This document shows, one piece after another, positions 1 through 64,000 of a DNA stretch of 64,000 nucleotides. Both the position numbers and the translations under genes were made by a program. The notes under the pieces are model-generated. The model had not been told where the DNA came from, ran no database searches, and saw only the letters and a program-made list of their open reading frames with translations. The stretch comes from Eubacteriales bacterium (GTDB taxonomy: Bacteria; Bacillota; Clostridia; Oscillospirales; CAG-272): assembly GCA_045659245.1 (NCBI GenBank), contig JAZOWN010000015.1, positions 4,618 to 68,617 of the forward strand. The letters run 5' to 3'. How positions within the stretch are numbered: position 1 is the stretch's first letter; each line of letters opens with the position of its first letter.

Positions 1-1
1 C

Positions 2-1186
2 ATGAATCCCCAGACTTGGGTGGCGTCAGGTCACGTAGGCGGATTTTCCGACCCGCTTATGGACTGCAAGACCTGTAAGACACGTCACCGCGCAGATAAG
101 CTCATTGAGGAGTATGCGTTTGCAAACGGACTTGACGATAACCCCGCAGGCTGGACCTTCGACGAGATGGCGGCATATATCAAGGAAAAAGGAATTGTTT
201 GCCCCGACTGCGGCGGTACGGATTTTGCCGATATAAAGAAATTTAACCTTATGTTTAAGACCTATCAGGGTGTTACCGAGGATTCTACGACAGAGCTTTA
301 TCTCCGTCCTGAGACCGCACAGGGTATTTTCGTTGATTTTGCAAGCATTCAGCGCTCTGCAAGAAAGAAGCTCCCCTTTGGTGTTTGCCAGATCGGTAAA
401 TCCTTCCGTAACGAGATCACTCCCGGTAACTTCACGTTCCGTACCCGTGAGTTTGAGCAGATGGAGCTCGAATTCTTCTGCAAGCCCGGAACTGACCTTG
501 AGTGGTTTGCTTTCTGGAAGGAATACTGCCGCAAGTGGCTTGTTGACCTCGGCATGAGAGAGGAAAACCTCAAGCTTCGCGACCATAGCGCAGAGGAGCT
601 TTGCTTCTACTCCAAGGCAACGACCGACTTTGAATTCTTGTTCCCGTTCGGCTGGGGCGAGCTTTGGGGCGTTGCTGACAGAACTGATTATGACCTCTCA
701 CAGCACGCACAGCACAGCGGTAAGGATATGATGTACTTTGATCAGGAAACCAACGAGAAGTACGTTCCTTACGTTGTTGAGCCCTCGCTTGGTGCTGACC
801 GTGTAGCTCTCGCATTCCTCGTTGACGCATATGACGAAGAAGTGATCGACGCAGAGAAGAACGACGTAAGAACGGTTCTTCACCTGCATCCGTTCCTTGC
901 TCCCTTTAAGGCTGCAGTTCTTCCTCTTTCCAAGAAGCTTTCCGAGGGCGCGGAGAAGGTATTTGAAGACCTCACTAAATACTTCAACGTTGACTACGAC
1001 GAGGCTGGCTCTATCGGTAAGAGATACCGCCGTCAGGACGAGATCGGTACTCCTCTTTGCATTACCTACGACTTTGACTCCGAGACCGACGGCTGCGTAA
1101 CCGTTCGTGACAGAGATACCATGGAGCAGGTAAGAATACCCGTAAGCGAGCTTAAGGCTTATATTGAAAGCAAAATTGAGTTTTAA
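2..1186 (+). CDS. glyQS: Glycine--tRNA ligase (alpha2-type GlyRS), C-terminal ~394 aa; 5' end outside window
   Basis: ORF is open at the window edge. It carries a class II aaRS core ([25 protein letters not shown]) and a C-terminal anticodon-binding region ([19 protein letters not shown]). Confidence 0.9.
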
Positions 1187-1207
1187 AATCTAAAATAAAG
1201 AAATACT

Positions 1208-1236
1208 CCCGAGGGTGCTTTAAAGCTACCCTCGGG
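1208..1236 (+). terminator. GC-rich hairpin after glyQS (9-bp stem cccgagggt/accctcggg), no clear T-run
   Basis: Perfect 9-bp inverted repeat with an 11-nt loop, 22 nt after the stop codon. The weak T tract lowers confidence. Confidence 0.4.
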
Positions 1237-1248
1237 TATGACATTGAT

Positions 1249-2553
1249 ATGAAAACATTCAGACCAAAGCTTTTTTCAACCTTTAAAGGATATAACAAAA
1301 ATAAGTTCGCAAGTGACGTTATCGCGGGCATTATCGTTGCAATAATCGCGCTGCCGCTATCAATTGCATTGGCAATTGCCTCGGGTGCTACTCCGGTTCA
1401 AGGTCTTTATACGGCGGCAATCGCAGGCTTTGTCATTGCGGCGCTTGGCGGAAGCAACGTAAACATTTCCGGTCCGACGGCTGCATTTGCGACCATCGTT
1501 GCGGGTGTTATAGCCTCAAGCGGAATGGACGGGCTCGTCATAGCAACTATTATGGCGGGTATTATTCTTATAATTCTCGGACTTTGCCGCGCAGGATCGC
1601 TTATAAAGTACATGCCTCATACGATAACCGTTGGATTTACCTCAGGTGTTGCCGTGACGATCCTTATCGGTCAGATCAAGGACTTTTTGGGGCTTAGCTT
1701 CGGGGAAGCAAAGCCCGTGGAGGCGGGCGAGAAGGTGCTCGAGATAGTAAAAAACATCGGAACGCTTGATTGGAGATCGCTCGTTGTCGGTGCTATCGGA
1801 CTTATTATACTTGTTGGCTGGAATATCCTTGCTTCAAAAACAAAGGGCACGGCTTCATTGATATTCAAAAAGCTGCCGGGCTCGCTCGTTGCGGTGGTAG
1901 TAGGAATACTTATCGTTTCCCTTACGCCGCTTAAATGCCCCACTATCGGCACGCTTTATACCGATCTTAAGGGCGGATTTCCGATACCGTCCTTGCCGAA
2001 TTTCAACTGGACTACCATGCTTGCAGTCATTCCCGATGCCTTTGCGATCGCGATACTCGCAGCTATCGAGTCACTTTTGTCCTGTGTCGTTTCAGACAAA
2101 ATGGTAGGGGACAAGCATAATTCTAATACAGAGCTTATAGCGCAAGGTGCAGGTAACATTTGTTCAGGACTTTTCGGCGGTATCCCCGCAACGGGAGCGA
2201 TAGCAAGAACTGCCGCAAACGTAAAGAACGGCGGACGCACGCCGATCGCGGGAATCGTTCACGCGCTGGTCATCATGCTGTTTTTGGTGGTGCTTCTGCC
2301 CGTGGCAAAGCTTATACCTATGCCCATAATAGCGGCGATACTCTTTATCGTGGCGTATAATATGAGCGAATGGCGCGAATTCGTCGGTATATGCAAAAGA
2401 CGTAGGGTAGGGGATATTCTCGTGCTTTTGTTGACGTTCGTTCTGACAGTCGTGCTAAATCTCGTTGTTGCGATAATCGCGGGAATAGCGCTCACTCTCG
2501 TGTTTTATGTTATTCATAAAATAAAAATTAGGAAAAGAGGAGAAGAAAAATGA
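1249..2553 (+). CDS. SulP-family inorganic anion (sulfate/bicarbonate) permease, no STAS domain
   Basis: 434-aa polytopic ORF. The N-terminal region FASDVIAGIIVAIIALPLSIALAIASG is typical of SulP transporters, and the ORF ends right after the membrane domain. Confidence 0.8.
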   Translation: MKTFRPKLFSTFKGYNKNKFASDVIAGIIVAIIALPLSIALAIASGATPVQGLYTAAIAGFVIAALGGSNVNISGPTAAFATIVAGVIASSGMDGLVIATIMAGIILIILGLCRAGSLIKYMPHTITVGFTSGVAVTILIGQIKDFLGLSFGEAKPVEAGEKVLEIVKNIGTLDWRSLVVGAIGLIILVGWNILASKTKGTASLIFKKLPGSLVAVVVGILIVSLTPLKCPTIGTLYTDLKGGFPIPSLPNFNWTTMLAVIPDAFAIAILAAIESLLSCVVSDKMVGDKHNSNTELIAQGAGNICSGLFGGIPATGAIARTAANVKNGGRTPIAGIVHALVIMLFLVVLLPVAKLIPMPIIAAILFIVAYNMSEWREFVGICKRRRVGDILVLLLTFVLTVVLNLVVAIIAGIALTLVFYVIHKIKIRKRGEEK

Positions 2554-3989
2554 AAAAAATCAACACGCTTGCATTGGCTCTTGCATGCATACTCTTGCTT
2601 ATGCTTTCTCTTACCTCATGTAACTCCTTAAGATATGCCTTTTTCGATGAGGAGGGCAATTTCATAGGACTTGATAAGTTTTTTAGAGGAGACGACGCGA
2701 ACGAGGACCCAAACATTGAAAATATCGAGCTTTTAAACAGCTCGCCCTATGACCTCGAATATGTTTCTAACGGAGACGGCACGTGTACCGTTTTCATAAG
2801 AATCAAAGAAAACGGTGCTTTTGCTAACAAGGTGATTGCAGATGACGAAAAATCTGCCATAGTTTCCTCAAAGGAAATATTCTATTCTTTCGACGGAAAC
2901 AATATGGTAACAGTGAACCCCACAGAGGGAATATCGGGAAGCTATTATACGTTTTCGTCTTCATATTCGGTAGAGAACCCCGATACCTCTCCCGACGGAG
3001 ATACCGTAACCGCGGTTGGCGACAGCGAATTTTCTGCTTATGCCAACGTTCCGAGAATACTTAGCGTTGAAGCCTTTGAAGAAATAGTGGCGGAATTGAA
3101 CAGCGGCAAGAACGGTGAGAAGATAAGCAGCTTTGACCTCGATAAATTCAGAGCTTATTACTTCTTGCAGGATCCGTCGCAGGTTGGTCCCGGTAATGCT
3201 TACCAAATGAACCAAAAGTATCCCGCAACCCTCGTGGTACCGGTATACGTGCTTGACGAGTCGGTGACGTTACAACAGCTTGAATGGCTTTCCCAAACGC
3301 TTGATGAATATGCGGATTACACCGCTTCCGATTATAAGAACGATTTTAATGCTTTGAAGTCGCAGGTCGCAGAGCAGAACAGCGCCGCTGCCGAAACGCT
3401 TGTATACGGTAATTTTGCGGATAATATTAAGAGAATTGCTCTTCCTTATACCGTAGTTAAAATAGCCGCTAACGCCTTTGCGGGCTGCTACAACATGGAG
3501 CACATCGAGATCAACAGCGATATTGAGGAGCTCGGAGATTATGCATTCAAAGGCTGCAAAAAGCTCCAGAAGGTAGAGCTGCATAACGGCGGACTCACAA
3601 GTATAGGTGAGGGCGCGTTTATGAATTGCGAGGATCTGCGCAACATTTATTTGCCCGAGAGCGTTACGGAGATCGAAGATAAAGCATTCTACGGTTGCAC
3701 CGACTTGCATGCAATAGATCTTTCAATAAATCTCCAAACCATTGGTAAGGAAGCATTCTATGGCTGCGATGCGCTTGAGGGAATAGTTATTCCATATGCA
3801 ACGACCTATATAGGTACTGATGCATTTGTGGAATGTGATTCTCTTGCTGTGGCAGAGGTTGCTTTCTCTGACGGCTGGGTACGTACAGATAAATACGGAA
3901 ACACAGAGAATATTACATTTTCTGATAATGCAACAAACATTTCGTGTCTCAAGGCTGAAGGCTTTGAATATACGAGAATAAGCAGATAA
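2550..3989 (+). CDS. Lipoprotein with BspA-type leucine-rich repeats
   Basis: Signal peptide plus lipobox (LSLTSC). The C-terminal half has ~23-aa repeats (IxxxAFxxCxxLxxIxLP). A 4-nt overlap with the upstream gene suggests coupling. Confidence 0.7.
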   Translation: MKKINTLALALACILLLMLSLTSCNSLRYAFFDEEGNFIGLDKFFRGDDANEDPNIENIELLNSSPYDLEYVSNGDGTCTVFIRIKENGAFANKVIADDEKSAIVSSKEIFYSFDGNNMVTVNPTEGISGSYYTFSSSYSVENPDTSPDGDTVTAVGDSEFSAYANVPRILSVEAFEEIVAELNSGKNGEKISSFDLDKFRAYYFLQDPSQVGPGNAYQMNQKYPATLVVPVYVLDESVTLQQLEWLSQTLDEYADYTASDYKNDFNALKSQVAEQNSAAAETLVYGNFADNIKRIALPYTVVKIAANAFAGCYNMEHIEINSDIEELGDYAFKGCKKLQKVELHNGGLTSIGEGAFMNCEDLRNIYLPESVTEIEDKAFYGCTDLHAIDLSINLQTIGKEAFYGCDALEGIVIPYATTYIGTDAFVECDSLAVAEVAFSDGWVRTDKYGNTENITFSDNATNISCLKAEGFEYTRISR

Positions 3990-4045
3990 ATATAACAAAG
4001 GGGCTGCTTCATTTCGCGCAGAACAAAAACACACGGAAATAGACA

Positions 4046-4100
4046 TAAAAAAGATACCGCTTTATTATCAAGAAATTGATGGTAAAGCGGTATTTGCGGT
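4046..4100. terminator. Bidirectional intrinsic terminator
   Basis: 11-bp stem ataccgcttta/taaagcggtat, flanked by an A-run on the 5' side and a T-rich tract on the 3' side. Confidence 0.7.
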
Positions 4101-4156
4101 ATTTTAGGTAGAAATTCTTGCGAATTTCAATTTTTATGTGTGTTTTTTAGCCGCGT

Positions 4157-4196
4157 TTTGGCTCTCTGGCGTACCATTGTACGCCAGAGAGCCAAA
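4157..4196. repeat. Perfect 18-bp inverted repeat (tttggctctctggcgtac / gtacgccagagagccaaa), 4-nt loop
   Basis: Read directly from the sequence. No adjacent T-run on either strand, so it is not a classical terminator. Confidence 0.8.
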
Positions 4197-4241
4197 CCAC
4201 GACTTCTGCATCTAAATGACTCAGTCCCTTTTATACTTTGT

Positions 4242-5447
4242 TCAAAGAATTCCAAGAGTATTAAGAAGCTCGTGACGAATTGGAAGAACGAAGCTGCTGT
4301 CTCCGGATATTAAGAGCGTTGAGCTCTTATCTAGGGAGGGAAGCGCTTGCTTTACGAACGATTTTGGCGTTTTAAATACGTATGCACCATCGCAATTCGT
4401 GTCGGACGTGTAGGTTTCGGCAATCTCAAAGCCACGTACTGTGAGCGCTGTCGAGTATTCAGCAATAAGGTCGCTTGACGGCAGGCAAAGAGAAATTCCT
4501 TTTATGGAGTTGCTTCCAAGCTCGACGAGGGCATCGCACGTCGTTGGTATTGCCGCGGACGAGTGAGCGCTGTCAACGATTATTAAAGGGGATACAGACA
4601 GCACCTCAAACTTTGCCGCAAGGCGAAGACGAGACAACCCCTCCTTTATAGCGGCTGTGTCTACCGCAAACCCCTTTCGCGAGAGCATTTCAAGTCCCTC
4701 AATTGCAAGCAGCGCGTTTGAAACCTGAAATACGCCGCATACGTTGAGTCTGTATTTCTCACTCTTGTATGAAAAATCCGCACCCATAAAGGTTGAGCGA
4801 TCTACTGTAAGCGCATTACGCGAGGGAAGAGTCAGACGGCAGTTTGCCGAATAGCAAATATCCGATATTGCCTTGTAAGCATGCGGATTTTGCGGTGCGC
4901 TTATTATTTCCTCAATGTCGCGGGAAACAAACGTACGGATACGACTGATCTCTGCTTCGTCGTTATCGGGGAGCGTTCCGCAAATTATCGCGGCAAAGGG
5001 GGAGGGAAGATTTATCGAGGGGTCGTTTCCGTGGTGCTTGCTTTCGATAATTGTCAATGCACAGTTGCTTTCCTTGAATGCGAGCAGAGCGACTGCGAGG
5101 AAGATTTCAGCGCTTGTCGGGGTCAGGTCGCTTTCGATAAGCGTATGCTTGACGGTGTCGACAAGCCTTGCAAAATCGGAAAAAGAGATAGGCTTGTTGT
5201 TAATAAGAATATTCTCACGAGGCTCATCTCCCACGGGCATGCGCAAAAAACCGACCTGATGCTGAGTTTTTGCAAGCACCTCGGCGAGCATCTGTCCACA
5301 TACGGTTTTACCGTTGCTTCCCGCAAGCCTTAAAAATTTTAATCTCTTTTGGGGGTTGCCAAGTAGCAAAAGCAATTCGGCAAGCCGACTTTCGTCAGCG
5401 TGCTCGGGCGCCCCCGCAAGGTATTTTTTTGCATTGAGATAGGTCAT
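4242..5447 (-). CDS. Mur-ligase-family protein, folylpolyglutamate synthase-like
   Basis: N-terminal P-loop region LAGSNGKTVCGQMLAEVL and overall FolC/Mur ligase layout. Divergent, so the exact activity is uncertain. Confidence 0.65.
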   Translation of the reverse strand: MTYLNAKKYLAGAPEHADESRLAELLLLLGNPQKRLKFLRLAGSNGKTVCGQMLAEVLAKTQHQVGFLRMPVGDEPRENILINNKPISFSDFARLVDTVKHTLIESDLTPTSAEIFLAVALLAFKESNCALTIIESKHHGNDPSINLPSPFAAIICGTLPDNDEAEISRIRTFVSRDIEEIISAPQNPHAYKAISDICYSANCRLTLPSRNALTVDRSTFMGADFSYKSEKYRLNVCGVFQVSNALLAIEGLEMLSRKGFAVDTAAIKEGLSRLRLAAKFEVLSVSPLIIVDSAHSSAAIPTTCDALVELGSNSIKGISLCLPSSDLIAEYSTALTVRGFEIAETYTSDTNCDGAYVFKTPKSFVKQALPSLDKSSTLLISGDSSFVLPIRHELLNTLGIL

Positions 5448-5477
5448 AAATTAAAACCCTTTTTGTAAGTTAGGAAT

Positions 5478-6683
5478 TCAGAAATGCAAGCCCTCGAGTG
5501 TGTCACCGCAAAGAAAACGCTTTGCGGCAAGATATTCCTCCATAGCGCGTCTCGCTTCGGGAGAGTCGGGCTTGAATCCGCGCTTGCGTACAGCACGGAG
5601 CATAACGTTCTTAGGTGTTTCATCGGGATCTATAAGCTCAAGCGCCGCCGTCGAGTAGCCATGCGCTTCAAGTCTTTTAAGACGCAGTGCATCTGTTGCG
5701 GCATCGCAAAGCTTCTGGCGAAGCATGGAATAGTCCGTTATAAAGGAAAGAGAGGGGCTTGAAATTACCTTGTTCATCTCGTGGTGACAGCAGGGAGTTG
5801 ACAAAATAACGTCCGCTTGCCATTCAGCTGCCTTTTCAAGCACGATGTCCGTGGCAATATCACATGCATGCAGGGAGATTACGAGCGAGGGCGGTATGTC
5901 TGTCTTGTACGCGCGTATGTCTCCAGAGACGAATTCAAGTCCGTCAAAGCCAAGGTCGCGCGCAGTGCGGGAGCAATGCTCGATAACGTCACTCTTGAGA
6001 TCAATTCCCGTCATGCTAACCTTGTATCCCTTTATATTAGCAAAATAATGATATACCGCAAATGAAAGATAGCTCTTACCGCAGCAGAGGTCGCATATGC
6101 GAAGCTCGTCCTTGGGAAGCTTGTCCTCAACGTCGCGCACAAGCTCAAGGAAACGGTTGATTTGTCTAAACTTTGATTGCTTTTTATCGTATATGCGCCC
6201 ATTTTTGTCGGACACACCGAGATACGTAAGAAAGGGCTCGCTTCCGTCGAGAATATACCTTTTCTCTCTGTTGTTATGTACAGAAGCAGGCACTATCTGC
6301 GCACTCAAATCAAGCTTTCTTTTAAGCTTATCGCTGCCGATGAGCGTGCATTTTCCACTTTTTGAGGTGCGAAGCTCGCAGTCGCCGAGAGCGGTGAGCA
6401 GATTTATCTGTCCAAAGCCCAACGCGACCTGGAGAATGTCAGACGCGGCATTCTCACCGAGAACAATATTCTTGTGTGTTGCCTTGTTGTCCGTATGGAA
6501 AAATTCTATCTGCAAACAAGCAGAGCCGCCGACGGAGATCGGCGACGCTGCTGCTTTTATTATTGATCTGTCCTCGGACTTTGAAAAAACTGCCTTTCTG
6601 AGAGCCCCCTTGCTTGCCGAGTGTACAATGAGCTCGCAAAGCTCAAGATACGTGCCCTCGTAAGAAGTGCTTATATTACTCAT
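5478..6683 (-). CDS. Class I SAM-dependent methyltransferase domain protein
   Basis: The central motif ICDLCCGKSYLS matches a motif I-like SAM-binding loop, followed by the acidic loop GIDLK. The 4-nt overlap with plsY indicates an operon. Confidence 0.6.
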   Translation of the reverse strand: MSNISTSYEGTYLELCELIVHSASKGALRKAVFSKSEDRSIIKAAASPISVGGSACLQIEFFHTDNKATHKNIVLGENAASDILQVALGFGQINLLTALGDCELRTSKSGKCTLIGSDKLKRKLDLSAQIVPASVHNNREKRYILDGSEPFLTYLGVSDKNGRIYDKKQSKFRQINRFLELVRDVEDKLPKDELRICDLCCGKSYLSFAVYHYFANIKGYKVSMTGIDLKSDVIEHCSRTARDLGFDGLEFVSGDIRAYKTDIPPSLVISLHACDIATDIVLEKAAEWQADVILSTPCCHHEMNKVISSPSLSFITDYSMLRQKLCDAATDALRLKRLEAHGYSTAALELIDPDETPKNVMLRAVRKRGFKPDSPEARRAMEEYLAAKRFLCGDTLEGLHF

Positions 6684-7480
6684 TTGTCCGCGCCTTCTTG
6701 CTCGCCGGCATTGTTATCAGCCTTGATAACGTCCTCAGCCTTAACGCTCTTCTTAAATACGAATTTGCTTTCCTTGCCCTCGCGCAGACGCTTTATGTTT
6801 TCCTTGTGCTTGTAGATTACGAGCACCGCGATAAGAAGCGCGAATATAACATAGGGGCTTCCCGATACGGGCTCGGAGTCACCAAGCTGTATTGCGGGCA
6901 AGAGCCAGGAATCAACACCGGCAAGTATAAAGGGATACATAAGCATGCACATGACCGCGCCGAGAGATATGTATCTCGTAAAGCCAACGATCAAGGCATA
7001 AAGCGATGCAACTATGAGAAATACAAATGAGTTGCACATACACATTGTAACGGCTGACGTAACGACGCCCTTACCGCCCTTGAACCTGTAATAGATAGGG
7101 TACATATGTCCGATAACGGATGCGGTACCTGCAATATAAGCGCCAAGGTTTCCGAGAAGCGCGTAACCGATAAGGCACGCAACTATTGCTTTCATAGTAT
7201 CCCCGAGGAAGGTAAGTCCGGCAGCCTTACGTCCGTAGGTACGCATCATGTTGGTCATGCCTGCGTTTTTGCTTCCGAAATTACGAATATCCTGCTTGTA
7301 GGTCCTGCCTGAAATGATTATCGCAAAGTTAAGGCTTCCGAGCAAATAAGATGCCACGGCGGCAACTACGCAGCTTGCGACGAAAAGCGTCATCGCAAGG
7401 GCACCGTTATTTTCAAACAGAAGATTTTTGTTGATATAGTGCAGCACGAAGCCACTGTCAAAAAAGTCAGCAATTGTCAT
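6680..7480 (-). CDS. plsY: Glycerol-3-phosphate acyltransferase PlsY (acyl-phosphate dependent)
   Basis: Motifs GSLNFAIIISG, GSKNAGMTN and HMYPIYYRFKGGKGV are typical PlsY. The start is uncertain, with an alternative ATG at 7393. A charged C-terminal tail is present. Confidence 0.85.
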   Translation of the reverse strand: MTIADFFDSGFVLHYINKNLLFENNGALAMTLFVASCVVAAVASYLLGSLNFAIIISGRTYKQDIRNFGSKNAGMTNMMRTYGRKAAGLTFLGDTMKAIVACLIGYALLGNLGAYIAGTASVIGHMYPIYYRFKGGKGVVTSAVTMCMCNSFVFLIVASLYALIVGFTRYISLGAVMCMLMYPFILAGVDSWLLPAIQLGDSEPVSGSPYVIFALLIAVLVIYKHKENIKRLREGKESKFVFKKSVKAEDVIKADNNAGEQEGADK

Positions 7481-7603
7481 GTTAGTACCTAGCCTTTCAT
7501 AATTACATACATGCCTATTATATCACATTTTTTTACAATAATCAATAGCTTTAAATAAAAAAGAGGGGATAAGCATTTAGCTTATCCCCAAAAAATATTT
7601 TGT

Positions 7604-9412
7604 TTATTTTGCTTTTTTATTTGTAATAAACTTGATCACAAACAAAGTTCCGATAGTAAGAACTATGCCGAGCGCAAGAGATATTACTGCGTTAGCTGCG
7701 AAGCCGAGTACCGTCGAAAGAACTCCTGCAATAATGAACATTACAAAGGAGATAACTGCAACCGTAACTGCGTAAGGAATCTGTGTTGAAACATGGTTGA
7801 GATGGTTGCACTGACCGCCCGCAGAGGACATGATAGTCGTGTCGGATATAGGAGAGCAGTGGTCACCGCAAACAGCACCTGCAAGGCAAGCGGACATACC
7901 GATAATGAGAAGCTCGGGGTTGCCATCGAAGATAGCGGTAACGATCGGGATAAGAATACCGAACGTGCCCCAAGAGGTTCCCGTAGCAAATGCAAGAACG
8001 CAAGCTACGAGGAAGATAATAGCGGGCAGGAAGAGTCCAAGCGCTTCTGCGGAATTGCTCATAAGATCGCCGATGTAGTACTTAGCGCCGAGAGCCGACG
8101 TCATGTTCTTAAGTGCTGTTGCAAAGGTAAGAATGAGAATTGCGGGAACCATTGCGATAAAGCCCTGGGGAACACAAGCCATGGTGTCTTTAAGATTAAG
8201 GCAACGGCGAACGAGCATGTAAGCCATTATCAGAACGAGCGCGATAAGACCGCCCCAAGGAAGTCCTACGGTTGCGTCGGTGTTTGCAAAAGCGTCGATG
8301 ACGTTTGTAACACCCTCAGTCTGGTATCCAACGTAAATAAGTGCACCGATGCAGCTCGCGATAAGAGCAACTACGGGGACTACAAGATCGAGAATGCTGT
8401 TCTTTGCAGTTTCGGCAACCTCCTCGGAAACCTCGTTCTTGTCTCCCGTGGTGTAGAGATCACCGTGCTCGATCGCGTTGAACTCATGAAGCTTCATAGG
8501 ACCGTAATCGAATCTCATGAGAATTATAGCAACTACGAAAACGATAGTAAGCAAGGAGTAGAAGTTAAAGGGAATAGCCTTAATGAAGTAGGTAAGTCCC
8601 TGTCCCTCCTCAACGTGGGAAGAAACAGCTGCCGCCCAGCTTGAAATGGGAGCTATCATGCATATAGGCGCAGCAGTTGCGTCGATTATGTACGCGAGCT
8701 TTGAGCGAGAGACGCGCTTGCTGTCGGTAACAGGGCGCATAACTGAGCCGACCGTCAGACAGTTGAAGTAGTCGTCAACGAAGATAAGCACTCCAAGCGC
8801 AAAGGTCGCAAGCTGCGCACCAACGCGAGTTTTTATGTGCTTTTGAGCCCATCTTCCGAAAGCCGCGGAGCCGCCCGCTCTGTTGATAAGAGCAACGACG
8901 ATACCAAGCTCAACAAGGAAGATAAATACGCCTGCGGTATCCATCACGGCGGATATGAGTCCGTCGCTTATCACAGCGTCAACCGTTCCTGTAAAGGAGA
9001 AGTCGGAGTAGAGAATAGCGCCCGAAACGATACCTGCAAACAGAGAGCTGTAAACCTCTTTTGTTATGAGCGCAAGTCCGATCGCGATGATCGGGGGAAG
9101 CAGAGCCCAAAGCGAGCCTGTAACGGAAGCCTCGCCACCGCAGGTGTCACAGTAAACTGCAAACGTGTCGCGGCAGGTGTAGCAGTCGGAGTAGTGTCCG
9201 TCTCCCTCACATTCCGCACAGGTAAGCATTGCTTCTGCGTCTGCCTCGCAGACCTCACAGATGCAGTCGGAGCATTCAACCCAGCCCTCGTTACATCCGT
9301 CGGGGCAAGCAAAGGACGTGCCCGCAGCACCGCCGGTAAGCTTTGCAACCACCAGCAGAGCGATAATTATTACTATCGCTACGGCAAGAATGATCTTTTT
9401 AGTCTTTGTCAT
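7604..9412 (-). CDS. NhaC-family Na+/H+ antiporter with an N-terminal TM anchor plus Cys-rich domain
   Basis: Polytopic C-terminal ~490 aa of NhaC type. Start chosen at ATG 9412 (GGAGG RBS) rather than the ORF-track start at 9478. There are 12 Cys in 56 residues after the first TM. Confidence 0.75.
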   Translation of the reverse strand: MTKTKKIILAVAIVIIIALLVVAKLTGGAAGTSFACPDGCNEGWVECSDCICEVCEADAEAMLTCAECEGDGHYSDCYTCRDTFAVYCDTCGGEASVTGSLWALLPPIIAIGLALITKEVYSSLFAGIVSGAILYSDFSFTGTVDAVISDGLISAVMDTAGVFIFLVELGIVVALINRAGGSAAFGRWAQKHIKTRVGAQLATFALGVLIFVDDYFNCLTVGSVMRPVTDSKRVSRSKLAYIIDATAAPICMIAPISSWAAAVSSHVEEGQGLTYFIKAIPFNFYSLLTIVFVVAIILMRFDYGPMKLHEFNAIEHGDLYTTGDKNEVSEEVAETAKNSILDLVVPVVALIASCIGALIYVGYQTEGVTNVIDAFANTDATVGLPWGGLIALVLIMAYMLVRRCLNLKDTMACVPQGFIAMVPAILILTFATALKNMTSALGAKYYIGDLMSNSAEALGLFLPAIIFLVACVLAFATGTSWGTFGILIPIVTAIFDGNPELLIIGMSACLAGAVCGDHCSPISDTTIMSSAGGQCNHLNHVSTQIPYAVTVAVISFVMFIIAGVLSTVLGFAANAVISLALGIVLTIGTLFVIKFITNKKAK

Positions 9413-9499
9413 AATACCTCCACAGTTTATGAATTTATTAGATACATCAATTTTAACATATTTTGTCGAAATATGCAATCCCTTTTACAAATTTTCTAT

Positions 9500-9531
9500 A
9501 AAAAAAAGGCACCGAGATTTTCGGTGCCTTG
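9500..9531 (-). terminator. Intrinsic terminator of ribF
   Basis: Stem aaggcaccga/tcggtgcctt, followed on the minus strand by a T8 run. Confidence 0.85.
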
Positions 9532-9547
9532 TCGGTCACATTCGAGA

Positions 9548-10465
9548 CTATCTATGCAATATTTGTTTTGCTTTTTCTATATCTGCGCGCACCTGCGCCG
9601 CCATTTCCTCAATGCTTGAAAATTTTTTCTCGGAACGGACAAACTCAATAAATTCGGTAGTGATCCTTTTGCCGTAAACGTCACCCTCAAAGTCAAACAT
9701 GTGCGTTTCCGCACAGAGAATACCCGTATCGACCGTCGGACGAATGCCTACGTTCGTTATGCCGTAATATGAGAAGCCATCAAAGGAGGTTTTTGTAAGA
9801 TAAACGCCGTTTTTAGGCAACAGCATGTCCTTTTCGGGAAGAACGTTGACCGTCGGGAAGCCGAGCTTTCGTGCGAGATGCTGACCGCTTACGACCTCGG
9901 ACGTTATAGAGTAGGGATACCCTAAAAGACCCGCCGCCGTCTTTACATCGCCGCCTGAGATAAGAGAGCGTATCTCCGACGAGCTTACCGAAAGACCGTC
10001 CACTCGGTATTCGGGCACGACGCTGATACCGATGCCGTGCTTTTTGCAAATCTTCTCTAACATAACTGCATTTCCATGCGCACCCTTGCCAAAGGTGTAG
10101 TTATATCCGCAGCATACGTGGACAGCACCGAGCTTCTTTATTACGATCTCCTCTATAAAATCTTGCGCGTCAATTGAGAGTATTTCTGACGTAAGCGGCA
10201 AGGAGACACATACGGAAATTCCAAGCTCCTCAAAAAAACGAAGCTTTGAGTCATCGGAGGAGATAAGACTTACAGACTCGGGCGCGAAGAAAGTGCGCAC
10301 GGGCTTGTCAAAGGTGAGGACAGCCGTGCGGCAGTTAAGTTTTTTTGCAGCCTCGACGCCTGCGCGAAGCACCTGTCGGTGTCCCTCGTGTACTCCGTCA
10401 AAGCAACCGAGAACGACAGAAAAGGGCTCGTTAAACTCAAAGTTCAGCCCTCTGTGTATTACCAT
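9548..10465 (-). CDS. ribF: Bifunctional riboflavin kinase / FMN adenylyltransferase
   Basis: N-terminal FAD synthetase (GCFDGVHEGHRQV) and C-terminal riboflavin kinase (GFPTVNV ... GIRPT ... ETHMFDFEGDVYGK). Confidence 0.9.
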   Translation of the reverse strand: MVIHRGLNFEFNEPFSVVLGCFDGVHEGHRQVLRAGVEAAKKLNCRTAVLTFDKPVRTFFAPESVSLISSDDSKLRFFEELGISVCVSLPLTSEILSIDAQDFIEEIVIKKLGAVHVCCGYNYTFGKGAHGNAVMLEKICKKHGIGISVVPEYRVDGLSVSSSEIRSLISGGDVKTAAGLLGYPYSITSEVVSGQHLARKLGFPTVNVLPEKDMLLPKNGVYLTKTSFDGFSYYGITNVGIRPTVDTGILCAETHMFDFEGDVYGKRITTEFIEFVRSEKKFSSIEEMAAQVRADIEKAKQILHR

Positions 10466-10578
10466 ACTCTCACCTCCTTAGATCCGTTGTCAAATATTTT
10501 ACCATATTTGTCTCGTAAAGGAAACACATAATTTGTAAATTTTATGTGATTGATGTGATTGATAGGAATTATTAGTCA

Positions 10579-10607
10579 TTGACAAAACGTGTCAAAAATG
10601 ATATAAT
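10579..10607 (+). promoter_or_regulatory. Sigma-A-type promoter for the rnf operon
   Basis: TTGACA, a 17-nt spacer, then TATAAT with an upstream TG (extended -10), ~50 nt before rnfC. Confidence 0.7.
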
Positions 10608-10656
10608 GATGTAATAGTATCAGTATTATATATGTTACAAGGAGGTGCAAAACACT

Positions 10657-11949
10657 GTGTTCAAATTGAACGGAGTACATCTTAAGCACTGTAAAAATAC
10701 CGCCGATGTTGCCCCTTTTCGCATGGGTACCCCCAAGAAGGTCGTTATCCCAATGTCGATGCACATAGGCGCACCTGCAAAGCCCATAGTTAAGGCAGGC
10801 GACGAGGTTAAGGTAGGACAGCTCGTAGGTGAGCCGGGAGCAGGACTTTCCTCTCCGATATACTCGGGTGTGTCGGGAACTGTAAAAAAGATAGACGAGC
10901 TTATTACGGTCAGCGGTGCGCATATAACCACCGTCGTTATCGAACCGGACGGACTTCAGACGGTACATGAGGACTTAAAGCCCCCCGTCGTTGAGAATAG
11001 GGAGCAGTTCCTTGATGCCGTACGCAAGAGCGGTATCGTCGGACTTGGCGGCGCGGGATTTCCCACCGTCGTAAAGCTCAGCGCAGATACCTCTAAAATC
11101 GACGCTATCGTTGTCAACGGCGCGGAGTGCGAGCCTTACATAACCTCGGATACGAGAACCATGCTTGACGAGTCCGACGTGATCGTAGACGGACTTAAGA
11201 TGCTGATGGAGTATCTTGACGTTAAAAAAGTTGTGATCGGCATTGAGAATAATAAGAAAAAATGTATTTCTGCTCTTAAGAGGGCGATACGCGGAATAAA
11301 CGGTATCCAGATCAAAGCGCTTCCCGCGGTATATCCGCAGGGCGGTGAAAAGGTGCTTGTTTACCATACCGTCGGCAGAGTCATAAAAGAGGGACAGCTC
11401 CCGATAGACGCAGGAGTTATTGTTATAAACTGCACGACAGTTGCGGCGATAGCAAAATACGTAAGGACAGGCATGCCACTTGTGGAAAAGTGCGTAACGG
11501 TCGACGGCTCTGCGATAGCCGAGCCTAAAAACGTTATTGCGCCTATCGGAACACCTGCGCTTGAGCTTATAGAATTTTGCGGCGGCTTTAAAACACAGCC
11601 GAGAAAAATTCTTTGGGGTGGACCTATGATGGGTATAGCTTTGCCCGACCTTAATATGCCCGTAATGAAGCAGACAAACGCAATTCTTGCGTTTGACCGT
11701 AAGGATGCAACTCCGCCCGAGGAAACCGCTTGTATCAAGTGCGGACAGTGCATAAGCCATTGTCCGTTAAGGCTTTCTCCTACCGACATTAATAAGGCAT
11801 ACTCGGCAAAGGACAAAGAAGCGCTTCAAAAGCTCAAGGTAAATCTTTGTATGGAGTGCGGCTCCTGCTCTTACGTGTGCCCCGCAAAGAAAAATTTAGT
11901 TCAGACTAACAAGCTTGCAAAGGCAATGCTTAGAAACGGAGGTAAATAA
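10657..11949 (+). CDS. rnfC: Rnf electron transport complex subunit C
   Basis: NADH/FMN-binding region (GLGGAGFPT) and two 4Fe-4S motifs (CIKCGQCISHCP, CMECGSCSYVCP). The GTG at 10657 sits 11 nt after AAGGAGG, whereas the ORF-track start at 10645 lies inside the RBS. Confidence 0.9.
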   Translation: MFKLNGVHLKHCKNTADVAPFRMGTPKKVVIPMSMHIGAPAKPIVKAGDEVKVGQLVGEPGAGLSSPIYSGVSGTVKKIDELITVSGAHITTVVIEPDGLQTVHEDLKPPVVENREQFLDAVRKSGIVGLGGAGFPTVVKLSADTSKIDAIVVNGAECEPYITSDTRTMLDESDVIVDGLKMLMEYLDVKKVVIGIENNKKKCISALKRAIRGINGIQIKALPAVYPQGGEKVLVYHTVGRVIKEGQLPIDAGVIVINCTTVAAIAKYVRTGMPLVEKCVTVDGSAIAEPKNVIAPIGTPALELIEFCGGFKTQPRKILWGGPMMGIALPDLNMPVMKQTNAILAFDRKDATPPEETACIKCGQCISHCPLRLSPTDINKAYSAKDKEALQKLKVNLCMECGSCSYVCPAKKNLVQTNKLAKAMLRNGGK

Positions 11950-11951
11950 GC

Positions 11952-12863
11952 TTGGATAACAGCGTACTTTTAGTATCTCCGTCACCTCACGTTCGCTCAA
12001 AGCGAAACACACAGAACATAATGCTCGACGTTATTATCGCGCTTTGCCCCGCACTTGTCGCGTCGGTTATCGTATTCGGCTGGCGCGCGCTTGTCGTTAC
12101 GCTTTTCTGCATTGGAGTGTGCGTTGCGTCCGAGTTTTTGTTTGAGCTTATAACAAAGAGAAAAAAGACGGTCAAGGACCTTTCCGCAGTAGTTACGGGA
12201 ATTCTTTTGGCATTTAATCTTCCCGCAAGCATACCGCTTTGGCAGGCTGCTGTCGGTTGCATTATCGCGATAGTTATAGTAAAGCAGCTTTTCGGCGGTA
12301 TCGGATGCAATTTCGCAAACCCCGCAATTACCGCAAGAGTGGTCATGCTCATTTCCTTTGCGGGCAGCATGACGAGCTTTGCGACAAAGAATGACGCGGT
12401 AAGCTCGGCAACACCTCTGTCGGGTGGCGAGATGCCGTCGCTTCTTAACTTGTTCCTCGGAAACCACGCAGGATCGCTTGGTGAGACATGTGCGCTTGCA
12501 TTGCTTATTGGCTTTGCGTATTTGCTTATCCGCCGCGTGATAACGTGGCATACTCCCGTCGTGTTCGTGGGAACGGTGTTTTTGTTTACTCTCGCGCTTG
12601 GCGAAAATCCAGTTGAGCACGTGCTGACTGGCGGACTTTTGCTTGGCGCTGTGTTTATGGCGACGGACTATTCCACCACACCGCCCACAAAATGGGGTAA
12701 GGTTATATTCGGTGTAGGCTGCGGTGTTATAACCGTGCTTATCCGCGTTTTCGGCAATTATCCCGAGGGTGTGTCGTTTGCAATTCTCCTTATGAACATA
12801 CTTACGCCTCTTATATCCAAGGTGTGCGCACCAAGACCGTTTGGAGGTGTTAAGAAAAAATGA
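11952..12863 (+). CDS. rnfD: Rnf complex subunit D
   Basis: N-terminal SPSPHVRSKRNTQNIMLDV and the FMN-attachment region (SSATPL) are typical RnfD/NqrB. TTG start 9 nt after GGAGG. Confidence 0.9.
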   Translation: MDNSVLLVSPSPHVRSKRNTQNIMLDVIIALCPALVASVIVFGWRALVVTLFCIGVCVASEFLFELITKRKKTVKDLSAVVTGILLAFNLPASIPLWQAAVGCIIAIVIVKQLFGGIGCNFANPAITARVVMLISFAGSMTSFATKNDAVSSATPLSGGEMPSLLNLFLGNHAGSLGETCALALLIGFAYLLIRRVITWHTPVVFVGTVFLFTLALGENPVEHVLTGGLLLGAVFMATDYSTTPPTKWGKVIFGVGCGVITVLIRVFGNYPEGVSFAILLMNILTPLISKVCAPRPFGGVKKK

Positions 12864-13399
12864 AAAAGATGAATACGTCAGTGAAAAGTATAATCGTGCT
12901 TGTCGCTATCTGCCTTGTAATAGGCGGCGCTATGGCGGCAGTCAATATGATAACCGAGCCGAAGATAGCAGAGGCAGAGGCAGAGGCTGAGCGGCTCGCC
13001 CTTGCCGAGGTCTGCCCCGAGAACGGCGGCTTTGAGGCAATTTCGGGAATAGAGCTTCCCAAGTCGGTAAAGACTGTGTATCGCGACCTTGACGGGGAGG
13101 GATACGTTGCCATGCTTTCCGTCGGCGGATACGATTCTTCAAAGCCCATGTCCGTAGCGGTCGGCTTTACGAACGACGCTGAAATAATCAAGTGCAAGGT
13201 GATTTCTGCTCAGGGAGAAACATCGGGCATCGGAAGTAAGGTCATGAACGAGGACTTTCTCTTGCAGTTCGACGGTAAGTCCGAGGGGCTTGACGGCGTG
13301 GACGCAATAAGCGGAGCAACGATCTCGTCCTCGGCACTCATAGATGCGGTAAGAGAAAGCTTTTCGGCATTAAAGGCGGCAGAGGAGGTGGCAAAATGA
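12860..13399 (+). CDS. rnfG: Rnf complex subunit G
   Basis: N-terminal TM plus an FMN-binding domain with the ISGATISS motif. Overlaps rnfD and rnfE by 4 nt. Confidence 0.85.
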   Translation: MKKMNTSVKSIIVLVAICLVIGGAMAAVNMITEPKIAEAEAEAERLALAEVCPENGGFEAISGIELPKSVKTVYRDLDGEGYVAMLSVGGYDSSKPMSVAVGFTNDAEIIKCKVISAQGETSGIGSKVMNEDFLLQFDGKSEGLDGVDAISGATISSSALIDAVRESFSALKAAEEVAK

Positions 13400-14085
13400 G
13401 CAAGTGGAAGAATTTTTTAAAGGGAATAATAAAGGAAAATCCAGTACTCGTGCTTGTCCTTGGTACTTGCCCGACGCTTGCAGTCACAACCTCGGTGCTC
13501 AACGCCCTTGGCATGGGACTTGCCGCAACGGTAGTCCTTTTGTGCTCCAATATGGCAATATCGGCATTGCGTAAGGTTATCCCAGATAAGGTAAGAATAC
13601 CCTGCTACATAGTTCTTATAGCGGGATTTGTTACCATGGTCGAGATGCTTATGCACGCGTTTGTTCCGAGCCTTTACGAGTCGCTCGGTATATTCCTCTC
13701 GCTTATAGTTGTTAACTGTAACATTCTCGGCAGAGCCGAAATGTACGCAAGTAAAAATACGGTAGTTGATTCTGCTATCGACGCGCTCGGAATGGGAGTA
13801 GGCTTTACGCTTGCGCTGTTCCTTATGGCATCAATACGTGAGGTGTTTGGCGCGGGATCGTGGTGCGGCCTTGAGATACCCTTTGCGGGAGATTACAGTA
13901 TGATGATACTGACTATGGCTCCGGGTGGATTTTTCGTGTTCGGCTGCCTTATAGCGCTCGTTAACTTTATCACGACTCGAAAGGGCGGCAAGGTAAAGAA
14001 GAACGTCGGCTGCGCAGGCTGCCCCTCGGCAAGCCTTTGCGGCAAGAATGCGAACGAGAACTGCGAAAAGGAGGAGAATAAGTGA
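13396..14085 (+). CDS. rnfE: Rnf complex subunit E
   Basis: RnfE/NqrD-type polytopic protein (NPVLVLVLGTCPTLAVTT; LIVVNCNILGRAE). Confidence 0.9.
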   Translation: MSKWKNFLKGIIKENPVLVLVLGTCPTLAVTTSVLNALGMGLAATVVLLCSNMAISALRKVIPDKVRIPCYIVLIAGFVTMVEMLMHAFVPSLYESLGIFLSLIVVNCNILGRAEMYASKNTVVDSAIDALGMGVGFTLALFLMASIREVFGAGSWCGLEIPFAGDYSMMILTMAPGGFFVFGCLIALVNFITTRKGGKVKKNVGCAGCPSASLCGKNANENCEKEENK

Positions 14086-14684
14086 TGGAAGAATTAAGAA
14101 CGCTTATTATAATCCTTCTTACCTCGGTTCTCGTAAATAACTACGTGCTTTCAAGATTTTTGGGAATTTGTCCGTTCCTCGGTGTTTCCAAAAAGCTTAA
14201 CCAAGCGGTGGGAATGGGTGTTGCGGTGATTTTCGTAATGCTCATGGCAACTGCCGCAACATGGCCTATACAGACCTTTTTGCTTGAGAACTTCGGACTT
14301 GGCTATATGAGAACGATAGTGTTTATTCTCGTTATAGCCGCACTCGTTCAGCTCGTTGAAATGGTTCTCAAAAAATATATTCCCGCGCTTCACGCGTCTC
14401 TCGGAATATATCTGCCCCTTATCACCACCAATTGCGCGGTGCTCGGTGTAACCATAAACAATATAAACGAGAATTTGGGCTTTTTGCAGTCAATGGTAAG
14501 CTCACTTGGAGCAGGACTCGGATTTTTACTTGCAATGGTGCTGTTCGCGGGTGTGCGCTCAAGGCTTGAGGAGGCAAAGCCCCCGAAGTGCTTTGAGGGA
14601 CTTCCAATAACCCTCGTTTCCGCATCTATCGTCGCACTTTCATTCTTTGGATTTGCGGGTATAGTTGACGGTATTTTCGGATAA
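14082..14684 (+). CDS. rnfA: Rnf complex subunit A
   Basis: RnfA/NqrE type (NNYVLSRFLGICPFLGVS; LPLITTNCAVLG). Confidence 0.9.
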   Translation: MMEELRTLIIILLTSVLVNNYVLSRFLGICPFLGVSKKLNQAVGMGVAVIFVMLMATAATWPIQTFLLENFGLGYMRTIVFILVIAALVQLVEMVLKKYIPALHASLGIYLPLITTNCAVLGVTINNINENLGFLQSMVSSLGAGLGFLLAMVLFAGVRSRLEEAKPPKCFEGLPITLVSASIVALSFFGFAGIVDGIFG

Positions 14685-14696
14685 GGGGGAAAGGAT

Positions 14697-15527
14697 ATGA
14701 CAGAAGCAATGAAAATTTTAGTCGCGATAGCGGTCGTCGTTGGTATCGGCGCGGTTTGCGCAATAATTTTGGTTTTGGCTTCAAAGGCGTTTGCCGTTAA
14801 GGAGGACGAAAAATACGCAAAAATACGTGAGTGTCTTCCCGGCGCTAACTGCGGTGCGTGCGGATATGCAGGCTGTGACGGCTACGCAAAGGCACTTGCG
14901 GAGAGTGACGGAATTGCCGCAAATCTCTGTATCCCTGGTGGAGACGGAGCGGCAACGGCAATTGCCGATATACTCGGTGTTGAGGTCGGCGACGTAGTTG
15001 AAAGAGTTGCCGTCGTGCATTGCTACGGTGACTGTGAGCATACCTCGAACAAAATGGATTACGTGGGTATTAAGACCTGCGAGGCGGCAAAGCTTATGTT
15101 CGGCGGTCAGGGAAAATGCGTCTGGGGCTGCATCGGCTTTGGCGATTGCGTGGCGGTTTGTCCGCAGAATGCAATATGCATTGAAAACGGAATTGCCCAT
15201 ATTGATACGAGAAAATGTATCGGCTGCGGTCTTTGCCAAAAAGCTTGTCCGCGCGGACTTATAGAGGTAATAAAGGACGTCGACTGCGTGCTTGTAACCT
15301 GCAATAATACGGAAAAGGGCGCGTCGGTCAGAGGGAAATGCTCAAACGGCTGTATCGGCTGTAAAAAATGTGAGAAGAATTGCCCTGCGGAGGCTATCTC
15401 GGTTACGGATAACCTTGCGAGAATTGACTACGAAAAATGTACCGATTGCGGCGAGTGCGCAAGAAATTGCCCCGTTGGCTGTATTATCGTTTCCGATTTC
15501 AGCGGATTGCACAGAGTAAAAAATTAA
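14697..15527 (+). CDS. rnfB: Rnf complex subunit B (polyferredoxin)
   Basis: N-terminal TM, a CxxCGxxGC cluster (GANCGACGYAGCDGYA), and several CxxCxxCxxxCP ferredoxin motifs. Confidence 0.9.
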   Translation: MTEAMKILVAIAVVVGIGAVCAIILVLASKAFAVKEDEKYAKIRECLPGANCGACGYAGCDGYAKALAESDGIAANLCIPGGDGAATAIADILGVEVGDVVERVAVVHCYGDCEHTSNKMDYVGIKTCEAAKLMFGGQGKCVWGCIGFGDCVAVCPQNAICIENGIAHIDTRKCIGCGLCQKACPRGLIEVIKDVDCVLVTCNNTEKGASVRGKCSNGCIGCKKCEKNCPAEAISVTDNLARIDYEKCTDCGECARNCPVGCIIVSDFSGLHRVKN

Positions 15528-15546
15528 AACGGATAGGAGAGAAGCT

Positions 15547-16323
15547 ATGGAAGCCTTTGTGACAACGGAATACTCTATAAAGCTTGACAAAGTGGAAAAA
15601 GAGCTTACGGTAGCGATCCTCTCCGATCTTCATAGCTCGCCGTCAACGGACGTGTCGGACCTTATTGCGCTTTTGCGCGAAAGGCGCCCCGACTATATAC
15701 TCATGCCGGGTGACGTGTTCGAGCGGCTTGACGGCAAGCGTACCGAGTGGACAGATGCGGGGCTTGAGCTTATGAAAAAAGCATCAGAGATCGCTCCCGT
15801 AATGTATTCATTTGGCAACCATGAAAATGGCGGATTTGGCTCTTGGAATTTCTTGAAGTGGCGGAAAAAGTATTTTTTGCCCAAATATTTTTCGCCCGAG
15901 GAGCTTGACCTGATATTTGACAGCGGTGCGACCGTGCTTGACGACACTTACGTCATAGAGGACGGAATTGCGTTCGGCGGACTGACATCGGGCTTTATAA
16001 ATCGGGAGCGAAAGCCAGATCTTGATTGGCTTGACGAATTTTGCTCTCTTGATATACCCAAAATACTGCTTTGCCACCACCCCGAATATTATAAAAAATA
16101 TTTAAAGGATAAGAATATTGATTTGATAGTTTCGGGACACGCGCACGGCGGTCAATGGCGATTTTTCGGCAGAGGTCTTTTTGCACCGGGGCAGGGGTTA
16201 TTCCCGAAGTATACCTCGGGAGTTCACGACGGACGTTTTGTTGTGTCGCGCGGACTTAAGGTAGGCGGCAAAATACCGAGAATTTTTAACAAGCCCGAAA
16301 TGATTTTTTTGAAAATAAACTGA
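15547..16323 (+). CDS. Calcineurin-like metallophosphoesterase
   Basis: Motifs SDLHS, PGDVFE, GNHEN and SGHAHGGQ. Confidence 0.7.
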   Translation: MEAFVTTEYSIKLDKVEKELTVAILSDLHSSPSTDVSDLIALLRERRPDYILMPGDVFERLDGKRTEWTDAGLELMKKASEIAPVMYSFGNHENGGFGSWNFLKWRKKYFLPKYFSPEELDLIFDSGATVLDDTYVIEDGIAFGGLTSGFINRERKPDLDWLDEFCSLDIPKILLCHHPEYYKKYLKDKNIDLIVSGHAHGGQWRFFGRGLFAPGQGLFPKYTSGVHDGRFVVSRGLKVGGKIPRIFNKPEMIFLKIN

Positions 16324-16338
16324 ATATGAAACTAACAA

Positions 16339-16384
16339 AAAATCAACTTGCTTTCATTTTTTGAACGCGAGTTGATTTTTTTGT
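16339..16384 (+). terminator. Intrinsic terminator after the rnf/phosphoesterase unit
   Basis: 11-bp stem aatcaacttgc/gcgagttgatt followed by a T8 run. Confidence 0.8.
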
Positions 16385-16465
16385 TTGCCGTAAAAACAAA
16401 ATCGAGTATATATTCTCTCAAATTGCGGAACAATTATTGTATCATTAAAAGATGGAGGAGTAAAA

Positions 16466-17545
16466 ATGAAAGCAAGCAAAATACTCATTTTGATCTGTGC
16501 ACTTGCGTTGTGCCTCGGTACGTTTTACGGCTGTGGCAGAAAGCAAGCCGCAGATGTTCACGTGTTCTATTACACGTACAGCGACACCTATATTTCAACG
16601 GTTCGCGCGTCTCTTGACAAGCAGCTTGGTGATGCTGGCATATCTTATCAGGATCACGACGGAAACAACAACCAGACAACTCAGACTGAGCAGGTGCAGA
16701 CGGCAATTACCAAGGGCGCAAAGCTTATCGTAGTTAATATTGTAACGACTGGCTCTGACGACGCGGCAAACGGCATCGTAAGTCTTGCCAAGGACGCGGG
16801 AATACCGGTTATCTTCTTTAACAGAGAGGTGTCCGACAGCGTTGTAAAGAGCTACGACAAGTGTATCTTTATCGGAACAGATGCGGCTGAGGCAGGATAT
16901 TTGCAGGGCGATATGATCGGCGACTACGTTGTTAAGAATTACAACGCGATCGACCTCAACGGCGACGGTAAGATATCCTACGTCATGTTCATGGGCGAGA
17001 AGGGCAACAACGAAGCGATATACAGAACGCAGTATTCGGTTGAGAATGCCAACAAGAAGCTTAAAGAGGCAGGCAAACCCGCTCTTGAATTTTATGACAA
17101 GGCGAACGGCGACAAGTATCTGCTTGACAGAGACGGAAAGTGGTCAGCTCAGGCGGCAAACGAGTATATGACGACGATTCTCGCCTCTTATAATACCCAG
17201 AATAAGAATATGGTCGAGCTTGTAATATGCAATAACGACGGCATGGCAGAGGGCGCAATATCGGCGCTCAGCGGAGCAGGATTTAATACGGGTGCGGCGA
17301 ATGCCACGGCAATTCCCGTTTTCGGTGTTGACGCAACGAGTGCGGCGGTATCTCTTATATCCGCAGGTAAAATGGCAGGAACAATCAAGCAGGATGCCGA
17401 CGGTATGGCTACGGCAATAATGAAGAGCGTTTCCAATTCACTTGACGGCAAGGCGCTCCTTGACGGTATGTCGGATTACCAGATCGACGACGACGTAAAC
17501 AAGGTAAGAATTCATTATTCGGTATATCTTGGCGAAAACAAGTAA
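16466..17545 (+). CDS. mglB: Galactose/glucose-type sugar ABC transporter substrate-binding lipoprotein
   Basis: Lipobox (GTFYGC) and periplasmic-binding-protein type I sequence. It is followed by MglA- and MglC-like genes. The symbol is assigned by operon analogy. Confidence 0.75.
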   Translation: MKASKILILICALALCLGTFYGCGRKQAADVHVFYYTYSDTYISTVRASLDKQLGDAGISYQDHDGNNNQTTQTEQVQTAITKGAKLIVVNIVTTGSDDAANGIVSLAKDAGIPVIFFNREVSDSVVKSYDKCIFIGTDAAEAGYLQGDMIGDYVVKNYNAIDLNGDGKISYVMFMGEKGNNEAIYRTQYSVENANKKLKEAGKPALEFYDKANGDKYLLDRDGKWSAQAANEYMTTILASYNTQNKNMVELVICNNDGMAEGAISALSGAGFNTGAANATAIPVFGVDATSAAVSLISAGKMAGTIKQDADGMATAIMKSVSNSLDGKALLDGMSDYQIDDDVNKVRIHYSVYLGENK

Positions 17546-17556
17546 ATCATAAATAG

Positions 17557-17598
17557 GGGTTGCTTCCTTTGGCGACTTTTTGCCAAACGAAGCAACCC
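17557..17598 (+). terminator. Intercistronic hairpin between the binding-protein and ATPase genes (possible attenuator or stabiliser)
   Basis: 10-bp stem gggttgcttc/gaagcaaccc with a nested inner stem ttggc/gccaa and a weak T tract. Confidence 0.45.
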
Positions 17599-17631
17599 TT
17601 GTATCTAAATTTATAAAAACAGGTAAACGGA

Positions 17632-19137
17632 ATGCAAGAATATTTACTTGAAATGAAAAACATAAGTAAGGAGTTTCCAAGCGTAAAGGCTCTGTCGGAC
17701 GTTACCTTCAGGCTTCGCAGGGGAACGGTACACGCTCTTATGGGAGAGAACGGCGCGGGTAAATCAACCCTTATGAAATGCCTTTTCGGAATTTATGGGG
17801 CGGATAGCGGAGAGATAGTGCTCGACGGTGAGCGCGTAAGCTTTAAAAATCCTGCTGAGGCACTCCGCCACGGAGTTGCCATGGTGCATCAGGAGCTTAA
17901 TCAGGCACTCAAAAGAAGCGTCTCTGATAACATCTGGCTTGGACGGTATCCGACGCGCCTCGGTGTGACGCTTGAGGGCAAGATGTATCACGACACCTTG
18001 GAAATATTTAAGGAGCTTGAAATAAACGTTGACCCTCGAAGAATAATGAGCACAATGTCCGTGTCGGAGCGGCAGATCGTAGAAATTGCCAAGGCGGTAT
18101 CTTATAACTCAAAGGTAATCGTGCTTGACGAGCCTACCTCATCTCTTAACGAAAAAGAGGTCGAGCATCTGTTTCGAATCATAAAAAAGCTTAAAGACAG
18201 AGGCTGCGGCATAATCTATATCTCTCATAAAATGGAAGAAATTTTAGAAATATCCGACGATATCACCGTAATGCGCGACGGTAAAAACGTAGCGACTCAT
18301 AGAGCAGAGGAGCTTGATATGGATAAAATAATCAAGCTTATGGTGGGCAGAGAGCTGACGGAGCGCTTTCCGCCAAAGACTAACCTAATAGGCGACGTTA
18401 CGCTACGTGTCGAGAGACTTACAGCAAAATACGCGAACGTCAAGGACGTAAGCTTTGAGGTTCGCGCGGGCGAGATCGTCGGCGTCGCGGGACTTGGCGG
18501 CGCTGGGCGCACCGAGCTGCTTGAGTGCATATTCGGGCTCCTTACAAAAAGCGGCGGAAAAATGACGCTCGGCACTAAGGAGATATACAACAGAACGCCG
18601 CGCGAGGCTATCGCGAATGGATTTGCAATGCTCACTGAGGAGCGCCGCGCAACGGGAATATTCGGCATACTTGATATAACGGAGAATACGGTAATTTCAA
18701 ATCTTTCGGCATACCGATCTGCAGGGTTGTTTTTGAACCGTAAAAAAATGAACAAGGATACGGATTGGTCGATCTCCGCGATGCGAATAAAAACGCCGTC
18801 GAGGCAAAGTAAAATAAGAAATCTGTCGGGCGGAAATCAGCAAAAGGTTATTCTCGGCAGGTGGCTGTTGACAAGCCCCGAGGTACTGTTACTCGACGAG
18901 CCGACCAGAGGTATTGACGTCGGCGCAAAGTATGAGATATATCAGCTCATAATTGAGCTTGCCTCTAAGGGTAAATCCGTAATTGTGGTATCCAGCGAGA
19001 TGCCCGAGCTTCTCGGGATCTGCGACAGAATACTCGTCATGTCGGGCGGACGTCTTGCGGGCGAGGTGGCGCTCGGAAGCGAAAGAGAAGCAGACGTTCA
19101 GGAAAAGATAATGACGCTTGCCGCAAAATATGTATAG
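17632..19137 (+). CDS. mglA: Sugar ABC transporter ATP-binding protein (duplicated ABC domains)
   Basis: Two ABC cassettes: Walker A GENGAGKST, the LSGGNQQK signature, and Walker B LLLDEPT. Confidence 0.9.
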   Translation: MQEYLLEMKNISKEFPSVKALSDVTFRLRRGTVHALMGENGAGKSTLMKCLFGIYGADSGEIVLDGERVSFKNPAEALRHGVAMVHQELNQALKRSVSDNIWLGRYPTRLGVTLEGKMYHDTLEIFKELEINVDPRRIMSTMSVSERQIVEIAKAVSYNSKVIVLDEPTSSLNEKEVEHLFRIIKKLKDRGCGIIYISHKMEEILEISDDITVMRDGKNVATHRAEELDMDKIIKLMVGRELTERFPPKTNLIGDVTLRVERLTAKYANVKDVSFEVRAGEIVGVAGLGGAGRTELLECIFGLLTKSGGKMTLGTKEIYNRTPREAIANGFAMLTEERRATGIFGILDITENTVISNLSAYRSAGLFLNRKKMNKDTDWSISAMRIKTPSRQSKIRNLSGGNQQKVILGRWLLTSPEVLLLDEPTRGIDVGAKYEIYQLIIELASKGKSVIVVSSEMPELLGICDRILVMSGGRLAGEVALGSEREADVQEKIMTLAAKYV

Positions 19138-19157
19138 CCGTAAGGGAGTAATACAAA

Positions 19158-20228
19158 ATGCTTGAAAAACTGAATTTCAAAAAAAGATTTATGGACTTTC
19201 GCGCCCTTTCGTCCTCTGATAAAAGGAGCACTGTAAAGGAATTTCTTATAAACAACCTCTTGTATATTCTTCTTATCGCTTCTATCGTGGGAATACAGAT
19301 ATACGACCCGAGGTTTCTTTCCTTGTCCTCAATTATAAACATTATTTCGCTGTCAGCGGCGAATTTGCCTATTGCGCTCGGAATAGCTGGCTGTATTATT
19401 CTGACGGGAACTGACCTCTCGGCAGGCCGTATCGTTGGTGTTACCGCATGCGTTGCCGCATCTCTTTTGCAGGCGAGCGGATACGCGGGGAAGATGTTTC
19501 CGAGCCTTGCGACCTTTCCTATATGGGGAGTATTCCTCATAGTTATAGCAATTGGCGCGCTCGTCGGATTTATAAACGGCTTTTGTACCGCAAAATTCAA
19601 TCTACACCCGTTTATAGTAACTCTTGCCACACAGCTTATAACCTACGGAGCGCTTCTCATATACCTCATGCAGGGAACGAATAACGGGCAGTCCATTTCG
19701 GGGCTTGATTCGTCCTACACGGGATTTATAACGGGAAGCGTAATACGCTTCGGCTCTGTGGCACTCCCGAATTACGTCTTTTACTCGATAGCGATAACGG
19801 CGATCATTTGGTTTATATGGAACAAGACCGCGTTCGGCAAGAATATGTTTGCAGTCGGCTCTAACCCCGAGGCGGCAAATGTTTCGGGCGTAAACGTAAG
19901 CAAGACTATCATACTCGTGTTCGTTCTTGCGGGAATTATGTACGGACTTACGGGATTTATCGAAGCCGCGAGAATTGGCTCTAACAGCGCGGCTACGGGA
20001 CTCAACTATGAGCTCGATGCAATTGCTGCGTGCGTAATTGGCGGCGTTTCGTTTGTCGGCGGTATAGGAAAAATACGCGGAGTTATTATGGGAGTTCTTT
20101 TGCTCCGTATTATCTTCGTCGGACTCACATTCCTCGGCATCGACTCAAATTTGCAGTACGTTATAAAGGGTATTATAATCCTCGCCGCGTGCGCGATAGA
20201 TATGAGAAAATATCTTGTCAAAAAATAA
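19158..20228 (+). CDS. mglC: Sugar ABC transporter permease (MglC/RbsC family)
   Basis: Polytopic 356-aa ORF with a conserved region (AVGSNPEAANVSGVNV) typical of this permease family. Confidence 0.85.
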   Translation: MLEKLNFKKRFMDFRALSSSDKRSTVKEFLINNLLYILLIASIVGIQIYDPRFLSLSSIINIISLSAANLPIALGIAGCIILTGTDLSAGRIVGVTACVAASLLQASGYAGKMFPSLATFPIWGVFLIVIAIGALVGFINGFCTAKFNLHPFIVTLATQLITYGALLIYLMQGTNNGQSISGLDSSYTGFITGSVIRFGSVALPNYVFYSIAITAIIWFIWNKTAFGKNMFAVGSNPEAANVSGVNVSKTIILVFVLAGIMYGLTGFIEAARIGSNSAATGLNYELDAIAACVIGGVSFVGGIGKIRGVIMGVLLLRIIFVGLTFLGIDSNLQYVIKGIIILAACAIDMRKYLVKK

Positions 20229-20238
20229 AGCAACCAAG

Positions 20239-20282
20239 AAAACCGCGGAAGGGCAAAATTATTGCCGCTTCGCGGTTTTTCG
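20239..20282 (+). terminator. Intrinsic terminator of the sugar ABC operon
   Basis: Stem aaccgcggaag/cttcgcggtt with an inner ggcaa/ttgcc stem, followed by T5. Confidence 0.8.
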
Positions 20283-20470
20283 TCTTTTTAAACTTCTATT
20301 GTGCATTTTACATAAAAAATAATATTGGTTTTTGAGCAATATTACAGTTCGTTCATACTTTGATGTTGAATTGTTCACAATTAAATAGTAAAATATAGCC
20401 AACAGAGATGCAGAAACTAAAAGGAACTGCAAGCAGTATGCGGAACGCTTTGAAAGGAAAGGTAATTATT

Positions 20471-20713
20471 ATGAGCGTAAACGGCAAATACGAATACAAA
20501 ATCGAAATCGATACCATGGAAGATGCAAAAAACCTTGTTGCTATCTCTACGAAGCTTCAGGGAAAAATAATTCTTAAGAGCGGCACAAAGTTTTCTGTTA
20601 ATGCAAAGAGCTTGCTCGGAGTCGTTCTTGCAAAAAGACTTAATTGGAACGATCTTACCATCGTGATGGATAACGACTACTATCGCGAATATCAGAAGTA
20701 CATCAGGGATTGA
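20471..20713 (+). CDS. HPr-fold (PTS phosphocarrier-like) small protein lacking the His15 site
   Basis: 80 aa from the ATG at 20471. The segment SVNAKSLLGVV matches the HPr Ser46 region, but no GLHARPA-type His15 motif is present. Confidence 0.5.
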   Translation: MSVNGKYEYKIEIDTMEDAKNLVAISTKLQGKIILKSGTKFSVNAKSLLGVVLAKRLNWNDLTIVMDNDYYREYQKYIRD

Positions 20714-20796
20714 TGTGTTGGTGAGGGATCGTCACTAAACTTATAAATATTCCGTTCCGCAGGTAACGCTGTTCTCTGAATACACTAAAAAATCAC

Positions 20797-20830
20797 GAAG
20801 CCACACTCTTATGAGTGCGGCTTCTTTTTG
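20797..20830 (+). terminator. Intrinsic terminator
   Basis: 12-bp stem gaagccacactc/gagtgcggcttc (one mismatch), a ttat loop, and T5. Confidence 0.85.
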
Positions 20831-20831
20831 T

Positions 20832-20863
20832 AAAACGAAAACCACGCGATAGTCGCGTGGTTC
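20832..20863 (-). terminator. Intrinsic terminator (minus strand)
   Basis: 10-bp stem aaccacgcga/tcgcgtggtt. The T-rich tract lies on the minus strand. Confidence 0.6.
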
Positions 20864-21037
20864 AATAGAGGTTAACCGATGAGAAAATAAAAAATAGAGG
20901 GATAAGACAGATTGAAAAGTGTGTTTGTATAACAGAACTTAAAGCGAACCCGTTTACGGGGAGTAAGTAACAATTGCAGGGCTGGCAGGCCAATACACGG
21001 CGCACTTGTGCGCAACCGGTAGTATAGGGCTATGCCC

Positions 21038-21068
21038 GAAAATGAAATACCCCCCGTTATTCGGGGGA
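21038..21068 (-). terminator. Hairpin after the minus-strand lipoprotein gene
   Basis: Stem cccccg/cggggg with a T-rich tract on the minus strand, 40 nt after the stop at 21109. Confidence 0.55.
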
Positions 21069-21108
21069 TATTTATTCCTTTGAGGATATTTGTGAGATTT
21101 AAAGAGAA

Positions 21109-22398
21109 CTACTTTAATTTAGGCTTGGACATATCACTCAAATCCCAAACATTCGTATCAAATCCGTGATTTTCAGGTAATTCTTCACATGGAATGCAGT
21201 TGTTCTCTGAAAATGAACAGTTTTCATGAATATCATATAACTTCATAATATTCTCAAACGGTTCGTAAGCATCATCTAATGCTGCAACATGACCAAATAA
21301 ATTTTGTAAGCTAAGTGTGTCCTCTGTGAGTTTGGAAGAAGAAATATTTCCGGCAATCGCATACCACTTGTTTGGGAATTCTCCAAGAGCCATAGCTGAG
21401 GGTTTTTGGTTAGCACTTACTTTTGAAAAAATGTTTGACACCGCAGCGTTATTATTGTTATATATATATCCAAAAGCACCACAATAAAAATCCGACATGC
21501 ATACCTCGGAAAGCTTAAGAGTCATATCGTTGAACAAATTCGAGCATTTCAATATTCCCCGATTATTGATGACACCAATGATTCCTCCTAAATTGTTAAC
21601 ATCAGAATAACTTTTTTGGCAGTTAATGGATATTTCACTTTGAACATTTTTGAGGCATAAAGTGGTATTGGAATCATTAAATGAGTAACCAATAGCTCCT
21701 CCAACATATAAAGCATGATTTCCGTTCGCAATCTCGTTACTTGTTTTTTCTGTTAAAACCGTTACCTGTGATATCTTTATGTTGCTTACTTCAGAATTCT
21801 GATTTGAAGTTATACGGCCTATTAAAACTCCTGCATATAATTGGTTATACTCTTTTGGATTGCGAATGTTTATCGTAGCGGAGCTTATATTTATATCATA
21901 AAGGCTTGCATTTTCACACAAACCAAAAAGTCCAATAACTCCCGCAGTGCTTTTTGTTTCTTCCTCGGTAAAGAAGTATTTCGTTACATTAGAAAATTTT
22001 AAATTTTCGATAATATGGTGATTTCCATCAAAATATCCTTCAAAAGAATGTTCTCCGTTGCCTATTGGCGTCCACTCAAGGTTGTTTAGATCAATATCGC
22101 ACAAAAGAGAAAATGACTTTCCTTTGTAATCCTTGCCCGCGTTTATTTCTTGCGCAAGAAATGCGAACTGATCTGCTGAAGCAATTTTATAGGGATTTTC
22201 AGCAGAACCGTCACCTCCTGCAAAGGCTGTGGCAACAGAGCCGTCCCACACACTTAATTCGGGAATGATGTTTTCATTTGAGTTTTCATTTGAGTTTTCA
22301 TTTGAACTCTCCGTAGAATTTTCTTTATTATTGAAACATCCACTTAAAACAGATACCATCAATATTAAAGATAAAATCAAGCAAATAATTTTTTTCAT
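21109..22398 (-). CDS. Surface lipoprotein, GLUG-motif-like repeat protein
   Basis: Lipobox (LSGC) and an ENSN tandem linker. The segment GDGSAENPYKIASADQFAFLAQ ... FEGYFDGNHHIIENL is typical of GLUG-type adhesin-like modules. The gene is visibly AT-richer than its neighbours. Confidence 0.5.
   Translation of the reverse strand: MKKIICLILSLILMVSVLSGCFNNKENSTESSNENSNENSNENIIPELSVWDGSVATAFAGGDGSAENPYKIASADQFAFLAQEINAGKDYKGKSFSLLCDIDLNNLEWTPIGNGEHSFEGYFDGNHHIIENLKFSNVTKYFFTEEETKSTAGVIGLFGLCENASLYDINISSATINIRNPKEYNQLYAGVLIGRITSNQNSEVSNIKISQVTVLTEKTSNEIANGNHALYVGGAIGYSFNDSNTTLCLKNVQSEISINCQKSYSDVNNLGGIIGVINNRGILKCSNLFNDMTLKLSEVCMSDFYCGAFGYIYNNNNAAVSNIFSKVSANQKPSAMALGEFPNKWYAIAGNISSSKLTEDTLSLQNLFGHVAALDDAYEPFENIMKLYDIHENCSFSENNCIPCEELPENHGFDTNVWDLSDMSKPKLK
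22271..22306. repeat. 12-bp x 3 tandem repeat (ttttcatttgag) encoding the (NENS)n linker of the lipoprotein
   Basis: Read directly from the sequence. Confidence 0.9.
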
Positions 22399-22506
22399 AA
22401 AGTCCCTCCGATGTTTGTTGTGTTCATTATATCACACTTATTCTAACTTTTCAATAATAATGTTTATTATTTTTTGGTTTTCTTTTGCCTGCTTCATGTT
22501 GGAAAA

Positions 22507-23289
22507 TCAATCATGGAAATAATCCTTTTTAGTTTTCTTTTGTCTACTTTTCTTTTTTAAAAGAAAAGTAGGAGAAAAAATACGTATTGAATCTTTTATC
22601 AACGACGGCAGGCGCCGAGGCTCGAGCAAGCAGCGCCAAAGCCATTCAAGACGCATTTTGCGTATAAGCCGCGGAGCGCGGGGAAGTCGCCCCGACCAAA
22701 CGTCAAGGCTGCCACCAAGCCCCATAAAAATTTTAACGTATGAAAGGGAATTGGCATTTTCGCATATCCAGCTTTCCTGCAACGGAAATCCCATGCAAAC
22801 GAGCAAAATGTCGGGGGAGCAGTTATTGATATGCCGTATGACGGCTCGGTTTTCCTCGCTGTCCTCGGAGAGGTCAAAATAGCCGTGATGTGTACCGCAG
22901 ACGTGGAGCGTGGGAAGCTCCCGACAAAGATTTTCTGCCGCTCTTTCGGCAACGCTGTCCTTTGCGCCGAGAAGATACACGGAATATCCGTTTTCTGCTG
23001 CGTAGCGCAAAAGCGCGTACGCGGCATCAATGCCGGGAATAGGCGTTACGCGACGGTGGCACTTCTTGCGGGCGAGCAGTGAGATCCCGACTCCGTCGGG
23101 AAGCAACATGTCTGCTCTCTCAATTAGCCCCGCAAGTTGGCGGTCGTCTGCCGCCGCACGCACAATGGCGAGGTTAGGTGTAAAGACGATAAGTCGCTTC
23201 TTTGATTTTAACGCGCATATCATTTTTTTTAGCGCCTCGCGAGGGGTTATGTCCTTAAATTCGATCCCGTAAAGATAGTAGCTGCTCAT
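22507..23289 (-). CDS. WecG/TagA/CpsF-family glycosyltransferase
   Basis: Family-typical segments LLPDGVGI, YLLGAK, LLVCMGFPLQE and RLEWLWR. Confidence 0.8.
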   Translation of the reverse strand: MSSYYLYGIEFKDITPREALKKMICALKSKKRLIVFTPNLAIVRAAADDRQLAGLIERADMLLPDGVGISLLARKKCHRRVTPIPGIDAAYALLRYAAENGYSVYLLGAKDSVAERAAENLCRELPTLHVCGTHHGYFDLSEDSEENRAVIRHINNCSPDILLVCMGFPLQESWICENANSLSYVKIFMGLGGSLDVWSGRLPRAPRLIRKMRLEWLWRCLLEPRRLPSLIKDSIRIFSPTFLLKKKSRQKKTKKDYFHD

Positions 23290-23355
23290 TTTTTATCTCC
23301 TTAATACCGTTATGATATTATTTTATCTCTTTTTGGAAAAAATATCGGGATTTTA

Positions 23356-23384
23356 TTGACTTTTTGATTAATATGATTTATAAT
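23356..23384 (+). promoter_or_regulatory. Sigma-A-type promoter for proS
   Basis: TTGACT, a 17-nt spacer, then TATAAT, ~55 nt upstream of the ATG. Confidence 0.6.
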
Positions 23385-23439
23385 ATAATAATGTATAGTC
23401 GCAAAAGACAAAAGATGACAAAAGTTGAGAGGAACAAGC

Positions 23440-24879
23440 ATGGCAAACGATAAGAAAATGGTAGAACAGATCACGTCGATGGACGTTGACTTTGCTCAGT
23501 GGTACACGGACGTAGTAAAAAAGGCGGAGCTGGTAGATTATTCAGGCGTAAAGGGCTGTATGGTGATCCGTCCTTACGGATACGCTATCTGGGAGAATAT
23601 TCAGCACGATCTTGACGCGAGATTTAAAAAGCTCGGACACGAGAACGTTTATATGCCAATGTTTATTCCTGAATCCTTGCTTCAGAAGGAAAAGGATCAC
23701 GTTGCGGGCTTTGCTCCCGAGTGCGCGATCGTAACCATAGGAGGACAGAACAGACTTTCCGAAAGACTTATCGTTCGTCCTACCTCGGAAACGCTTTTCT
23801 GTGAGCACTATAAGAGCATTATTCATTCCTACCGCGATCTTCCGAAGCTTTATAACCAGTGGTGTAACGTCGTAAGATGGGAAAAGACTACCCGTCCTTT
23901 CCTTCGCACCTCGGAGTTCTTGTGGCAGGAGGGACACACCATGCACGAGAACGAGGCAGAGGCAAGAGAGGAGACCTTGCGTATGCTTAAGTGCTACGAG
24001 GACTTTTACCGTGAAACCCTTGCTATCCCCGCAGTAACGGGACGCAAGACGGAAAAGGAAAAGTTCGCGGGCGCTATGGAAACGTATACTATCGAGCCTA
24101 TGATGCACAACGGAGTTGCGCTTCAGGGCGGCACGTCGCATTACTTTGGCGACGGCTTTGCAAGAGCGTTTGATATAACGTATACCGACAGAGATAATAA
24201 GGTTTGCTATCCTCACCAGACCTCATGGGGCGTTTCTACGAGAATGATAGGTGCTATTATCATGACGCACGGTGACGATAACGGACTTATCCTTCCTCCT
24301 AAGGTAGCCCCCATTCAGGTGGCTATAATTCCCGTTGCGCAGCACAAGGAGGGCGTACTCCAAAAGGCTAATGAGCTTAAGGCTGTTCTTGAGGAGAAGT
24401 TCAGAGTTAAGCTTGACGACAGCGACAACTCCACGGGCTGGAAGTATAGCCAGTATGAGATGAAGGGTGTTCCGCTTCGTCTTGAACTTGGTCCGCGCGA
24501 TATTGAGAATAATTCCTGCGTGCTTGTCAGCCGCGTGACCCGTCAGAAGACCTTTGTATCTCTTGACAATATCGTCGAGGAGGTAGAAAAGGCACTTAAT
24601 GCTGTTCACGACGAGCTTTACGCGCGTGCGCTTGCAAATCTTGAGGAAAAGATGAGCATTGCTCACGACCACGACGAGTTCCTTGACATCGCAGAGAACC
24701 ACCCCGGCTTTATAAAGGCTATGTGGTGCGGTGAGACCGAGTGCGAGGATAAGCTTAAGGAGGAAACGGGTGGAGTTAAATCCCGTTGTATTCCTTTCGT
24801 TGAGGAAAACATTTCCGATAAGTGCGTTTGCTGCGGAAAGCCTGCAAAGCACATGGTAGTTTTCGGAAGACAGTATTAA
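23440..24879 (+). CDS. proS: Proline--tRNA ligase (archaeal/eukaryote-like short form)
   Basis: Class II motifs ([18 protein letters not shown]; [13 protein letters not shown]) and a C-terminal Zn-type domain ending FGRQY. The ATG at 23440 is preferred over the TTG at 23425. Confidence 0.9.
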
Positions 24880-24958
24880 TAAGATAAATTTACAGGCGGT
24901 GCCAAGGCTTTGACGCCGCCTGTATTGTAATTTATAAGATTCATGAAAGGGGAGCGCT

Positions 24959-26086
24959 ATGAAAATTTTCGGACTTACTCTTGGCGAGCGTATAAAGAAA
25001 ATAGATCCGATTATTTTTATAACGGTCGCCTTTTTGTCGTTTATGAGTATTCTTACTATTTTCGGAAGCGTTGAAAACTTCGGAAAGAGTAAGCTTGTGA
25101 TGCAGGTCGCAATGACCGTTATGGGAACTGTGGCAGTTTTTGTGCTTGCCAATATAGACTACAAGATTTTCGTTGATAAGCTATATCTGATTTTGTTTGT
25201 TGGCTCAGTGCTTCTGCTTATCGTTACACTGATTTTCGGTATAACGGGAACTAACATGGAAACTGCGAATAAGAGCTGGATAACGATTCCAATTATAAAT
25301 ATCGCGGTACAGCCGTCGGAGTTTGTAAAAATAGCGTTTTTGTGTACCTTTTCAAAGCATATTGACGGGGTTAAGGAAAAAATAAATAAGCCGCTTACGC
25401 TTCTCGGCTTGCTTTTGCACGCGGGTGTTATTGTGGGGCTGATACTTATTTCGGGAGACCTCGGAGTTGCGCTCGTTTATATCGGAATTATAATCATTAT
25501 GCTGTTTTGCGCAGGACTGTCCGCTTGGTATTTCCTCGCAATGCTCGCCATTGCCGTGATAGCGTTTCCGTTCATTTGGGAGTTCTTGCAGCCCTATCAG
25601 CAAAACCGAATAATATACGGCTTTGCTCCGCACCTCGATGCCGAGGGCTTTGGCAGACAGCCTCTTATGAGCCGTGAGGTCATTTCGCGCGGCGGATTTT
25701 TCGGAATTGGACTGTTTGAGCACGGAATGTACGAGGACTTGACCGCCTCACACACAGACTTTATTTTTGCGACAGTTTGTGAAAAGTTCGGATTTGTCGG
25801 CGGCGCGCTCGTTGTGGTAGCGCTTGTAGTTCTTACCGCAAGACTTTTCTGGCTCGGAATGAAGTGCCGTGATATATCGGGCAGACTTATATGCTGCGGT
25901 TGCGGCGCGGTCATAATAATACAAACGCTTGAAAATCTTTGGATGTGCTTAGCTCTCGTTCCCGTTGTCGGAATAACCTTGCCGTTTGTCAGCGCAGGCG
26001 GCTCGTCGCTCCTTGCTATGTATATGCTCGTAGGACTTGCACACAGCGTGTCGGCTCACGAGAAAAAGTTTTACTTTACCCGATAA
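24959..26086 (+). CDS. SEDS-family protein (RodA/FtsW/SpoVE)
   Basis: Polytopic ORF with the segments QPSEFVKI, TDFIFA and PLPFVSAGGSS. Confidence 0.85.
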   Translation: MKIFGLTLGERIKKIDPIIFITVAFLSFMSILTIFGSVENFGKSKLVMQVAMTVMGTVAVFVLANIDYKIFVDKLYLILFVGSVLLLIVTLIFGITGTNMETANKSWITIPIINIAVQPSEFVKIAFLCTFSKHIDGVKEKINKPLTLLGLLLHAGVIVGLILISGDLGVALVYIGIIIIMLFCAGLSAWYFLAMLAIAVIAFPFIWEFLQPYQQNRIIYGFAPHLDAEGFGRQPLMSREVISRGGFFGIGLFEHGMYEDLTASHTDFIFATVCEKFGFVGGALVVVALVVLTARLFWLGMKCRDISGRLICCGCGAVIIIQTLENLWMCLALVPVVGITLPFVSAGGSSLLAMYMLVGLAHSVSAHEKKFYFTR

Positions 26087-26167
26087 ATCAAATACAAAAC
26101 TTCATTTAGCATAAAAATCCTCTTTCATAAATATAATTGAGTAGAATTATATTGCGGGAGGATTTTT

Positions 26168-26647
26168 ATGTTTATCTATTCTTTAAAGGCGAGCACGATA
26201 AAGTTTTGTGCGGTGTTGTGCGTAGCTCTTGCCACACTAATTACGCTTATTGCGTTTATTCCCGTTGTAGCAGTCGGAGATGACGTGTCCGCGTCTGCCG
26301 ACGGAAAAATAAATTACGGCGGAATAAAGACAAACGAGGACAGAATTGCTTTTCTCGGACAGTTTGGCTGGCAGGTAAAGCCTGATGCCATCGAGAGCGT
26401 CGAGGTGAGCGTGCCCGAGCAGTTTGACAAGATCTTTTCGGCATACAACGAGATACAAAAATCTCAGGGCTTGGACCTTTCCAAATATAAGGGCAAAAAG
26501 GTCTACCGATATACATACGAGATCACCAATTACGACGGATACAGCGGAACGGTTTACGCAAATATCCTCGTTTACAGAAATAAGGTTATCGGCGGTGACG
26601 TTTGCTCTGCCGACATCAAGGGATTTATGCATGGCTTAAATAAATGA
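26168..26647 (+). CDS. DUF4830-like membrane-anchored protein
   Basis: N-terminal TM. The segment FLGQFGWQV ... YNEIQKSQGLDLSKYKGKKVYRYTY resembles the DUF4830 family as I recall it. Confidence 0.5.
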   Translation: MFIYSLKASTIKFCAVLCVALATLITLIAFIPVVAVGDDVSASADGKINYGGIKTNEDRIAFLGQFGWQVKPDAIESVEVSVPEQFDKIFSAYNEIQKSQGLDLSKYKGKKVYRYTYEITNYDGYSGTVYANILVYRNKVIGGDVCSADIKGFMHGLNK

Positions 26648-26702
26648 AGAATATAAAAAAGAGCAACTGCAGGGTAAAACACCTGTAATTGCTCTTTTAT
26701 GT

Positions 26703-28304
26703 TTATTTTATAATAAAAGCGGGGTCAATAAACGTGTCGTTATAGCTTACCGCAACACAGAATCCGTCCTGCTCATTGTTCGGAAACGCTCCCGTTTTTC
26801 CTATCACGTCACCCGCGCTCACCGTATCTCCAACGGATACGTCCGCTGACGATAGATAAAGATACCAGGTTCTAATACCGAGCCCTGAGTCAATTGCAAC
26901 GAATTTTGAGCCGGAAAGGGTTCCGACAGCAATCACCCTACCGCCCATGAGAGCACCGACAGAAGCGCCGCGCGTATCCTTGCATACGTACGTATCACAG
27001 AACGAGGGAGCGCCGTCGCCCTTGGGATCGCTCTTTCCAAAGCCGAGCACCTTTTCAAACACTTCGGGATTTTGCGAATAAGTGGCAGATGTAAAGAAAA
27101 CGTATTTGAGGGGCGCTGAATTTATCGCCGATGGGGTTAAGCCTATGTCCTCTGAGACAGTCATGAACTCTTTTGACGTGTAGAGGAACGGCTCAGCAGC
27201 CGAAAGAGTAAACGAACGGGAAGAAGCGCCGTAGTTGAGTGTAAAATCAACGCTTTCCTTGCCCTCTAACAAGCTCCACGGAAGCACGGCGTATGCTTCA
27301 TTTCCACTTATGATAAATTTTAAATAAAAGCTGCTGTCATCAGATTTAAACGAAAGCTTTGAAGCCTCGGAGACCTCGGTGATCCTTACGAAAGCGAACT
27401 CACCGACGGAAAGCTTGTCAGTACTTAGGAAAAACTCGGAGCGGTTGTGTATCTCCGCTGTAAAATCGTACGTGGCAGTTCCGCGAAATTCACGCTCGTC
27501 GTGATCTTCCCATTGTGCTGATATAAGAATACGTATGCCGCTGTGGTTATTAAGAGGTAAATTTTCAAGTTCATCGAGGGTGCATTCGAGCCGCTCATCA
27601 CCGTCAAATACTTCAACAAAAACGGAGTCGGGCGCGCTTGTAAAGGAAAGGGAAATGCTTTCCGAAAAGATGTAGGGAATACCCGTATTGGCCTTTTCTA
27701 TCTTTTCTGCTAAAAGGTCTATGCCGTCTCTGTTTTTGTAGTACCACGACGTATCACACAGGAGCACCGTGTCACCGTCGGCGGTGGTAAGACTTGGGGG
27801 AGAAGCAACGCTGTAAAGCGTTTCGGCAAATTTAGAGCCGAGGAAAAGCTCGTTGTCATTGTCCTCGATAGAGTAATATCTTCCGTCGCTGCCCGTGCAA
27901 TACGCGCCCTCGCCGGTCATAGAGAAAAAGCATTTAAGCTTTTCGGTCTTTACGTCGCTTTTGAGCTCTACTATAAGCGGCTCTATCTCAAGCGGCTCCA
28001 CGTCGCTCGCGCTTATAGGCTCTAAGCTTTCATGGATATTCGTGAATATGTCTACCAAGGAATTTTCGTCCTCGGTATCTGCCGTCATATTCTCAAAAAA
28101 AAGCAGGCGCGAATTCTTGTCGTAAAGGGAAACGGTATGTATTTTGGCGGAATCTTCAAAATTAAACTGCGACTGAATGACTGTAATTATCGCAAACGTG
28201 CTGGGGAGAAGAACAGTCATGGCGACGACTAGCGCAACTACAACACGCTTGAACGTAAGCTTGCTCTTTAATTTAAGTGTTAAATTTTTTACGTATTTGC
28301 CCAA
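26703..28304 (-). CDS. Membrane-anchored M23/LytM-domain peptidase-like protein
   Basis: N-terminal TM and a C-terminal LytM-like barrel (YLYLSSADVSVGDTVSAGDVIGKTG). The catalytic HxxxD/HxH residues are not evident, so it may be non-catalytic. TTG start with a GAGGGGGG RBS. Confidence 0.6.
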   Translation of the reverse strand: MGKYVKNLTLKLKSKLTFKRVVVALVVAMTVLLPSTFAIITVIQSQFNFEDSAKIHTVSLYDKNSRLLFFENMTADTEDENSLVDIFTNIHESLEPISASDVEPLEIEPLIVELKSDVKTEKLKCFFSMTGEGAYCTGSDGRYYSIEDNDNELFLGSKFAETLYSVASPPSLTTADGDTVLLCDTSWYYKNRDGIDLLAEKIEKANTGIPYIFSESISLSFTSAPDSVFVEVFDGDERLECTLDELENLPLNNHSGIRILISAQWEDHDEREFRGTATYDFTAEIHNRSEFFLSTDKLSVGEFAFVRITEVSEASKLSFKSDDSSFYLKFIISGNEAYAVLPWSLLEGKESVDFTLNYGASSRSFTLSAAEPFLYTSKEFMTVSEDIGLTPSAINSAPLKYVFFTSATYSQNPEVFEKVLGFGKSDPKGDGAPSFCDTYVCKDTRGASVGALMGGRVIAVGTLSGSKFVAIDSGLGIRTWYLYLSSADVSVGDTVSAGDVIGKTGAFPNNEQDGFCVAVSYNDTFIDPAFIIK

Positions 28305-28382
28305 GACGTCACCCCCCTCTTAAAATAAATAAAATATATAAGAATATTATACAACATAAGAGGGAGTAGGTCAAGAGTTTTT

Positions 28383-29021
28383 TTAAATTAGAGCATAGGA
28401 AAGACCGTAGCTTTTGGCGTAAGAGGCGGCAAACGAGCCGTTATGGCAATAAAGCGTCACCGCAGAGCCCGTGCTGCCAAAGGCGTCGTAGCCGATATCC
28501 TCTACGCTTTTTGGCACCGTGACGGAATGGAGCTTTGGGCAGTTTTCAAAGACGAACCACCCAATCTCCTTTACACCGTTTGAAATAATGACGCTCTTAA
28601 TATCAGTGCCCGCAAACGCTCTGTCACCGATCGCGCGAACGGCATAGCCGTCAATAGAGGAGGGGATCACTACGTTTTTGTCAGTTCCGTTGTATTTGGT
28701 TATGGTTGCGGTGTCCTCACTTACCGTGTAGCTGAATACCTCGAGGGACGCTTGGGTGTCAGCCGTGTCTGAGAGGGTGTCGGACGCGGCGGAGTCCGTC
28801 TCCCCCTTGAGAGCGGAAAGCTCTGCGAGCAGCTCTGCAAGCAGCTTTGCGCTTTCCGAGTCAGCCGCGCTTTGGTTTTCGCGAAGGTCAGCTATCTGAC
28901 TTTCAAGAGCGGAAATATCGCCTTGATCGTTGTCGTGCGCCTTACTCACGGCGCACGAGGTCGATATAAGTAAGAGAGTGAGCGCACAGATAATAAAAGA
29001 TATTTTTCTCATTTTAATCAT
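28383..29021 (-). CDS. Lipoprotein with a coiled-coil linker and BspA-type LRR module
   Basis: Lipobox (ISTSC), a repetitive acidic linker, and the C-terminal segment IGDRAFAGTDIKSVIISNGVKEIG. Confidence 0.6.
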   Translation of the reverse strand: MIKMRKISFIICALTLLLISTSCAVSKAHDNDQGDISALESQIADLRENQSAADSESAKLLAELLAELSALKGETDSAASDTLSDTADTQASLEVFSYTVSEDTATITKYNGTDKNVVIPSSIDGYAVRAIGDRAFAGTDIKSVIISNGVKEIGWFVFENCPKLHSVTVPKSVEDIGYDAFGSTGSAVTLYCHNGSFAASYAKSYGLSYALI

Positions 29022-29141
29022 TGTAAACTCCTTTTTTTATATGTATATGCTAAAAGCATAGCACGATACGCTTGCTAAAACAATAAAATTCGGTCGAATA
29101 TAAAAAAAGGAAATTTAATAAAACTTTTTTCCGAAAACGTA

Positions 29142-29170
29142 TTGACAAATGTATCGCTTTGAGGTATAAT
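29142..29170 (+). promoter_or_regulatory. Consensus sigma-A promoter for the tRNA gene
   Basis: TTGACA, a 17-nt spacer, then TATAAT, ending 18 nt before the tRNA 5' end. Confidence 0.8.
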
Positions 29171-29188
29171 ATTCAAGTCCGCAATAGC

Positions 29189-29265
29189 GGGCCATTAGCT
29201 CAGTTGGTTAGAGCAACCGGCTCATAACCGGTTGGTCCGGGGTTCGAGTCCCTGATGGCCCACCA
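29189..29265 (+). tRNA. tRNA with CAU anticodon (elongator Met or lysidine-modified Ile2), encoded CCA
   Basis: Manual cloverleaf: acceptor GGGCCAT/ATGGCCC, D stem GCTC/GAGC, anticodon stem ACCGG/CCGGT, loop CTCATAA, T stem CGGGG/CCCTG, and TTCGAGT. G1-C72 argues against an initiator. Confidence 0.9.
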
Positions 29266-29300
29266 AAAAAGCACATCTGCAAAGCAGATGTGCTTTTTTC
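29266..29300 (+). terminator. Intrinsic terminator of the tRNA gene
   Basis: Perfect 10-bp stem gcacatctgc/gcagatgtgc, an aaa loop, and T6. Confidence 0.9.
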
Positions 29301-29443
29301 GTTTTAGTATAAAAACACTCGAAATCCATATAATAAGTTATTGACAAAAATAGTTTGTTGTGGTAATATAGTATCAAATACTACATAGAGTAGCATGAAC
29401 AAGCACGATAGATAATATTTATATCGATGTAAGGCGAGGGATT

Positions 29444-30238
29444 ATGGATAAGAGGAAAATAATTTATTACAGCGACGAATTGAACGATGACTTTTCCGTA
29501 AAGCAGATAAAGCCCAAGAGAATAGACGAAAATTATAAATACTGCAATGACTCGCTTTTGGGAAATACGGCTCATTTTTTCTGGTACAGAATAATTTTTA
29601 CACCGATTGCATTTTTCTATAACAATGCAGTGTTTCATCACGAGATAAAAGGGAATAATATTCTTAAAGACTTTAAGGGTGAGGGGTATTTTTTATACGG
29701 AAATCATACGCAGGATATAGGCGACGCATTTATTCCGCATTTTATAAATCTGCCAAAGCGGAATTACGTAATTGTAAATCCCGCAAACGTGTCGATCCCC
29801 GTGCTTGGACATATAACCCCCGCGCTCGGTGCGCTGCCTTTGCCGGATAGCGTGAAGGCGTATAAAAAATTTTTGGCGGCTGTCGAGCAAGGAATAAGCG
29901 AAAAAAATGGAATAATTATTTACCCCGAGGCGCACGTCTGGCCATACTACACCAAAATCCGCCCATTTAGGGACGACTCCTTTTACTATCCCGTGAAGCT
30001 CGGCGCGCCGTCGTTTTGCTTTACGAATACCTATCAAAAAAGAAGATTTTCAAGAAAGCCGAGGATAGTTACCTACGTTGACGGTCCGTTTTATCCCGAC
30101 TTCTCGCTTACTCCCAAGGCAAGCAGAAAGGAGCTGCGCGACAGAATATATAGGACGATGTGCCGTCGCTCGCAAAGTTCTTTTGTGGAGCAAATAAAAT
30201 ACGTAAAATGTGTAAGAAAAGAGTCTACAAATGATTAA
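29444..30238 (+). CDS. LPLAT/PlsC-family acyltransferase
   Basis: HX4D motif (GNHTQDIGD) and the later YPEAH motif. Confidence 0.7.
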   Translation: MDKRKIIYYSDELNDDFSVKQIKPKRIDENYKYCNDSLLGNTAHFFWYRIIFTPIAFFYNNAVFHHEIKGNNILKDFKGEGYFLYGNHTQDIGDAFIPHFINLPKRNYVIVNPANVSIPVLGHITPALGALPLPDSVKAYKKFLAAVEQGISEKNGIIIYPEAHVWPYYTKIRPFRDDSFYYPVKLGAPSFCFTNTYQKRRFSRKPRIVTYVDGPFYPDFSLTPKASRKELRDRIYRTMCRRSQSSFVEQIKYVKCVRKESTND

Positions 30239-31070
30239 TATTCTGTTTTGCGGAAATGATAAGGTGCTTGACGGCATGCTCACCTGCGCCTTGTCAATAC
30301 TTAAACGGACGCAAACGAAAGAGCCGTTTACGTTTTATCTTTATACGTTAGAGCTTACAGATCTAAACCCCGCTTTTCGCGCAATAAGTCCACAGAGTGC
30401 ATCGTTTTTAGAGAAGGTCGTAAAGGAGTATAACTCCGAAAATCGGGTAGTGCTAATTGATGTAAAGGAGATTTATGAAAGGGAGCTACGAGGCTGCCCG
30501 AATGAAGCGAGTAGCTACTCGCCTTATGCCATGTTGCGCGTACTTGCGGATCTGGTTGACGGCATGCCGAGCAAAATATTGTACCTTGACGCGGACATTC
30601 TTTTTAACCGAGATATACGGCTTTTGTATGACGTGGACATAGAGAAATACGAGTATGCCGCAGCGCGCGATCATTACGGAAAGTATCTCGTCAATCCAAA
30701 TTATATAAATTCAGGGGTACTGCTTCTCAATTTGGAAAAAATAAGAGAAACAGGACTCTTTGCAAAGGCGCGAGACGAGCTGCGTAAAAGAAAGCTCGCG
30801 TTTCCCGACCAAACGGCAATAAGAATAAATACCGAAAGAAAAAGGCTCTTGCCCCAAAAATTCAACGATCAAAAGTTTTTGCTTAAAAATACGGTCGTAA
30901 GACATTTTTCGAAGAGGCTTTTCTGGCTGCCTTATACTCACGTCAAAAACGTCAAGCAGGGGCAGGTGAGCCGTGTCCATAAGATCTACGGATATTACGA
31001 ATTCGACGAAATTCTCTATGAATATCTGTACCTTAAAGAAAAATTTAAAAGAGAGGTGGAAAAAGCATGA
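30231..31070 (+). CDS. Glycosyltransferase family 8
   Basis: GT8-type DxD region (YLDADILFNRDI) and NSGVLLLNL. Overlaps the upstream gene by 8 nt and the downstream gene by 4 nt. Confidence 0.75.
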   Translation: MINILFCGNDKVLDGMLTCALSILKRTQTKEPFTFYLYTLELTDLNPAFRAISPQSASFLEKVVKEYNSENRVVLIDVKEIYERELRGCPNEASSYSPYAMLRVLADLVDGMPSKILYLDADILFNRDIRLLYDVDIEKYEYAAARDHYGKYLVNPNYINSGVLLLNLEKIRETGLFAKARDELRKRKLAFPDQTAIRINTERKRLLPQKFNDQKFLLKNTVVRHFSKRLFWLPYTHVKNVKQGQVSRVHKIYGYYEFDEILYEYLYLKEKFKREVEKA

Positions 31071-32836
31071 ATAAGCCGATAATACCTGTATTTTATGCCT
31101 GCGACGAGGGATTTCTCAAGTTTACCGCCGTTTCTATTCGGTCGGCAATTGATAATGCATCAAGAGAATATAAATACCGTTTTTATATACTTCACTCGGG
31201 GATTTCCGAGGATAAGAAAGCAATCGCATACGAGCTTGCGGACGGGGATAACGAGATAATTTTTGCCGACGTCGCGGAGTGTCTTAATAAGATTGCCGAC
31301 AGGCTCCCTCTGCGCGACTATTATTCAAAAACAACCTATTACCGTTTCTTTATTGCCGAGATGTTTAGCGAATACGATAAGGCTATATATATCGACAGTG
31401 ATACTGTGGTTACGGGGGATATAAGCGAGCTTTACAACACGGAGATAGGGGATAATTACCTTGGCGCGTGCCACGAGCAGGCTATGCTTCAAGTCGATGC
31501 ATTCGGTACGTATGCTGAGCGAGTCGTAGGCGTTTCGAGGTACAATTTCTTTAACGCAGGCGTGCTTCTTATCAATTGCGAGCAATTCAGAAGTCATTTC
31601 GTGCTTGATAAATTTGTAAGATACTTGCGCGAATATAATTTCGTAGTCACGCAGGACGAGGATTACCTAAATCTGATATGTAAGGATCACGTATATTGGC
31701 TCGACGGGCGCTGGAACACTGAGGTTTTCGGAGAAATTCCGCACGACGTAAGAGAAGCCAAGATCATTCACTATATAATGACAAATAAGCCTTGGCACTA
31801 CTCGGACTGTCTGCACGGCGAGCACTTCTGGGAATATGCAAAGCGTACAAGCGTATACGGGGAGATCGTCGATGAGCTTTCTGGATACACCGACGCGCAA
31901 AGGGATCGCGACCGACGCTCGGCGGAGCGCCTGATTGAGCTTGCGATTTTTGAAACCGAGAGAGAGGATAATTTTCGTGTGCGCATGGACAAAGAGCATC
32001 GCGCGCAGGAGCGAGTCGCAATACTCAAAAGAATAGAGGAGTATGAAAGAGCGGGGCGCTTCGACGAGGACGTCGAGGACGATCCGCCCTCGCGGGAGCT
32101 GTTGCCCGATGAAATAGAGTACGTCAAAAGGAGCGCAAGAGAAAGACTGAAAACCAAATTTGCGTATATGATAGCAAGACGCTTCGTGTATGATCTCATT
32201 GACTCAAAAAAGCTGATAATAAAGGAAATCAAGGGCTTGGAGCATTTTAGAAATCTTGATAGCGGAGCTGTTATAACCTGTAATCATTTCAACGCCTTTG
32301 ACAGCTTTGCCATACAGCTTGCCTACGAGGCGGCAAATCAGCAGGGAAGAACCTTTTACAGAGTGATACGCGAGGGTAACTATACCTCATTCCCCGGCTT
32401 TTACGGCTTTCTGATGCGTAATTGCAATACGTTGCCGCTTTCTTCAAATCATCAAACGCTGCGAAAATTTAACAATGCAGTGACACAAATACTAAATGAC
32501 GGGCATTTCGTGCTGGTTTACCCCGAGCAGAGCATGTGGTGGAATTACCGCAAGCCCAAGCCCTTAAAGAGTGGAGCGTATCTTTTAGCGGCAAAGAATA
32601 ACGTACCCGTGCTGCCGTGCTTTATAACCATGCAGGACTCCGATATTATAGGTGAGGACGGCTTCCCGATTCAGGAATATACCATAAATATTTCCGAGCC
32701 GATCTATCCCGCAGAGGGTGTTTCATACAGGGTAAACATGAATAATATGATGGAGAAAAACAGCGAGGTGTGGAAGAATATATACGAAGCTGTATACGCA
32801 ATTCCTCTTTCATATACGACCGAAAAAGCGCAATAA
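31067..32836 (+). CDS. Fusion protein: N-terminal GT8 glycosyltransferase, charged linker, C-terminal LPLAT/PlsC-type acyltransferase
   Basis: GT8 motifs (YIDSDTVVTGDI, NAGVLLINC), a ~90-aa Arg/Glu-rich linker, then HX4D (CNHFNAFDS) and YPEQS. Confidence 0.7.
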   Translation: MNKPIIPVFYACDEGFLKFTAVSIRSAIDNASREYKYRFYILHSGISEDKKAIAYELADGDNEIIFADVAECLNKIADRLPLRDYYSKTTYYRFFIAEMFSEYDKAIYIDSDTVVTGDISELYNTEIGDNYLGACHEQAMLQVDAFGTYAERVVGVSRYNFFNAGVLLINCEQFRSHFVLDKFVRYLREYNFVVTQDEDYLNLICKDHVYWLDGRWNTEVFGEIPHDVREAKIIHYIMTNKPWHYSDCLHGEHFWEYAKRTSVYGEIVDELSGYTDAQRDRDRRSAERLIELAIFETEREDNFRVRMDKEHRAQERVAILKRIEEYERAGRFDEDVEDDPPSRELLPDEIEYVKRSARERLKTKFAYMIARRFVYDLIDSKKLIIKEIKGLEHFRNLDSGAVITCNHFNAFDSFAIQLAYEAANQQGRTFYRVIREGNYTSFPGFYGFLMRNCNTLPLSSNHQTLRKFNNAVTQILNDGHFVLVYPEQSMWWNYRKPKPLKSGAYLLAAKNNVPVLPCFITMQDSDIIGEDGFPIQEYTINISEPIYPAEGVSYRVNMNNMMEKNSEVWKNIYEAVYAIPLSYTTEKAQ

Positions 32837-32840
32837 ATAC

Positions 32841-32866
32841 AAAAGGGCGATTTCTTCGCCCTTTTA
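32841..32866. terminator. Bidirectional terminator between convergent genes
   Basis: Stem gggcga/tcgccc flanked by an A-run and a T-run. Confidence 0.7.
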
Positions 32867-32922
32867 TTTAGCCTTTCCTACGAGGGAAGGCTTGCTGTAA
32901 ATAAACATCAGCTGATACAATT

Positions 32923-33408
32923 TTATTTACTCAAATATTTTTCAATCTCGCCCATCACCGCGTTTGCCGTATCCTTGGGGAGAACGGTGTAAACGACGTA
33001 ATTACCAAATTTCTTAACTTTTGCCGCGTCAAGCTTCGTAAGCTCCTCGGGCGCGTAGCTTGCAATGAATGCGCGTTGCTCCTCCTGCATATCACTGACG
33101 TAGTCGCGTATCTCGTCATAAAGCTCGTCAGCTGCCTTTTCGCTCGGTGCGTGAAAAATGCCGAATTCGCTTATATCCGAGGTGTTTGCGGAGTAAGCAG
33201 AAAAAGAGTCGTGGTATTCTTCATCGTCAAAATAAAGGTCGCGATGCGTTTGGTCGTGCTGAATATATTCCTGCCCGTCGATTACCGTCGCTTTCATTAC
33301 CTCGCCGAGCTGCGCGCAGCTTACGGAGTCCTCAAAGCCTGACTTTTTGCAAGAGGGAAGAAAAGCCATTAAAAATAATGCGAGTATAATAGCAAATAAT
33401 TTTTTCAT
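32923..33408 (-). CDS. DUF4358-like lipoprotein
   Basis: Lipobox (LPSC). The segment SEFGIFHAPSEKAADELYDEIRDYV ... FGNYVVYTVL resembles DUF4358 as I recall it. Confidence 0.5.
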   Translation of the reverse strand: MKKLFAIILALFLMAFLPSCKKSGFEDSVSCAQLGEVMKATVIDGQEYIQHDQTHRDLYFDDEEYHDSFSAYSANTSDISEFGIFHAPSEKAADELYDEIRDYVSDMQEEQRAFIASYAPEELTKLDAAKVKKFGNYVVYTVLPKDTANAVMGEIEKYLSK

Positions 33409-34175
33409 TCGTTGTCCTCCGTTGGGCGGTTGACCCTTATATATTCAAGAATTTTTTCGTATGCCGCGCGGTTTAGGTGAAAGCCGTCGCCACTGTCGTA
33501 CTGGCTCATAAGAAAGCCGTCCCCGTCCTTAAGGCACGGCGCGCTGTCAACGTAATATAAGCCCTCGTCAGATGCAAGCCGCGCAGACCATGTGTTTATG
33601 ATGTCGATATATTCGTTGAGTGTGCGCGCGTCAACTGTGTATGCGCTCATATCCATTGACCTTGAAACAGGGAAGCAGGATTGCAAATAAATTTTAGTGC
33701 TCGGACTCGACTCGCGTATCATATTTATGAGCGAGAGATAACATGCGCGGAAATATTCCTCACCCTTTTTTATTTTGTAGGTCGCGCCGTTGAGCCCGAA
33801 CGTTAGCATGATGCGCTGTGGCAGCGCCGTTCTGAGCGCCTCTGCGAGCGTTATTTCCTCACCCGTTTCAGGGAATATTATTTTTAGAGAGGCAGTTGTG
33901 GTATCAAGGTTTACCGTGCCGCTACTTGGCGCCCATACCTGATTTGTGTTCCTGCCGCCCGCCAAGACCTCACGGCTTTTCATGTGATAGGTGGTTGATT
34001 CACCAAAAAAAATAAAGCTATCGATATAGTCCTCCGTCTTTTCCGTGGGTACGGACGCGTTTTGCGTGTCAGTACCTGTGTCGGCAAGGGCACGCGCCGA
34101 GTCCCTGCAGGAAACGAGCGTGAGTGCCAACGAGAGAGCGACTGTAAGCGATAGCTTTTTTATTGTATTTTTCAC
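33405..34175 (-). CDS. SGNH/GDSL-type hydrolase lipoprotein
   Basis: A GTG start at 34175 (GGGGG RBS) gives VKNTIKKLSLTVALSLALTLVSC (lipobox). It also has FFGESTT (block I-like) and a C-terminal DGFHL (block V). Confidence 0.6.
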   Translation of the reverse strand: MKNTIKKLSLTVALSLALTLVSCRDSARALADTGTDTQNASVPTEKTEDYIDSFIFFGESTTYHMKSREVLAGGRNTNQVWAPSSGTVNLDTTTASLKIIFPETGEEITLAEALRTALPQRIMLTFGLNGATYKIKKGEEYFRACYLSLINMIRESSPSTKIYLQSCFPVSRSMDMSAYTVDARTLNEYIDIINTWSARLASDEGLYYVDSAPCLKDGDGFLMSQYDSGDGFHLNRAAYEKILEYIRVNRPTEDNE

Positions 34176-34215
34176 TTTCGACAACCCCCGAATTGTTTTG
34201 GGAGCAACGACAGCT

Positions 34216-34650
34216 TTATTTCGTTTTTTTGTTGAACTTCTTTTCGTAATTCTCGTGATTTTCCGAAATTCTCTTATATCTTGTACGGAAGAGCGCAACG
34301 AGTCCCATAATAATTGCGTAAACGACTGCCGCGAAGATAAGTCCGACGAAAACACTCGATGCGGGCATGGAGAGGGGAAGCAAGAGGCAAGCGTAAAACG
34401 CAAACATCACGATAATGAAATGTATTACGACCTTGAGTGCAGTTGCAAGCTTGTCTACGGTGAGAACCGTATTAGCCAAAGCTACCAAGAGAGAAAATAC
34501 GAAAAAGAGAGCTGTTCTGCCTGCGTCAAGCAAAAGCGCTTCGTCGTTTACGTTGACGATAGCCTGAACTATCATATAGAACAAGGTCATTACCGTAAAA
34601 TAAACGCAGGTGTGAGAGAGCCATTTTTTTATAAGCTTTAATACGAACAT
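34216..34650 (-). CDS. Small four-TM membrane protein, unknown function
   Basis: The ATG at 34650 is preceded by AAAGGAA. Four hydrophobic segments. The family was not recognised. Confidence 0.45.
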   Translation of the reverse strand: MFVLKLIKKWLSHTCVYFTVMTLFYMIVQAIVNVNDEALLLDAGRTALFFVFSLLVALANTVLTVDKLATALKVVIHFIIVMFAFYACLLLPLSMPASSVFVGLIFAAVVYAIIMGLVALFRTRYKRISENHENYEKKFNKKTK

Positions 34651-34772
34651 CGTGTCAGTTGTTCCTTTCGGTAGTGTACCCAAACAGTATAGCACATATT
34701 CTTTTTCATTTCAACAATAATTTGTAAATTTATATAACAAAAAAGGGTGTGGCAAAACCACACCCCAAAATA

Positions 34773-36074
34773 TTATTCTTTTTCTTCAACTGCTTCCTCT
34801 GCGTCAGCAGCCTTAAGAGAAACGATAGCTTTTTCGATCTTGTGGTCCTTTATGGACTCAATGAAGATATCAAGTACCTCGGTAGAAAGCTCAAATGAAG
34901 CTCCGTCCTCGGGAATAGAACCGTAAATGCCGAGAACATATCCGCCGAACGTTTCCGAGTCCTCGTCAAAGAGGTCAACACCAAGTGCCTCCTCAACGTC
35001 ACCCATAGGCGTCGTACCGTTGATCTGCCACTTGTTTTCGTCAAGGATACAGATAAGCTCCTCTGCTTCTTCCTCGTCGTCGGATTCGGTTATTTCGCCG
35101 ACAAGACATTCGATAATATCCGTAAGAGTAACGATACCGCGTACTCCGCCGTATTCGTCAAGAACGATTGCGAAAAATTCACGTTTAGCCTTCATGTTTC
35201 TGAAAAGCACGTCAGCCTTTACCGTTTCGGGTACGAGATAAGCGGGAGTTATAGCGTGCGCGAGTATGTTATCGCGGCTCTTGTCCTCAAGGCGGAAATA
35301 AGCGCGGGCATCAAGAATTCCGACGATATCGTCAACACTTTCACCGTAAACAGGAAAGCGAGTGAAGCGGTTGTTGTTGATAACCTCGTTCCACTCCTCC
35401 TCGGAGTCGTCCATCTTGAGCATGGTGATCTCCGTGCGGTGAGTTGCTATCTCACCTGCGGTGAGGTCGTCAAACTCAAATATGTTTTCGATAAGCTCCT
35501 TGTTATATTCGTCAATGCTACCGTCCTCGTGCGCCTCGTCGATAAGCGTAAGCACCTCACCCTCGGTGATGGCTTCCTCCTCGGAGGGCTTGAAGATCAT
35601 AGTAACAAGCTTTTTCCAAAGCATGAATATGAAGTTTATGGGAGTGAGGATCACGACAATGGCTTTAAGGAAGCCCGAAACAGCGATCGCAAAGCCCTCA
35701 GGGTGGTCCTTTGCAAGGCTTTTGGGAGTGATCTCACCGAATATAAGAACGATTACGGTTATTACGGCTGTGGATATTGCGGAAGCATATCCCGAAACGC
35801 TCGTGTTTTTCAAAAGCGCTATAAACCAAACCGTCGCAACAGAGGAAAGAAGAATATTAACTATGTTGTTACCAACAAGTATCGTTGAGAGAAGCTTGTC
35901 GTAGCCTTCACTCATTTTAAGTACGCGCGCGGCTCTTTTGTTACCCTCCTCGGCTCTGTTTTTCATTCTCGTTTTGTTAAACGAGGTAAAGGCTGTCTCA
36001 CTTGCAGAGAAGAAACCGGAAAAGATAAGGCAGATGACCATAGTAATGATCATCCATAAACTACCGTCAGGCAT
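34773..36074 (-). CDS. CNNM/TlyC-family protein (DUF21 membrane domain, CBS pair, CorC_HlyC)
   Basis: N-terminal DUF21-type TMs (FFSASETAFTS), a CBS pair region, and a C-terminal transporter-associated domain. Confidence 0.85.
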   Translation of the reverse strand: MPDGSLWMIITMVICLIFSGFFSASETAFTSFNKTRMKNRAEEGNKRAARVLKMSEGYDKLLSTILVGNNIVNILLSSVATVWFIALLKNTSVSGYASAISTAVITVIVLIFGEITPKSLAKDHPEGFAIAVSGFLKAIVVILTPINFIFMLWKKLVTMIFKPSEEEAITEGEVLTLIDEAHEDGSIDEYNKELIENIFEFDDLTAGEIATHRTEITMLKMDDSEEEWNEVINNNRFTRFPVYGESVDDIVGILDARAYFRLEDKSRDNILAHAITPAYLVPETVKADVLFRNMKAKREFFAIVLDEYGGVRGIVTLTDIIECLVGEITESDDEEEAEELICILDENKWQINGTTPMGDVEEALGVDLFDEDSETFGGYVLGIYGSIPEDGASFELSTEVLDIFIESIKDHKIEKAIVSLKAADAEEAVEEKE

Positions 36075-36304
36075 TTTTTTAAACTCCTAAATAAAGAAAA
36101 TGTATTTCCGTTAGAACGGATAAATAATAAGATTTTTAAAAAGAGGTGCAACAACGCAAAAAAGCATAGCCCAGAATCTCTTCCAAAGTTATGCGTCAAA
36201 GAAAATTATTCGGTTGCGTTCAAGGTACTTCGACAGTTCCCGTCACTATCGCCGTTGCCCACGAGTGCAGTTCTCCTATTCAAAATCATTATGTATTTTA
36301 CGGT

Positions 36305-36333
36305 ATTATACCACAATAAAGCTGTTTTGTCAA
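36305..36333 (-). promoter_or_regulatory. Strong sigma-A promoter ~220 nt upstream of the CNNM/TlyC gene
   Basis: On the minus strand: TTGACA, a 17-nt spacer, then TGgTATAAT (extended -10). Confidence 0.7.
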
Positions 36334-36381
36334 GTATATTTTGAAAAATAGAGAAGCGCCCCATAGGAGCGCTCCGTTGTA

Positions 36382-37260
36382 TTAGTTCTTTGGCTTGCAA
36401 ACGTGTGGGGTTAAACCGAGCTGATTGATCTTCTCGCACGCGAGCTTTACGGCACTTTCGTCGGTGAAAATACCAAAGACAGACGGTCCGCTGCCGCTCA
36501 TCATAGCTTCAAGTGCGCCGCATTCAAGCATTACGCTCTTTAATTTAGCGGCTACAGGGCGAGTAGACAGTATGGGTTCTTCAAAAATATTGTAAAGACT
36601 ATTTGATACTGCGAATATATCGTTTACACTCGCCGCCTCACACAGTGGGGTAATATTGGTGGGTGTGTAATCCTCGGCAGAGGAAAAATTGTTATAAATT
36701 CGGTCAAGAGTTCGATAAGCCTCAGGTGTTGAAACACCCTCACCGCCGCATGCGATTACAATTGTACATTCGGGCATAGAGGGGAAGGGGTGAATCACCT
36801 CGCCCTTGCCGTCGGCAAAAGCCGTGCCGCCAACGATGCAAAAAGGTACGTCCGAGCCAAGGCTCTCGCCTATCTCGCAAAGCTCCGAGACAGACAGAGG
36901 CTGTCCGCAAAGTTCGTTGAGCGCAAGGAGAGTAGCTGCGGCATCCGCACTGCCACCGGCAAGACCTGCCGCCATAGGTATGCGCTTCTTTATTGAAATA
37001 TGCGCGCCGCAGGGCATACCCGTAGCGGCTTTGTATGCAATAAACGCACGAGCTGCAAGATTTTTTTCGTCAAGCGGAACACCCGAGACGTCGCACGAGA
37101 GCGTAAAGCCCTCGATGTCCGAGAGCGAAACGTACACCTCGTCATAAAGCGAAACGCTCTGCATGACGGTGCTTACGCTGTGGAAGCCGTCCTCACGGAT
37201 ACCCGTTACGTCAAGATGAAGATTTATTTTTGCAAACGCCTTGCGCGCAATTTCTGCCAT
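36382..37260 (-). CDS. ispE: 4-diphosphocytidyl-2-C-methyl-D-erythritol kinase
   Basis: GHMP kinase motif PMAAGLAGGSADAAA and the N-terminal segment KINLHLDV. Confidence 0.9.
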   Translation of the reverse strand: MAEIARKAFAKINLHLDVTGIREDGFHSVSTVMQSVSLYDEVYVSLSDIEGFTLSCDVSGVPLDEKNLAARAFIAYKAATGMPCGAHISIKKRIPMAAGLAGGSADAAATLLALNELCGQPLSVSELCEIGESLGSDVPFCIVGGTAFADGKGEVIHPFPSMPECTIVIACGGEGVSTPEAYRTLDRIYNNFSSAEDYTPTNITPLCEAASVNDIFAVSNSLYNIFEEPILSTRPVAAKLKSVMLECGALEAMMSGSGPSVFGIFTDESAVKLACEKINQLGLTPHVCKPKN

Positions 37261-37455
37261 GTCGTATCTCCTAAATTAAGCTTTAAATAAATATATCATA
37301 TTTTTTGCTTTTTTTCAAGTGAATTGATATAAAATGTGATAAATATGTAAAAAAAGAAAAATACTATTGACTTGTGAGCAAAAAAAATGTAAAATAATAT
37401 AATATGTAGCGGTTTTATTTTGATATCGCGATTTGAGCTTGATTGGAGGGCTTTT

Positions 37456-38814
37456 ATGAAATTTTTTGAGAATAAAAAGAAGGGACTTGCGATTGTGCTG
37501 ATGCTCGTGGTAATAGCATTTGTGCTGTTTTACGCAATTGTTAATTTCGGGGCTATTTCAGGCTTCTTTTCTTCGGCTATGGCCATATTCTCTCCAATAA
37601 TCATAGGTGCGGGGATCGCCTATATTTTGAATCCTCTGCTTCGATTTTTTGAATTTAAGGTTTTCGTTAAGATAGAGAAGAAGGGCGTACGCAGAGCGCT
37701 TTCTATAGCGTGCACGCTTTTGGTGGCGGCTGCATTTTTTGCAATTCTTCTTTGGATGTTTATCCCTGAGCTTATCAGCGCCGCAGAGCAGTTTATCGGA
37801 GACTATGACGAGCACGTTTCAAAAACGGCAAATTTAATAAACGATGTAGTCAGAAATATAATCCCCGGTGATAGTGAATACGTAAGCAAGGACGATATAA
37901 ATAACGCAATTCTCGACTTTTTTGCAGTTTCCGGCGGTGTGTTTGACTTTATTAAGAACAAGGCTATTCAGTACGCAACGGGAATGTTTACGGGTGTCAC
38001 AAATACGATCCTCGGTATATTTATTGCCGTGTATATGCTTGTTTCCAAGGAAAGACTTTTGGCACAGACGAGAAAGTTCGGAAATGCTGTTCTGTCCGAT
38101 ACGTATATGGAGAGAGTAAGCAAGTACGTGGGCATAACGCATAAAACGTTTCTTGGATATTTCGTTGGTAAGGTCTTAGGCTCACTTTGCGTTATGTTTA
38201 TAATGCTTGCGCTTATGATGCTGTTCAGAATGCCGTACCCGTTCCTTATTTCCGCAATTATAGGAGTTACGGATATTATTCCGATCTTCGGTCCTATAAT
38301 TGGAGCAATACCGTCGTTCCTTATCATTTTCATAGTAGATCCCAAGAAGGCGATCCTCTTCATCATTTTGATCATAATCGTTCAGCAGATAGAGGGCAAT
38401 ATCATAACCCCTAAGATATTAGGAGAAAAAACGGGAATCAGCTCGCTCAGCGTAATTATAGCCATAATTGTAATGGGCGAGTACTTTGGGATTATCGGTA
38501 TGATAATCGGTGTTCCCGTGTTTGCTGTGTTTATCACAATTATAAAGGAGCTTATAGAAACGCGTCTGCAAAGCAAGGGTAAGCCGATAGATACGGCGGA
38601 GTATTACCACAAGGATGACGTGATAGATCCTCATAAGGTCCACGTGCCTCTGGTAAGAAAACTGTATTACAAATTCGAGCATAAGCTTTTCAAAAAAAAG
38701 AAGGAAAAAGAAAAGAAGAACCGCGTAAGTAAGCGCGATGCCGTAAATACTGGTAAGGATCAGTCACTGGACAAGTCTGATGTGGAGGACAAAAATAATG
38801 GAGAACAATCGTAA
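37456..38814 (+). CDS. AI-2E family transporter (PerM/UPF0118)
   Basis: Polytopic ORF with the conserved segment IIGVTDIIPIFGPIIGAIP. The ATG at 37456 is preferred. It has a lysine-rich C-terminal tail. Confidence 0.8.
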   Translation: MKFFENKKKGLAIVLMLVVIAFVLFYAIVNFGAISGFFSSAMAIFSPIIIGAGIAYILNPLLRFFEFKVFVKIEKKGVRRALSIACTLLVAAAFFAILLWMFIPELISAAEQFIGDYDEHVSKTANLINDVVRNIIPGDSEYVSKDDINNAILDFFAVSGGVFDFIKNKAIQYATGMFTGVTNTILGIFIAVYMLVSKERLLAQTRKFGNAVLSDTYMERVSKYVGITHKTFLGYFVGKVLGSLCVMFIMLALMMLFRMPYPFLISAIIGVTDIIPIFGPIIGAIPSFLIIFIVDPKKAILFIILIIIVQQIEGNIITPKILGEKTGISSLSVIIAIIVMGEYFGIIGMIIGVPVFAVFITIIKELIETRLQSKGKPIDTAEYYHKDDVIDPHKVHVPLVRKLYYKFEHKLFKKKKEKEKKNRVSKRDAVNTGKDQSLDKSDVEDKNNGEQS

Positions 38815-40633
38815 GAACGGCGGAATATCTGTCGATCGAGAGCATATATTTCCGATAATCAAGAAGTGGCTTTATTCCGAGAAGGATATATTTCTTCGCG
38901 AAATAGTTTCAAACGCGACGGACGCGATAACCAAGCTTCGCAGACTCGAATCCTTGGGTGTGCGCGAGGCGACGGACGAGAGCTACCGCATAACAGTCAC
39001 CGTTGACTCGGAGGCGGGAACGCTTACTGTCGAGGATAACGGAATAGGCATGACCGAGGAGGAGCTTACCAAGTATATCTGCAATATAGCTCTTTCGGGC
39101 GCAGTTGAATTTATTGAAAAATACGAAAACGAGTCCGACGGCGCAAAGAACGGCATTATCGGACACTTCGGATTGGGCTTCTATTCGTCCTTTATGGTAA
39201 GTGATAAGGTGGAGGTGATCACCAAGTCGTATACTGATACGGACTCAGTTCGTTGGATATGCAACGAAAATGGCGAGTACGAGATGGAATTGGCAGATAA
39301 GGCAGAGCACGGAACGGCTGTGGTTATGCATATAGCAGAGGAGGAGAGGGAATATCTTTCCGTTTCCAAGATCCGCGCTATGCTTGAAAAGTACTGCGCA
39401 TTTATGCCCGAGGACATATACCTTGTTGACGCTTCGGCAGAGGTAAAGGACGGAGAAGAAAAGGCGGCAGAGCCCGTCAACGAAAAGCTTCCGCTCTGGC
39501 AAAAGACCCCGTCGGAGTGCGAAAAAGAGGAATATTCCGACTTTTACAGAAAGGTGTTTAGCGACTATCGCGAGCCGCTTTTCCATATTCATATCAATGC
39601 GGACTACCCCCTCAATTTCAAGGGAATACTTTATTTCCCCAAGCTTGCTAACGAGTACGAAACCATAGAGGGACAGGTAAAGCTTTACTATAATCAGGTA
39701 TACGTTGCGGACAATATAAAGGAAGTAATTCCCGAGTACCTGCTCATGCTCAAGGGCGTGCTTGATTGCCCAGAGCTTCCGCTCAACGTGTCGAGAAGCT
39801 ATTTGCAGACAAATACCTACGTCTCAAAGGTCTCCGCGCATATTGTCAAAAAGGTTGCAGATAAGCTTACCTCGCTTTGCAATAACGAAAGAGATGAGTA
39901 CGCGAAAATTTGGTCGGATATAAGTCCTTTCATAAAATATGCTTGCATGCGCGACAAAAAGTTCTACGACAGAACTAAAAAGGCGCTTCTTCTGACGCTT
40001 ACGGGCGGCGACGCAAAGAGCTTTGACGAGTATCTCGAGTCGGCTAAGGAGAAGCATGAGAATACGGTCTATTACGCTACCGACAAGGCGCTTCAGGCGC
40101 AGTATATTTCCATGTTTGAGGCAGAGGGCATTGAGGTCGCACTCTTTGAGCACCCGATAGATACGCAGTTTGCCACCTTGCTCGAGTCGTACATGGAAAA
40201 CGTTAAATTCGTTCGCGTAGACTCTGACGTTGCCGACGTTATCAAGGGCGAGGGAACGGTAGAGGAAAATGAGGCGCTCAAGACGGTGCTTTCCGAGGTG
40301 GTCGGAGAAAAGGTGACCCTTAAGTTCGATAACCTTAAAAATGAGAGTATTCCCGCAATTCTCAACGTTTCCGAGGAGTCCAGAAGAATGGAAGAAATGA
40401 TGAGAATGTACAACATGGGTGACATGTCGGGAATGACGGAAAGCACATTCGTTCTCAATACCGCATCTCCTATGTATGAGAAGCTTTGCACGGCGGCAGA
40501 AACTGACCCCGAAAAGGCGAAGCTTACGGCATCGTATCTTTATAAGCTCTCATTGCTTTCGCAGAAGAAATTTTCTGCCGAGGAAATGCAGGAGTTTATG
40601 AAGGACAGCTTCGATATTCTTATGAAGCTTTAA
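38798..40633 (+). CDS. htpG: Molecular chaperone HtpG (Hsp90)
   Basis: GHKL ATPase motifs (EIVSNATDAITKLR, DNGIGMT, GHFGLGFYS). ATG at 38798 follows a GGAGGA RBS. Confidence 0.92.
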   Translation: MENNRKNGGISVDREHIFPIIKKWLYSEKDIFLREIVSNATDAITKLRRLESLGVREATDESYRITVTVDSEAGTLTVEDNGIGMTEEELTKYICNIALSGAVEFIEKYENESDGAKNGIIGHFGLGFYSSFMVSDKVEVITKSYTDTDSVRWICNENGEYEMELADKAEHGTAVVMHIAEEEREYLSVSKIRAMLEKYCAFMPEDIYLVDASAEVKDGEEKAAEPVNEKLPLWQKTPSECEKEEYSDFYRKVFSDYREPLFHIHINADYPLNFKGILYFPKLANEYETIEGQVKLYYNQVYVADNIKEVIPEYLLMLKGVLDCPELPLNVSRSYLQTNTYVSKVSAHIVKKVADKLTSLCNNERDEYAKIWSDISPFIKYACMRDKKFYDRTKKALLLTLTGGDAKSFDEYLESAKEKHENTVYYATDKALQAQYISMFEAEGIEVALFEHPIDTQFATLLESYMENVKFVRVDSDVADVIKGEGTVEENEALKTVLSEVVGEKVTLKFDNLKNESIPAILNVSEESRRMEEMMRMYNMGDMSGMTESTFVLNTASPMYEKLCTAAETDPEKAKLTASYLYKLSLLSQKKFSAEEMQEFMKDSFDILMKL

Positions 40634-40641
40634 TTGGTGTT

Positions 40642-41511
40642 ATGGAGAAGCATCATAATAAAGCCGATGTATTGGGTGAAAATATTCACCTGCTACACAA
40701 CAGACTCAACTCCACAAAAAAGCAAATGGGTGTGTCCGTAGAAATGCTCGCAGAGCATCTTATCGAACAGTATTCCGATTTTGGTGTTGACGGCATCTAT
40801 TCGCGCTTTTGCGAGCTTTGTCAGGAACCTGATGCAAAAAACAAGGCGCGTGTCTGTCGGGTTATGTGCGAGGATTCTCGACTTAAAGAGTCCATTAAAC
40901 TTAAAAATCTCTATCTGAGCGGAGAGGCGTCAGATGGGAAAACACGCGATAAGATAGCCTACGTACGAAACAGAAGAAGTGACGATGCTTTTCTATCCTT
41001 TTCTAACACTAAAAAAGGAGCAAAGGCTATGTACGTCGGCAGCTTTTTGGAGGCTTGCGAGGCGGTTTTTGATAATGTGTGCGAGTTTTGCATATTGCCT
41101 ATTGAAAACAAGAGGGAGGGGAAGCTTTATTCCTTCTACTCGATGATAGATAGATACGAGCTCAAAATATGCGACGTTACCTTGTGTGAAACGGACGACG
41201 ACTCGGACGGCATTACCTTTGCTCTTGTAGGTCGCACAGTCGAGGCAGGGAATGAGTCACAGCGAATAAAAAGATTTGAATTCTCGCTTATTGATGAGAA
41301 TTCAGAGTTGTTTGGTGATATTTTGCTCGCTTCAAAAGAACTTGGCGGCAGGGTGACGTCTGTGGGAACACAGCCCGTGGCTTACGACGAGCTTAAACGC
41401 AATTACTATTTTTCAATAGATTTTGAGGGCTCGGGTGCGGACGCATTGGCGCTTTACATCAACGAGGAATATTCAAAATATACCCCCTTGGGGCTTTACG
41501 TAATTAAATGA
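40642..41511 (+). CDS. Degenerate prephenate-dehydratase/ACT-like domain protein
   Basis: KIAYVRN ... CEFCILPIENKREGKLYS resembles the PDT N-lobe, and the C-terminal YYFSIDFEG ... PLGLY resembles the ACT end of PheA. The central PDT part is missing. Confidence 0.4.
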   Translation: MEKHHNKADVLGENIHLLHNRLNSTKKQMGVSVEMLAEHLIEQYSDFGVDGIYSRFCELCQEPDAKNKARVCRVMCEDSRLKESIKLKNLYLSGEASDGKTRDKIAYVRNRRSDDAFLSFSNTKKGAKAMYVGSFLEACEAVFDNVCEFCILPIENKREGKLYSFYSMIDRYELKICDVTLCETDDDSDGITFALVGRTVEAGNESQRIKRFEFSLIDENSELFGDILLASKELGGRVTSVGTQPVAYDELKRNYYFSIDFEGSGADALALYINEEYSKYTPLGLYVIK

Positions 41512-41542
41512 TCGGATATTAAGATATTAACAGGAGTAAAAA

Positions 41543-41797
41543 ATGGAGAAGATAACCTACACGCCAAACGGCGTTTGCTCAAGACGCATGGAAATAGAGG
41601 TAGAGGACGGAAAAATAACGGCTGTGAAAATAGTCGGAGGTTGCGCGGGAAATACGCAGGGAGTATCGAGATTGCTCGTCGGTATGGACGTGGACGAGGC
41701 AATTGAGCGCCTCTCGGGAATACGCTGTGGCTTTAAGCCCACCTCTTGCCCCGACCAGCTCGCAAAGGCACTTGGCGAATATAAAGCAAAGCATTGA
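41543..41797 (+). CDS. TSCPD-domain small protein (TIGR03905-like)
   Basis: 84 aa with GGCAGNTQG and GIRCGFKPTSCPDQLA. Confidence 0.6.
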   Translation: MEKITYTPNGVCSRRMEIEVEDGKITAVKIVGGCAGNTQGVSRLLVGMDVDEAIERLSGIRCGFKPTSCPDQLAKALGEYKAKH

Positions 41798-41800
41798 TCA

Positions 41801-41848
41801 GCACAAAAAACGCTCTCGGCAGAGAATTCCGAGAGCGTTTTTTGTGCT
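41801..41848 (+). terminator. Intrinsic terminator
   Basis: 9-bp stem cgctctcgg/ccgagagcg, extended by A/T runs. Confidence 0.85.
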
Positions 41849-41942
41849 AAGTTGTGGGTAATATGACCATAATGTAGGAAATTTTAGGCAAAAATAGTGC
41901 AATCATACAAAATTGATAAAATTTCGTCAAACCCCTTGTATA

Positions 41943-41971
41943 TTTACAAAAAATGAGTTAAAATATATAAT
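41943..41971 (+). promoter_or_regulatory. Putative promoter of gap
   Basis: TTTACA, a 17-nt spacer, then TATAAT, ~60 nt before the ATG. Confidence 0.55.
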
Positions 41972-42030
41972 TGATAAACGCTGTTTTATAAAAGCAGTAA
42001 AAAATTATATTTAACGGAGGATATTTTATC

Positions 42031-43047
42031 ATGTCAGTTAAAGTTGCTATTAACGGCTTTGGCCGTATCGGACGTCTTGCATTCAGACAGATGTTCGGCG
42101 CAGAGGGATACGAGGTAGTTGCAATCAACGACCTTACCGATCCTAAGATGCTCGCTCACCTTCTCAAGTACGACACTGCACAGGGCAAGTACGCTCTCGC
42201 AGATACCGTTGAGGCTGGAGAGGACAGCATCACTGTTGATGGAAAGACCATCAAGATCTATTCTGAAAAGGACGCTGCTAACTGCCCTTGGGGTGAGCTT
42301 GGCGTAGACGTTGTTCTCGAGTGCACCGGTTTCTACTGCTCCACCGAGAAGTCTATGGCTCACATCAACGCAGGCGCAAAGAAGGTTGTTATTTCTGCTC
42401 CCGCAGGAAAGGACCTCAAGACCATCGTTTACAGCGTAAACGAGAAGACTCTTACTGCAGATGACAAGATCATCTCTGCAGCATCCTGCACCACCAACTG
42501 CCTTGCTCCCATGGCAAAGGCACTCAATGAGTACGCTCCTATCCAGAGCGGTATCATGACCACTGTTCACGCTTACACCGGCGACCAGATGATCCTCGAC
42601 GGTCCTCACAGAAAGGGTGACCTCCGCCGTGCACGTGCAGGCGCACAGAACATCGTTCCTAACTCCACCGGCGCTGCAAAGGCTATCGGCCTTGTTATCC
42701 CCGAGCTCAACGGCAAGCTTATCGGTTCTGCACAGAGAGTTCCTACCTGCACCGGTTCTACGACTATCCTCGTAGCTGTTGTTAAGGGTACTGACGTAAC
42801 TGTTGACGGTATCAACGCTGCAATGAAGGCTGCTGCATCCGAGTCCTTCGGATACAACACCGACGAGATCGTATCCTCCGACGTTATCGGTATGCGTTAC
42901 GGCTCTCTCTTCGATGCAACTCAGACCATGGTTGCAAAGATCGACGACGATACCTACCAGGTACAGGTTGTTTCTTGGTACGACAACGAGAACTCCTACA
43001 CCAGCCAGATGGTTCGCACCATTAAGTACTTCGCAGAGCTCAACTAA
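42031..43047 (+). CDS. gap: Type I glyceraldehyde-3-phosphate dehydrogenase
   Basis: NGFGRIGR Rossmann motif, active site SCTTNCLAP, and WYDNE near the C-terminus. Confidence 0.95.
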
Positions 43048-43067
43048 TTTAAAATTGAGTTCAGCTA

Positions 43068-43101
43068 AAAAAGAGCAAGGCTTCAAGCCTTGCTCTTTTT
43101 G
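43068..43101 (+). terminator. Intrinsic terminator of gap
   Basis: 10-bp stem gagcaaggct/agccttgctc followed by T5. Confidence 0.9.
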
Positions 43102-43310
43102 TATTCTGAAAAACCTGTCATAGTTGCGGGGTTAAGTAGAGACTATGGCGATAAAAAAATAAATACCGAATAAAGTCAAATATTAGTAGAGGTGGCGTGC
43201 GTAAACTCCGCTACGCTCCGTGCAAGAATGTTCCATTCTTGCCGACGACCAAAGAAAATCAAGATCATATGAAAATTAAATTTTGCAGATTAAAGCTATT
43301 GTAACAATAA

Positions 43311-43448
43311 GCCTTCCCCAGCGGGGGAAGGGGGACCGCGATAGCGGTGGATGAGGTGTCTATTTGAGAAAGGACATTTTTTACACCTCATCCGTCATTG
43401 ACTCGCATGAGCGGCTCGTCAATGCCACCTTCCCCCACTGGGGAAGGC
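43311..43448. repeat. Inverted pair of GC-rich palindromic modules (REP/MITE-like)
   Basis: Arm 1 is 43311-43359 and arm 2 is 43383-43448. They share acacctcatcc and ccttccccc(g/a)ctggggaagg in opposite orientation, and each end module is itself a hairpin. Confidence 0.7.
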
Positions 43449-43527
43449 TAACTCTGACGGAGCTCGGTACAAAATCCAAGGATATTCACCCCCCGAAAGA
43501 TAATATAGTATAAAAACCTATGATTAG

Positions 43528-43568
43528 AAAAAGCACGAGGGATTTTTAACAATTCTTCGTGCTTTTTA
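43528..43568. terminator. Bidirectional terminator-like hairpin
   Basis: Stem agcacgagg/ttcttcgtgct (8 of 9 paired) flanked by A4 and T5. Confidence 0.6.
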
Positions 43569-43627
43569 TATCTATAAGCGATGAATTTCCAAACTGTACT
43601 TAAGAATACAATTTGAGCCTTGCTTTT

Positions 43628-43894
43628 TTAAACCGAGGGAATAAGCTCGCCCTCAACCAATACGCGGGGCTCGCCCTTCTTAGGAAATTCGATAACTGCG
43701 GCTTCCTCGCCGAGTCTGAACACCTGGCTCGTTCCGCGCAGTGAAAAGGGTTTAACGCTGATGTCGTATTCGTCGCCGTCAATGCCTATGAGCGCCTTGC
43801 CCGTAATAAAGGAGCAGCTCAGTGTGACGGTGTGCTCGATAGGCTCAGCGTTCTCTTGAGGCTCATTTATCTTCCAAGTATATTTTTTTGCCAT
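43628..43894 (-). CDS. Hypothetical small protein (88 aa)
   Basis: ORF lying 32 nt downstream of the PHP gene on the same strand. The family was not recognised. Confidence 0.4.
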   Translation of the reverse strand: MAKKYTWKINEPQENAEPIEHTVTLSCSFITGKALIGIDGDEYDISVKPFSLRGTSQVFRLGEEAAVIEFPKKGEPRVLVEGELIPSV

Positions 43895-43926
43895 GATTTT
43901 TTCCTTTCTCGCTTATTAAAGACTTA

Positions 43927-44637
43927 TTAAAGATAGGGAATTACGATGTGTCCCGTAAGGTCAAAGATCACGTCGCGCGATTTCAGCGCCTCTGCTATGT
44001 CGTAGGAATCAAGCATTGGCTTTTTAGTTCTCATAAGGCAGGTCGCTTGTCTGCCTGCCTCGTGAAAATCACTTCCGCCGCTTACGATAAGGTCGTGCTT
44101 CTTCGCGAATTTTGTGGCAAGTCCTATTTGCGAATTGTGTCCCGGGTGCGTGTTAAAGGTTTCTATTCCGTCAACAGAGCCAATAGGTGTGTGATCCATA
44201 TTTGAACGCAACGGATGAGCGTGAAGAATGACGTTCTTGTCGTTCTTAAACTCTCGGTAGAAGGTTGAAATATCAGTGCTTAAAAGCTCTATTATGCGAG
44301 TCATGTCATCGGGAGATACGCCGTAAACGAGGTAGTCGTTGTTAGAGTCCGCGAAGCGAATCTCAATACCAAGCGCAACGTTCATGCCGTATTTTTGCGC
44401 CGCCTCTTTGGCTTGGTAGTAGTCGTTGAGGTAATATTCCGACAACTCGTCAGCGGTTCTTTTAATTAGGTAGTTGGGTGTAATATGGTTTGTAAGCGTG
44501 ATCGTATTACAGCCTTCAGCCGAGTAAATTTCTACGACCTCTTTGGGAGTGAATTTGCCACAACCGCTTACGGGAAGCGAGTGTGCGTGAAGCTCGGTTT
44601 TGTATTTGTAGATTTCAGTTATCTGTTTAAAATCCAT
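43927..44637 (-). CDS. PHP-domain metal-dependent phosphoesterase
   Basis: The N-terminal ELHAHS motif and later His/Asp ligand motifs (HAHP, GGSDFHE). Confidence 0.65.
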   Translation of the reverse strand: MDFKQITEIYKYKTELHAHSLPVSGCGKFTPKEVVEIYSAEGCNTITLTNHITPNYLIKRTADELSEYYLNDYYQAKEAAQKYGMNVALGIEIRFADSNNDYLVYGVSPDDMTRIIELLSTDISTFYREFKNDKNVILHAHPLRSNMDHTPIGSVDGIETFNTHPGHNSQIGLATKFAKKHDLIVSGGSDFHEAGRQATCLMRTKKPMLDSYDIAEALKSRDVIFDLTGHIVIPYL

Positions 44638-44662
44638 TTTTATCCTTTCCTATGAGTGATTG

Positions 44663-45316
44663 TTAAGCGTCTTTTTCTTCCTTATCAAAATATATTTTAA
44701 TGGGTTCATCAGGAGAATAAGAGCATACCGAAACGGCGACCTTCTTATCGTCGATAGTTACTGTCAGCTGGGAGAGATATACGGGAACGTCACCGCTTGT
44801 TTCCTTTGCGGAAATAAGGGCGGAAAGTCCCTTGCCGTCAAGCTTTGCGCGAGCTTCCTTTGCCGTCCACGTTGCGAAAAACGCGTCAGCCGTCTTGCCG
44901 CAAAGCTCAAAACGGAGCTTTTCCTCGGACGTAAAGAAGCGGTCGGCGATTTGCTCACGATTGTGTTTTTCGTTAATTATTTCAATGTCAAGCCCGATCT
45001 CCGTGTGTGATGCATCAGCTATTGCCGCCGCGCAAATACCCTCTGAGTGCGAAATGCTGAAAGCACAGGTATTGGGGGCATCAAAATAAGGCTTGCCAGA
45101 GGTTGTACGTGCAACGGCGATAGGTAAGGGCAGGGCGAGATTTTCACAAAGCCTTGCGAGCGCCGTAAGACCGCCGAGCGATTCCCATTTGTGATTTGAA
45201 TTTTCTATTGCAGATAGGCGCATGCGCTCTGCTTCACCAAACGGAAGTGAGGCGACAAGCGAGTCAAAATCGTTCGCTTTAAGCCGTTTTATCGGAAGAA
45301 AATAAATATTTATCAT
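44663..45316 (-). CDS. 4'-phosphopantetheinyl transferase (Sfp type)
   Basis: Motifs FSISHSEG, GLDIE and WTAKEARAKLDGKG. The ATG at 45316 (AAGGGA RBS) is preferred over 45334. Confidence 0.75.
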   Translation of the reverse strand: MINIYFLPIKRLKANDFDSLVASLPFGEAERMRLSAIENSNHKWESLGGLTALARLCENLALPLPIAVARTTSGKPYFDAPNTCAFSISHSEGICAAAIADASHTEIGLDIEIINEKHNREQIADRFFTSEEKLRFELCGKTADAFFATWTAKEARAKLDGKGLSALISAKETSGDVPVYLSQLTVTIDDKKVAVSVCSYSPDEPIKIYFDKEEKDA

Positions 45317-45541
45317 AGTATTGTCCCTTTTCATTCGAGGTTTGAAATACCGAGTTAATTATACACCAGATAGGCACTTTTTTCAAGACAAAAGGACAAT
45401 ATTTTTCGTGGAAATAAAAAATATTAACAATTTGTATAATTTTCAAAAAACACCTTGAAAAAATGCGTAAAATATATTATTATATAATTAAATAAATATA
45501 TATAGGGCTTTGTAAGATGCCCGATTTTAAGGAGGATAAAA

Positions 45542-46579
45542 ATGACTTTTGAACATGACGAAAATTGCGAATACGCGGTGAATATTAAGGTCATCGGCGT
45601 GGGCGGCGGTGGAGTAAACGCCGTAAACAGAATGATAAGCACGGGTGTAAAGGGCGTTGAATTTATCGCTATCAACACCGATAAGCAGTCTCTTAAAAAA
45701 TCGGTAGCTCCCAATAAGCTCGTAATAGGCGAGAAGATCACCAACGGATTTGGCGCAGGCTCAAATCCCGAGATCGGTAAGAGAGCGGCAGAGGAAGCTG
45801 TAAACGAGATCAAAAGTCTTTGCAAGGGCGCTGATATGATCTTCATAACCGCAGGTATGGGCGGCGGAACGGGAACAGGCGCATTCCCGGTAGTTGCAAA
45901 GGTAGCGCATGATATGGATATACTTACCGTCGGCGTCGTAACCACTCCCTTCGGATTTGAGGGTAAGCGCCGCATGGATCAGGCTCTTGCGGGAATCGAG
46001 GAGATCAGAGAGTTCGTTGACTCCTTGGTAGTTATTCCCAACGAAAGACTTAAGCTCGTTACCGATACGAGAATCACGCTCGCAAGCGCATTCTCCGAGG
46101 CGGACGACGTGCTTCGCAGAGGTGTTCAGAGCATCTCCGACCTTATCAATATTCCCGGATTTATCAATATCGACTTTGCAGACGTTACATCCGTTATCGC
46201 GAATTCCGGTGTTGCATACATGGGTGTTGGTAGCGCAAAGGGTAAGGATAAGGCACAGATCGCGGCAAATACGGCTATCTCCAGTCCCCTTATCGAAACT
46301 CCTATCAAGGGCGCAAAGGGAATACTTCTCAGCATTTGCGCTTCTCCCGACGTCGGACTTGAGGACGTTGATCTTGCGGCAAACATGATCGCTGATGAGT
46401 GCAATCCCGACGCAAGCATTATCTGGGGCGTTGCGTTTGACCAGAATCTTGAGGACGAGATGCGTATTACGATAATCGCCGCAGGCTTTGATAACGACGG
46501 AGCTGAAGAGCCGACGGCAGCGGAAGCAGCCACACCCGCAACGAGCAGCCTTGACGATATTTTCGGTAACATGATGTAA
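45542..46579 (+). CDS. ftsZ: Cell division protein FtsZ
   Basis: Tubulin signature GGGTGTGA, and the segments [17 protein letters not shown] and NTDKQSL. Confidence 0.95.
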
Positions 46580-46583
46580 ATAC

Positions 46584-46622
46584 AAAAAACAGCAGGAAAT
46601 CGTTGATTTCCTGCTGTTTTTG
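46584..46622. terminator. Bidirectional intrinsic terminator
   Basis: 11-bp stem cagcaggaaat/atttcctgctg flanked by A6 and T5. Confidence 0.9.
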
Positions 46623-46624
46623 CG

Positions 46625-46942
46625 TTAAAACGTCATATTTTTAATAAACAGCTCCGAAAAATAGGGGCTTGAAGAAAGATCGACGTATTTTATCATGTCG
46701 GTAAAGCGTTCGATGTTTTCACTACCGCAAGCATATTTTACTGTGCCTTGCAGACTGCTGTTGCTTAAAACTACGGCTTTCTGCATAAGCTCGCGTGGCA
46801 AAAGACCGGTGTTTGTCGCATGAGCTATATTTATCTTGGCAGAAAAACCGCCTGAAATATAAATCCTTGATACAACCTCGGAGACTATCTCGGTCGTCTC
46901 GGGCGCTTCGACCTCAACGTCGGAGGTAATAATATATTCCAC
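46625..46942 (-). CDS. Hypothetical protein (105 aa, GTG start)
   Basis: ORF lying 20 nt downstream of the GT39-like gene on the same strand. No recognisable motif. Confidence 0.35.
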   Translation of the reverse strand: MEYIITSDVEVEAPETTEIVSEVVSRIYISGGFSAKINIAHATNTGLLPRELMQKAVVLSNSSLQGTVKYACGSENIERFTDMIKYVDLSSSPYFSELFIKNMTF

Positions 46943-46962
46943 CTTGATACTGTTATATAATC

Positions 46963-48633
46963 TTATTTTTGCGGATACGCTATATAGACCGTAGAGAATT
47001 CGCTTGTGCCGAATTTTTCATAGCTATCTAAAATTTCCGATTGGCTTATGATCTCGTCCATTAGCTCCTCGCCGTCAAATCCATCAGACCAGTACTTGTC
47101 GGTGAGGACGATGTAAACGACACCGTTGGTGCAGTCGACCTGCGATAGGGCGTTGTCCATAGATCCCATTTCGTTATAATTTGCCAGATATACCTCGTCG
47201 CAGGCGAGAATAATATCCATTGAGGCGGTGGGCTGATGATTTACACCGGTGTTGACCAGCATCAGAGGCTTATCCTCACATGCCTGAATGATCTTGCTGT
47301 TTTTCACAGTACGAGACGTGAACAGGTAGCTGCACATGTCCGCCTTTGCAATCGTGGCTGTGTTGATCAAGCAAACTGTAATTAAGGCGAAAATAAGAAC
47401 TCTTTTGTCGAATTTAAGAAATCCTGCCAATAACCAAATGATAAGTCCTAAAATCAAAGCGATCACGGGATAAAGATTATATAAATATCTGATATTCAAA
47501 AACTCCCCCGAGGTGTGAGAAATGGTTACAAAGGCAAGTGCGACTAAAATTGCTAATATCACGCAAGCGAGGGAAATGCACTTTGCCTTTTCGTTGGAGC
47601 TCTCATTGGAATCCGACGTTCGTTTTTTTGCAAACCTCAAAATGACTAATACGAGAGCAGAGATGAGTATTAAAGCGATAACGATCGGATACCAGCTTTT
47701 CGGTTCAATAAACATATATTTGAATAGTGATTTGCCCATGGTTGAGATCGCAGAACCCCATTCGGAGAAATCAAACATGTTGCTTGAAACCTCATTGCCG
47801 ACGTTGTTCGTTTCAGAGCCCAGAATTTGTGAAATTCCCGCAGGGTATATCACAAATACAAATATCACTCCGGACAGCATTGAGCCGGCATAAAGGCTAA
47901 GATGCTTCCAAGCCTTGTGTATCAGCAGAAAAATGCAGGTCGCGGCTGCCAAGAAGAAAGCAAAAATTGCGAAATAGTAATGCGTAAACGTTCCTAAAAA
48001 GGTTAAAACACCACACCAGATAATCGGCGTATACTTGCTTTCCCTTGTTAATAGGCGATAATGTTGCCATAATAACAGCACAGTTAATAACGTCATTAGC
48101 GAATACATGCGAATGAAAACCGTCGTATCAACAAAAGCTCTCATACTGCCGTATAATACTACGGGAACGATACTCCAAAGAGAGCTGCCCGTTATTTCAT
48201 AGCTGAGCTTATAAAGCACTATTTGCGTTAAAACGGCAAATATGATATTCATTATGATTCCTATCCAGGGAGAGGAATCACCGGGGAAGAATGAACATAG
48301 GGTGTGTAACAGAAAATAAAACAGAGGGGGATGAGCGTCCTGCGAGTTGTTTTTATATACCGAAAGGTATGCAAAGCGCTCACCCTCCTCTACCGAAAGA
48401 AGCTTGTGGAAGGCATCTCCGTCTAACCACGTATTCCATAATTCGGTAGCGTTCATAACGCATTCGGCATCATAGCTGTTTGATAGTATATAGCTGTAAT
48501 TTTCATCTATATGCAGTCCCGCCTTTTGCGTGCCAACGTAAACGAGGGATACTATCTGAACTACAAGCACCAGCACCAGAATTAATATGCCACCGTATTT
48601 TTTTAATACGTTTAAAAAGACATTGTTTTTCAT
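46963..48633 (-). CDS. GT39/ArnT-like polytopic glycosyltransferase
   Basis: About 12 TMs. The N-terminal HIDENYSY loop and AHPPLFYFLLH are typical of PMT_2/ArnT-like enzymes. It also has a soluble C-terminal domain. Confidence 0.6.
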   Translation of the reverse strand: MKNNVFLNVLKKYGGILILVLVLVVQIVSLVYVGTQKAGLHIDENYSYILSNSYDAECVMNATELWNTWLDGDAFHKLLSVEEGERFAYLSVYKNNSQDAHPPLFYFLLHTLCSFFPGDSSPWIGIIMNIIFAVLTQIVLYKLSYEITGSSLWSIVPVVLYGSMRAFVDTTVFIRMYSLMTLLTVLLLWQHYRLLTRESKYTPIIWCGVLTFLGTFTHYYFAIFAFFLAAATCIFLLIHKAWKHLSLYAGSMLSGVIFVFVIYPAGISQILGSETNNVGNEVSSNMFDFSEWGSAISTMGKSLFKYMFIEPKSWYPIVIALILISALVLVILRFAKKRTSDSNESSNEKAKCISLACVILAILVALAFVTISHTSGEFLNIRYLYNLYPVIALILGLIIWLLAGFLKFDKRVLIFALITVCLINTATIAKADMCSYLFTSRTVKNSKIIQACEDKPLMLVNTGVNHQPTASMDIILACDEVYLANYNEMGSMDNALSQVDCTNGVVYIVLTDKYWSDGFDGEELMDEIISQSEILDSYEKFGTSEFSTVYIAYPQK

Positions 48634-48683
48634 TTTATAGCTTCCTTGAATGGGGAGATTTGGTAATAAGATAACTTTAAAAT

Positions 48684-48712
48684 ATTATACCACATTGTTT
48701 TTAAAAAGTAAA
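48684..48712 (-). promoter_or_regulatory. Putative promoter of the GT39-like gene
   Basis: On the minus strand: TTTACT, a 17-nt spacer, then TGgTATAAT. Confidence 0.4.
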
Positions 48713-48784
48713 TATAAAAGTATAAATCCCCTTGTTTTGCAGATACTAAATGTGCAAATATGTAAATCAAGGAGATTTTTATAT

Positions 48785-48970
48785 ATGAAAGCAACAGGAA
48801 TAGTCAGGCGCATCGACGACCTCGGCAGAGTGGTAATACCCAAGGAAATAAGAAGAACAATGCGTATCCGCGAGGGCGACCCGACACTGACAACGTTGGC
48901 AAACGTCGATAGATTCTGCCTCGCAATGCTTGAAATGTCAAAAAGAGTGGGTGCAAACTGTACAAAGTGA
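48785..48970 (+). pseudogene. Truncated spoVT/abrB-family gene (61 codons; only the first 33 aa are family-like)
   Basis: MKATGIVRRIDDLGRVVIPKEIRRTMRIREGDP matches the conserved SpoVT N-terminus as I recall it. The following 28 aa are unrelated. The rest of the swapped-hairpin fold and the GAF-like domain are absent. Confidence 0.6.
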
Positions 48971-49104
48971 CGAAAAACTATGAACAAATCTTGTCGGACT
49001 GTGCGTATCTATGAGGGGTAAAATCGAAAATTTTGGAAAAACTCGCTACAGAGATGCACATCTAATCTTGTCTTAAAACTCAAATTTAATCTAGATTGAA
49101 CGCC

Positions 49105-49170
49105 AAAAAGCGTGTATCAGAGCTTAACACTTTATGTGTTTAGTTCTTGATGCACGCTTTTTCTTTTTTA
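49105..49170. terminator. Long bidirectional terminator hairpin
   Basis: 11-bp stem (49110-49120 / 49147-49157, two G-U pairs) plus an inner aacac/gtgtt stem, flanked by A5 and a T-rich run. Confidence 0.7.
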
Positions 49171-49487
49171 TGATGTTATGTAAATTGTGTTGCTTTTAAA
49201 ATTTCAAAAAAGTAAAGTTTATAATTTTTTGTGATAACAACATAATTGAAAATTGCAAAATCGAAATTTACCAAATCGTACTTGACTAAAATCAAAAACT
49301 CGTATTCATTTTAATTAGCATTAGAATGAATATATACAAGAAATGCATATCGGTATTATTTTTATAAAAAAACAAAATAATTTATTTGAATAGGCAAGTA
49401 GTTTGCCAGTTGCTTTGTTAAAATAACGCCGTCGAGGGAAATAAAGATGAAAAATCGCTTGACAAAACGAAAATTTAATATCAGATC

Positions 49488-49735
49488 ATCGGGTACGTTA
49501 CCCGTTGTTATGCGGTGATGAGCCGCAAGCTGCTTTCGTGAGTGCGCCACGACCATAATTTTGCGAGCGATAGAACTTACACGGAGAAAGCCGAGCTGCA
49601 CTCGGTGGGGGCAATGACAAATGACGGGGAATAATGATACTTCTGTAGCCTTTATTGGGAGCAGCCTGCGGAGATAACGGGGGAGGTGCGAGCCCTATGG
49701 ATCCGAATAGCAATCGGACGCTTGATGATTTTTAC
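49488..49735 (+). ncRNA. Candidate structured leader or small RNA upstream of the island regulatory genes
   Basis: A GC-rich block within AT-rich DNA. It has no ORF with an RBS and several complementary segments, including ccgcaagctgc (49523-49533) with gcagcctgcgg (49661-49671). The class was not recognised. Confidence 0.3.
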
Positions 49736-49760
49736 AGCTTAATTATAAAGGAGTAGCAAA

Positions 49761-50129
49761 ATGGAACTTAAAAGATTTTGTGAATACATAAACGTTTTAA
49801 AGTCATATAAGCAGATACAGGAAAGATTGCCATCGTATCCGAAGATTATTGATGCCAAATATGATGAATTACTTGAATACGGCAAAAAAATATTTGCGGA
49901 TCATGATGACAATATTCAGCGTTGGCTTGACGGAAGAACGTGTATATGTGTAAATCCCAATACGCGTCGCATTATAGAATATAAAATTGGAAATGATTGC
50001 GAGGCATTATATTATTTTCTGATGCTCTGTAAAAAAATTAACCATCGAAAGAGTGTGAGTGATGAATATAAGGAATACCTTGCATTTTTAATTACAAGAA
50101 GTAATTGCCCGAATTGGGAGGAATGCTGA
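49761..50129 (+). CDS. Hypothetical protein (122 aa), first gene of the island regulatory pair
   Basis: AAAGGAG RBS. The stop is 1 nt before the next start. No recognisable motif. Confidence 0.4.
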   Translation: MELKRFCEYINVLKSYKQIQERLPSYPKIIDAKYDELLEYGKKIFADHDDNIQRWLDGRTCICVNPNTRRIIEYKIGNDCEALYYFLMLCKKINHRKSVSDEYKEYLAFLITRSNCPNWEEC

Positions 50130-50130
50130 A

Positions 50131-50739
50131 ATGCGTGTACAACAAAAAATCGAGACAGAGGTCAATCCGCAGGCTATACTATCAATGTTGGTAGAGCGAG
50201 GTATAGTTGGAGATAAGACTATCAAGGATGTAAAGCAACGTGGAGCTGAGCAACAGCAAAACAGGATAGCCTATCATAATACTAAACTCTTGCTCAAACA
50301 CTACCGTACAATAGCATGGATGCTTGAATGCTTTCCCGATGCGATAGCCAACGAGCTTGAACTTCCGTTTGAACACATAGACGATATTATAGATCATCTG
50401 GATATAGAATTGGCTTACGGTAATAAAAAATTAGAGGAAAAATTGGCAAGTGTTCAAAAAACAAGACAACTTGTAGATAGGGTAAATGATGCGCTTACCG
50501 TTCTTAAAAAGAAGCCGGGAGACGGGGAAAGACTTTACGAGCTTGTATATCTTTCATATATTGCTCCTGAAGAAATGACTCATAATGAGCTATTGTTTCG
50601 CTTAAATATATCCTCAAGACAGTATTACCGTATGCGCGAGCAGGCACTTAGTATACTTTCACTTCGCTTGTGGTCGGCACTTAGCAAGGAATCTGAACTG
50701 TGGTTTGAAATACTTACATTTTTAGATGAGCTTTCATAA
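50131..50739 (+). CDS. Sigma-70 region-4-like / ArpU-RinA-like transcriptional activator
   Basis: The C-terminal ERLYELVYLSYIAPEEMTHNELLFRLNISSRQYYRMREQALSILSLRLW has the pattern of a region-4 HTH, as in mobile-element late-gene activators. Confidence 0.5.
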   Translation: MRVQQKIETEVNPQAILSMLVERGIVGDKTIKDVKQRGAEQQQNRIAYHNTKLLLKHYRTIAWMLECFPDAIANELELPFEHIDDIIDHLDIELAYGNKKLEEKLASVQKTRQLVDRVNDALTVLKKKPGDGERLYELVYLSYIAPEEMTHNELLFRLNISSRQYYRMREQALSILSLRLWSALSKESELWFEILTFLDELS

Positions 50740-50805
50740 AAAGCTTCGTAATTTTTTGCCTATTATTTGCGTATAATTTGGCGTAAAAAAGCGTATAAGT
50801 AGCCG

Positions 50806-50834
50806 ATGACAAGTATATGAAAACATGCTATAAT
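50806..50834 (+). promoter_or_regulatory. Promoter of the pilus/transfer-like operon
   Basis: ATGACA, a 17-nt spacer, then TGcTATAAT (extended -10), ~90 nt upstream of the GTG at 50926. Confidence 0.55.
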
Positions 50835-50925
50835 ATTATCGTGCCAAGGTGGGATTGGTGCAAAGAGCCGTTGAGGGTTACTCCTTTATAACGGCTTTTT
50901 CATTTAAAAAAGAGAGGAGAAGAAA

Positions 50926-51288
50926 GTGAAGAAGCAAAGAACAAAGGAAAAGAAATTGAGAAACGCCTATTGGACGGTCGTTGCTGTTTTGTCTGCGCTT
51001 ATTATATCTGTTCAGCCTATTATGGCAGCCCAAGAAAATATATGGGATAGATTCAGTACCATAATGCAGGATTTTTACGGACAGATACTTGCTATAAGTA
51101 CAATAGTAGCAGTTACTATGGCGGCAGTAGCCCTTGTTATCAGAATGGTATCAAGAAATCAAAAGGCTGTCGATGAAGCAACTGCATGGCTAAAGCGTAT
51201 CGTCATAACGTGGATAATTCTCAATTCACTCGGTCTTATTGTCGCATATTTGCAACCGCTTATAACAGGCGGCAATTATACCGGATAA
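50926..51288 (+). CDS. Secreted two-TM hairpin protein with VirB2/TrbC-like topology
   Basis: GTG start after an AGAGGAGA RBS. A signal peptide ends at IMAA/QE, followed by two hydrophobic helices joined by a basic loop (RMVSRNQK...KR). Confidence 0.4.
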   Translation: MKKQRTKEKKLRNAYWTVVAVLSALIISVQPIMAAQENIWDRFSTIMQDFYGQILAISTIVAVTMAAVALVIRMVSRNQKAVDEATAWLKRIVITWIILNSLGLIVAYLQPLITGGNYTG

Positions 51289-51362
51289 CAGCGAATATTG
51301 AAGGGTGGTGGTGATATACATGAATCGTTGTAATTCAAAATTTAATACGTTATCATAAAAAG

Positions 51363-51396
51363 CGGCTCGATAATAAAAATCGAACCGTTTTTCTTT
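51363..51396 (+). terminator. Terminator-like hairpin (possible attenuator) between the VirB2-like gene and the pilin genes
   Basis: Stem cggctcgat/atcgaaccg (8 of 9 paired) followed by tttttctttt. Confidence 0.5.
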
Positions 51397-51481
51397 TCGG
51401 CAAGACCGAAACAACAAAGAGTGGCAGGACCACATAAAAATCAAAAACAAAACATTTTAAATTTAAAGGAGAAATAAAATT

Positions 51482-51715
51482 ATGAGAAAATTCATCAATA
51501 ACATCAAGACAAAGGCAACCAAGACCTACATTTCCGCAAAGACCGCGCTTGCAGCAAAAAAGGGTGAAGGCTATATCGACACCGCCCTCAAGATCATCAT
51601 TTCTGTCGTAATCGGCGGTGTAATCCTCGCGGCGCTCTACACGCTGTTCAATTCCACCGTTATGCCCACACTCAGCCAGAAGATCTCCGGATTCTTCAAC
51701 TACACGGGCAACTGA
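51482..51715 (+). CDS. Flp-size pilin, copy 1 (non-canonical class III signal)
   Basis: 77 aa: a 28-aa basic leader ending KKG, then EGYIDTALKIIISVVIGGVILAALYTLF, giving a ~49-aa mature protein. Strong AAAGGAG RBS. Confidence 0.6.
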   Translation: MRKFINNIKTKATKTYISAKTALAAKKGEGYIDTALKIIISVVIGGVILAALYTLFNSTVMPTLSQKISGFFNYTGN

Positions 51716-51736
51716 TAAAAGGGGAGGTACGAAAAC

Positions 51737-51970
51737 ATGAGAAAGTTCATTAACAGCGTAAAGAACAAGGCAACCAAGGCGTACATTGCAGGTAAGACTG
51801 CACTTGCGGCTAAGAAGGGCGAGGGATATATCGATACCGCACTGAAAATCATTATCGGCGTAGTTATCGGCGGCGTAATTCTCGCTGCTCTCTATACTCT
51901 CTTTGACTCCACCATCATGCCTACTCTTGAGACCAAGATCAACGGCTTCTTCTCGTATTCCGGTACGTAA
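51737..51970 (+). CDS. Flp-size pilin, copy 2 (tandem paralogue)
   Basis: 62 of 77 residues are identical to copy 1 by manual alignment. It has the same KKG-EGYIDTAL junction. Confidence 0.6.
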   Translation: MRKFINSVKNKATKAYIAGKTALAAKKGEGYIDTALKIIIGVVIGGVILAALYTLFDSTIMPTLETKINGFFSYSGT

Positions 51971-51986
51971 GAAAGTGTGAGCAGAT

Positions 51987-52514
51987 ATGAAGAATATCAT
52001 CACAAACAAACGCGGAGAGGCGTATATCAAGACAGCCCTCATAATCATCATTTCAATCGTAATCGGCGGACTGCTGCTTGGCGGACTGTATCTGCTTTTT
52101 GCAGGAGAGAACGGCGTTATGAAGCAGACGGACGATAAGGTTTACGATATGTTCAACACCGGTGGAGAGATGACTCTCAAGCACGAGGGAACACAGCTCA
52201 TGTATTCCTATGACGGAGATACGTGGAAGAGCGTCAAAGTAACAGGTATGGACGATACAGGTAGGATCACCAATTACTTCACACTTGGCGAGGGCGAGTC
52301 GCTCGTTCATATCGTTTCATACACGCATAGTGCAGGAACTCGTGTCTGTTGCAGTGTGGACGGAAAGGAATGGGTAACATGTGTGGGTGGTTCCTCAATC
52401 ACTTTGCGAACCAACGACTCTAAAACCACCGTTTACGCAAACTGCTCTGACGGAAGATCTTATTATACTACCGACGGCATTGATTGGGTAATGGTCTCAA
52501 CCAAATACTATTAA
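51987..52514 (+). CDS. Pilin-like protein with a C-terminal globular domain
   Basis: N-terminal NKRG-EAYIKTALIIIISIVIGGLLLGG. The C-terminal ~125 aa carry three DGxxW motifs (YDGDTW, VDGKEW, TDGIDW). Confidence 0.55.
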   Translation: MKNIITNKRGEAYIKTALIIIISIVIGGLLLGGLYLLFAGENGVMKQTDDKVYDMFNTGGEMTLKHEGTQLMYSYDGDTWKSVKVTGMDDTGRITNYFTLGEGESLVHIVSYTHSAGTRVCCSVDGKEWVTCVGGSSITLRTNDSKTTVYANCSDGRSYYTTDGIDWVMVSTKYY

Positions 52515-52524
52515 ACGAGGTACT

Positions 52525-53136
52525 ATGATGCCAATAACATACGGAAATATATTTCTCAGAGTTTTCGGTATGTTTTTGTTTGGCGGAGTAGCAATTCTTA
52601 TAGGTGCGATCCTTGATAGAGTAATGAAATCCAAGGGGTACGTAACAAGTACCCCCATTACCCTTATGATAACGGCAGCCGTATCGCTGATACTTTACGG
52701 TCGGTTCGGGTTGTCGGTAACAGCAATACAGGGCGTATTTCTTATGCTCGTATTGCTGTACGCATCCTGCTCCGACCTTACGGATCATACCGTGGACGAT
52801 TACGTGTGGGTGACAGTGTTAGCCTTAGCTCTTATAAATGTGCGAACGGTAGGACTTACTTCAATGCTCATAGGAGCATTTTTTGTGTTTATACCGCAGT
52901 TGCTTATGGCTCTGCTGCCACCTCATAAAACTCTCGGAGGAGCGGACATAAAGCTCTCAACAGCCCTTGCGTTCCTGCTTGGCTGGCAGAGAGGACTTGC
53001 GGCGTATATCATAGGTCTGTTCCTTGCCATCACAGTTATGTGTATCGTAAATAAGATACGTAAAAATAAAGAAAGCAAAGCCTTTGCCCTTGTACCGTTT
53101 CTGTCGATAGCGGCAATGGCAATGTTTATGATCTAA
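52525..53136 (+). CDS. A24-family prepilin peptidase (TadV/CpaA-like, no methyltransferase domain)
   Basis: Polytopic ORF with two Asp motifs: SCSDLTDH and GGADIKL (the GxGDxK type). Confidence 0.75.
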   Translation: MMPITYGNIFLRVFGMFLFGGVAILIGAILDRVMKSKGYVTSTPITLMITAAVSLILYGRFGLSVTAIQGVFLMLVLLYASCSDLTDHTVDDYVWVTVLALALINVRTVGLTSMLIGAFFVFIPQLLMALLPPHKTLGGADIKLSTALAFLLGWQRGLAAYIIGLFLAITVMCIVNKIRKNKESKAFALVPFLSIAAMAMFMI

Positions 53137-53151
53137 CAGAAAGGGAAGAAT

Positions 53152-53943
53152 ATGAATTTCAATTTTCACAAAAGAGATACCCCCGAAAATAACGAATGGG
53201 GAAAAACAGCCGCCAAAAAGAACAAGACGGGAAAGAGTATATTTGCCTCACGTTCCTTTATAGGAATAGTTTGTATCGTACTTGCCCTTATCGTCTGCTT
53301 TGGAGCTGCTCCCGTTATCAACCGTATTTCCGATGAAAAGACGGAGGTAGTCAGAATGAGGAATACGGTGCTTAAAGGTACACAGCTCACCGAGAACGAT
53401 ATTGAGGTAATTTCGGTAGGCTCATTCAATCTTTACGAGGACGTAATTACAGACAAGTCAGAGGTCATAGGTAAATACGTCACGGGAGATATGTATAAGG
53501 GAGAATATATCTTCAAGGAGCATATCACCTCGGACGTCAATACTGCAAACGACATTCTTGGCAGTCTTAACGGAGAGAAGAAAGCTATAAGTGTTACAAT
53601 AGGTTCTTTTGCACTTGGACTTTCAGGTAAGCTTGAAACGGGAGATATTATATCCGTCATAGTATTCGATTCCAAGGACGGTTATGCCCATACACCGCCT
53701 GAGCTTCGGTACGTAAGAGTTATTACATCAACGACCTCGCAGGGTATAGATAAGGCAGACAGAACGGATAATACGCAGCCTGTGACCGTTACCGTCCTTG
53801 TCAATAAGACTCAGGCTGAGCTTCTTGCCGAGTATGAAAAGACGTCGTCAATGCACTTTACTCTGGAATACCGTGGGGAAATAGAAACGGCGCAGCATTA
53901 CCTTGATATACAAGAGGAATATTTTAAGACACAGGAGGGATAA
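53152..53943 (+). CDS. CpaB/RcpC-like pilus assembly protein (TM plus SAF-like domain)
   Basis: N-terminal TM, then VVRMRNTVLKGTQLTENDIEVISVG (SAF-like), and a position matching Tad loci. Confidence 0.55.
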   Translation: MNFNFHKRDTPENNEWGKTAAKKNKTGKSIFASRSFIGIVCIVLALIVCFGAAPVINRISDEKTEVVRMRNTVLKGTQLTENDIEVISVGSFNLYEDVITDKSEVIGKYVTGDMYKGEYIFKEHITSDVNTANDILGSLNGEKKAISVTIGSFALGLSGKLETGDIISVIVFDSKDGYAHTPPELRYVRVITSTTSQGIDKADRTDNTQPVTVTVLVNKTQAELLAEYEKTSSMHFTLEYRGEIETAQHYLDIQEEYFKTQEG

Positions 53944-53945
53944 GT

Positions 53946-54707
53946 ATGTCAGATTACAAAGACAAAATAATCACCGTGTGGGGAAGTCCCCATTCGGGAA
54001 AGACTACGTTTTCCTTAAAGCTCGGACAGGCTCTGTATGAAAAAACAAGAGCCTCGGTAGTCGTTCTGTTCTGTGACGTAACAACTCCCACGATCCCCGT
54101 ACTGTTTCCCAATTTTAAAACAGCGGAGCTTTGTTCCGTTGGTACTGTACTTTCAAAACCGGATATTTATGCCAATGACGTGGTATCCAATCTTATTACC
54201 GTTAAGGAAAGAGGAAATCTCGGATTCCTCGGTTATAAGAATAAGGAGAACAGGTTCAGCTTTCCCGAATATGACGAGGGCAAGGTGCATGAGCTTTTCA
54301 CGGCTATCTCCGAAATAGCGGACTATATCATCGTCGATTGCGAGAGCGTTCCCACAAGCAGCGTGCTTACGGAGTTTTCTCTGAAGAACGCAGAAATAAT
54401 GATAAAGCTCTGTACTCCCGATCTGTCCTGTATCGGCTTTTATCAGTCACAGCACTCTCTTATGCTGACGGGCAAATACTATCCGGATAAGATACTTACC
54501 ATTATGAACGTACCCTCAGCAGACCTTACTATGCTCGCATCGGATGCGGCTATGCACGTGGGTAACGTGGATATTATCGTTCCATACAGCGAAAGTGTGA
54601 GAGATCAATATCTTGAGGGAAGGCTCTATGGGCGGTCTTATGACAGAAAATTTTCACAAGCCGTAGGCAAGGCAGTAGAGGCGGTGAGAAAAGATGGAGC
54701 TGTATGA
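53946..54707 (+). CDS. TadZ/CpaE-like P-loop NTPase
   Basis: Walker A-like WGSPHSGKTT and Walker B-like IIVDCE. It sits directly upstream of the CpaF-like ATPase. Confidence 0.5.
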   Translation: MSDYKDKIITVWGSPHSGKTTFSLKLGQALYEKTRASVVVLFCDVTTPTIPVLFPNFKTAELCSVGTVLSKPDIYANDVVSNLITVKERGNLGFLGYKNKENRFSFPEYDEGKVHELFTAISEIADYIIVDCESVPTSSVLTEFSLKNAEIMIKLCTPDLSCIGFYQSQHSLMLTGKYYPDKILTIMNVPSADLTMLASDAAMHVGNVDIIVPYSESVRDQYLEGRLYGRSYDRKFSQAVGKAVEAVRKDGAV

Positions 54708-55995
54708 CCTCTTAAATCAAACACAGAGGTATATTTCCGAGCATTATTCCGCAGCACTTATAGATAAGAGTAAAGGAACAGAGCTTAAAGCATATATCGG
54801 GAAGTACCTTTACGATACAAGATATACCGTCCCCGGATATGATAGAAATAGCCTTATAGAGAGGCTCTATTGCGAGATGGCGGAGTATTCCATACTGACA
54901 AAGTATTTGAAAAATCCTGACGTTGAGGAAATAAATATCAACGGCTGGGACGACGTGGCGATCACGCATCTCGATGGGCATATTGAAAAATTAAAGGAGT
55001 ATTTCTTCAATCCCGGTCACGCGGTTGACGTTGTAAAGAAGCTCTTACAGCATTCGGGTATGATAATCGACAACGCAACGCCCATGGCTCAAGGACATCT
55101 TCCTAACAATACCCGTATAACAGCTCTCAAGGAGCCAATAGTTGACTCGGACAGAGGTATAGCTGTATCAATAAGAATGCTTCACCCGGCAAGAGTGGAC
55201 AGAGCAATGCTTCTTCGCTCGGAGTCTATCTCCGAGGAGATGTTGTGCTTTCTTGAGACCTGTTTGAGATACGGTGTTTCCTTTGTGGTGGCAGGACGAA
55301 CAAGCTCGGGTAAGACCACATTGCTTAATTCCTTGCTTAGCTCAATACCTGACGGCAAGCGTATCTATACGATTGAAAGCGGAGCGAGAGAGTTATCCCT
55401 CATTAAAAGGGATGAATACGGAAGAGTAGTGAACAACGTAGTTCATACGCTCTCCCGTCATTCGGATAATCCTATACACGTTATTAGCCAAGAGGATTTG
55501 GTTATGGCGGCGCTTCGTTTCGATCCTGACGTTATATGCGTTGGTGAGATGCGAGATAAGGAAGCCCACTCGGCAGTAGAGGCAAGCAGTACCGACCACA
55601 CCGTTGTGACAACTGTTCACGGTGGCGGCGGTAAGTATGCACACCGCCGTATAGCGTTCCTGTCACAAAGACGCTTCCCCATAGATATGCGAATATCCTT
55701 GCAACAAGCGGCGCTTGCATTTCCTATAGTAGTGTTTGCACATAAGCTTGAGGATAACAGACGAAAGGTAATGGATATTACCGAGTGTATCGTACACGAC
55801 GACGGAGAGCTTGAGTACAGAACGCTATACAGATACGCCATACACAGCAACGAATACAAGGACGGAGTGTTTTCCATAAACGGTGAGTTTATAAAGGAGA
55901 ACGCCATATCCGACAACCTGCGTCAGAAGCTTATGCGTGGCGGAGTTCCCGAGAAGCTTTTGCGAAAATTTGAGAAAGGAGCTAAGACACAATGA
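54694..55995 (+). CDS. CpaF/TadA-type secretion ATPase (VirB11-related superfamily)
   Basis: Walker A AGRTSSGKTTLLN, Asp/Walker B VICVGEMRD, and His box TTVHGG. Confidence 0.85.
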   Translation: MELYDLLNQTQRYISEHYSAALIDKSKGTELKAYIGKYLYDTRYTVPGYDRNSLIERLYCEMAEYSILTKYLKNPDVEEININGWDDVAITHLDGHIEKLKEYFFNPGHAVDVVKKLLQHSGMIIDNATPMAQGHLPNNTRITALKEPIVDSDRGIAVSIRMLHPARVDRAMLLRSESISEEMLCFLETCLRYGVSFVVAGRTSSGKTTLLNSLLSSIPDGKRIYTIESGARELSLIKRDEYGRVVNNVVHTLSRHSDNPIHVISQEDLVMAALRFDPDVICVGEMRDKEAHSAVEASSTDHTVVTTVHGGGGKYAHRRIAFLSQRRFPIDMRISLQQAALAFPIVVFAHKLEDNRRKVMDITECIVHDDGELEYRTLYRYAIHSNEYKDGVFSINGEFIKENAISDNLRQKLMRGGVPEKLLRKFEKGAKTQ

Positions 55996-56918
55996 CCTTT
56001 ATTTATATTTTGTGTTTTATACTTATTGCGGTAGGTATCATATTCGCTTTGGGGCTTACACCCGAAGGATTGACACACGACATCTCGCCGCTTTTCAATA
56101 AAAAGCGGACTCTCAGAGAAAAGTCACTTACGGCAAGGGGTAAGAAAAAGACACGGAGAATGGTGCTTGAGATATACCGCATAAAGACGGCTCTTGAGGA
56201 GACGGGGAAGGATAAACAGTTTTCCGTCGCCTACGCCGCATCGGTTGTTTTGCTTATCGTAGGCTGTATGGTAGCCATAATCATAGACAATCTATTTCTC
56301 ATACCCGTATTCGCTCTGACCTTTGCTATGATACCGTTCGTGTATCTTAAAAGCACTATCAATCTATATGAAAAGCACGTAAAGGAGGACTTGGAAACGG
56401 CGCTGTCTATTATTACGACCTCTTACGTTCGTAACGACAATATCATAGTAGCGGTCAGTGAGAACATACGCTACCTAAAGCCGCCTATAAAGGGGATATT
56501 CGAGAGCTTCCTTGCGGAGACATCAACCATTACTCCCGACGTAAAGGCAGCTATACTTCATCTGAAAGAGAAGATAAATGACAGTATATTTGAGGAATGG
56601 TGTGACGTGCTGCTGTCCTGCCAGAATGACAGAACGCTGAAGGATACGCTTATGCCTGTTGTATCCAAGCTGACGGACGTAAGACTTGTAAATAACAGTC
56701 TTAAAACGATGCTGGATAACGCAAAAAAAGAGTATTACACGATGGTGGTAATGGTGCTTGCAAACATACCCATTCTGTATATCATCAATAAGGATTGGTA
56801 TGACGCGCTTATGCACACAACGCTTGGTAAGGCTGTCCTTGCTATCTGCGCTCTTGTTATCTTTATAACGTCTATGAGGCTTGGTAAGATAACCAAGCCT
56901 GTAGAGTATAAGAGATAG
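55992..56918 (+). CDS. TadB-like platform protein (GspF/T2SSF family)
   Basis: 308 aa with an N-terminal TM, a cytoplasmic helical domain and C-terminal TMs. It overlaps the ATPase gene by 4 nt. Confidence 0.6.
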   Translation: MTFIYILCFILIAVGIIFALGLTPEGLTHDISPLFNKKRTLREKSLTARGKKKTRRMVLEIYRIKTALEETGKDKQFSVAYAASVVLLIVGCMVAIIIDNLFLIPVFALTFAMIPFVYLKSTINLYEKHVKEDLETALSIITTSYVRNDNIIVAVSENIRYLKPPIKGIFESFLAETSTITPDVKAAILHLKEKINDSIFEEWCDVLLSCQNDRTLKDTLMPVVSKLTDVRLVNNSLKTMLDNAKKEYYTMVVMVLANIPILYIINKDWYDALMHTTLGKAVLAICALVIFITSMRLGKITKPVEYKR

Positions 56919-56929
56919 GGGGGAGCAAT

Positions 56930-57805
56930 ATGGTAATAATAGCACAGATCATCGTAGGACTTCTTGTTGGTGTCGGTATAGGTATTATACTTATAGACAG
57001 GTTAAAGCTCCCGTCTATAAGAGCTGTGACTGCTCTTGGCAATCTCGGGAAAAAGGGAGATAAGAAGATAAGCGCATTGGAGATATATCTCGGTGATTTT
57101 TCAGCCTTTATTTCCAAGCGTATAAAGCTCAACGAATACAAGAGAGCCCAGCTTGAAGCGGATCTGCGGACGGCAAGTATGGAGATAACCCCCGAAAGGT
57201 ACGTATCTGACGCACTCGTTAAAGCTCTTATTTTAGGCGTGTTCGCAATACCCGCATTCTTTGTATTCAAGATAGCGGCTGTTGTGGTTATACTTATAGC
57301 CGTACTCATTTATTTCAAGGAATACACGGCGGTAAGCAATAGGATAAGAGAGAGACGAAAGAGAATAGAATACGAGCTTCCGAGGTTCGTAGGCTCTATT
57401 GAGAAAACTATGCAGCACAGCCGTGACGTTATCCATATACTCGAATCCTATAAGGAGATAGCGGGTGAGGATATGAAAAGGGAGATAGACATTACCGTTG
57501 CGGATATGAAGTCCGGTAACATTGTGGTTGCCCTGACACGTCTTGAAACAAGAGTAGGATCTACTATGATGAGCGACGTAACGAGAGGTCTTATCGCTCT
57601 TAACAGAGGAGACGATAACCATATCTATTGGGGACAGCTCGTTCTGAAGTTCGCGGACTACCAGCGACAGCTTCTCCGTCAGCAGGCGGATAAAGTACCG
57701 AGAAAGGTGAAAAGACTTTCTATGGCTCTTATGTTCTGCTTTATGCTCATCTATGTGGTTGTTATAGGGCAGGTGCTTGTAACCTCGCTTGGCTCTATTT
57801 TGTGA
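56930..57805 (+). CDS. TadC-like platform protein (GspF/T2SSF family)
   Basis: 291 aa with the same architecture as the preceding gene. Confidence 0.6.
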   Translation: MVIIAQIIVGLLVGVGIGIILIDRLKLPSIRAVTALGNLGKKGDKKISALEIYLGDFSAFISKRIKLNEYKRAQLEADLRTASMEITPERYVSDALVKALILGVFAIPAFFVFKIAAVVVILIAVLIYFKEYTAVSNRIRERRKRIEYELPRFVGSIEKTMQHSRDVIHILESYKEIAGEDMKREIDITVADMKSGNIVVALTRLETRVGSTMMSDVTRGLIALNRGDDNHIYWGQLVLKFADYQRQLLRQQADKVPRKVKRLSMALMFCFMLIYVVVIGQVLVTSLGSIL

Positions 57806-57813
57806 GGTGAGCT

Positions 57814-58221
57814 ATGAGAAGAATACGAAACAGAAAAGGCGAGGGATACGTTGACGTAGCTGTTGCGATACTCGTTATATCTTTTTTGCTCATACTCCTT
57901 GTCAGCGTTTTCGGAATAATACATCAAAAGCAGACACTAAACCAGATGGCAGAGCAGATCGTCGAGGTAGCGGCAATAAACGGCTGTGTTGACGGTGAAG
58001 CTATGGAACGCTTTGAGGTTTTGTGTGAGCAGATGGGAGTAACCCCACAGATTTCCTTTGACGTGGAATACTATGACGAGGACAGCGGTAAGGTTCAGCT
58101 TGGGGATATTATCTCTTGTACGCTTACTATGGATACCTCACTCATAGGCTTTGGCGGTGAGCTGTTTCCCATAGAGCTTACAGTCACCGCAAACGGCGTG
58201 TCGCAGGTATATTGGAGGTAG
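57814..58221 (+). CDS. TadE-like pseudopilin
   Basis: N-terminal NRKG-EGYVDVAVAILVISFLLILLVSVF, followed by a ~100-aa domain. Confidence 0.55.
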   Translation: MRRIRNRKGEGYVDVAVAILVISFLLILLVSVFGIIHQKQTLNQMAEQIVEVAAINGCVDGEAMERFEVLCEQMGVTPQISFDVEYYDEDSGKVQLGDIISCTLTMDTSLIGFGGELFPIELTVTANGVSQVYWR

Positions 58222-58224
58222 GCT

Positions 58225-58668
58225 ATGAGGATACTCAAGGATAAGCGGGGCATGAGCTACGTGCTTGTGTGTGTCGTGGTACTCATAGCCTCAATGCTCA
58301 TATACGTGGGCTTGGAGTATAATTCAGCTGTATTTGCAGTGAAGATGCAAAAGCAGGATGTATCCGTGAAGTTGGACAATGTGATAGCGGATACGCTGAG
58401 GGAGAGCATAGAGAACAGCACGCCAATAAGCGATAAGCAATTAGAGCAACGGGCATACGAGGCTCTTGGCTTTGAAAACATAAATACACAGATAAGGGAC
58501 GGTGACGGGCATTCTATGTCAAGACCGTCCTTTTTTATTATAATGGGAACGGATATATCTATAACGGCAGAGTATGAGCTGACTGTACCTTTCAGGCTTC
58601 TTGATGCCGAAGTGATAGATATTACCGTTCCCGTAAGAGTAACAGCAAAATATTACGAAAGGAATTGA
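58225..58668 (+). CDS. Pseudopilin-like protein
   Basis: N-terminal DKRG-MSYVLVCVVVLIASMLIYVG, followed by a ~115-aa domain. Confidence 0.45.
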   Translation: MRILKDKRGMSYVLVCVVVLIASMLIYVGLEYNSAVFAVKMQKQDVSVKLDNVIADTLRESIENSTPISDKQLEQRAYEALGFENINTQIRDGDGHSMSRPSFFIIMGTDISITAEYELTVPFRLLDAEVIDITVPVRVTAKYYERN

Positions 58669-58670
58669 CA

Positions 58671-58898
58671 ATGGCAGAAATAAATAAAAGAAATTTAAGA
58701 GCGGTGACAAGACTTATTGAGGCGGGGATCACCGACGAAAAGGAGATAGTAAATCTCGGCATATCCCGCCTTTTGGCGATACCCAATATAACGATTCAGG
58801 AGCTTTCAGCTATAAATGAGCTTCAGAAAGCAGTAAAGGCAGGGAAGGTAATATCCTTCCTCGCAGGTGAGGTGGACGATGAAGCTGGAAGAACTTAA
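58671..58898 (+). CDS. Small soluble protein, possible helix-hairpin-helix-like fold
   Basis: 75 aa from the ATG at 58671 (AAAGGAA RBS). The pattern LIEAGITDEKEIVNLGISRLLAIPNITIQELSAINELQ recalls HhH or alpha-CTD-like motifs. This is weak inference. Confidence 0.3.
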   Translation: MAEINKRNLRAVTRLIEAGITDEKEIVNLGISRLLAIPNITIQELSAINELQKAVKAGKVISFLAGEVDDEAGRT

Positions 58899-59577
58899 GC
58901 TCTGGCGGGAGCGCGAGCTGCTCTGTGATGATATACCGAAAGAATACGGCTTTCTCGGAGCAATATACGGCGTTTTCCGTGACGGCACCATAGATTGCGG
59001 AACGGAATTCCCATCAGGCTTTGGCAAGGAGCTTCAATGTGAGTTCGGCAGACTCGTCAGCCACTTGCAGAGCGAGGGAGAGTGCTTTCTACGAGACTTT
59101 GGCAGTATGCGAGAATATTGCCGTAACCACCCTCACGCGCACGTGCCGTATAAATTCAACAGAGAGTGCTGGGGCTTTCGCGTACTTACGGACAAATATG
59201 CGTGGTATATAGCCTTCACTCCTTGGAACGACGGACGTCACTTTATCGTATATTGCTACGATAGAGAAAAGCTCTTTTTCTGTCTATCCGAGGAAAGGGG
59301 ATTGGCGGTTGAGTGCTTCGGTATATTACCCTTTACGGGGGAGCGGATATTTATCCGCTTCGGTGAGGACGGTTACACCGTGTGTACCGACGATCTCGAT
59401 ACGTTAGAGGATAACAGGATCATAGTTATGGCACAGAACGGAATGTGCGGTATAACGAGAGCGCAGGTATCTGCAATGCAGAATGGAGCTATATACGGTT
59501 GGGATACACCGCTTGCTGATCCGAAACGATATGATGAGAATGGATATCTGAAAATCGGTTTGGAATTCGATACGTAG
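58879..59577 (+). CDS. Cys-rich hypothetical protein with a conjugative-element-type C-terminal motif
   Basis: ATG at 58879 after GAGGTGG. The C-terminal GITRAQVSAMQNGAIYGWDTPLADPKRYDENG resembles a short domain I recall from large Firmicute ICE/plasmid proteins. Confidence 0.4.
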   Translation: MKLEELKLWRERELLCDDIPKEYGFLGAIYGVFRDGTIDCGTEFPSGFGKELQCEFGRLVSHLQSEGECFLRDFGSMREYCRNHPHAHVPYKFNRECWGFRVLTDKYAWYIAFTPWNDGRHFIVYCYDREKLFFCLSEERGLAVECFGILPFTGERIFIRFGEDGYTVCTDDLDTLEDNRIIVMAQNGMCGITRAQVSAMQNGAIYGWDTPLADPKRYDENGYLKIGLEFDT

Positions 59578-59594
59578 AACAGAGGTGATAAGCT

Positions 59595-61652
59595 TTGTTT
59601 GATTGGATATTTGAAGGCATAGCCACGTGGATAGCAAAGGTTTCTACCGAACTGCTTGACGTAGTATCCGGTTTGTTCTTATCTGCACTCGGTACGGATA
59701 TGACGGCTATGGAAGAATATTTCCCATTCATTTCGACTGCTTTTACAGTTATGCAATATACGGCGTGGGCGCTGTTGTTTATTATTACCGTTTGGCAACT
59801 GTTCAAAGCCTTTGGCGGACCTCTGACGGATGCGGAAGAGCCGTGGGGACTAATTATGAAAAGCTCTCTGTTCGCATTTCTTATATACTTCGCAAAGCCT
59901 ATATTCCTTTACGTTCTGAATATTGCACGGGCGCCATATACGGCGCTTATGGAAATCGAGATGGCAAATGAGGATTTCACCTTTGCCGGTATTGGGGAAA
60001 TAATAGGAAATGGGATTGTGGATATCGCATCAACGTTAAGCGTGGTAGGTGTTATACTCCAAACTATACTGCTTATAACGCTTGGTTGGAACTATTTTAA
60101 GCTGTTGCTTGAGATAGTTGAAAGATATGTGGTAGTAGGAATCCTTTGCTATACGTCACCGCTTGCCTATTCAATGGGAGCATCAAGATCCACCTCGCAG
60201 GTGTTCAAATCGTGGTGCCGTATGATAGGCTCACAACTGTTGTTGCTTGTTATGAACGTGTGGTTTTTAAGAGCTTTTAATAGCTCGGTAGGACAGTTCA
60301 TGGTGAATGGTGGAGGGCTTAGCAACGGTAAAGGTAATCTCTTTTTATGGTTGTTCTGTGCCATAGCATTTTTGAAAATTGCTCAAAAGTTCGATTCTCA
60401 CCTTTCGGCAATAGGTTTGAATGTGGCACAAACTGGAACGGGCCTTGGAATGGAAATACTTATGGCTGCCAAGAGTGTTGTAAGCCTTGGCAAGTGCGTT
60501 ACAGGCTCAGGTAGGGTATTCAAGGGAACTATGGGAGCCAAATTCGGCGGATTTACCGACAGATACAGAGCTAATTCATTTGTAAGAGATTCTGTTGTTC
60601 AAGGCGGAACGAGAATGGGAGCCGGTGGATCTGTTGGATTTATCGGTCGTATGTTCGGTGGTGTAGCAGCAAGGAACGGAGCTGTCCTTTCGGGATGTTC
60701 CATATCTTCTGTTGCAAGTAGAACACCTGATGTGTCGGGAAAGATAGCAGGAGATATTGCAGACAGAAGCCTTGCAAACTATATGCCGCAGATGCAGGGA
60801 AAGACACTTAGCGGAACACAGATAACAGGCGGTCATATTTCTACCGTAGTAACTACTGCCGACGGAAAAACAGCCACCGTGGGACTTTACAATACCGAAC
60901 AGTTTGATAAGCCCACAGGAGCGCACTCAATAGTAACGGCTTCTGACGGAACGAAATGGTATCAGGTAGCAAGCGGCGCAGGTGCTGGGGAGCTTTACAA
61001 TACTCCGCAGTTTACAGGCTCTATATATGAAGCATCTCAGGTATCCGAGTTCTTCCCAAGTGCCGCAGAAGGAACTATACTGCGCACTATAGGCGCGGGA
61101 GAGATAGCGGCGTCCACACCCGATGGAGAGAGCGTTTGGTATCACAGCGCATATTATAGTGAGCCTGACGCACCCCACGATACGGTGCAGTCCTATGACG
61201 GCTCGGATTGGTATGCAATGAAGCCTCACGCGCAAACGCCTAGTTTTGAAGACGGTGAAGAAGCGTCAGAGTACAACCGAGCAAGGTTCAGAGAATTTAT
61301 GCCGGGATACGAGGAAAACGTTACGGTAGTGGATGCGGAGGACGGACAAATCGAGCTTCGTCACGAGGATGGTTCGGGTACAAAACTTTACGATGCAACT
61401 CAATACGACACACCGAGAGGAGAGTATGCGATATATGAGGACAGAAACGGTGACACTTGGTACGGTATTCACGGAGAAGCTGCCGTAGAGAAACGTCCCG
61501 TATATGAAAATGGAGAGCCGGTTTATGACGGAGAACGATTACGTACCGTAAACGAGCCTACCGTTAGATACAGAAATATTCCAAACCACTATGAAGCTCC
61601 CCAAGCACATGAAATAAAAGAGCAAAGACCGCCAAGCCGAAGAAAGACGTAA
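59595..61652 (+). CDS. Polytopic membrane protein, VirB6/TrbL-like N-terminal half, repeat-containing soluble C-terminal half
   Basis: TTG start after AGAGGTGA. It has ~6-7 TMs in the first ~330 aa, with an N-terminus (MFDWIFEGIATWIAK...) like Firmicute TrbL-family proteins. The C-terminal half has four xGxxWY motifs. Confidence 0.5.
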   Translation: MFDWIFEGIATWIAKVSTELLDVVSGLFLSALGTDMTAMEEYFPFISTAFTVMQYTAWALLFIITVWQLFKAFGGPLTDAEEPWGLIMKSSLFAFLIYFAKPIFLYVLNIARAPYTALMEIEMANEDFTFAGIGEIIGNGIVDIASTLSVVGVILQTILLITLGWNYFKLLLEIVERYVVVGILCYTSPLAYSMGASRSTSQVFKSWCRMIGSQLLLLVMNVWFLRAFNSSVGQFMVNGGGLSNGKGNLFLWLFCAIAFLKIAQKFDSHLSAIGLNVAQTGTGLGMEILMAAKSVVSLGKCVTGSGRVFKGTMGAKFGGFTDRYRANSFVRDSVVQGGTRMGAGGSVGFIGRMFGGVAARNGAVLSGCSISSVASRTPDVSGKIAGDIADRSLANYMPQMQGKTLSGTQITGGHISTVVTTADGKTATVGLYNTEQFDKPTGAHSIVTASDGTKWYQVASGAGAGELYNTPQFTGSIYEASQVSEFFPSAAEGTILRTIGAGEIAASTPDGESVWYHSAYYSEPDAPHDTVQSYDGSDWYAMKPHAQTPSFEDGEEASEYNRARFREFMPGYEENVTVVDAEDGQIELRHEDGSGTKLYDATQYDTPRGEYAIYEDRNGDTWYGIHGEAAVEKRPVYENGEPVYDGERLRTVNEPTVRYRNIPNHYEAPQAHEIKEQRPPSRRKT

Positions 61653-61667
61653 GAGAAGGTAATTTCT

Positions 61668-62564
61668 ATGGCAGATACTAAAAGTCAGAATGTCGGGGAA
61701 GGTCAGGATAATTATGCTCAAGCCGCAAAGCAAGGATATAAGGCTGCTGAGAAGATTGCAAAAAGTGCGGCAAAGTCGGCGGCAGAAGCATCTGCAAACG
61801 CTGCTGCATCAAGTGTAAAAGCAGGGGTTGAGGGCGGAAAGGCAGTTGCTGAAATTGCCGCAGGAACATCAACGGGAGGTCCTTGGGGCGCGATAATATC
61901 TGCGGCTTGGTCTTTGCGGCATACACTATTCAAAATTCTTGTTTGTGTTTGCCTTTTTATCGTTATACTTATAACCGTAGTCGTATCCATACCGGATATT
62001 ATCTTTCAGGACATTAAAGATAATTTTTCAGGTGTTGACAATATTGAGGTGAACACATTAGATGTGACTTATATGAGCCTTGCAGAGGATATTGAGAGAA
62101 GCGTAGATGAAGCGTACGAGAAAGCAAAAGAAAAAGCCCGAAGCATAATTTCGGACGAAAAATACGACAGAGAGCTGTCTTACGTGAGCTTTGATGAAAC
62201 GCTTGACGAGGCATATAATTACGACGTTGCGTATATCCTCGCAGTTTATTCTATATCCAAAGAGCAAAACGGTACGAGCAAATCACAGCTTATAAGCAGA
62301 CTTGAAGCTTCGTCGGATATGCTGTTTACGGTTGTGACTGTAGAAAAAACGGCTGAGGTTACAAGAGAGGTCGACGGAGAAACAAAGACCTTTGACGCGG
62401 CGTATGCCGTATGTACTATTGAATTGTACGACAGGGAAAAGCTACTTGATATATTTGGGGTGGAAAAGGATGCGGAATATAAGAATTACGGAATTACTTG
62501 CGGTGAGTACGCAGAATATATGGCGACAGCCTTGAGTATGATACAAAAAAACGAGACACAGTAA
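61668..62564 (+). CDS. Membrane protein with an Ala/Lys-rich N-terminus, one TM and a ~190-aa outer domain
   Basis: Low-complexity AAKSAAKSAAEASANAAASS, the TM ILVCVCLFIVILITVVVSI, and a domain with YDVAYILAVYSI that recalls the N-terminal module of conjugative-element wall hydrolases. No hydrolase domain is present. Confidence 0.4.
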   Translation: MADTKSQNVGEGQDNYAQAAKQGYKAAEKIAKSAAKSAAEASANAAASSVKAGVEGGKAVAEIAAGTSTGGPWGAIISAAWSLRHTLFKILVCVCLFIVILITVVVSIPDIIFQDIKDNFSGVDNIEVNTLDVTYMSLAEDIERSVDEAYEKAKEKARSIISDEKYDRELSYVSFDETLDEAYNYDVAYILAVYSISKEQNGTSKSQLISRLEASSDMLFTVVTVEKTAEVTREVDGETKTFDAAYAVCTIELYDREKLLDIFGVEKDAEYKNYGITCGEYAEYMATALSMIQKNETQ

Positions 62565-62586
62565 TCTAACGGTTACTATGTCTCGT
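62546..62586 (-). terminator. Terminator of the convergent AAA ATPase gene, overlapping the end of the plus-strand operon
   Basis: 13-bp stem cgagacacagtaa/ttactatgtctcg (one mismatch). The T7 run is on the minus strand. Confidence 0.6.
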
Positions 62587-62629
62587 AGAGGATTGGATAA
62601 AACGATAAATATTTTATACTTGGATACTA

Positions 62630-63883
62630 CTAAAAATTCAAACAGTCGGGATTAAGAAGAAAGTCAAATAAACTTAAAAGATAAATTCCAGCCTCGTTAT
62701 AATGAGAACGTGAAATATCTTTTACGATAATGATTTTCTTAAAAGAGTCGTTTATATGAATAAGAGAGTTTTGCTCCTGTTCTAATTTTTCTTTCGTTGG
62801 AATAGATAAAGCAGTCTGTATATAGTAGCGTTTATCGGATAAATTACAAACGAAATCTACTTCTGATTGCTTTAAAACGCTCTTTTCGCCATTTTGTGAT
62901 GAATAATATTCCACGATGCCTACGTCTACGTTAAAACCACGAATTCGTAATTCATTATAAATGATATTTTCCATAGTGTGAGTTTCTTCGGATTGACGGA
63001 AATTTAATCGTGCATTTCTTAATCCAATGTCGGTAAAATAATATTTTGACGGAGTGTTAATATATTTTCTGCCCTTGATATTGTAGCGTTTTGATTGCTC
63101 AATTAAAAAGGAATCTACAAAGTAATCAAGATAGTTTTTTATAGTGTCAGGGTGCAGTGAAACTTGTTTTTCTGTTTTAAAGGTATTAGATAGCTTTTTG
63201 GGATTGGTCAGTGAGCCAATGCAAGACGAAAGGACGTCAAGCAATTCTTCAAGCTCATAATCACCGCGGACGTTATTTCTTTCACGGATATCTTTTATAT
63301 AAGTTTCAGTAAAGATGTCCTTCAGATAGTTGGATTTGTCTTCTTCAGTTGTAAATTCAAATATTTTAGGTAATCCGCCAAAGTTGATATATTGTGCCCA
63401 TGCTTCTTCTTTTGTTCCTTTAAAGGCTGACATAAACTCAGAAAAAGAAAGTGGTGCGACGTGAATTTGATCTCCGCGTCCTCGAAATTCGGTTATAATA
63501 TCCTTCGATAAAAACTTTGCGTTGCTTCCGGTGACATAGGTGTCTGCATTCTTTATGTGAAGAAAACTATTAAGAACGTCTTCAAATTCAGGGACCAATT
63601 GTACCTCATCAAGAAGTATATAGTACATTTCCTGATCCTTAACGTAGTTATGAACGTAATCACACAAATAATCAGGATCTCTGAATTTCTTGTTTTTTCT
63701 ATCGTCCAATGCGATTTTTAAAATATGATCTTCTTTAATTCCAACGGATAAAAGGTGTTTGTGAAAGAGTTCAAACAAGAGATACGATTTTCCGCACCTA
63801 CGGATACCGGTGATTACTTTTATCATGCCGTTGTGCTTGTGTCGTATAAGTTTATCTAAATACAGATCACGTTTAATTTCCAT
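62630..63883 (-). CDS. AAA-family ATPase with a DUF4143-type C-terminal domain
   Basis: Walker A GIRRCGKSYLL, Walker B ILLDEVQ, and a typical ~400-aa architecture. AT-rich. Confidence 0.8.
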   Translation of the reverse strand: MEIKRDLYLDKLIRHKHNGMIKVITGIRRCGKSYLLFELFHKHLLSVGIKEDHILKIALDDRKNKKFRDPDYLCDYVHNYVKDQEMYYILLDEVQLVPEFEDVLNSFLHIKNADTYVTGSNAKFLSKDIITEFRGRGDQIHVAPLSFSEFMSAFKGTKEEAWAQYINFGGLPKIFEFTTEEDKSNYLKDIFTETYIKDIRERNNVRGDYELEELLDVLSSCIGSLTNPKKLSNTFKTEKQVSLHPDTIKNYLDYFVDSFLIEQSKRYNIKGRKYINTPSKYYFTDIGLRNARLNFRQSEETHTMENIIYNELRIRGFNVDVGIVEYYSSQNGEKSVLKQSEVDFVCNLSDKRYYIQTALSIPTKEKLEQEQNSLIHINDSFKKIIIVKDISRSHYNEAGIYLLSLFDFLLNPDCLNF

Positions 63884-63934
63884 ATTTCCTCCAAATGTTT
63901 TGCTTTTGGGTAACCCCTAAAATTTTTCACTATT

Positions 63935-63963
63935 ATTATACCACATTGCGGATAAAAAATCAA
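63935..63963 (-). promoter_or_regulatory. Putative promoter of the AAA ATPase gene
   Basis: On the minus strand: TTGATT, a 17-nt spacer, then TGgTATAAT, ~50 nt before the ATG. Confidence 0.45.
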
Positions 63964-64000
63964 CAAATTTTAGAAAAAAGTTCTGCAAACCCTAAAAAAA

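Follow-up and report, generated by a model that had tools for sequence, protein, structure and literature searches.

In a gut Clostridia chromosome (Eubacteriales), positions 50926-62564 of the window, the stretch of 64,000 nt (positions 1-64000) analysed here, are best read as the promoter-proximal part of an ICE mating-pair-formation operon. The explanation we favour as probable is that a Tad pilus, embedded in the conjugation operon of an ICE, serves mating-pair formation. The architecture is documented by the window and its near-identical relatives, and from it we infer the function.

ORF calling on the window gives 16 co-directional ORFs on the + strand, g1-g16, and the same 16 genes are called on a metagenome contig (L005) that is 97.7% identical at the nucleotide level over 12.3 kb (window 50255-62541), which supports lowering the 17 ORFs of the preliminary description to 16. 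The ORF calls bear out its shared run of one strand from 50926 to 62564, and its overlaps are exact at 54694-54707 (g7/g8), 55992-55995 (g8/g9) and 58879-58898 (g13/g14). Its gaps of 0-20 nt need correction: from g1 to g16 the spacings are 193, 21, 16, 10, 15, 2, -14, -4, 11, 8, 3, 2, -20, 17 and 15 nt, with both the g1-g2 and the g2-g3 spacer outside that range. A terminator- or attenuator-like hairpin between an A-run and a T-run lies inside the 193-nt g1-g2 spacer (51363-51387), and given this spacer and hairpin a single unbroken transcript for g1 and the rest is not implied. In the window genome, the co-transcription originally proposed may be broken both by this hairpin and by an AAA_14 insertion after g16. 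By consensus match alone, the top candidate for a sigma-70-like promoter is ATGACA-17-TATAAT with an extended TG (50806-50834, + strand), approximately 90 nt 5' of g1. Just 5' of the T4SS operon is up202 (50131-50739, + strand), which is conserved as the first gene of this element family and has a weak DUF1492/sigma-like HTH resemblance (Pfam DUF1492, E=0.026); most of 80 related metagenome loci have an up202 homologue, at 43-60% identity, 5' of their g1 homologue.

The outer genes of the array are of T4SS type, as had been proposed. The first, g1 (50926-51288, + strand), encodes a VirB2/TrbC-like small membrane protein with a signal peptide and two TM helices; Pfam TrbC/VirB2 is matched by 12 of the 16 g1-family members (best 8.7e-6, below cut-off), and g1 itself weakly matches the NCBIfam Mbov_0395 pilin-like conjugal transfer family (E=2.7e-3). 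By family profiles and synteny, g15 (59595-61652, + strand) is a polytopic protein that is VirB6/TrbL-like over residues 1 to ~300, followed by a Gly-rich linker and, at the C-terminus, a beta-rich domain; its family members match TrbL, TrbL_4, MMCAP2_0566 and Mbov_0396, and its homologues occur in T4SS operons. The C-terminal domain is modelled by AF2 with a pLDDT of 70-90, and no PDB match was found for this model. The bitopic g16 (61668-62564, + strand) corresponds to the non-catalytic N-module of conjugative wall hydrolases, given that homologues with 40-46% identity over 96-98% of g16 bear a C-terminal NlpC/P60 or CHAP domain. Its final 7 codons are supplied by inserted DNA (homology to L005 stops at 62541).

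Between these, g2-g12 make up a predicted monoderm Tad set, and the component calls of the preliminary description stand up. Two 77-aa prepilins, g2 and g3 (51482-51970, + strand), match Pfam DUF6133 (4e-24 and 1e-21) and have a leader ending in KKG before EGYIDTAL; they are Flp-size, and the Flp assignments are below, or without, curated HMM cut-off support. A DUF6133 pilin-like N-terminus is also found in g4 (51987-52514, + strand), which adds a C-terminal domain of ~115 aa with three SxDGxxW motifs and is a candidate adhesive minor pilin. Together with g11 (Pfam DUF4320, 8e-33) and g12 (57814-58668, + strand), which are minor pilin or pseudopilin-like, these form five prepilin-like proteins with a common [KR][KR]G-x-x-Y-[IV] motif and hydrophobic helix, in agreement with the pilins and pseudopilins described before. 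The A24 prepilin peptidase g5 (52525-53136, + strand) is above the Pfam Peptidase_A24 cut-off (3e-10, 40.9 bits versus 26.5) and has its two Asp motifs in 'CSDL' and 'GGADIKL'. It is followed by the CpaB/RcpC-like pilus assembly protein g6 (53152-53943, + strand; Pfam RcpC 2e-10 plus SAF, TIGR03177 2e-15) and by g7 (53946-54707, + strand), a TadZ-like P-loop protein (GSPHSGKTT) with weak AAA_31 and MinD matches, located between CpaB and the ATPase. The latter, g8 (54694-55995, + strand), is a CpaF/TadA-type secretion ATPase (Pfam T2SSE 4e-25) whose Walker A box reads GRTSSGKTT and whose Walker B box reads DVICVGEMRD, and which also has a His box; against NCBIfam, VirB11, FlaI and TadA score similarly, all under cut-off. 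For g9 and g10 (55992-57805, + strand), the call as two GspF-family proteins is supported by position, 3-4 TM helices, a weak UpsF match (E=2.3e-4) and 34% identity of g10 to a pTPHSE1 protein named 'secretion protein F' by PGAP, but not by Pfam T2SSF, for which no match was found; we assign them as TadB/TadC-like platform proteins, below curated HMM cut-offs. The soluble proteins g13 (75 aa) and g14 (232 aa; 58671-59577, + strand) have no family match in Pfam or NCBIfam profile searches and travel with the Tad cassette, being located 3' of the Tad genes in L005 and three other loci (L002, L097 and L099), with g14 split in L006 and L009. The cassette is also accompanied by a 768-aa Flg_new/DUF8195 surface protein in L002 and L099.

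Using tblastn, no VirB3, VirB4, VirD4 or ParB homologues are found in window 1-64000. The absence of VirB4 and a coupling protein noted originally therefore holds within the window, but not beyond it, and appears to be an artefact of the window edge. On L005, g16 is followed by genes for a VirB3-like protein, VirB4 (profile matches TraC-like/P-loop_TraG), DUF5697, DUF6100, a 378-aa protein and VirD4. Five of these six T4SS genes (all except DUF6100, of which no copy was found there) have full-length, 98-99% identical counterparts on one 76,141-bp NCBI contig, and the contig with the window's own g15, g16 and AAA_14 proteins is likewise 76,141 bp. A further contig (L092) joins the last 868 bp of the window (63133-64000, 99.1%) to a virB3-like gene 26 bp on. 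Judged by the equal contig sizes and the near-identical contigs from other samples, the T4SS genes appear to restart approximately 30 bp past position 64000. The operon is split between g16 and the virB3-like gene by a foreign, low-GC (0.35) insertion of ~1.5 kb (62542-64000, - strand; ending ~26 bp past the window) with an AAA_14/DUF4143 ATPase gene (62630-63883, - strand; Pfam-type family match) and its hairpin terminator (62551-62586); this cassette may or may not impair transfer in the window genome. Simple juxtaposition had been the reading foreseen if a complete T4SS lay directly beyond the window; the T4SS is there, but the Tad cassette sits between the VirB2-like and VirB6-like genes. 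No relaxase or integrase is seen in the readable parts of the window's element family.

The 80 related loci contain no Tad genes, and where a locus shows both g1 and g15, g1 is located ~390 bp 5' of g15 (L079 is one of the few exceptions). In L001, a Tad-less T4SS locus, the gene directly 5' of the VirB6-like gene is 80% identical to g1 and the spacer to g15 is 38 nt; in Tad-less relatives, g1, g15 and g16 belong to the regular gene set of a VirB4/VirD4 system. The Tad cassette (g2-g12 plus g13 and g14) thus appears to be an insertion between g1 and g15 of an ancestral operon. The position just 5' of the VirB6-like gene looks like an adhesion-module slot: in L079 it is occupied by a sortase, an SLH protein and a 1764-aa thioester-domain/SpaA adhesin, and in L080 by a 3141-aa SpaA-repeat protein. 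Chromosomal genes (FtsZ, GAPDH, HtpG) immediately left of the window's element indicate an ICE context, and in the related L014 the same cluster begins right after addBA/spoIVB.

Tad cassettes of the DUF6133/DUF4320 type, with an ATPase 38-44% identical, recur on the same strand beside other conjugation backbones, three of them on Clostridia plasmids. In Terrisporobacter pTPHSE1 and C. difficile pCd5_2 the cassette lies by a VirD4-like protein of the CD1115 family and a pLS20_p028 VirB6-like protein, and in an Oscillospiraceae MB08-C2-2 plasmid by DUF3852, TrbL, DUF87, M23, a MobP3 relaxase and VirD4. A Subdoligranulum variabile plasmid has the window's T4SS family, but with the Tad cassette downstream, and in L097 and L098 it is 5' of a divergent g1'/g15'/VirB3' set. 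In pMU3262 (Thermoanaerobacterium), a DUF4320-type cassette is near FtsK-like and replication-relaxation genes only, and no clear VirB4/VirD4 was found within 13 kb of it, which counts against a conjugation link.

At the level of sequence, the gene identities, the embedding and the occurrence of the whole T4SS set in near-identical loci and, going by its length, on the contig of the window itself are established; pilus assembly, co-regulation and a mating role are proposed, the last from synteny. The ancestral operon would have consisted of VirB2-like (g1), VirB6-like (g15), g16, VirB3-like, VirB4, DUF5697, DUF6100, the 378-aa protein and VirD4, with a self-contained monoderm Tad (type IVc) cassette entering between g1 and g15 in the window's lineage. 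On element induction, the DUF6133 prepilins would be cut by the A24 peptidase, and a thin pilus would be built by the CpaF-type ATPase with TadZ, TadB, TadC and CpaB, with g11 and g12 as minor pilins priming its assembly and possibly with g4 at its tip. The pilus would capture recipient cells and bring or hold them at the donor surface, forming or stabilising mating pairs, and the DNA itself would pass through the VirB4/VirD4/VirB6 channel. pLS20 needs a thioester-domain adhesin to conjugate efficiently (PMC8092201), and as a precedent, accessory type IV pili of IncI plasmids favour mating in liquid and gut (PMC9045228, PMC12857230).

The preliminary description instead proposed a chimeric filament, DNA-transfer or DNA-uptake machine whose Tad ATPase takes the place of VirB4 and acts together with a VirB2-like/VirB6-like conduit, without a coupling protein. 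VirB4, VirD4 and relaxase are indeed all absent from window 1-64000, g8 scores equally well for VirB11 and TadA, and in PAPI-1 a type IV pilus is essential for transfer (PMC12857230). However, a chimera lacking VirB4 is contradicted by the VirB4 and VirD4 genes directly after g16 in near-identical loci, and the 76,141-bp contig, L092 and the role of g1, g15 and g16 in Tad-less relatives all count against it, making it highly improbable. Since the transfer ATPases follow directly beyond the end of the window, the region probably encodes a conjugation system of Gram-positive type that has a mating pilus of its own, rather than a novel hybrid apparatus. A Tad pilus recruited as a DNA-uptake (competence) or recipient-side device, capturing DNA rather than cells, is also unlikely. 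Such a role would fit the co-located DNA-transfer genes and the requirement for tad genes in Micrococcus luteus transformation, as cited in PMC5696575, but profile searches and L005 reveal no ComEC-, ComEA- or DprA-type genes in or beside the cassette, and the equivalent slot of relatives holds cell-surface adhesins, not DNA-uptake genes.

Tad pili elsewhere mediate adhesion to host or surfaces, and adhesins are frequent MGE cargo. A more serious, though still doubtful, alternative is that the cassette is adaptive cargo, an adhesive pilus for mucus, host cells, food particles or biofilm that has no DNA-transfer role, benefits the host bacterium and came to lie inside the T4SS operon by an accident of insertion. 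This would agree with Tad being the type IV filament class most often horizontally transferred and most often plasmid-borne (PMC6668835), with Bifidobacterium Tad pili as colonisation factors and the adhesive reading of a Cutibacterium acnes plasmid tad locus, its conjugation link left open (PMC5696575), and with the surface protein added to the cassette in L002 and L099. Yet the cassette is inside, not beside, the transfer operon, in a slot otherwise used by large surface adhesins, and homologous same-strand cassettes adjoin at least four different T4SS arrangements. In most cells, the transfer operon of an ICE is normally kept repressed, an expression pattern poorly suited to a colonisation factor.

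For the embedded mating pilus that we favour, parallels exist in IncI1 R64 and IncI2 TP114, which likewise combine a T4SS and a complete type IV filament machine on one conjugative element; their type IVb 'thin' pilus (PilS/PilV) acts in mating-pair formation or stabilisation in liquid or gut (PMC9045228, PMC12857230), and g4, in which a C-terminal domain is added to the pilin part, could be the counterpart of the PilV adhesin. In contrast, the window filament is Tad/type IVc (CpaB, TadZ, CpaF, TadB/C, Flp-size pilins) with a proposed role, its host is a monoderm Clostridia without a secretin, the cassette lies within the T4SS operon itself and no shufflon is seen at the locus. PrgB of pCF10 and the pLS20 adhesin are surface adhesion modules encoded in a transfer operon, and both make mating more efficient (PMC8092201, PMC12857230), and sortase/TED/SpaA adhesins occupy the slot in relatives of the window's element, which itself has a multi-gene ATP-driven pilus instead of a single sortase-anchored protein. 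Cutibacterium acnes linear plasmids (p15.1.R1 type) are alike in gene content, with a tad locus and VirB4/TcpC/FtsK-like genes, and similarity to a Clostridium leptum contig has been noted (PMC5696575); there the modules are adjacent and a functional link was left open, whereas the window-type cassette sits within the operon and is met again beside several T4SS backbones of Clostridia. Faecalibacterium ICEs (Maff2-VirB6-VirB3-VirB4) have the same order of small 2-TM, VirB6-like, VirB3-like/PrgI, VirB4 and VirD4 proteins (PMC12084326) but belong to different protein families: in the window's element the small protein is TrbC/VirB2-like and not Maff2, VirB4 matches TraC-like/P-loop_TraG, the accessories are DUF5697 and DUF6100, and the Tad insertion is added. 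The Pseudomonas aeruginosa ICE PAPI-1 also joins a type IV pilus to VirB4 and VirD4, but with few other T4SS homologues and a pilus that is essential and type IVb, whereas the window's element has a full monoderm T4SS set.

The operon occupies 50926-62564 on the + strand as 16 tightly packed ORFs (g1-g16), and gene calls on L005, a contig 97.7% identical to it, return the same 16. From g1 to g16 the spacings are 193, 21, 16, 10, 15, 2, -14, -4, 11, 8, 3, 2, -20, 17 and 15 nt, and the ORF overlaps named in the preliminary description are correct because the measured distances are negative at those places. The exception to the tight packing is the 193-nt spacer between g1, a VirB2/TrbC-like gene, and g2, in which a hairpin lies between an A-run and a T-run just 3' of the VirB2-like gene (51363-51387). 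This hairpin could be an attenuator that gives a high ratio of g1 to downstream expression, or a bidirectional terminator. The top promoter-like match is located shortly 5' of g1 (50806-50834).

Genes g2-g12 form a Tad pilus cassette. The Tad set proposed earlier holds for the A24 prepilin peptidase g5 (Pfam Peptidase_A24 at 40.9 bits, cut-off 26.5, and two Asp motifs), the RcpC/CpaB protein g6 (Pfam RcpC, 41 bits against 28.8; TIGR03177, 56.7 bits, under its cut-off of 71) and the T2SSE ATPase g8 (Pfam 4e-25, 88.7 bits for a cut-off of 24.9, plus the Walker A, Walker B and His boxes), but it is weaker than implied for g9, g10 and the pilins. The polytopic g9 and g10 fit TadB/TadC in position and TM topology; neither has a Pfam T2SSF match, they are not similar to one another, and for g10 there is a weak match to UpsF (E=2.3e-4) and 34% identity to a PGAP ‘secretion protein F’. 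The P-loop protein g7 is TadZ-like, with AAA_31, MinD and ParA matches that are all weak. Among the pilins, the 77-aa prepilins g2 and g3 belong to Pfam DUF6133 and the minor pilin g11 to DUF4320, and a search of these proteins for Flp_Fap and TadE matches gave none. An N-terminal [KR][KR]G-x-x-Y-[IV] motif followed by a hydrophobic helix is common to five cassette proteins; this motif differs from the Flp G/XXXXEY, and g2, g3 and g11 resemble Flp in size and architecture only. The remaining members are g4 (51987-52514), a 175-aa pilin-like protein with a DUF6133 N-terminus and an additional C-terminal domain, and g12, a pseudopilin-like protein with a prepilin motif. A secretin is absent from the cassette, as expected for a monoderm.

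The earlier CpaF/TadA label for g8 is right as far as the T2SSE ATPase family, but the NCBIfam VirB11, FlaI and TadA models score it equally, every one under its cut-off. We rejected g8 as the VirB11 of a type IV secretion system (T4SS) because it sits within the Tad cassette and moves with its CpaB, TadZ, TadB/C, peptidase and pilin genes. Three SxDGxxW (Asp-box-like) motifs are found in g4 and three [DN]GxxWY motifs in the C-domain of g15 (60750-61652), with no significant similarity between the two C-termini. The soluble protein g14, which travels with the cassette, has a homologue split into 79-aa and 91-aa ORFs in two copies that are otherwise 97% identical (L006 7563-8261 and L009 3312-4010), and since it is split in both it is probably dispensable. 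A sister cassette clade (L002 5892-9059 and L099 3638-6809) carries three additional genes between the pseudopilins and the soluble g13, encoding proteins of 105 aa, 184-187 aa and a 768-aa secreted Flg_new/DUF8195 protein; these may represent a pilus-associated adhesin.

The cassette is flanked by proteins of a different kind, and the three T4SS-like assignments of the preliminary description, namely a VirB2-like g1, a VirB6/TrbL-like g15 and g16 as the N-terminal module of conjugative wall hydrolases, are borne out by family matches and alignments for g15 and g16, and probably for g1. The g1 product has the topology of VirB2/TrbC pilins, a signal peptide and two TM helices. PF04956 (TrbC/VirB2) is matched by 12 of 16 close g1 relatives (best 8.7e-6, all under the 27.9-bit cut-off) and not by g1 itself, and a profile search of PDB sequences with g1 found no pilin. 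The N-domain of g15 is part of a very large family, which at 50% identity forms 2262 clusters and whose C-termini differ in length. Whereas g15 itself has sub-threshold NCBIfam matches only, in 30 diverse family members we found matches to Pfam TrbL (4/30), TrbL_4 (3/30, best 9.7e-7) and both MMCAP2_0566 and Mbov_0396, the NCBIfam models of VirB6-like proteins from mycoplasma ICEs (8/30, best 5.8e-8). The operon context agrees with a VirB6/TrbL-like channel protein. A profile search of PDB sequences with the g15 N-domain returned nothing, and in an AF2 model of full-length g15 (20-sequence MSA, 71-81% identity) the N-terminal TM domain had a pLDDT <50, an unreliable model, so that structural comparison with the VirB6 fold gave nothing; the beta-rich C-domain was confident and had no PDB match. 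Nearly all of g16 (96-98% of its length) aligns with the N-terminal region of proteins of 435-511 aa whose C-terminus is an NlpC/P60 or CHAP domain, which g16 is without. A VirB1-like wall hydrolase is thus not provided by g16, nor by a 378-aa protein encoded further downstream in L005, as neither has a hydrolase domain. A VirB8-like (NTF2-fold) identity for g16 is unsupported, because its confident AF2 ectodomain (residues 130-295, pLDDT 85-95) has no PDB match at E<=1e-3.

By tblastn the window holds no VirB3, VirB4, VirD4 or ParB homologue. The earlier statement that VirB4 and a coupling protein are missing is therefore true of the window, but not of the operon in its closest relatives. L005 matches window positions 50255-62541, contains exactly the same 16 genes and then continues with genes for a VirB3-like protein, VirB4 (823 aa), DUF5697, DUF6100, the 378-aa protein, VirD4 (614 aa), an S1-domain protein and a 1483-aa protein. 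Its VirB4 carries TraC-like/P-loop_TraG domains and its VirD4 carries T4SS-DNA_transf, TrwB_AAD_bind and TraG-D_C; the 103-aa VirB3-like protein matches PrgI at E=8.3e-4, under the cut-off. In L001, whose g15 homologue is 72% identical, g1 (80%) is followed directly by g15, a methyltransferase gene and g16 (53%), and then by genes for a 107-aa protein, VirB4, DUF5697, DUF6100, a 380-aa protein and VirD4. Proteins 98-99.4% identical to the L005 VirB3-like protein, VirB4 (P0308, 98.7%), DUF5697, 378-aa protein and VirD4 (P0347, 99%) are recorded on a 76,141-bp NCBI contig, on which a DUF6100 copy at such identity was not found, and the contig on which the window's g15, g16 and AAA_14 proteins are recorded has the same length. 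Finally, L092 (1358 bp) matches window positions 63133-64000 at 99.1% and 26 bp later matches the virB3-like region of L005. From these comparisons we strongly infer that the window's own T4SS genes resume about 30 bp past its end. The proposal that a Tad motor replaces VirB4 is contradicted by the VirB4 and VirD4 genes downstream of g16 in near-identical copies. No relaxase or oriT was seen in the covered parts of the element family. On L092 (1216-1358) and on L093, both 99% identical to the end of the window, the virB3-like gene encodes 119 aa, against 103 aa in L005. Their homology to L005 breaks off exactly where virB4 begins (L005 12634), which suggests that the virB3/virB4 junction has been rearranged a second time or is a branch point of the assembly.

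The window and L005 part at 62541, 23 nt short of the stop codon of g16, where a low-GC (0.35) cassette of ~1.5 kb (62542-64000) separates g16 from the virB3-like gene. It carries an AAA_14/DUF4143 ATPase gene on the - strand, opposite to the operon (62630-63883), with its terminator hairpin at 62551-62586. Because L092 rejoins the L005 virB3-like region 26 bp past the window, this segment is an insertion of ~1.5 kb; it replaces 24 bp and supplies the final 7 codons of g16. In this genome its presence may have a polar effect on the T4SS genes that follow, or uncouple them. A repeat search in the insertion and at the left edge of the element found nothing att-like or IS-like.

In the window, the sequence left of ~48.6 kb belongs to the chromosome and encodes FtsZ, GAPDH and HtpG, and in the related locus L014 the T4SS cluster starts directly after chromosomal addB/addA/spoIVB. 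The flank in the window and the junction in L014 argue that the element is integrated and that the transfer operon begins near its left end. Between the chromosomal genes and up202, the gene 5' of g1, lie an AbrB/MazE-like gene, a terminator-like hairpin and a 122-aa ORF (48770-48970, 49105-49162 and 49761-50129), the last of which has no homologue in any retrieved locus; this is probably where the element has its left edge and its regulatory region. Far from the operon, at 20001-22000, lies a second stretch of low GC (0.375). Megablast of the locus against PLSDB plasmids gave no close relative, and a scan of genome contigs with g15 found two Eubacteriales MAG loci only.

A metagenome survey with a 9-sequence alignment as query recovered 80 related loci, mostly from human gut, with g15 N-domains 56-76% identical. 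Their order is up202, g1, g15, a variable gene content, g16, VirB3-like, VirB4, DUF5697, DUF6100, 378-aa protein and VirD4, and g1 lies ~390 bp 5' of g15 wherever both are in view, with few exceptions such as L079. None of the 80 loci contains Tad genes; a Tad cassette between g1 and g15 is found in the window clade (L005-L009) and in L002 (~79% nucleotide identity), while L099 has an L002-like cassette with g1 and g15 outside the contig view. Judged by this comparison, the Tad cassette was inserted at a site of variable content. In L079 (455-9494) the g1-g15 slot holds genes for a sortase, an SLH protein and a 1764-aa thioester-domain/SpaA adhesin, and in L080 (508-9933) a gene for a 3141-aa protein that combines an N-terminal M15/VanY peptidase domain with 20 SpaA repeats ends just 5' of g15. 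Because the Tad cassette, the adhesin set and the SpaA protein occupy the same place, the site immediately 5' of the VirB6-like gene behaves as an exchangeable slot for surface adhesion.

Homologous cassettes of the DUF6133/DUF4320 type, with an ATPase 38-44% identical to g8, also adjoin unrelated or distantly related T4SS sets on the same strand. On Terrisporobacter petrolearius pTPHSE1 and C. difficile pCd5_2 the neighbours are VirD4-like proteins of the CD1115 family, a pLS20_p028 VirB6-like protein and DUF5592, and on a plasmid of Oscillospiraceae MB08-C2-2 they are DUF3852, TrbL, DUF87/VirB4, an M23 peptidase, a MobP3 relaxase and VirD4. A Subdoligranulum variabile plasmid has the window's own T4SS family with the Tad cassette ~6 kb 3' of the S1 gene, and in L097 and L098 a cassette 77-90% identical to the window's lies 5' of a divergent g1'/g15'/VirB3' set. 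One Thermoanaerobacterium plasmid has a similar cassette with only FtsK-like and replication-relaxation genes nearby. NCBIfam contains an actinobacterial family named ‘TadA family conjugal transfer-associated ATPase’.

The evidence best supports an ICE conjugation operon in which the embedded Tad pilus cassette would serve mating-pair formation or stabilisation. It is favoured by the embedding of the cassette, by its slot equivalence with adhesin genes and by its recurrence across T4SS backbones, all of which are genomic observations, and from sequence we infer that the pilus is assembled, retracts and takes part in transfer. In the main rival reading the Tad pilus is cargo for colonisation; Tad loci are often mobile (PMC6668835), and there is a precedent in a C. 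acnes plasmid for which the link to conjugation was left open (PMC5696575). A DNA-import system like the archaeal Ced/Ted was rejected, as the host is bacterial, there is no specific similarity and the operon includes VirD4: Ced/Ted consist of a VirB6-like CedA and a HerA/VirB4-like ATPase without a coupling protein, whereas a VirD4 coupling protein is present here. On balance, we put at a little under even the chance that conjugative elements of Clostridia encode a dedicated type IVc (Tad) pilus for mating, possibly a retractile one, as a module that can be exchanged for sortase-anchored giant adhesins at the same operon site, next to a conserved VirB2/TrbC-like protein. Firmicutes would then have their first class of ‘conjugative pilus’.

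Reviews describe Gram-positive conjugation systems as lacking pili and dependent on wall-anchored adhesins, with VirB2 missing from all except those of Patescibacteria (PMC12857230). Tad and conjugation genes have already been noted together on one Gram-positive plasmid (PMC5696575); searches of the literature on DUF6133/DUF4320 and on Tad in Gram-positive conjugation turned up no account of a Tad cassette inside a Firmicute T4SS operon. A mating role, if true, would contradict the current rule, under which conjugation systems of Gram-positive bacteria have no pili. Recipients could then be captured at long range by many elements of gut Clostridia, among them plasmids in relatives of C. difficile. 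This would bear on host range and on how fast transfer proceeds in the flowing, dilute gut, as has been shown for the IncI2 pilus (PMC9045228). The slot 5' of the VirB6-like gene would offer a simple genomic marker of mating-adhesion determinants in uncultured elements, and the conserved VirB2/TrbC-like gene would be a second pilin-type component, in a monoderm T4SS outside Patescibacteria. The mating-pilus hypothesis is directly testable because culturable carriers exist.

Among known systems, the functional analogues would be the type IVb thin pili of IncI plasmids (PMC9045228, PMC12857230) and Gram-positive wall-anchored adhesins such as the thioester adhesin of pLS20 (PMC8092201). A repeat search of limited regions near the locus found no shufflon-like inverted repeats. 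The IncI accessory pilus is built from a type IVb pilin and carries shufflon-diversified PilV adhesins, whereas the machinery here is of the Tad type.

Follow-up and report, generated by a model that had tools for sequence, protein, structure and literature searches.

A divergent Tad-like gene module of gut Clostridia with predicted 49-residue DUF6133 pilins and a proposed variant class III signal

Introduction

The minimal machinery of type IVc pili in monoderm bacteria (Pelicic, PMC6916266) has the same gene content as the module analysed in this study. [quoted passage not shown] Such prepilin-less loci were found in C. kluyveri, C. cellulolyticum, C. bolteae, C. sp. L2-50 and D. hafniense (PMC3244431). 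The rule applied by the PilFind program (PMC3244431) asks for Gly, Ala or Ser, followed by four uncharged residues, Asp or Glu, and a further 14 uncharged residues.

Type IV filaments are also known from conjugation. The IncI and PAPI-1 pili have been proposed to mediate the contact between donor and recipient (PMC12857230; PMC9045228), and a review of type IV secretion systems (T4SS) from December 2025 describes type IV pili in conjugation only for these Gram-negative systems (PMC12857230). The literature on Tad pili in Gram-positive conjugative elements yielded nothing specific, and the preprint on the 'Hodor' megaplasmid does not mention pili. To our knowledge, Gram-positive conjugation is currently thought to use surface adhesins and to be pilus-free.

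Here, a Tad-like module is described from a 64,000-nucleotide stretch of an Eubacteriales genome (the window), in which two small tandem genes precede a gene for a putative prepilin peptidase.

Results

Gene content of the module

Left of approximately 48.7 kb, the window harbors chromosomal housekeeping genes. From 49.6 kb onwards, a pemK RNA motif, a sigma-like regulator, a T4SS-pilin-like ORF (50926) and the Tad-like module are found in this order. The module is followed by a gene for a VirB6-like membrane protein (59595) and by another element gene. The features of this region are as follows:

50926..51288, + strand: T4SS-pilin-like (VirB2-like) small membrane protein; weak match to the Mbov_0395 conjugal transfer family (E 0.003)
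51482..51715, + strand: pilA1, predicted 77-aa DUF6133 prepilin; PF19629 E 4e-24, 84.9 bits
51737..51970, + strand: pilA2, predicted 77-aa DUF6133 prepilin, paralogue of pilA1; PF19629 E 1e-21, 76.8 bits
51987..52514, + strand: candidate minor or tip pilin of 175 aa; short leader KRG↓EAYIKT (the arrow marks the proposed cut), DUF6133-type N-terminal helix, C-terminal globular domain
52525..53136, + strand: putative A24 prepilin peptidase, TadV-like, 203 aa; Peptidase_A24 E 3e-10
53152..53943, + strand: CpaB/RcpC-like pilus assembly protein; RcpC E 2e-10 (passes the Pfam threshold), SAF E 1e-5
53946..54707, + strand: P-loop (ParA/MinD-like) protein in the TadZ position; weak AAA_31/MinD matches only
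54694..55995, + strand: TadA/CpaF-type extension ATPase; T2SSE E 4e-25
55992..56918, + strand: TadB-like platform protein; family against S. meliloti TadB, hhalign probability 90%, E 1.5e-6
56930..57805, + strand: TadC-like platform protein; against S. meliloti TadC, hhalign probability 68%, E 5e-5; weak UpsF match
57814..58221, + strand: DUF4320 protein, candidate minor pilin; PF14208 E 8e-33, 9-aa leader RKG↓EGYVD
58225..58668, + strand: second candidate minor pilin, no Pfam family; KRG↓MSYVL
59595..61652, + strand: VirB6-like multi-pass membrane protein; weak matches to the Mbov_0396 and MMCAP2_0566 ICE transmembrane families

The putative peptidase consists of the Peptidase_A24 domain only and lacks DiS_P_DiS, the N-terminal domain of PilD-type enzymes. 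Across 55 homologues, its D84 and G138-G139-x-D141 do not vary, the motif being GGAD rather than GxGD. The CpaB-like protein additionally matched TIGR03177 (E 2e-15), a value below the curated cut-off of that model. The place of the TadZ-position protein is conserved in 57 of 78 related loci (see below). Among solved structures, C. crescentus CpaF is the best relative of the ATPase (6e-23), followed by the archaeal GspE2/FlaI (1e-20). No Pfam family, T2SSF included, matched either of the platform proteins (55992 and 56930). When aligned with each other by hhalign, the TadB-like and TadC-like families gave a probability of 63% (E 7e-5), indicating paralogues by remote homology only. The 175-aa protein matched PF19629 over residues 3-60 (E 3e-13) and had weak lectin-like matches below threshold; one to three genes for such long pilins are present per related locus.

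The tandem genes pilA1 and pilA2

A good Shine-Dalgarno sequence is located upstream of each of the two 77-aa ORFs (51482 and 51737). Both proteins start with M-R-K-F-I-N and contain eight lysines or arginines within residues 1-27. The 28-aa basic leader ends with KKG and is followed by EGYIDTALKIII and a hydrophobic stretch, with EGYIDTALK directly behind KKG and ahead of the hydrophobic helix. Charged residues are present within the hydrophobic segment. An antisense ORF of 232 aa overlapping both genes (51353-52051) was dismissed as a mechanical ORF without support.

An earlier note on this DNA had reported two adjacent 77-aa ORFs with 62 of 77 identical residues. Both were found at exactly the coordinates given there, and the identity was confirmed by BLASTP, which aligned the proteins without gaps (62/76 identities); the last residue differs as well, resulting in 62/77. 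The clustering of the differences in leader and C-terminal tail, also claimed there, is borne out by their positions: six of the 15 are located in the leader (residues 7, 8, 10, 15, 18 and 19), eight in the tail (residues 57, 60, 65, 66, 69, 73, 75 and 77) and a single one in the core (residue 41). The suggestion that this pattern reflects surface variation can be retained for the C-terminal differences, but not for those in the leader, since the leader of a prepilin would be cleaved off and only C-terminal differences can mean variation at the surface.

The synonymous sites of the two genes are saturated (approximately 43 of 55 differ), while dN rises from 0.03 (core) to 0.11 (leader) and 0.36 (tail). 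Synonymous saturation together with a low dN in the core points to an old duplication with purifying selection on both copies. The genes pilA1 and pilA2 are therefore old, selectively maintained coding genes and neither chance ORFs nor recent duplicates. At the RNA level, low-depth contigs were seen in one bovine RNA library, and fragments of related genes were present in three metatranscriptomes; these are weak traces and no proof of expression.

The family DUF6133

PilA1, PilA2 and the N-terminus of the 175-aa protein (50.0 bits) all exceed the curated gathering threshold of Pfam family DUF6133 (PF19629), which is 27 bits. Neither DUF6133 nor DUF4320 is assigned a function in Pfam, and RefSeq uses the names 'DUF6133 family protein' and 'DUF4320 family protein'. 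NCBIfam holds no model for proteins of either family, and a search of the accessible literature for the two names returned zero papers. Close homologues of the pilins (113 after clustering at 90%) are not named informatively either; the three that carry a name are all termed 'hypothetical protein'. The earlier note had considered that the motif might belong to a known annotated family with an unrelated function. The family is indeed catalogued, as DUF6133, yet it is function-less and thus not a known family with an unrelated role.

A profile search with DUF6133 retrieved 1055 representatives (50% clustering, E<=1e-3). Among species-representative genomes, 361 loci were confirmed, 78 of which were retained. 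These originate almost exclusively from gut or rumen Clostridia, e.g. Oscillospiraceae, Flavonifractor, Angelakisella, Vescimonas and CAG:841/CAG:180.

A junction shared by several protein families

The junction between basic leader and hydrophobic segment reads KKG-EGYIDT in PilA1 and PilA2. As the earlier note had stated and the translations confirm, it is repeated in three further ORFs, namely as KRG-EAYIKT (51987), RKG-EGYVDV (57814) and KRG-MSYVLV (58225). Counted from a cut after the glycine, Tyr is found at position +3 in five of five proteins and Asp at +5 in three of five. The window contains 238 six-frame ORFs of 60 aa or more, of which exactly these five matched the pattern [KR][GAS]xxY followed by a hydrophobic stretch.

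For DUF6133, 150 diverse representatives were aligned to the family profile, and the positions were numbered from the proposed cut:

Position -1: G in 110, A in 26, S in 4 and T in 2
Position +1: E in 130
Position +2: G in 119 (Gly before Tyr/Phe in 119/148, 80%)
Position +3: Y in 121, F in 16
Position +4: V or I
Position +5: D in 139 and E in 2 of 149
Position +6: T in 119
Position +9: K in 134

The consensus junction across these approximately 150 relatives is [G/A/S]↓E-G-[Y/F]-[V/I]-D-T..K. Behind it, one Gly is invariant; a hydrophobic helix comes next, and P-T-L..K-I...F-x-Y-x-G is conserved at the C-terminus. The same junction was found across many genomes in the other three families: [KR][KRS][GA]↓EGY[IV]D in DUF4320 (with [GA]↓EGY[IV]D conserved in approximately 30 homologues), K[KR]G↓x-x-Y in the 58225-type family (conserved together with the subsequent hydrophobic helix in 17 homologues) and [KR]G↓E-[GA]-[YHSQ]-[IV]-x-T in the long pilins. 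The DUF6133 leaders are rich in Lys and Arg, and a small residue at -1, an acidic residue at +5 and a hydrophobic helix are present as in class III signals.

In class III signals, positions +1 and +9 are normally uncharged. The PilFind rule matched none of the five window proteins and three of the 150 relatives, and the Flp motif G-xxxxEY none of the five and one of the 150. It is Glu at +1 and Lys at +9 that make the locus proteins fail. The expectation that standard pilin predictors may miss these proteins was thus correct for both patterns. Likewise, a variant class III signal common to the locus proteins, as proposed in the earlier note, is supported by the family-wide junction, the adjoining gene for the A24 peptidase and the predicted single helix. 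With their spacing of i, i+4 and i+8, Glu +1, Asp +5 and Lys +9 would be located on one face of the helix, where they might form a salt-bridge network in the core of the filament.

Gene order in related loci

In phmmer searches of the 78 related loci with the window proteins as queries, the order pilin(s)-A24-CpaB-TadZ-TadA-TadB-TadC-DUF4320 was found again almost always where the contig is long enough. One to five tandem pilin genes are present per locus, and the gene for the A24 peptidase directly follows them in nearly every case. Two apparent exceptions were inspected: in L067, a divergent, unflagged A24-like ORF is located directly after the pilin gene, while L046 has CpaB-like and ATPase-sized ORFs without an adjacent A24-like ORF. 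An orphan cassette of two pilin genes (L079-L084) was considered as a simple deletion derivative of an L086-type locus, which was not supported by nucleotide comparison.

The VirB2-like and VirB6-like genes are neighbours in related loci, and the Tad module is found before or after them, always in the same direction; in the window, it is located between the two. In L097, MobC, relaxase, DUF3801 and T4CP genes are encoded upstream of the module and DUF8195, PrgI and VirB4-like genes downstream. On pTPHSE1, a 49-kb Terrisporobacter plasmid, the module is followed by genes for a VirD4-like protein, a pLS20_p028 family protein, a C40 peptidase and a MobP2 relaxase. The Angelakisella locus carries ArdA, LPD28, D12 methylase, DUF3849 and YodL upstream of the module, and the same module is present on plasmids of C. 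difficile. Recognisable T4SS genes were detected by pairwise search in a minority of the 10-kb flanks only.

Structure prediction and remote homology

An AlphaFold2 model of the pilin based on the family alignment (pLDDT 73.5) shows a helix from residue 2 to 25, a break at KKGEG and a second helix from residue 31 to 76. The model of the DUF4320 protein (pLDDT 83) contains a 49-residue helix (8-56), a short helix and a four-stranded sheet, a predicted topology resembling that of a pilin. Foldseek retrieved no pilin and no significant match with the DUF4320 model (best E 0.02, LptE), and generic helical hairpins but no pilins with the pilin model, a search that is uninformative for a single helix. 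Comparison of the pilin profile with all PDB chains resulted in chance matches only. Among the locus proteins, none matched Pfam Flp_Fap (PF04964) or TadE (PF07811) at E<=1. With hhalign, the DUF6133 alignment reached a probability of 2% against six annotated Flp pilins from proteobacterial plasmids, and DUF4320 a probability of 1% against TadE. Because the Flp-like role would come without similarity of sequence or profile, the proteins are referred to as Flp-analogous and not as detectable members of the Flp family.

Discussion

Proposed function of the module

From their sequences and gene context, it is highly probable that the two 77-aa ORFs encode pilins, and with the same strong expectation these are predicted to form filaments. 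PilA1 and PilA2, with their proposed variant class III signal, are likely to be Flp-analogous major pilins of a divergent Tad-type (type IVc) pilus. The prepilin would insert into the membrane via its hydrophobic helix and would be cut by the TadV-like A24 aspartic peptidase (52525-53136) directly behind the small residue next to the basic stretch. The mature subunit would be a single helix of 49 residues, in which positions +1, +3, +5 and +9 are Glu, Tyr, Asp and Lys. Polymerisation might be driven by the CpaF-like ATPase and the TadB/TadC-like platform, assisted by the CpaB-like and TadZ-position proteins, while the DUF4320, 58225 and 175-aa proteins would be processed by the same peptidase and serve as minor or tip pilins. 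Several results speak against this reading: neither Flp nor any solved structure is similar in sequence, Foldseek retrieved no pilins, the signal is charged at +1 and +9, the peptidase has GGAD in place of GxGD, a second cleavage register is possible, the RNA traces are weak, and T4SS genes were recognised in few of the 10-kb flanks.

As the module is located inside a Gram-positive transfer region, contact between donor and recipient during conjugation appears to be the most likely role. By analogy with the IncI thin pilus, a function in conjugation is proposed tentatively. It is conceivable, if doubtful at present, that gut Clostridia possess a dedicated Tad-type mating pilus of 49-residue DUF6133 subunits, encoded inside the T4SS operon of their conjugative elements; to a similarly speculative degree, such a pilus might bring donor and recipient together and even share in DNA delivery. 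The pilus could also be real but mere cargo of the element, acting outside conjugation as a tight-adherence organelle (to mucus, plant fibre or cells) or in DNA uptake. Tad pili are classically adhesins and often horizontally transferred (PMC6668835), the type IVc (Tad) pili of M. luteus function in transformation (PMC6916266), the long pilin has its weak lectin-like matches, and many loci are without a T4SS gene within 10 kb in the pairwise search. However, the module runs in the same direction as the transfer genes and between them (T4CP on one side and PrgI/VirB4 on the other in L097), it splits the VirB2-like and VirB6-like genes of the window, which are neighbours elsewhere, and the transfer-gene setting is seen in several distant clades as well as on plasmids. 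A role as cargo is considered rather unlikely.

For the predicted pilins, cleavage after the small residue following the basic leader ([KR][KR][G/A/S]↓E-G-Y-[I/V]-D-T) is the register favored here with reasonable confidence. The same pilins and machinery might instead operate with a cut after the Gly directly before Tyr (E-G↓Y-I-D), which would leave a mature subunit starting with an aromatic residue and carrying the acid at +3. This is a real alternative, since Gly precedes Tyr/Phe in 119 of 148 DUF6133 members and the DUF4320 homologue of pCd5_2, a C. difficile plasmid, reads NNHG↓FWDLAL, its lone Gly aligning with the later site; moreover, classical type IV pilins begin with an aromatic or hydrophobic residue. 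Yet in approximately 12% of the DUF6133 members, the residue before the Tyr is N, M, L, F, T or R, and a joint analysis showed that these retain G, A or S two residues earlier, at -1 of the favored register. At least one long-pilin member has V in this place (EVF) and one 58225-type member I (EIY). Basic residues directly precede the first small residue (-2/-3), and a cut after the latter puts the acid at +5, where all other type IV pilins have it. This register also turns the pilin of the C. difficile plasmid into S↓NGAIEF, in which +5 is Glu and +6 is Phe. The later cut is regarded as improbable.

That DUF6133 proteins are not filament subunits but uncleaved small bitopic membrane proteins (a T4SS accessory protein, an exclusion factor or a regulator) would agree with the lack of homology to any known pilin, the uninformative Foldseek search and the charges inside the hydrophobic segment, but is very improbable, considering that their genes are nearly always directly upstream of an A24 peptidase gene without another obvious substrate, share the N-terminal junction with the DUF4320, 58225-type and long-pilin families, occupy the major-pilin position in a machinery otherwise lacking one, and, as is to be expected of pilins, are present one to five times in tandem and vary in their C-terminal half.

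The assignment of PilA1 and PilA2 as predicted pilins proposes a function for two sizeable families of 'unknown function', DUF6133 (more than 1000 clusters at 50% identity) and DUF4320. To recognise such proteins, motif-based pilin finders would have to widen their rule and accept a charge at +1, an aromatic residue at +3, Asp at +5 and Lys at +9. Should the link to conjugation be true, Gram-positive gut bacteria would use pilus-assisted mating, which bears on the spread of genes in gut and rumen. Cultured carriers such as Angelakisella massiliensis, Flavonifractor porci and Vescimonas sanitatis are available for direct tests, as is the 49-kb plasmid pTPHSE1 of Terrisporobacter petrolearius.

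Comparison with known systems

The predicted pilins share with Flp pilins (A. actinomycetemcomitans Flp1, C. crescentus PilA and those of B. breve and M. luteus) the tiny prepilin with a long basic leader and a mature subunit of approximately one helix, which is a prediction in the present case. Both types of loci encode an A24 peptidase of the truncated TadV type (putative here), a CpaF-type ATPase and two platform paralogues; a CpaB-like protein and a candidate for TadZ, weakly matched and identified by position, are present in the window. Both have minor pilins that carry the signal of the major pilin (candidates here), and tandem paralogues are common. The junction differs, being [GAS]↓EG[YF][VI]DT instead of G↓xxxxEY: position +5 is Asp where Flp has Glu, the aromatic residue stands at +3 rather than +6, and Glu +1 and Lys +9 come in addition. 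The candidate minor pilins belong to DUF4320 and an unnamed family, in contrast to the TadE and TadF proteins of Tad systems.

A basic residue at -2 and G, A or S at -1 are also features of archaeal class III signals (substrates of PibD, FlaK and EppA). PibD tolerates charged residues at +1. The 52525 peptidase has a weak FlaK match, and the ATPase matches GspE2/FlaI and CpaF nearly equally. Nevertheless, the present system is bacterial and has the Tad gene order and CpaB, whereas archaeal pilins are larger and without EGYxD.

The Tad-like cluster of TANB77 (PMC11680825) is likewise divergent, belongs to uncultured gut Clostridia and encodes pilin-like proteins without sequence annotation. It differs by a fused TadBC and pilin-like proteins of 143-621 aa encoded downstream, and DUF6133 and an A24 peptidase are not reported for it (PMC11680825). 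Owing to this different architecture, it was rejected as the same system.

As in the thin pilus of IncI R64/TP114 and the PAPI-1 pilus, type IV filament genes are located within a conjugative element beside a T4SS. The latter pili are type IVb filaments of large pilins in diderm bacteria, while the system described here would be Tad-type, with predicted 49-residue subunits, and belongs to monoderm hosts.

The prepilin-less loci of Imam et al. also agree with the present ones: both groups are found in Clostridia, have a machinery distant from other tad loci and encode no protein passing the PilFind rule. The present class fits the description of these loci, which would explain their missing prepilins. 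We infer that the two groups are the same, in which case DUF6133, DUF4320 and related proteins would probably be the pilins missing from these loci.

Boundaries and gene order of the mobile element

A pemK RNA motif sits at the left-hand border of the mobile element that carries the Tad-like module, closely followed downstream by two open reading frames starting at 49761 and 50131, the latter sigma-like. Further out on the left, chromosomal genes for GAPDH and HtpG are located. The features flanking the module in the window are:

49631-49700, + strand, pemK RNA motif (RF02913; 55 bits, exceeding the gathering score)
50131-50739, small regulator, sigma-70 region-4-like or ArpU-like, upstream of the module
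50926-51288, VirB2-like small membrane protein, weak match to Mycoplasma ICE families
59595-61652, VirB6-like multi-pass protein, weak match to Mycoplasma ICE families
62630-63883, - strand, AAA_14/DUF4143 ATPase gene

The VirB2-like and VirB6-like genes adjoin each other in four related loci (L001, L016, L022 and L027); in the window, the 8-kb Tad-like module stands between them. A small regulator of the same description (sigma-70 region-4-like or ArpU-like) is encoded upstream of the module on plasmid pTPHSE1 (locus L096, 33661-34170), and both regulators possibly represent element-encoded control of the pilus/transfer operon. The oppositely oriented ATPase gene breaks the run of element genes at the point where one of VirB4 type would be anticipated; the remainder of the element lies outside the window. 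A second opposite-strand frame (51353-52051, - strand, 232 aa), antisense to and overlapping both pilin genes, was listed mechanically only and has no support as a gene.

Possible rearrangement or decay of the pilin locus

Two close relatives of the window locus are truncated. The cluster stops after TadB in one (L086), while genes for YqaJ and a large serine recombinase follow the pilin genes in the other (L088), replacing the peptidase and the machinery, which suggests frequent rearrangement or decay. A 531-bp stretch comprising only the two pilin genes (51455-51985) shares 96.8% identity with a stretch in six metagenome contigs (L079-L084), flanked there by a gene for ParB_N on one side and GH2/rhamnosidase genes on the other; these contigs carry no Tad genes. 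A remnant and a cassette transfer are candidate origins of this stretch.

Comparison with a Clostridioides difficile plasmid and canonical Flp pilins

In locus L100, from the C. difficile plasmid pCd5_2 (NZ_CP037841.1), positions 6450-6764 encode a "hypothetical protein" of 104 aa, which takes the place of the pilin within the same machinery. Although it carries no DUF6133 annotation, it has the C-terminal P-T-F..K-I...F motif in common. Its junction, DS/NGAIEF (slash, proposed peptidase cut), with E at +5 and F at +6, is nearer to that of canonical Flp.
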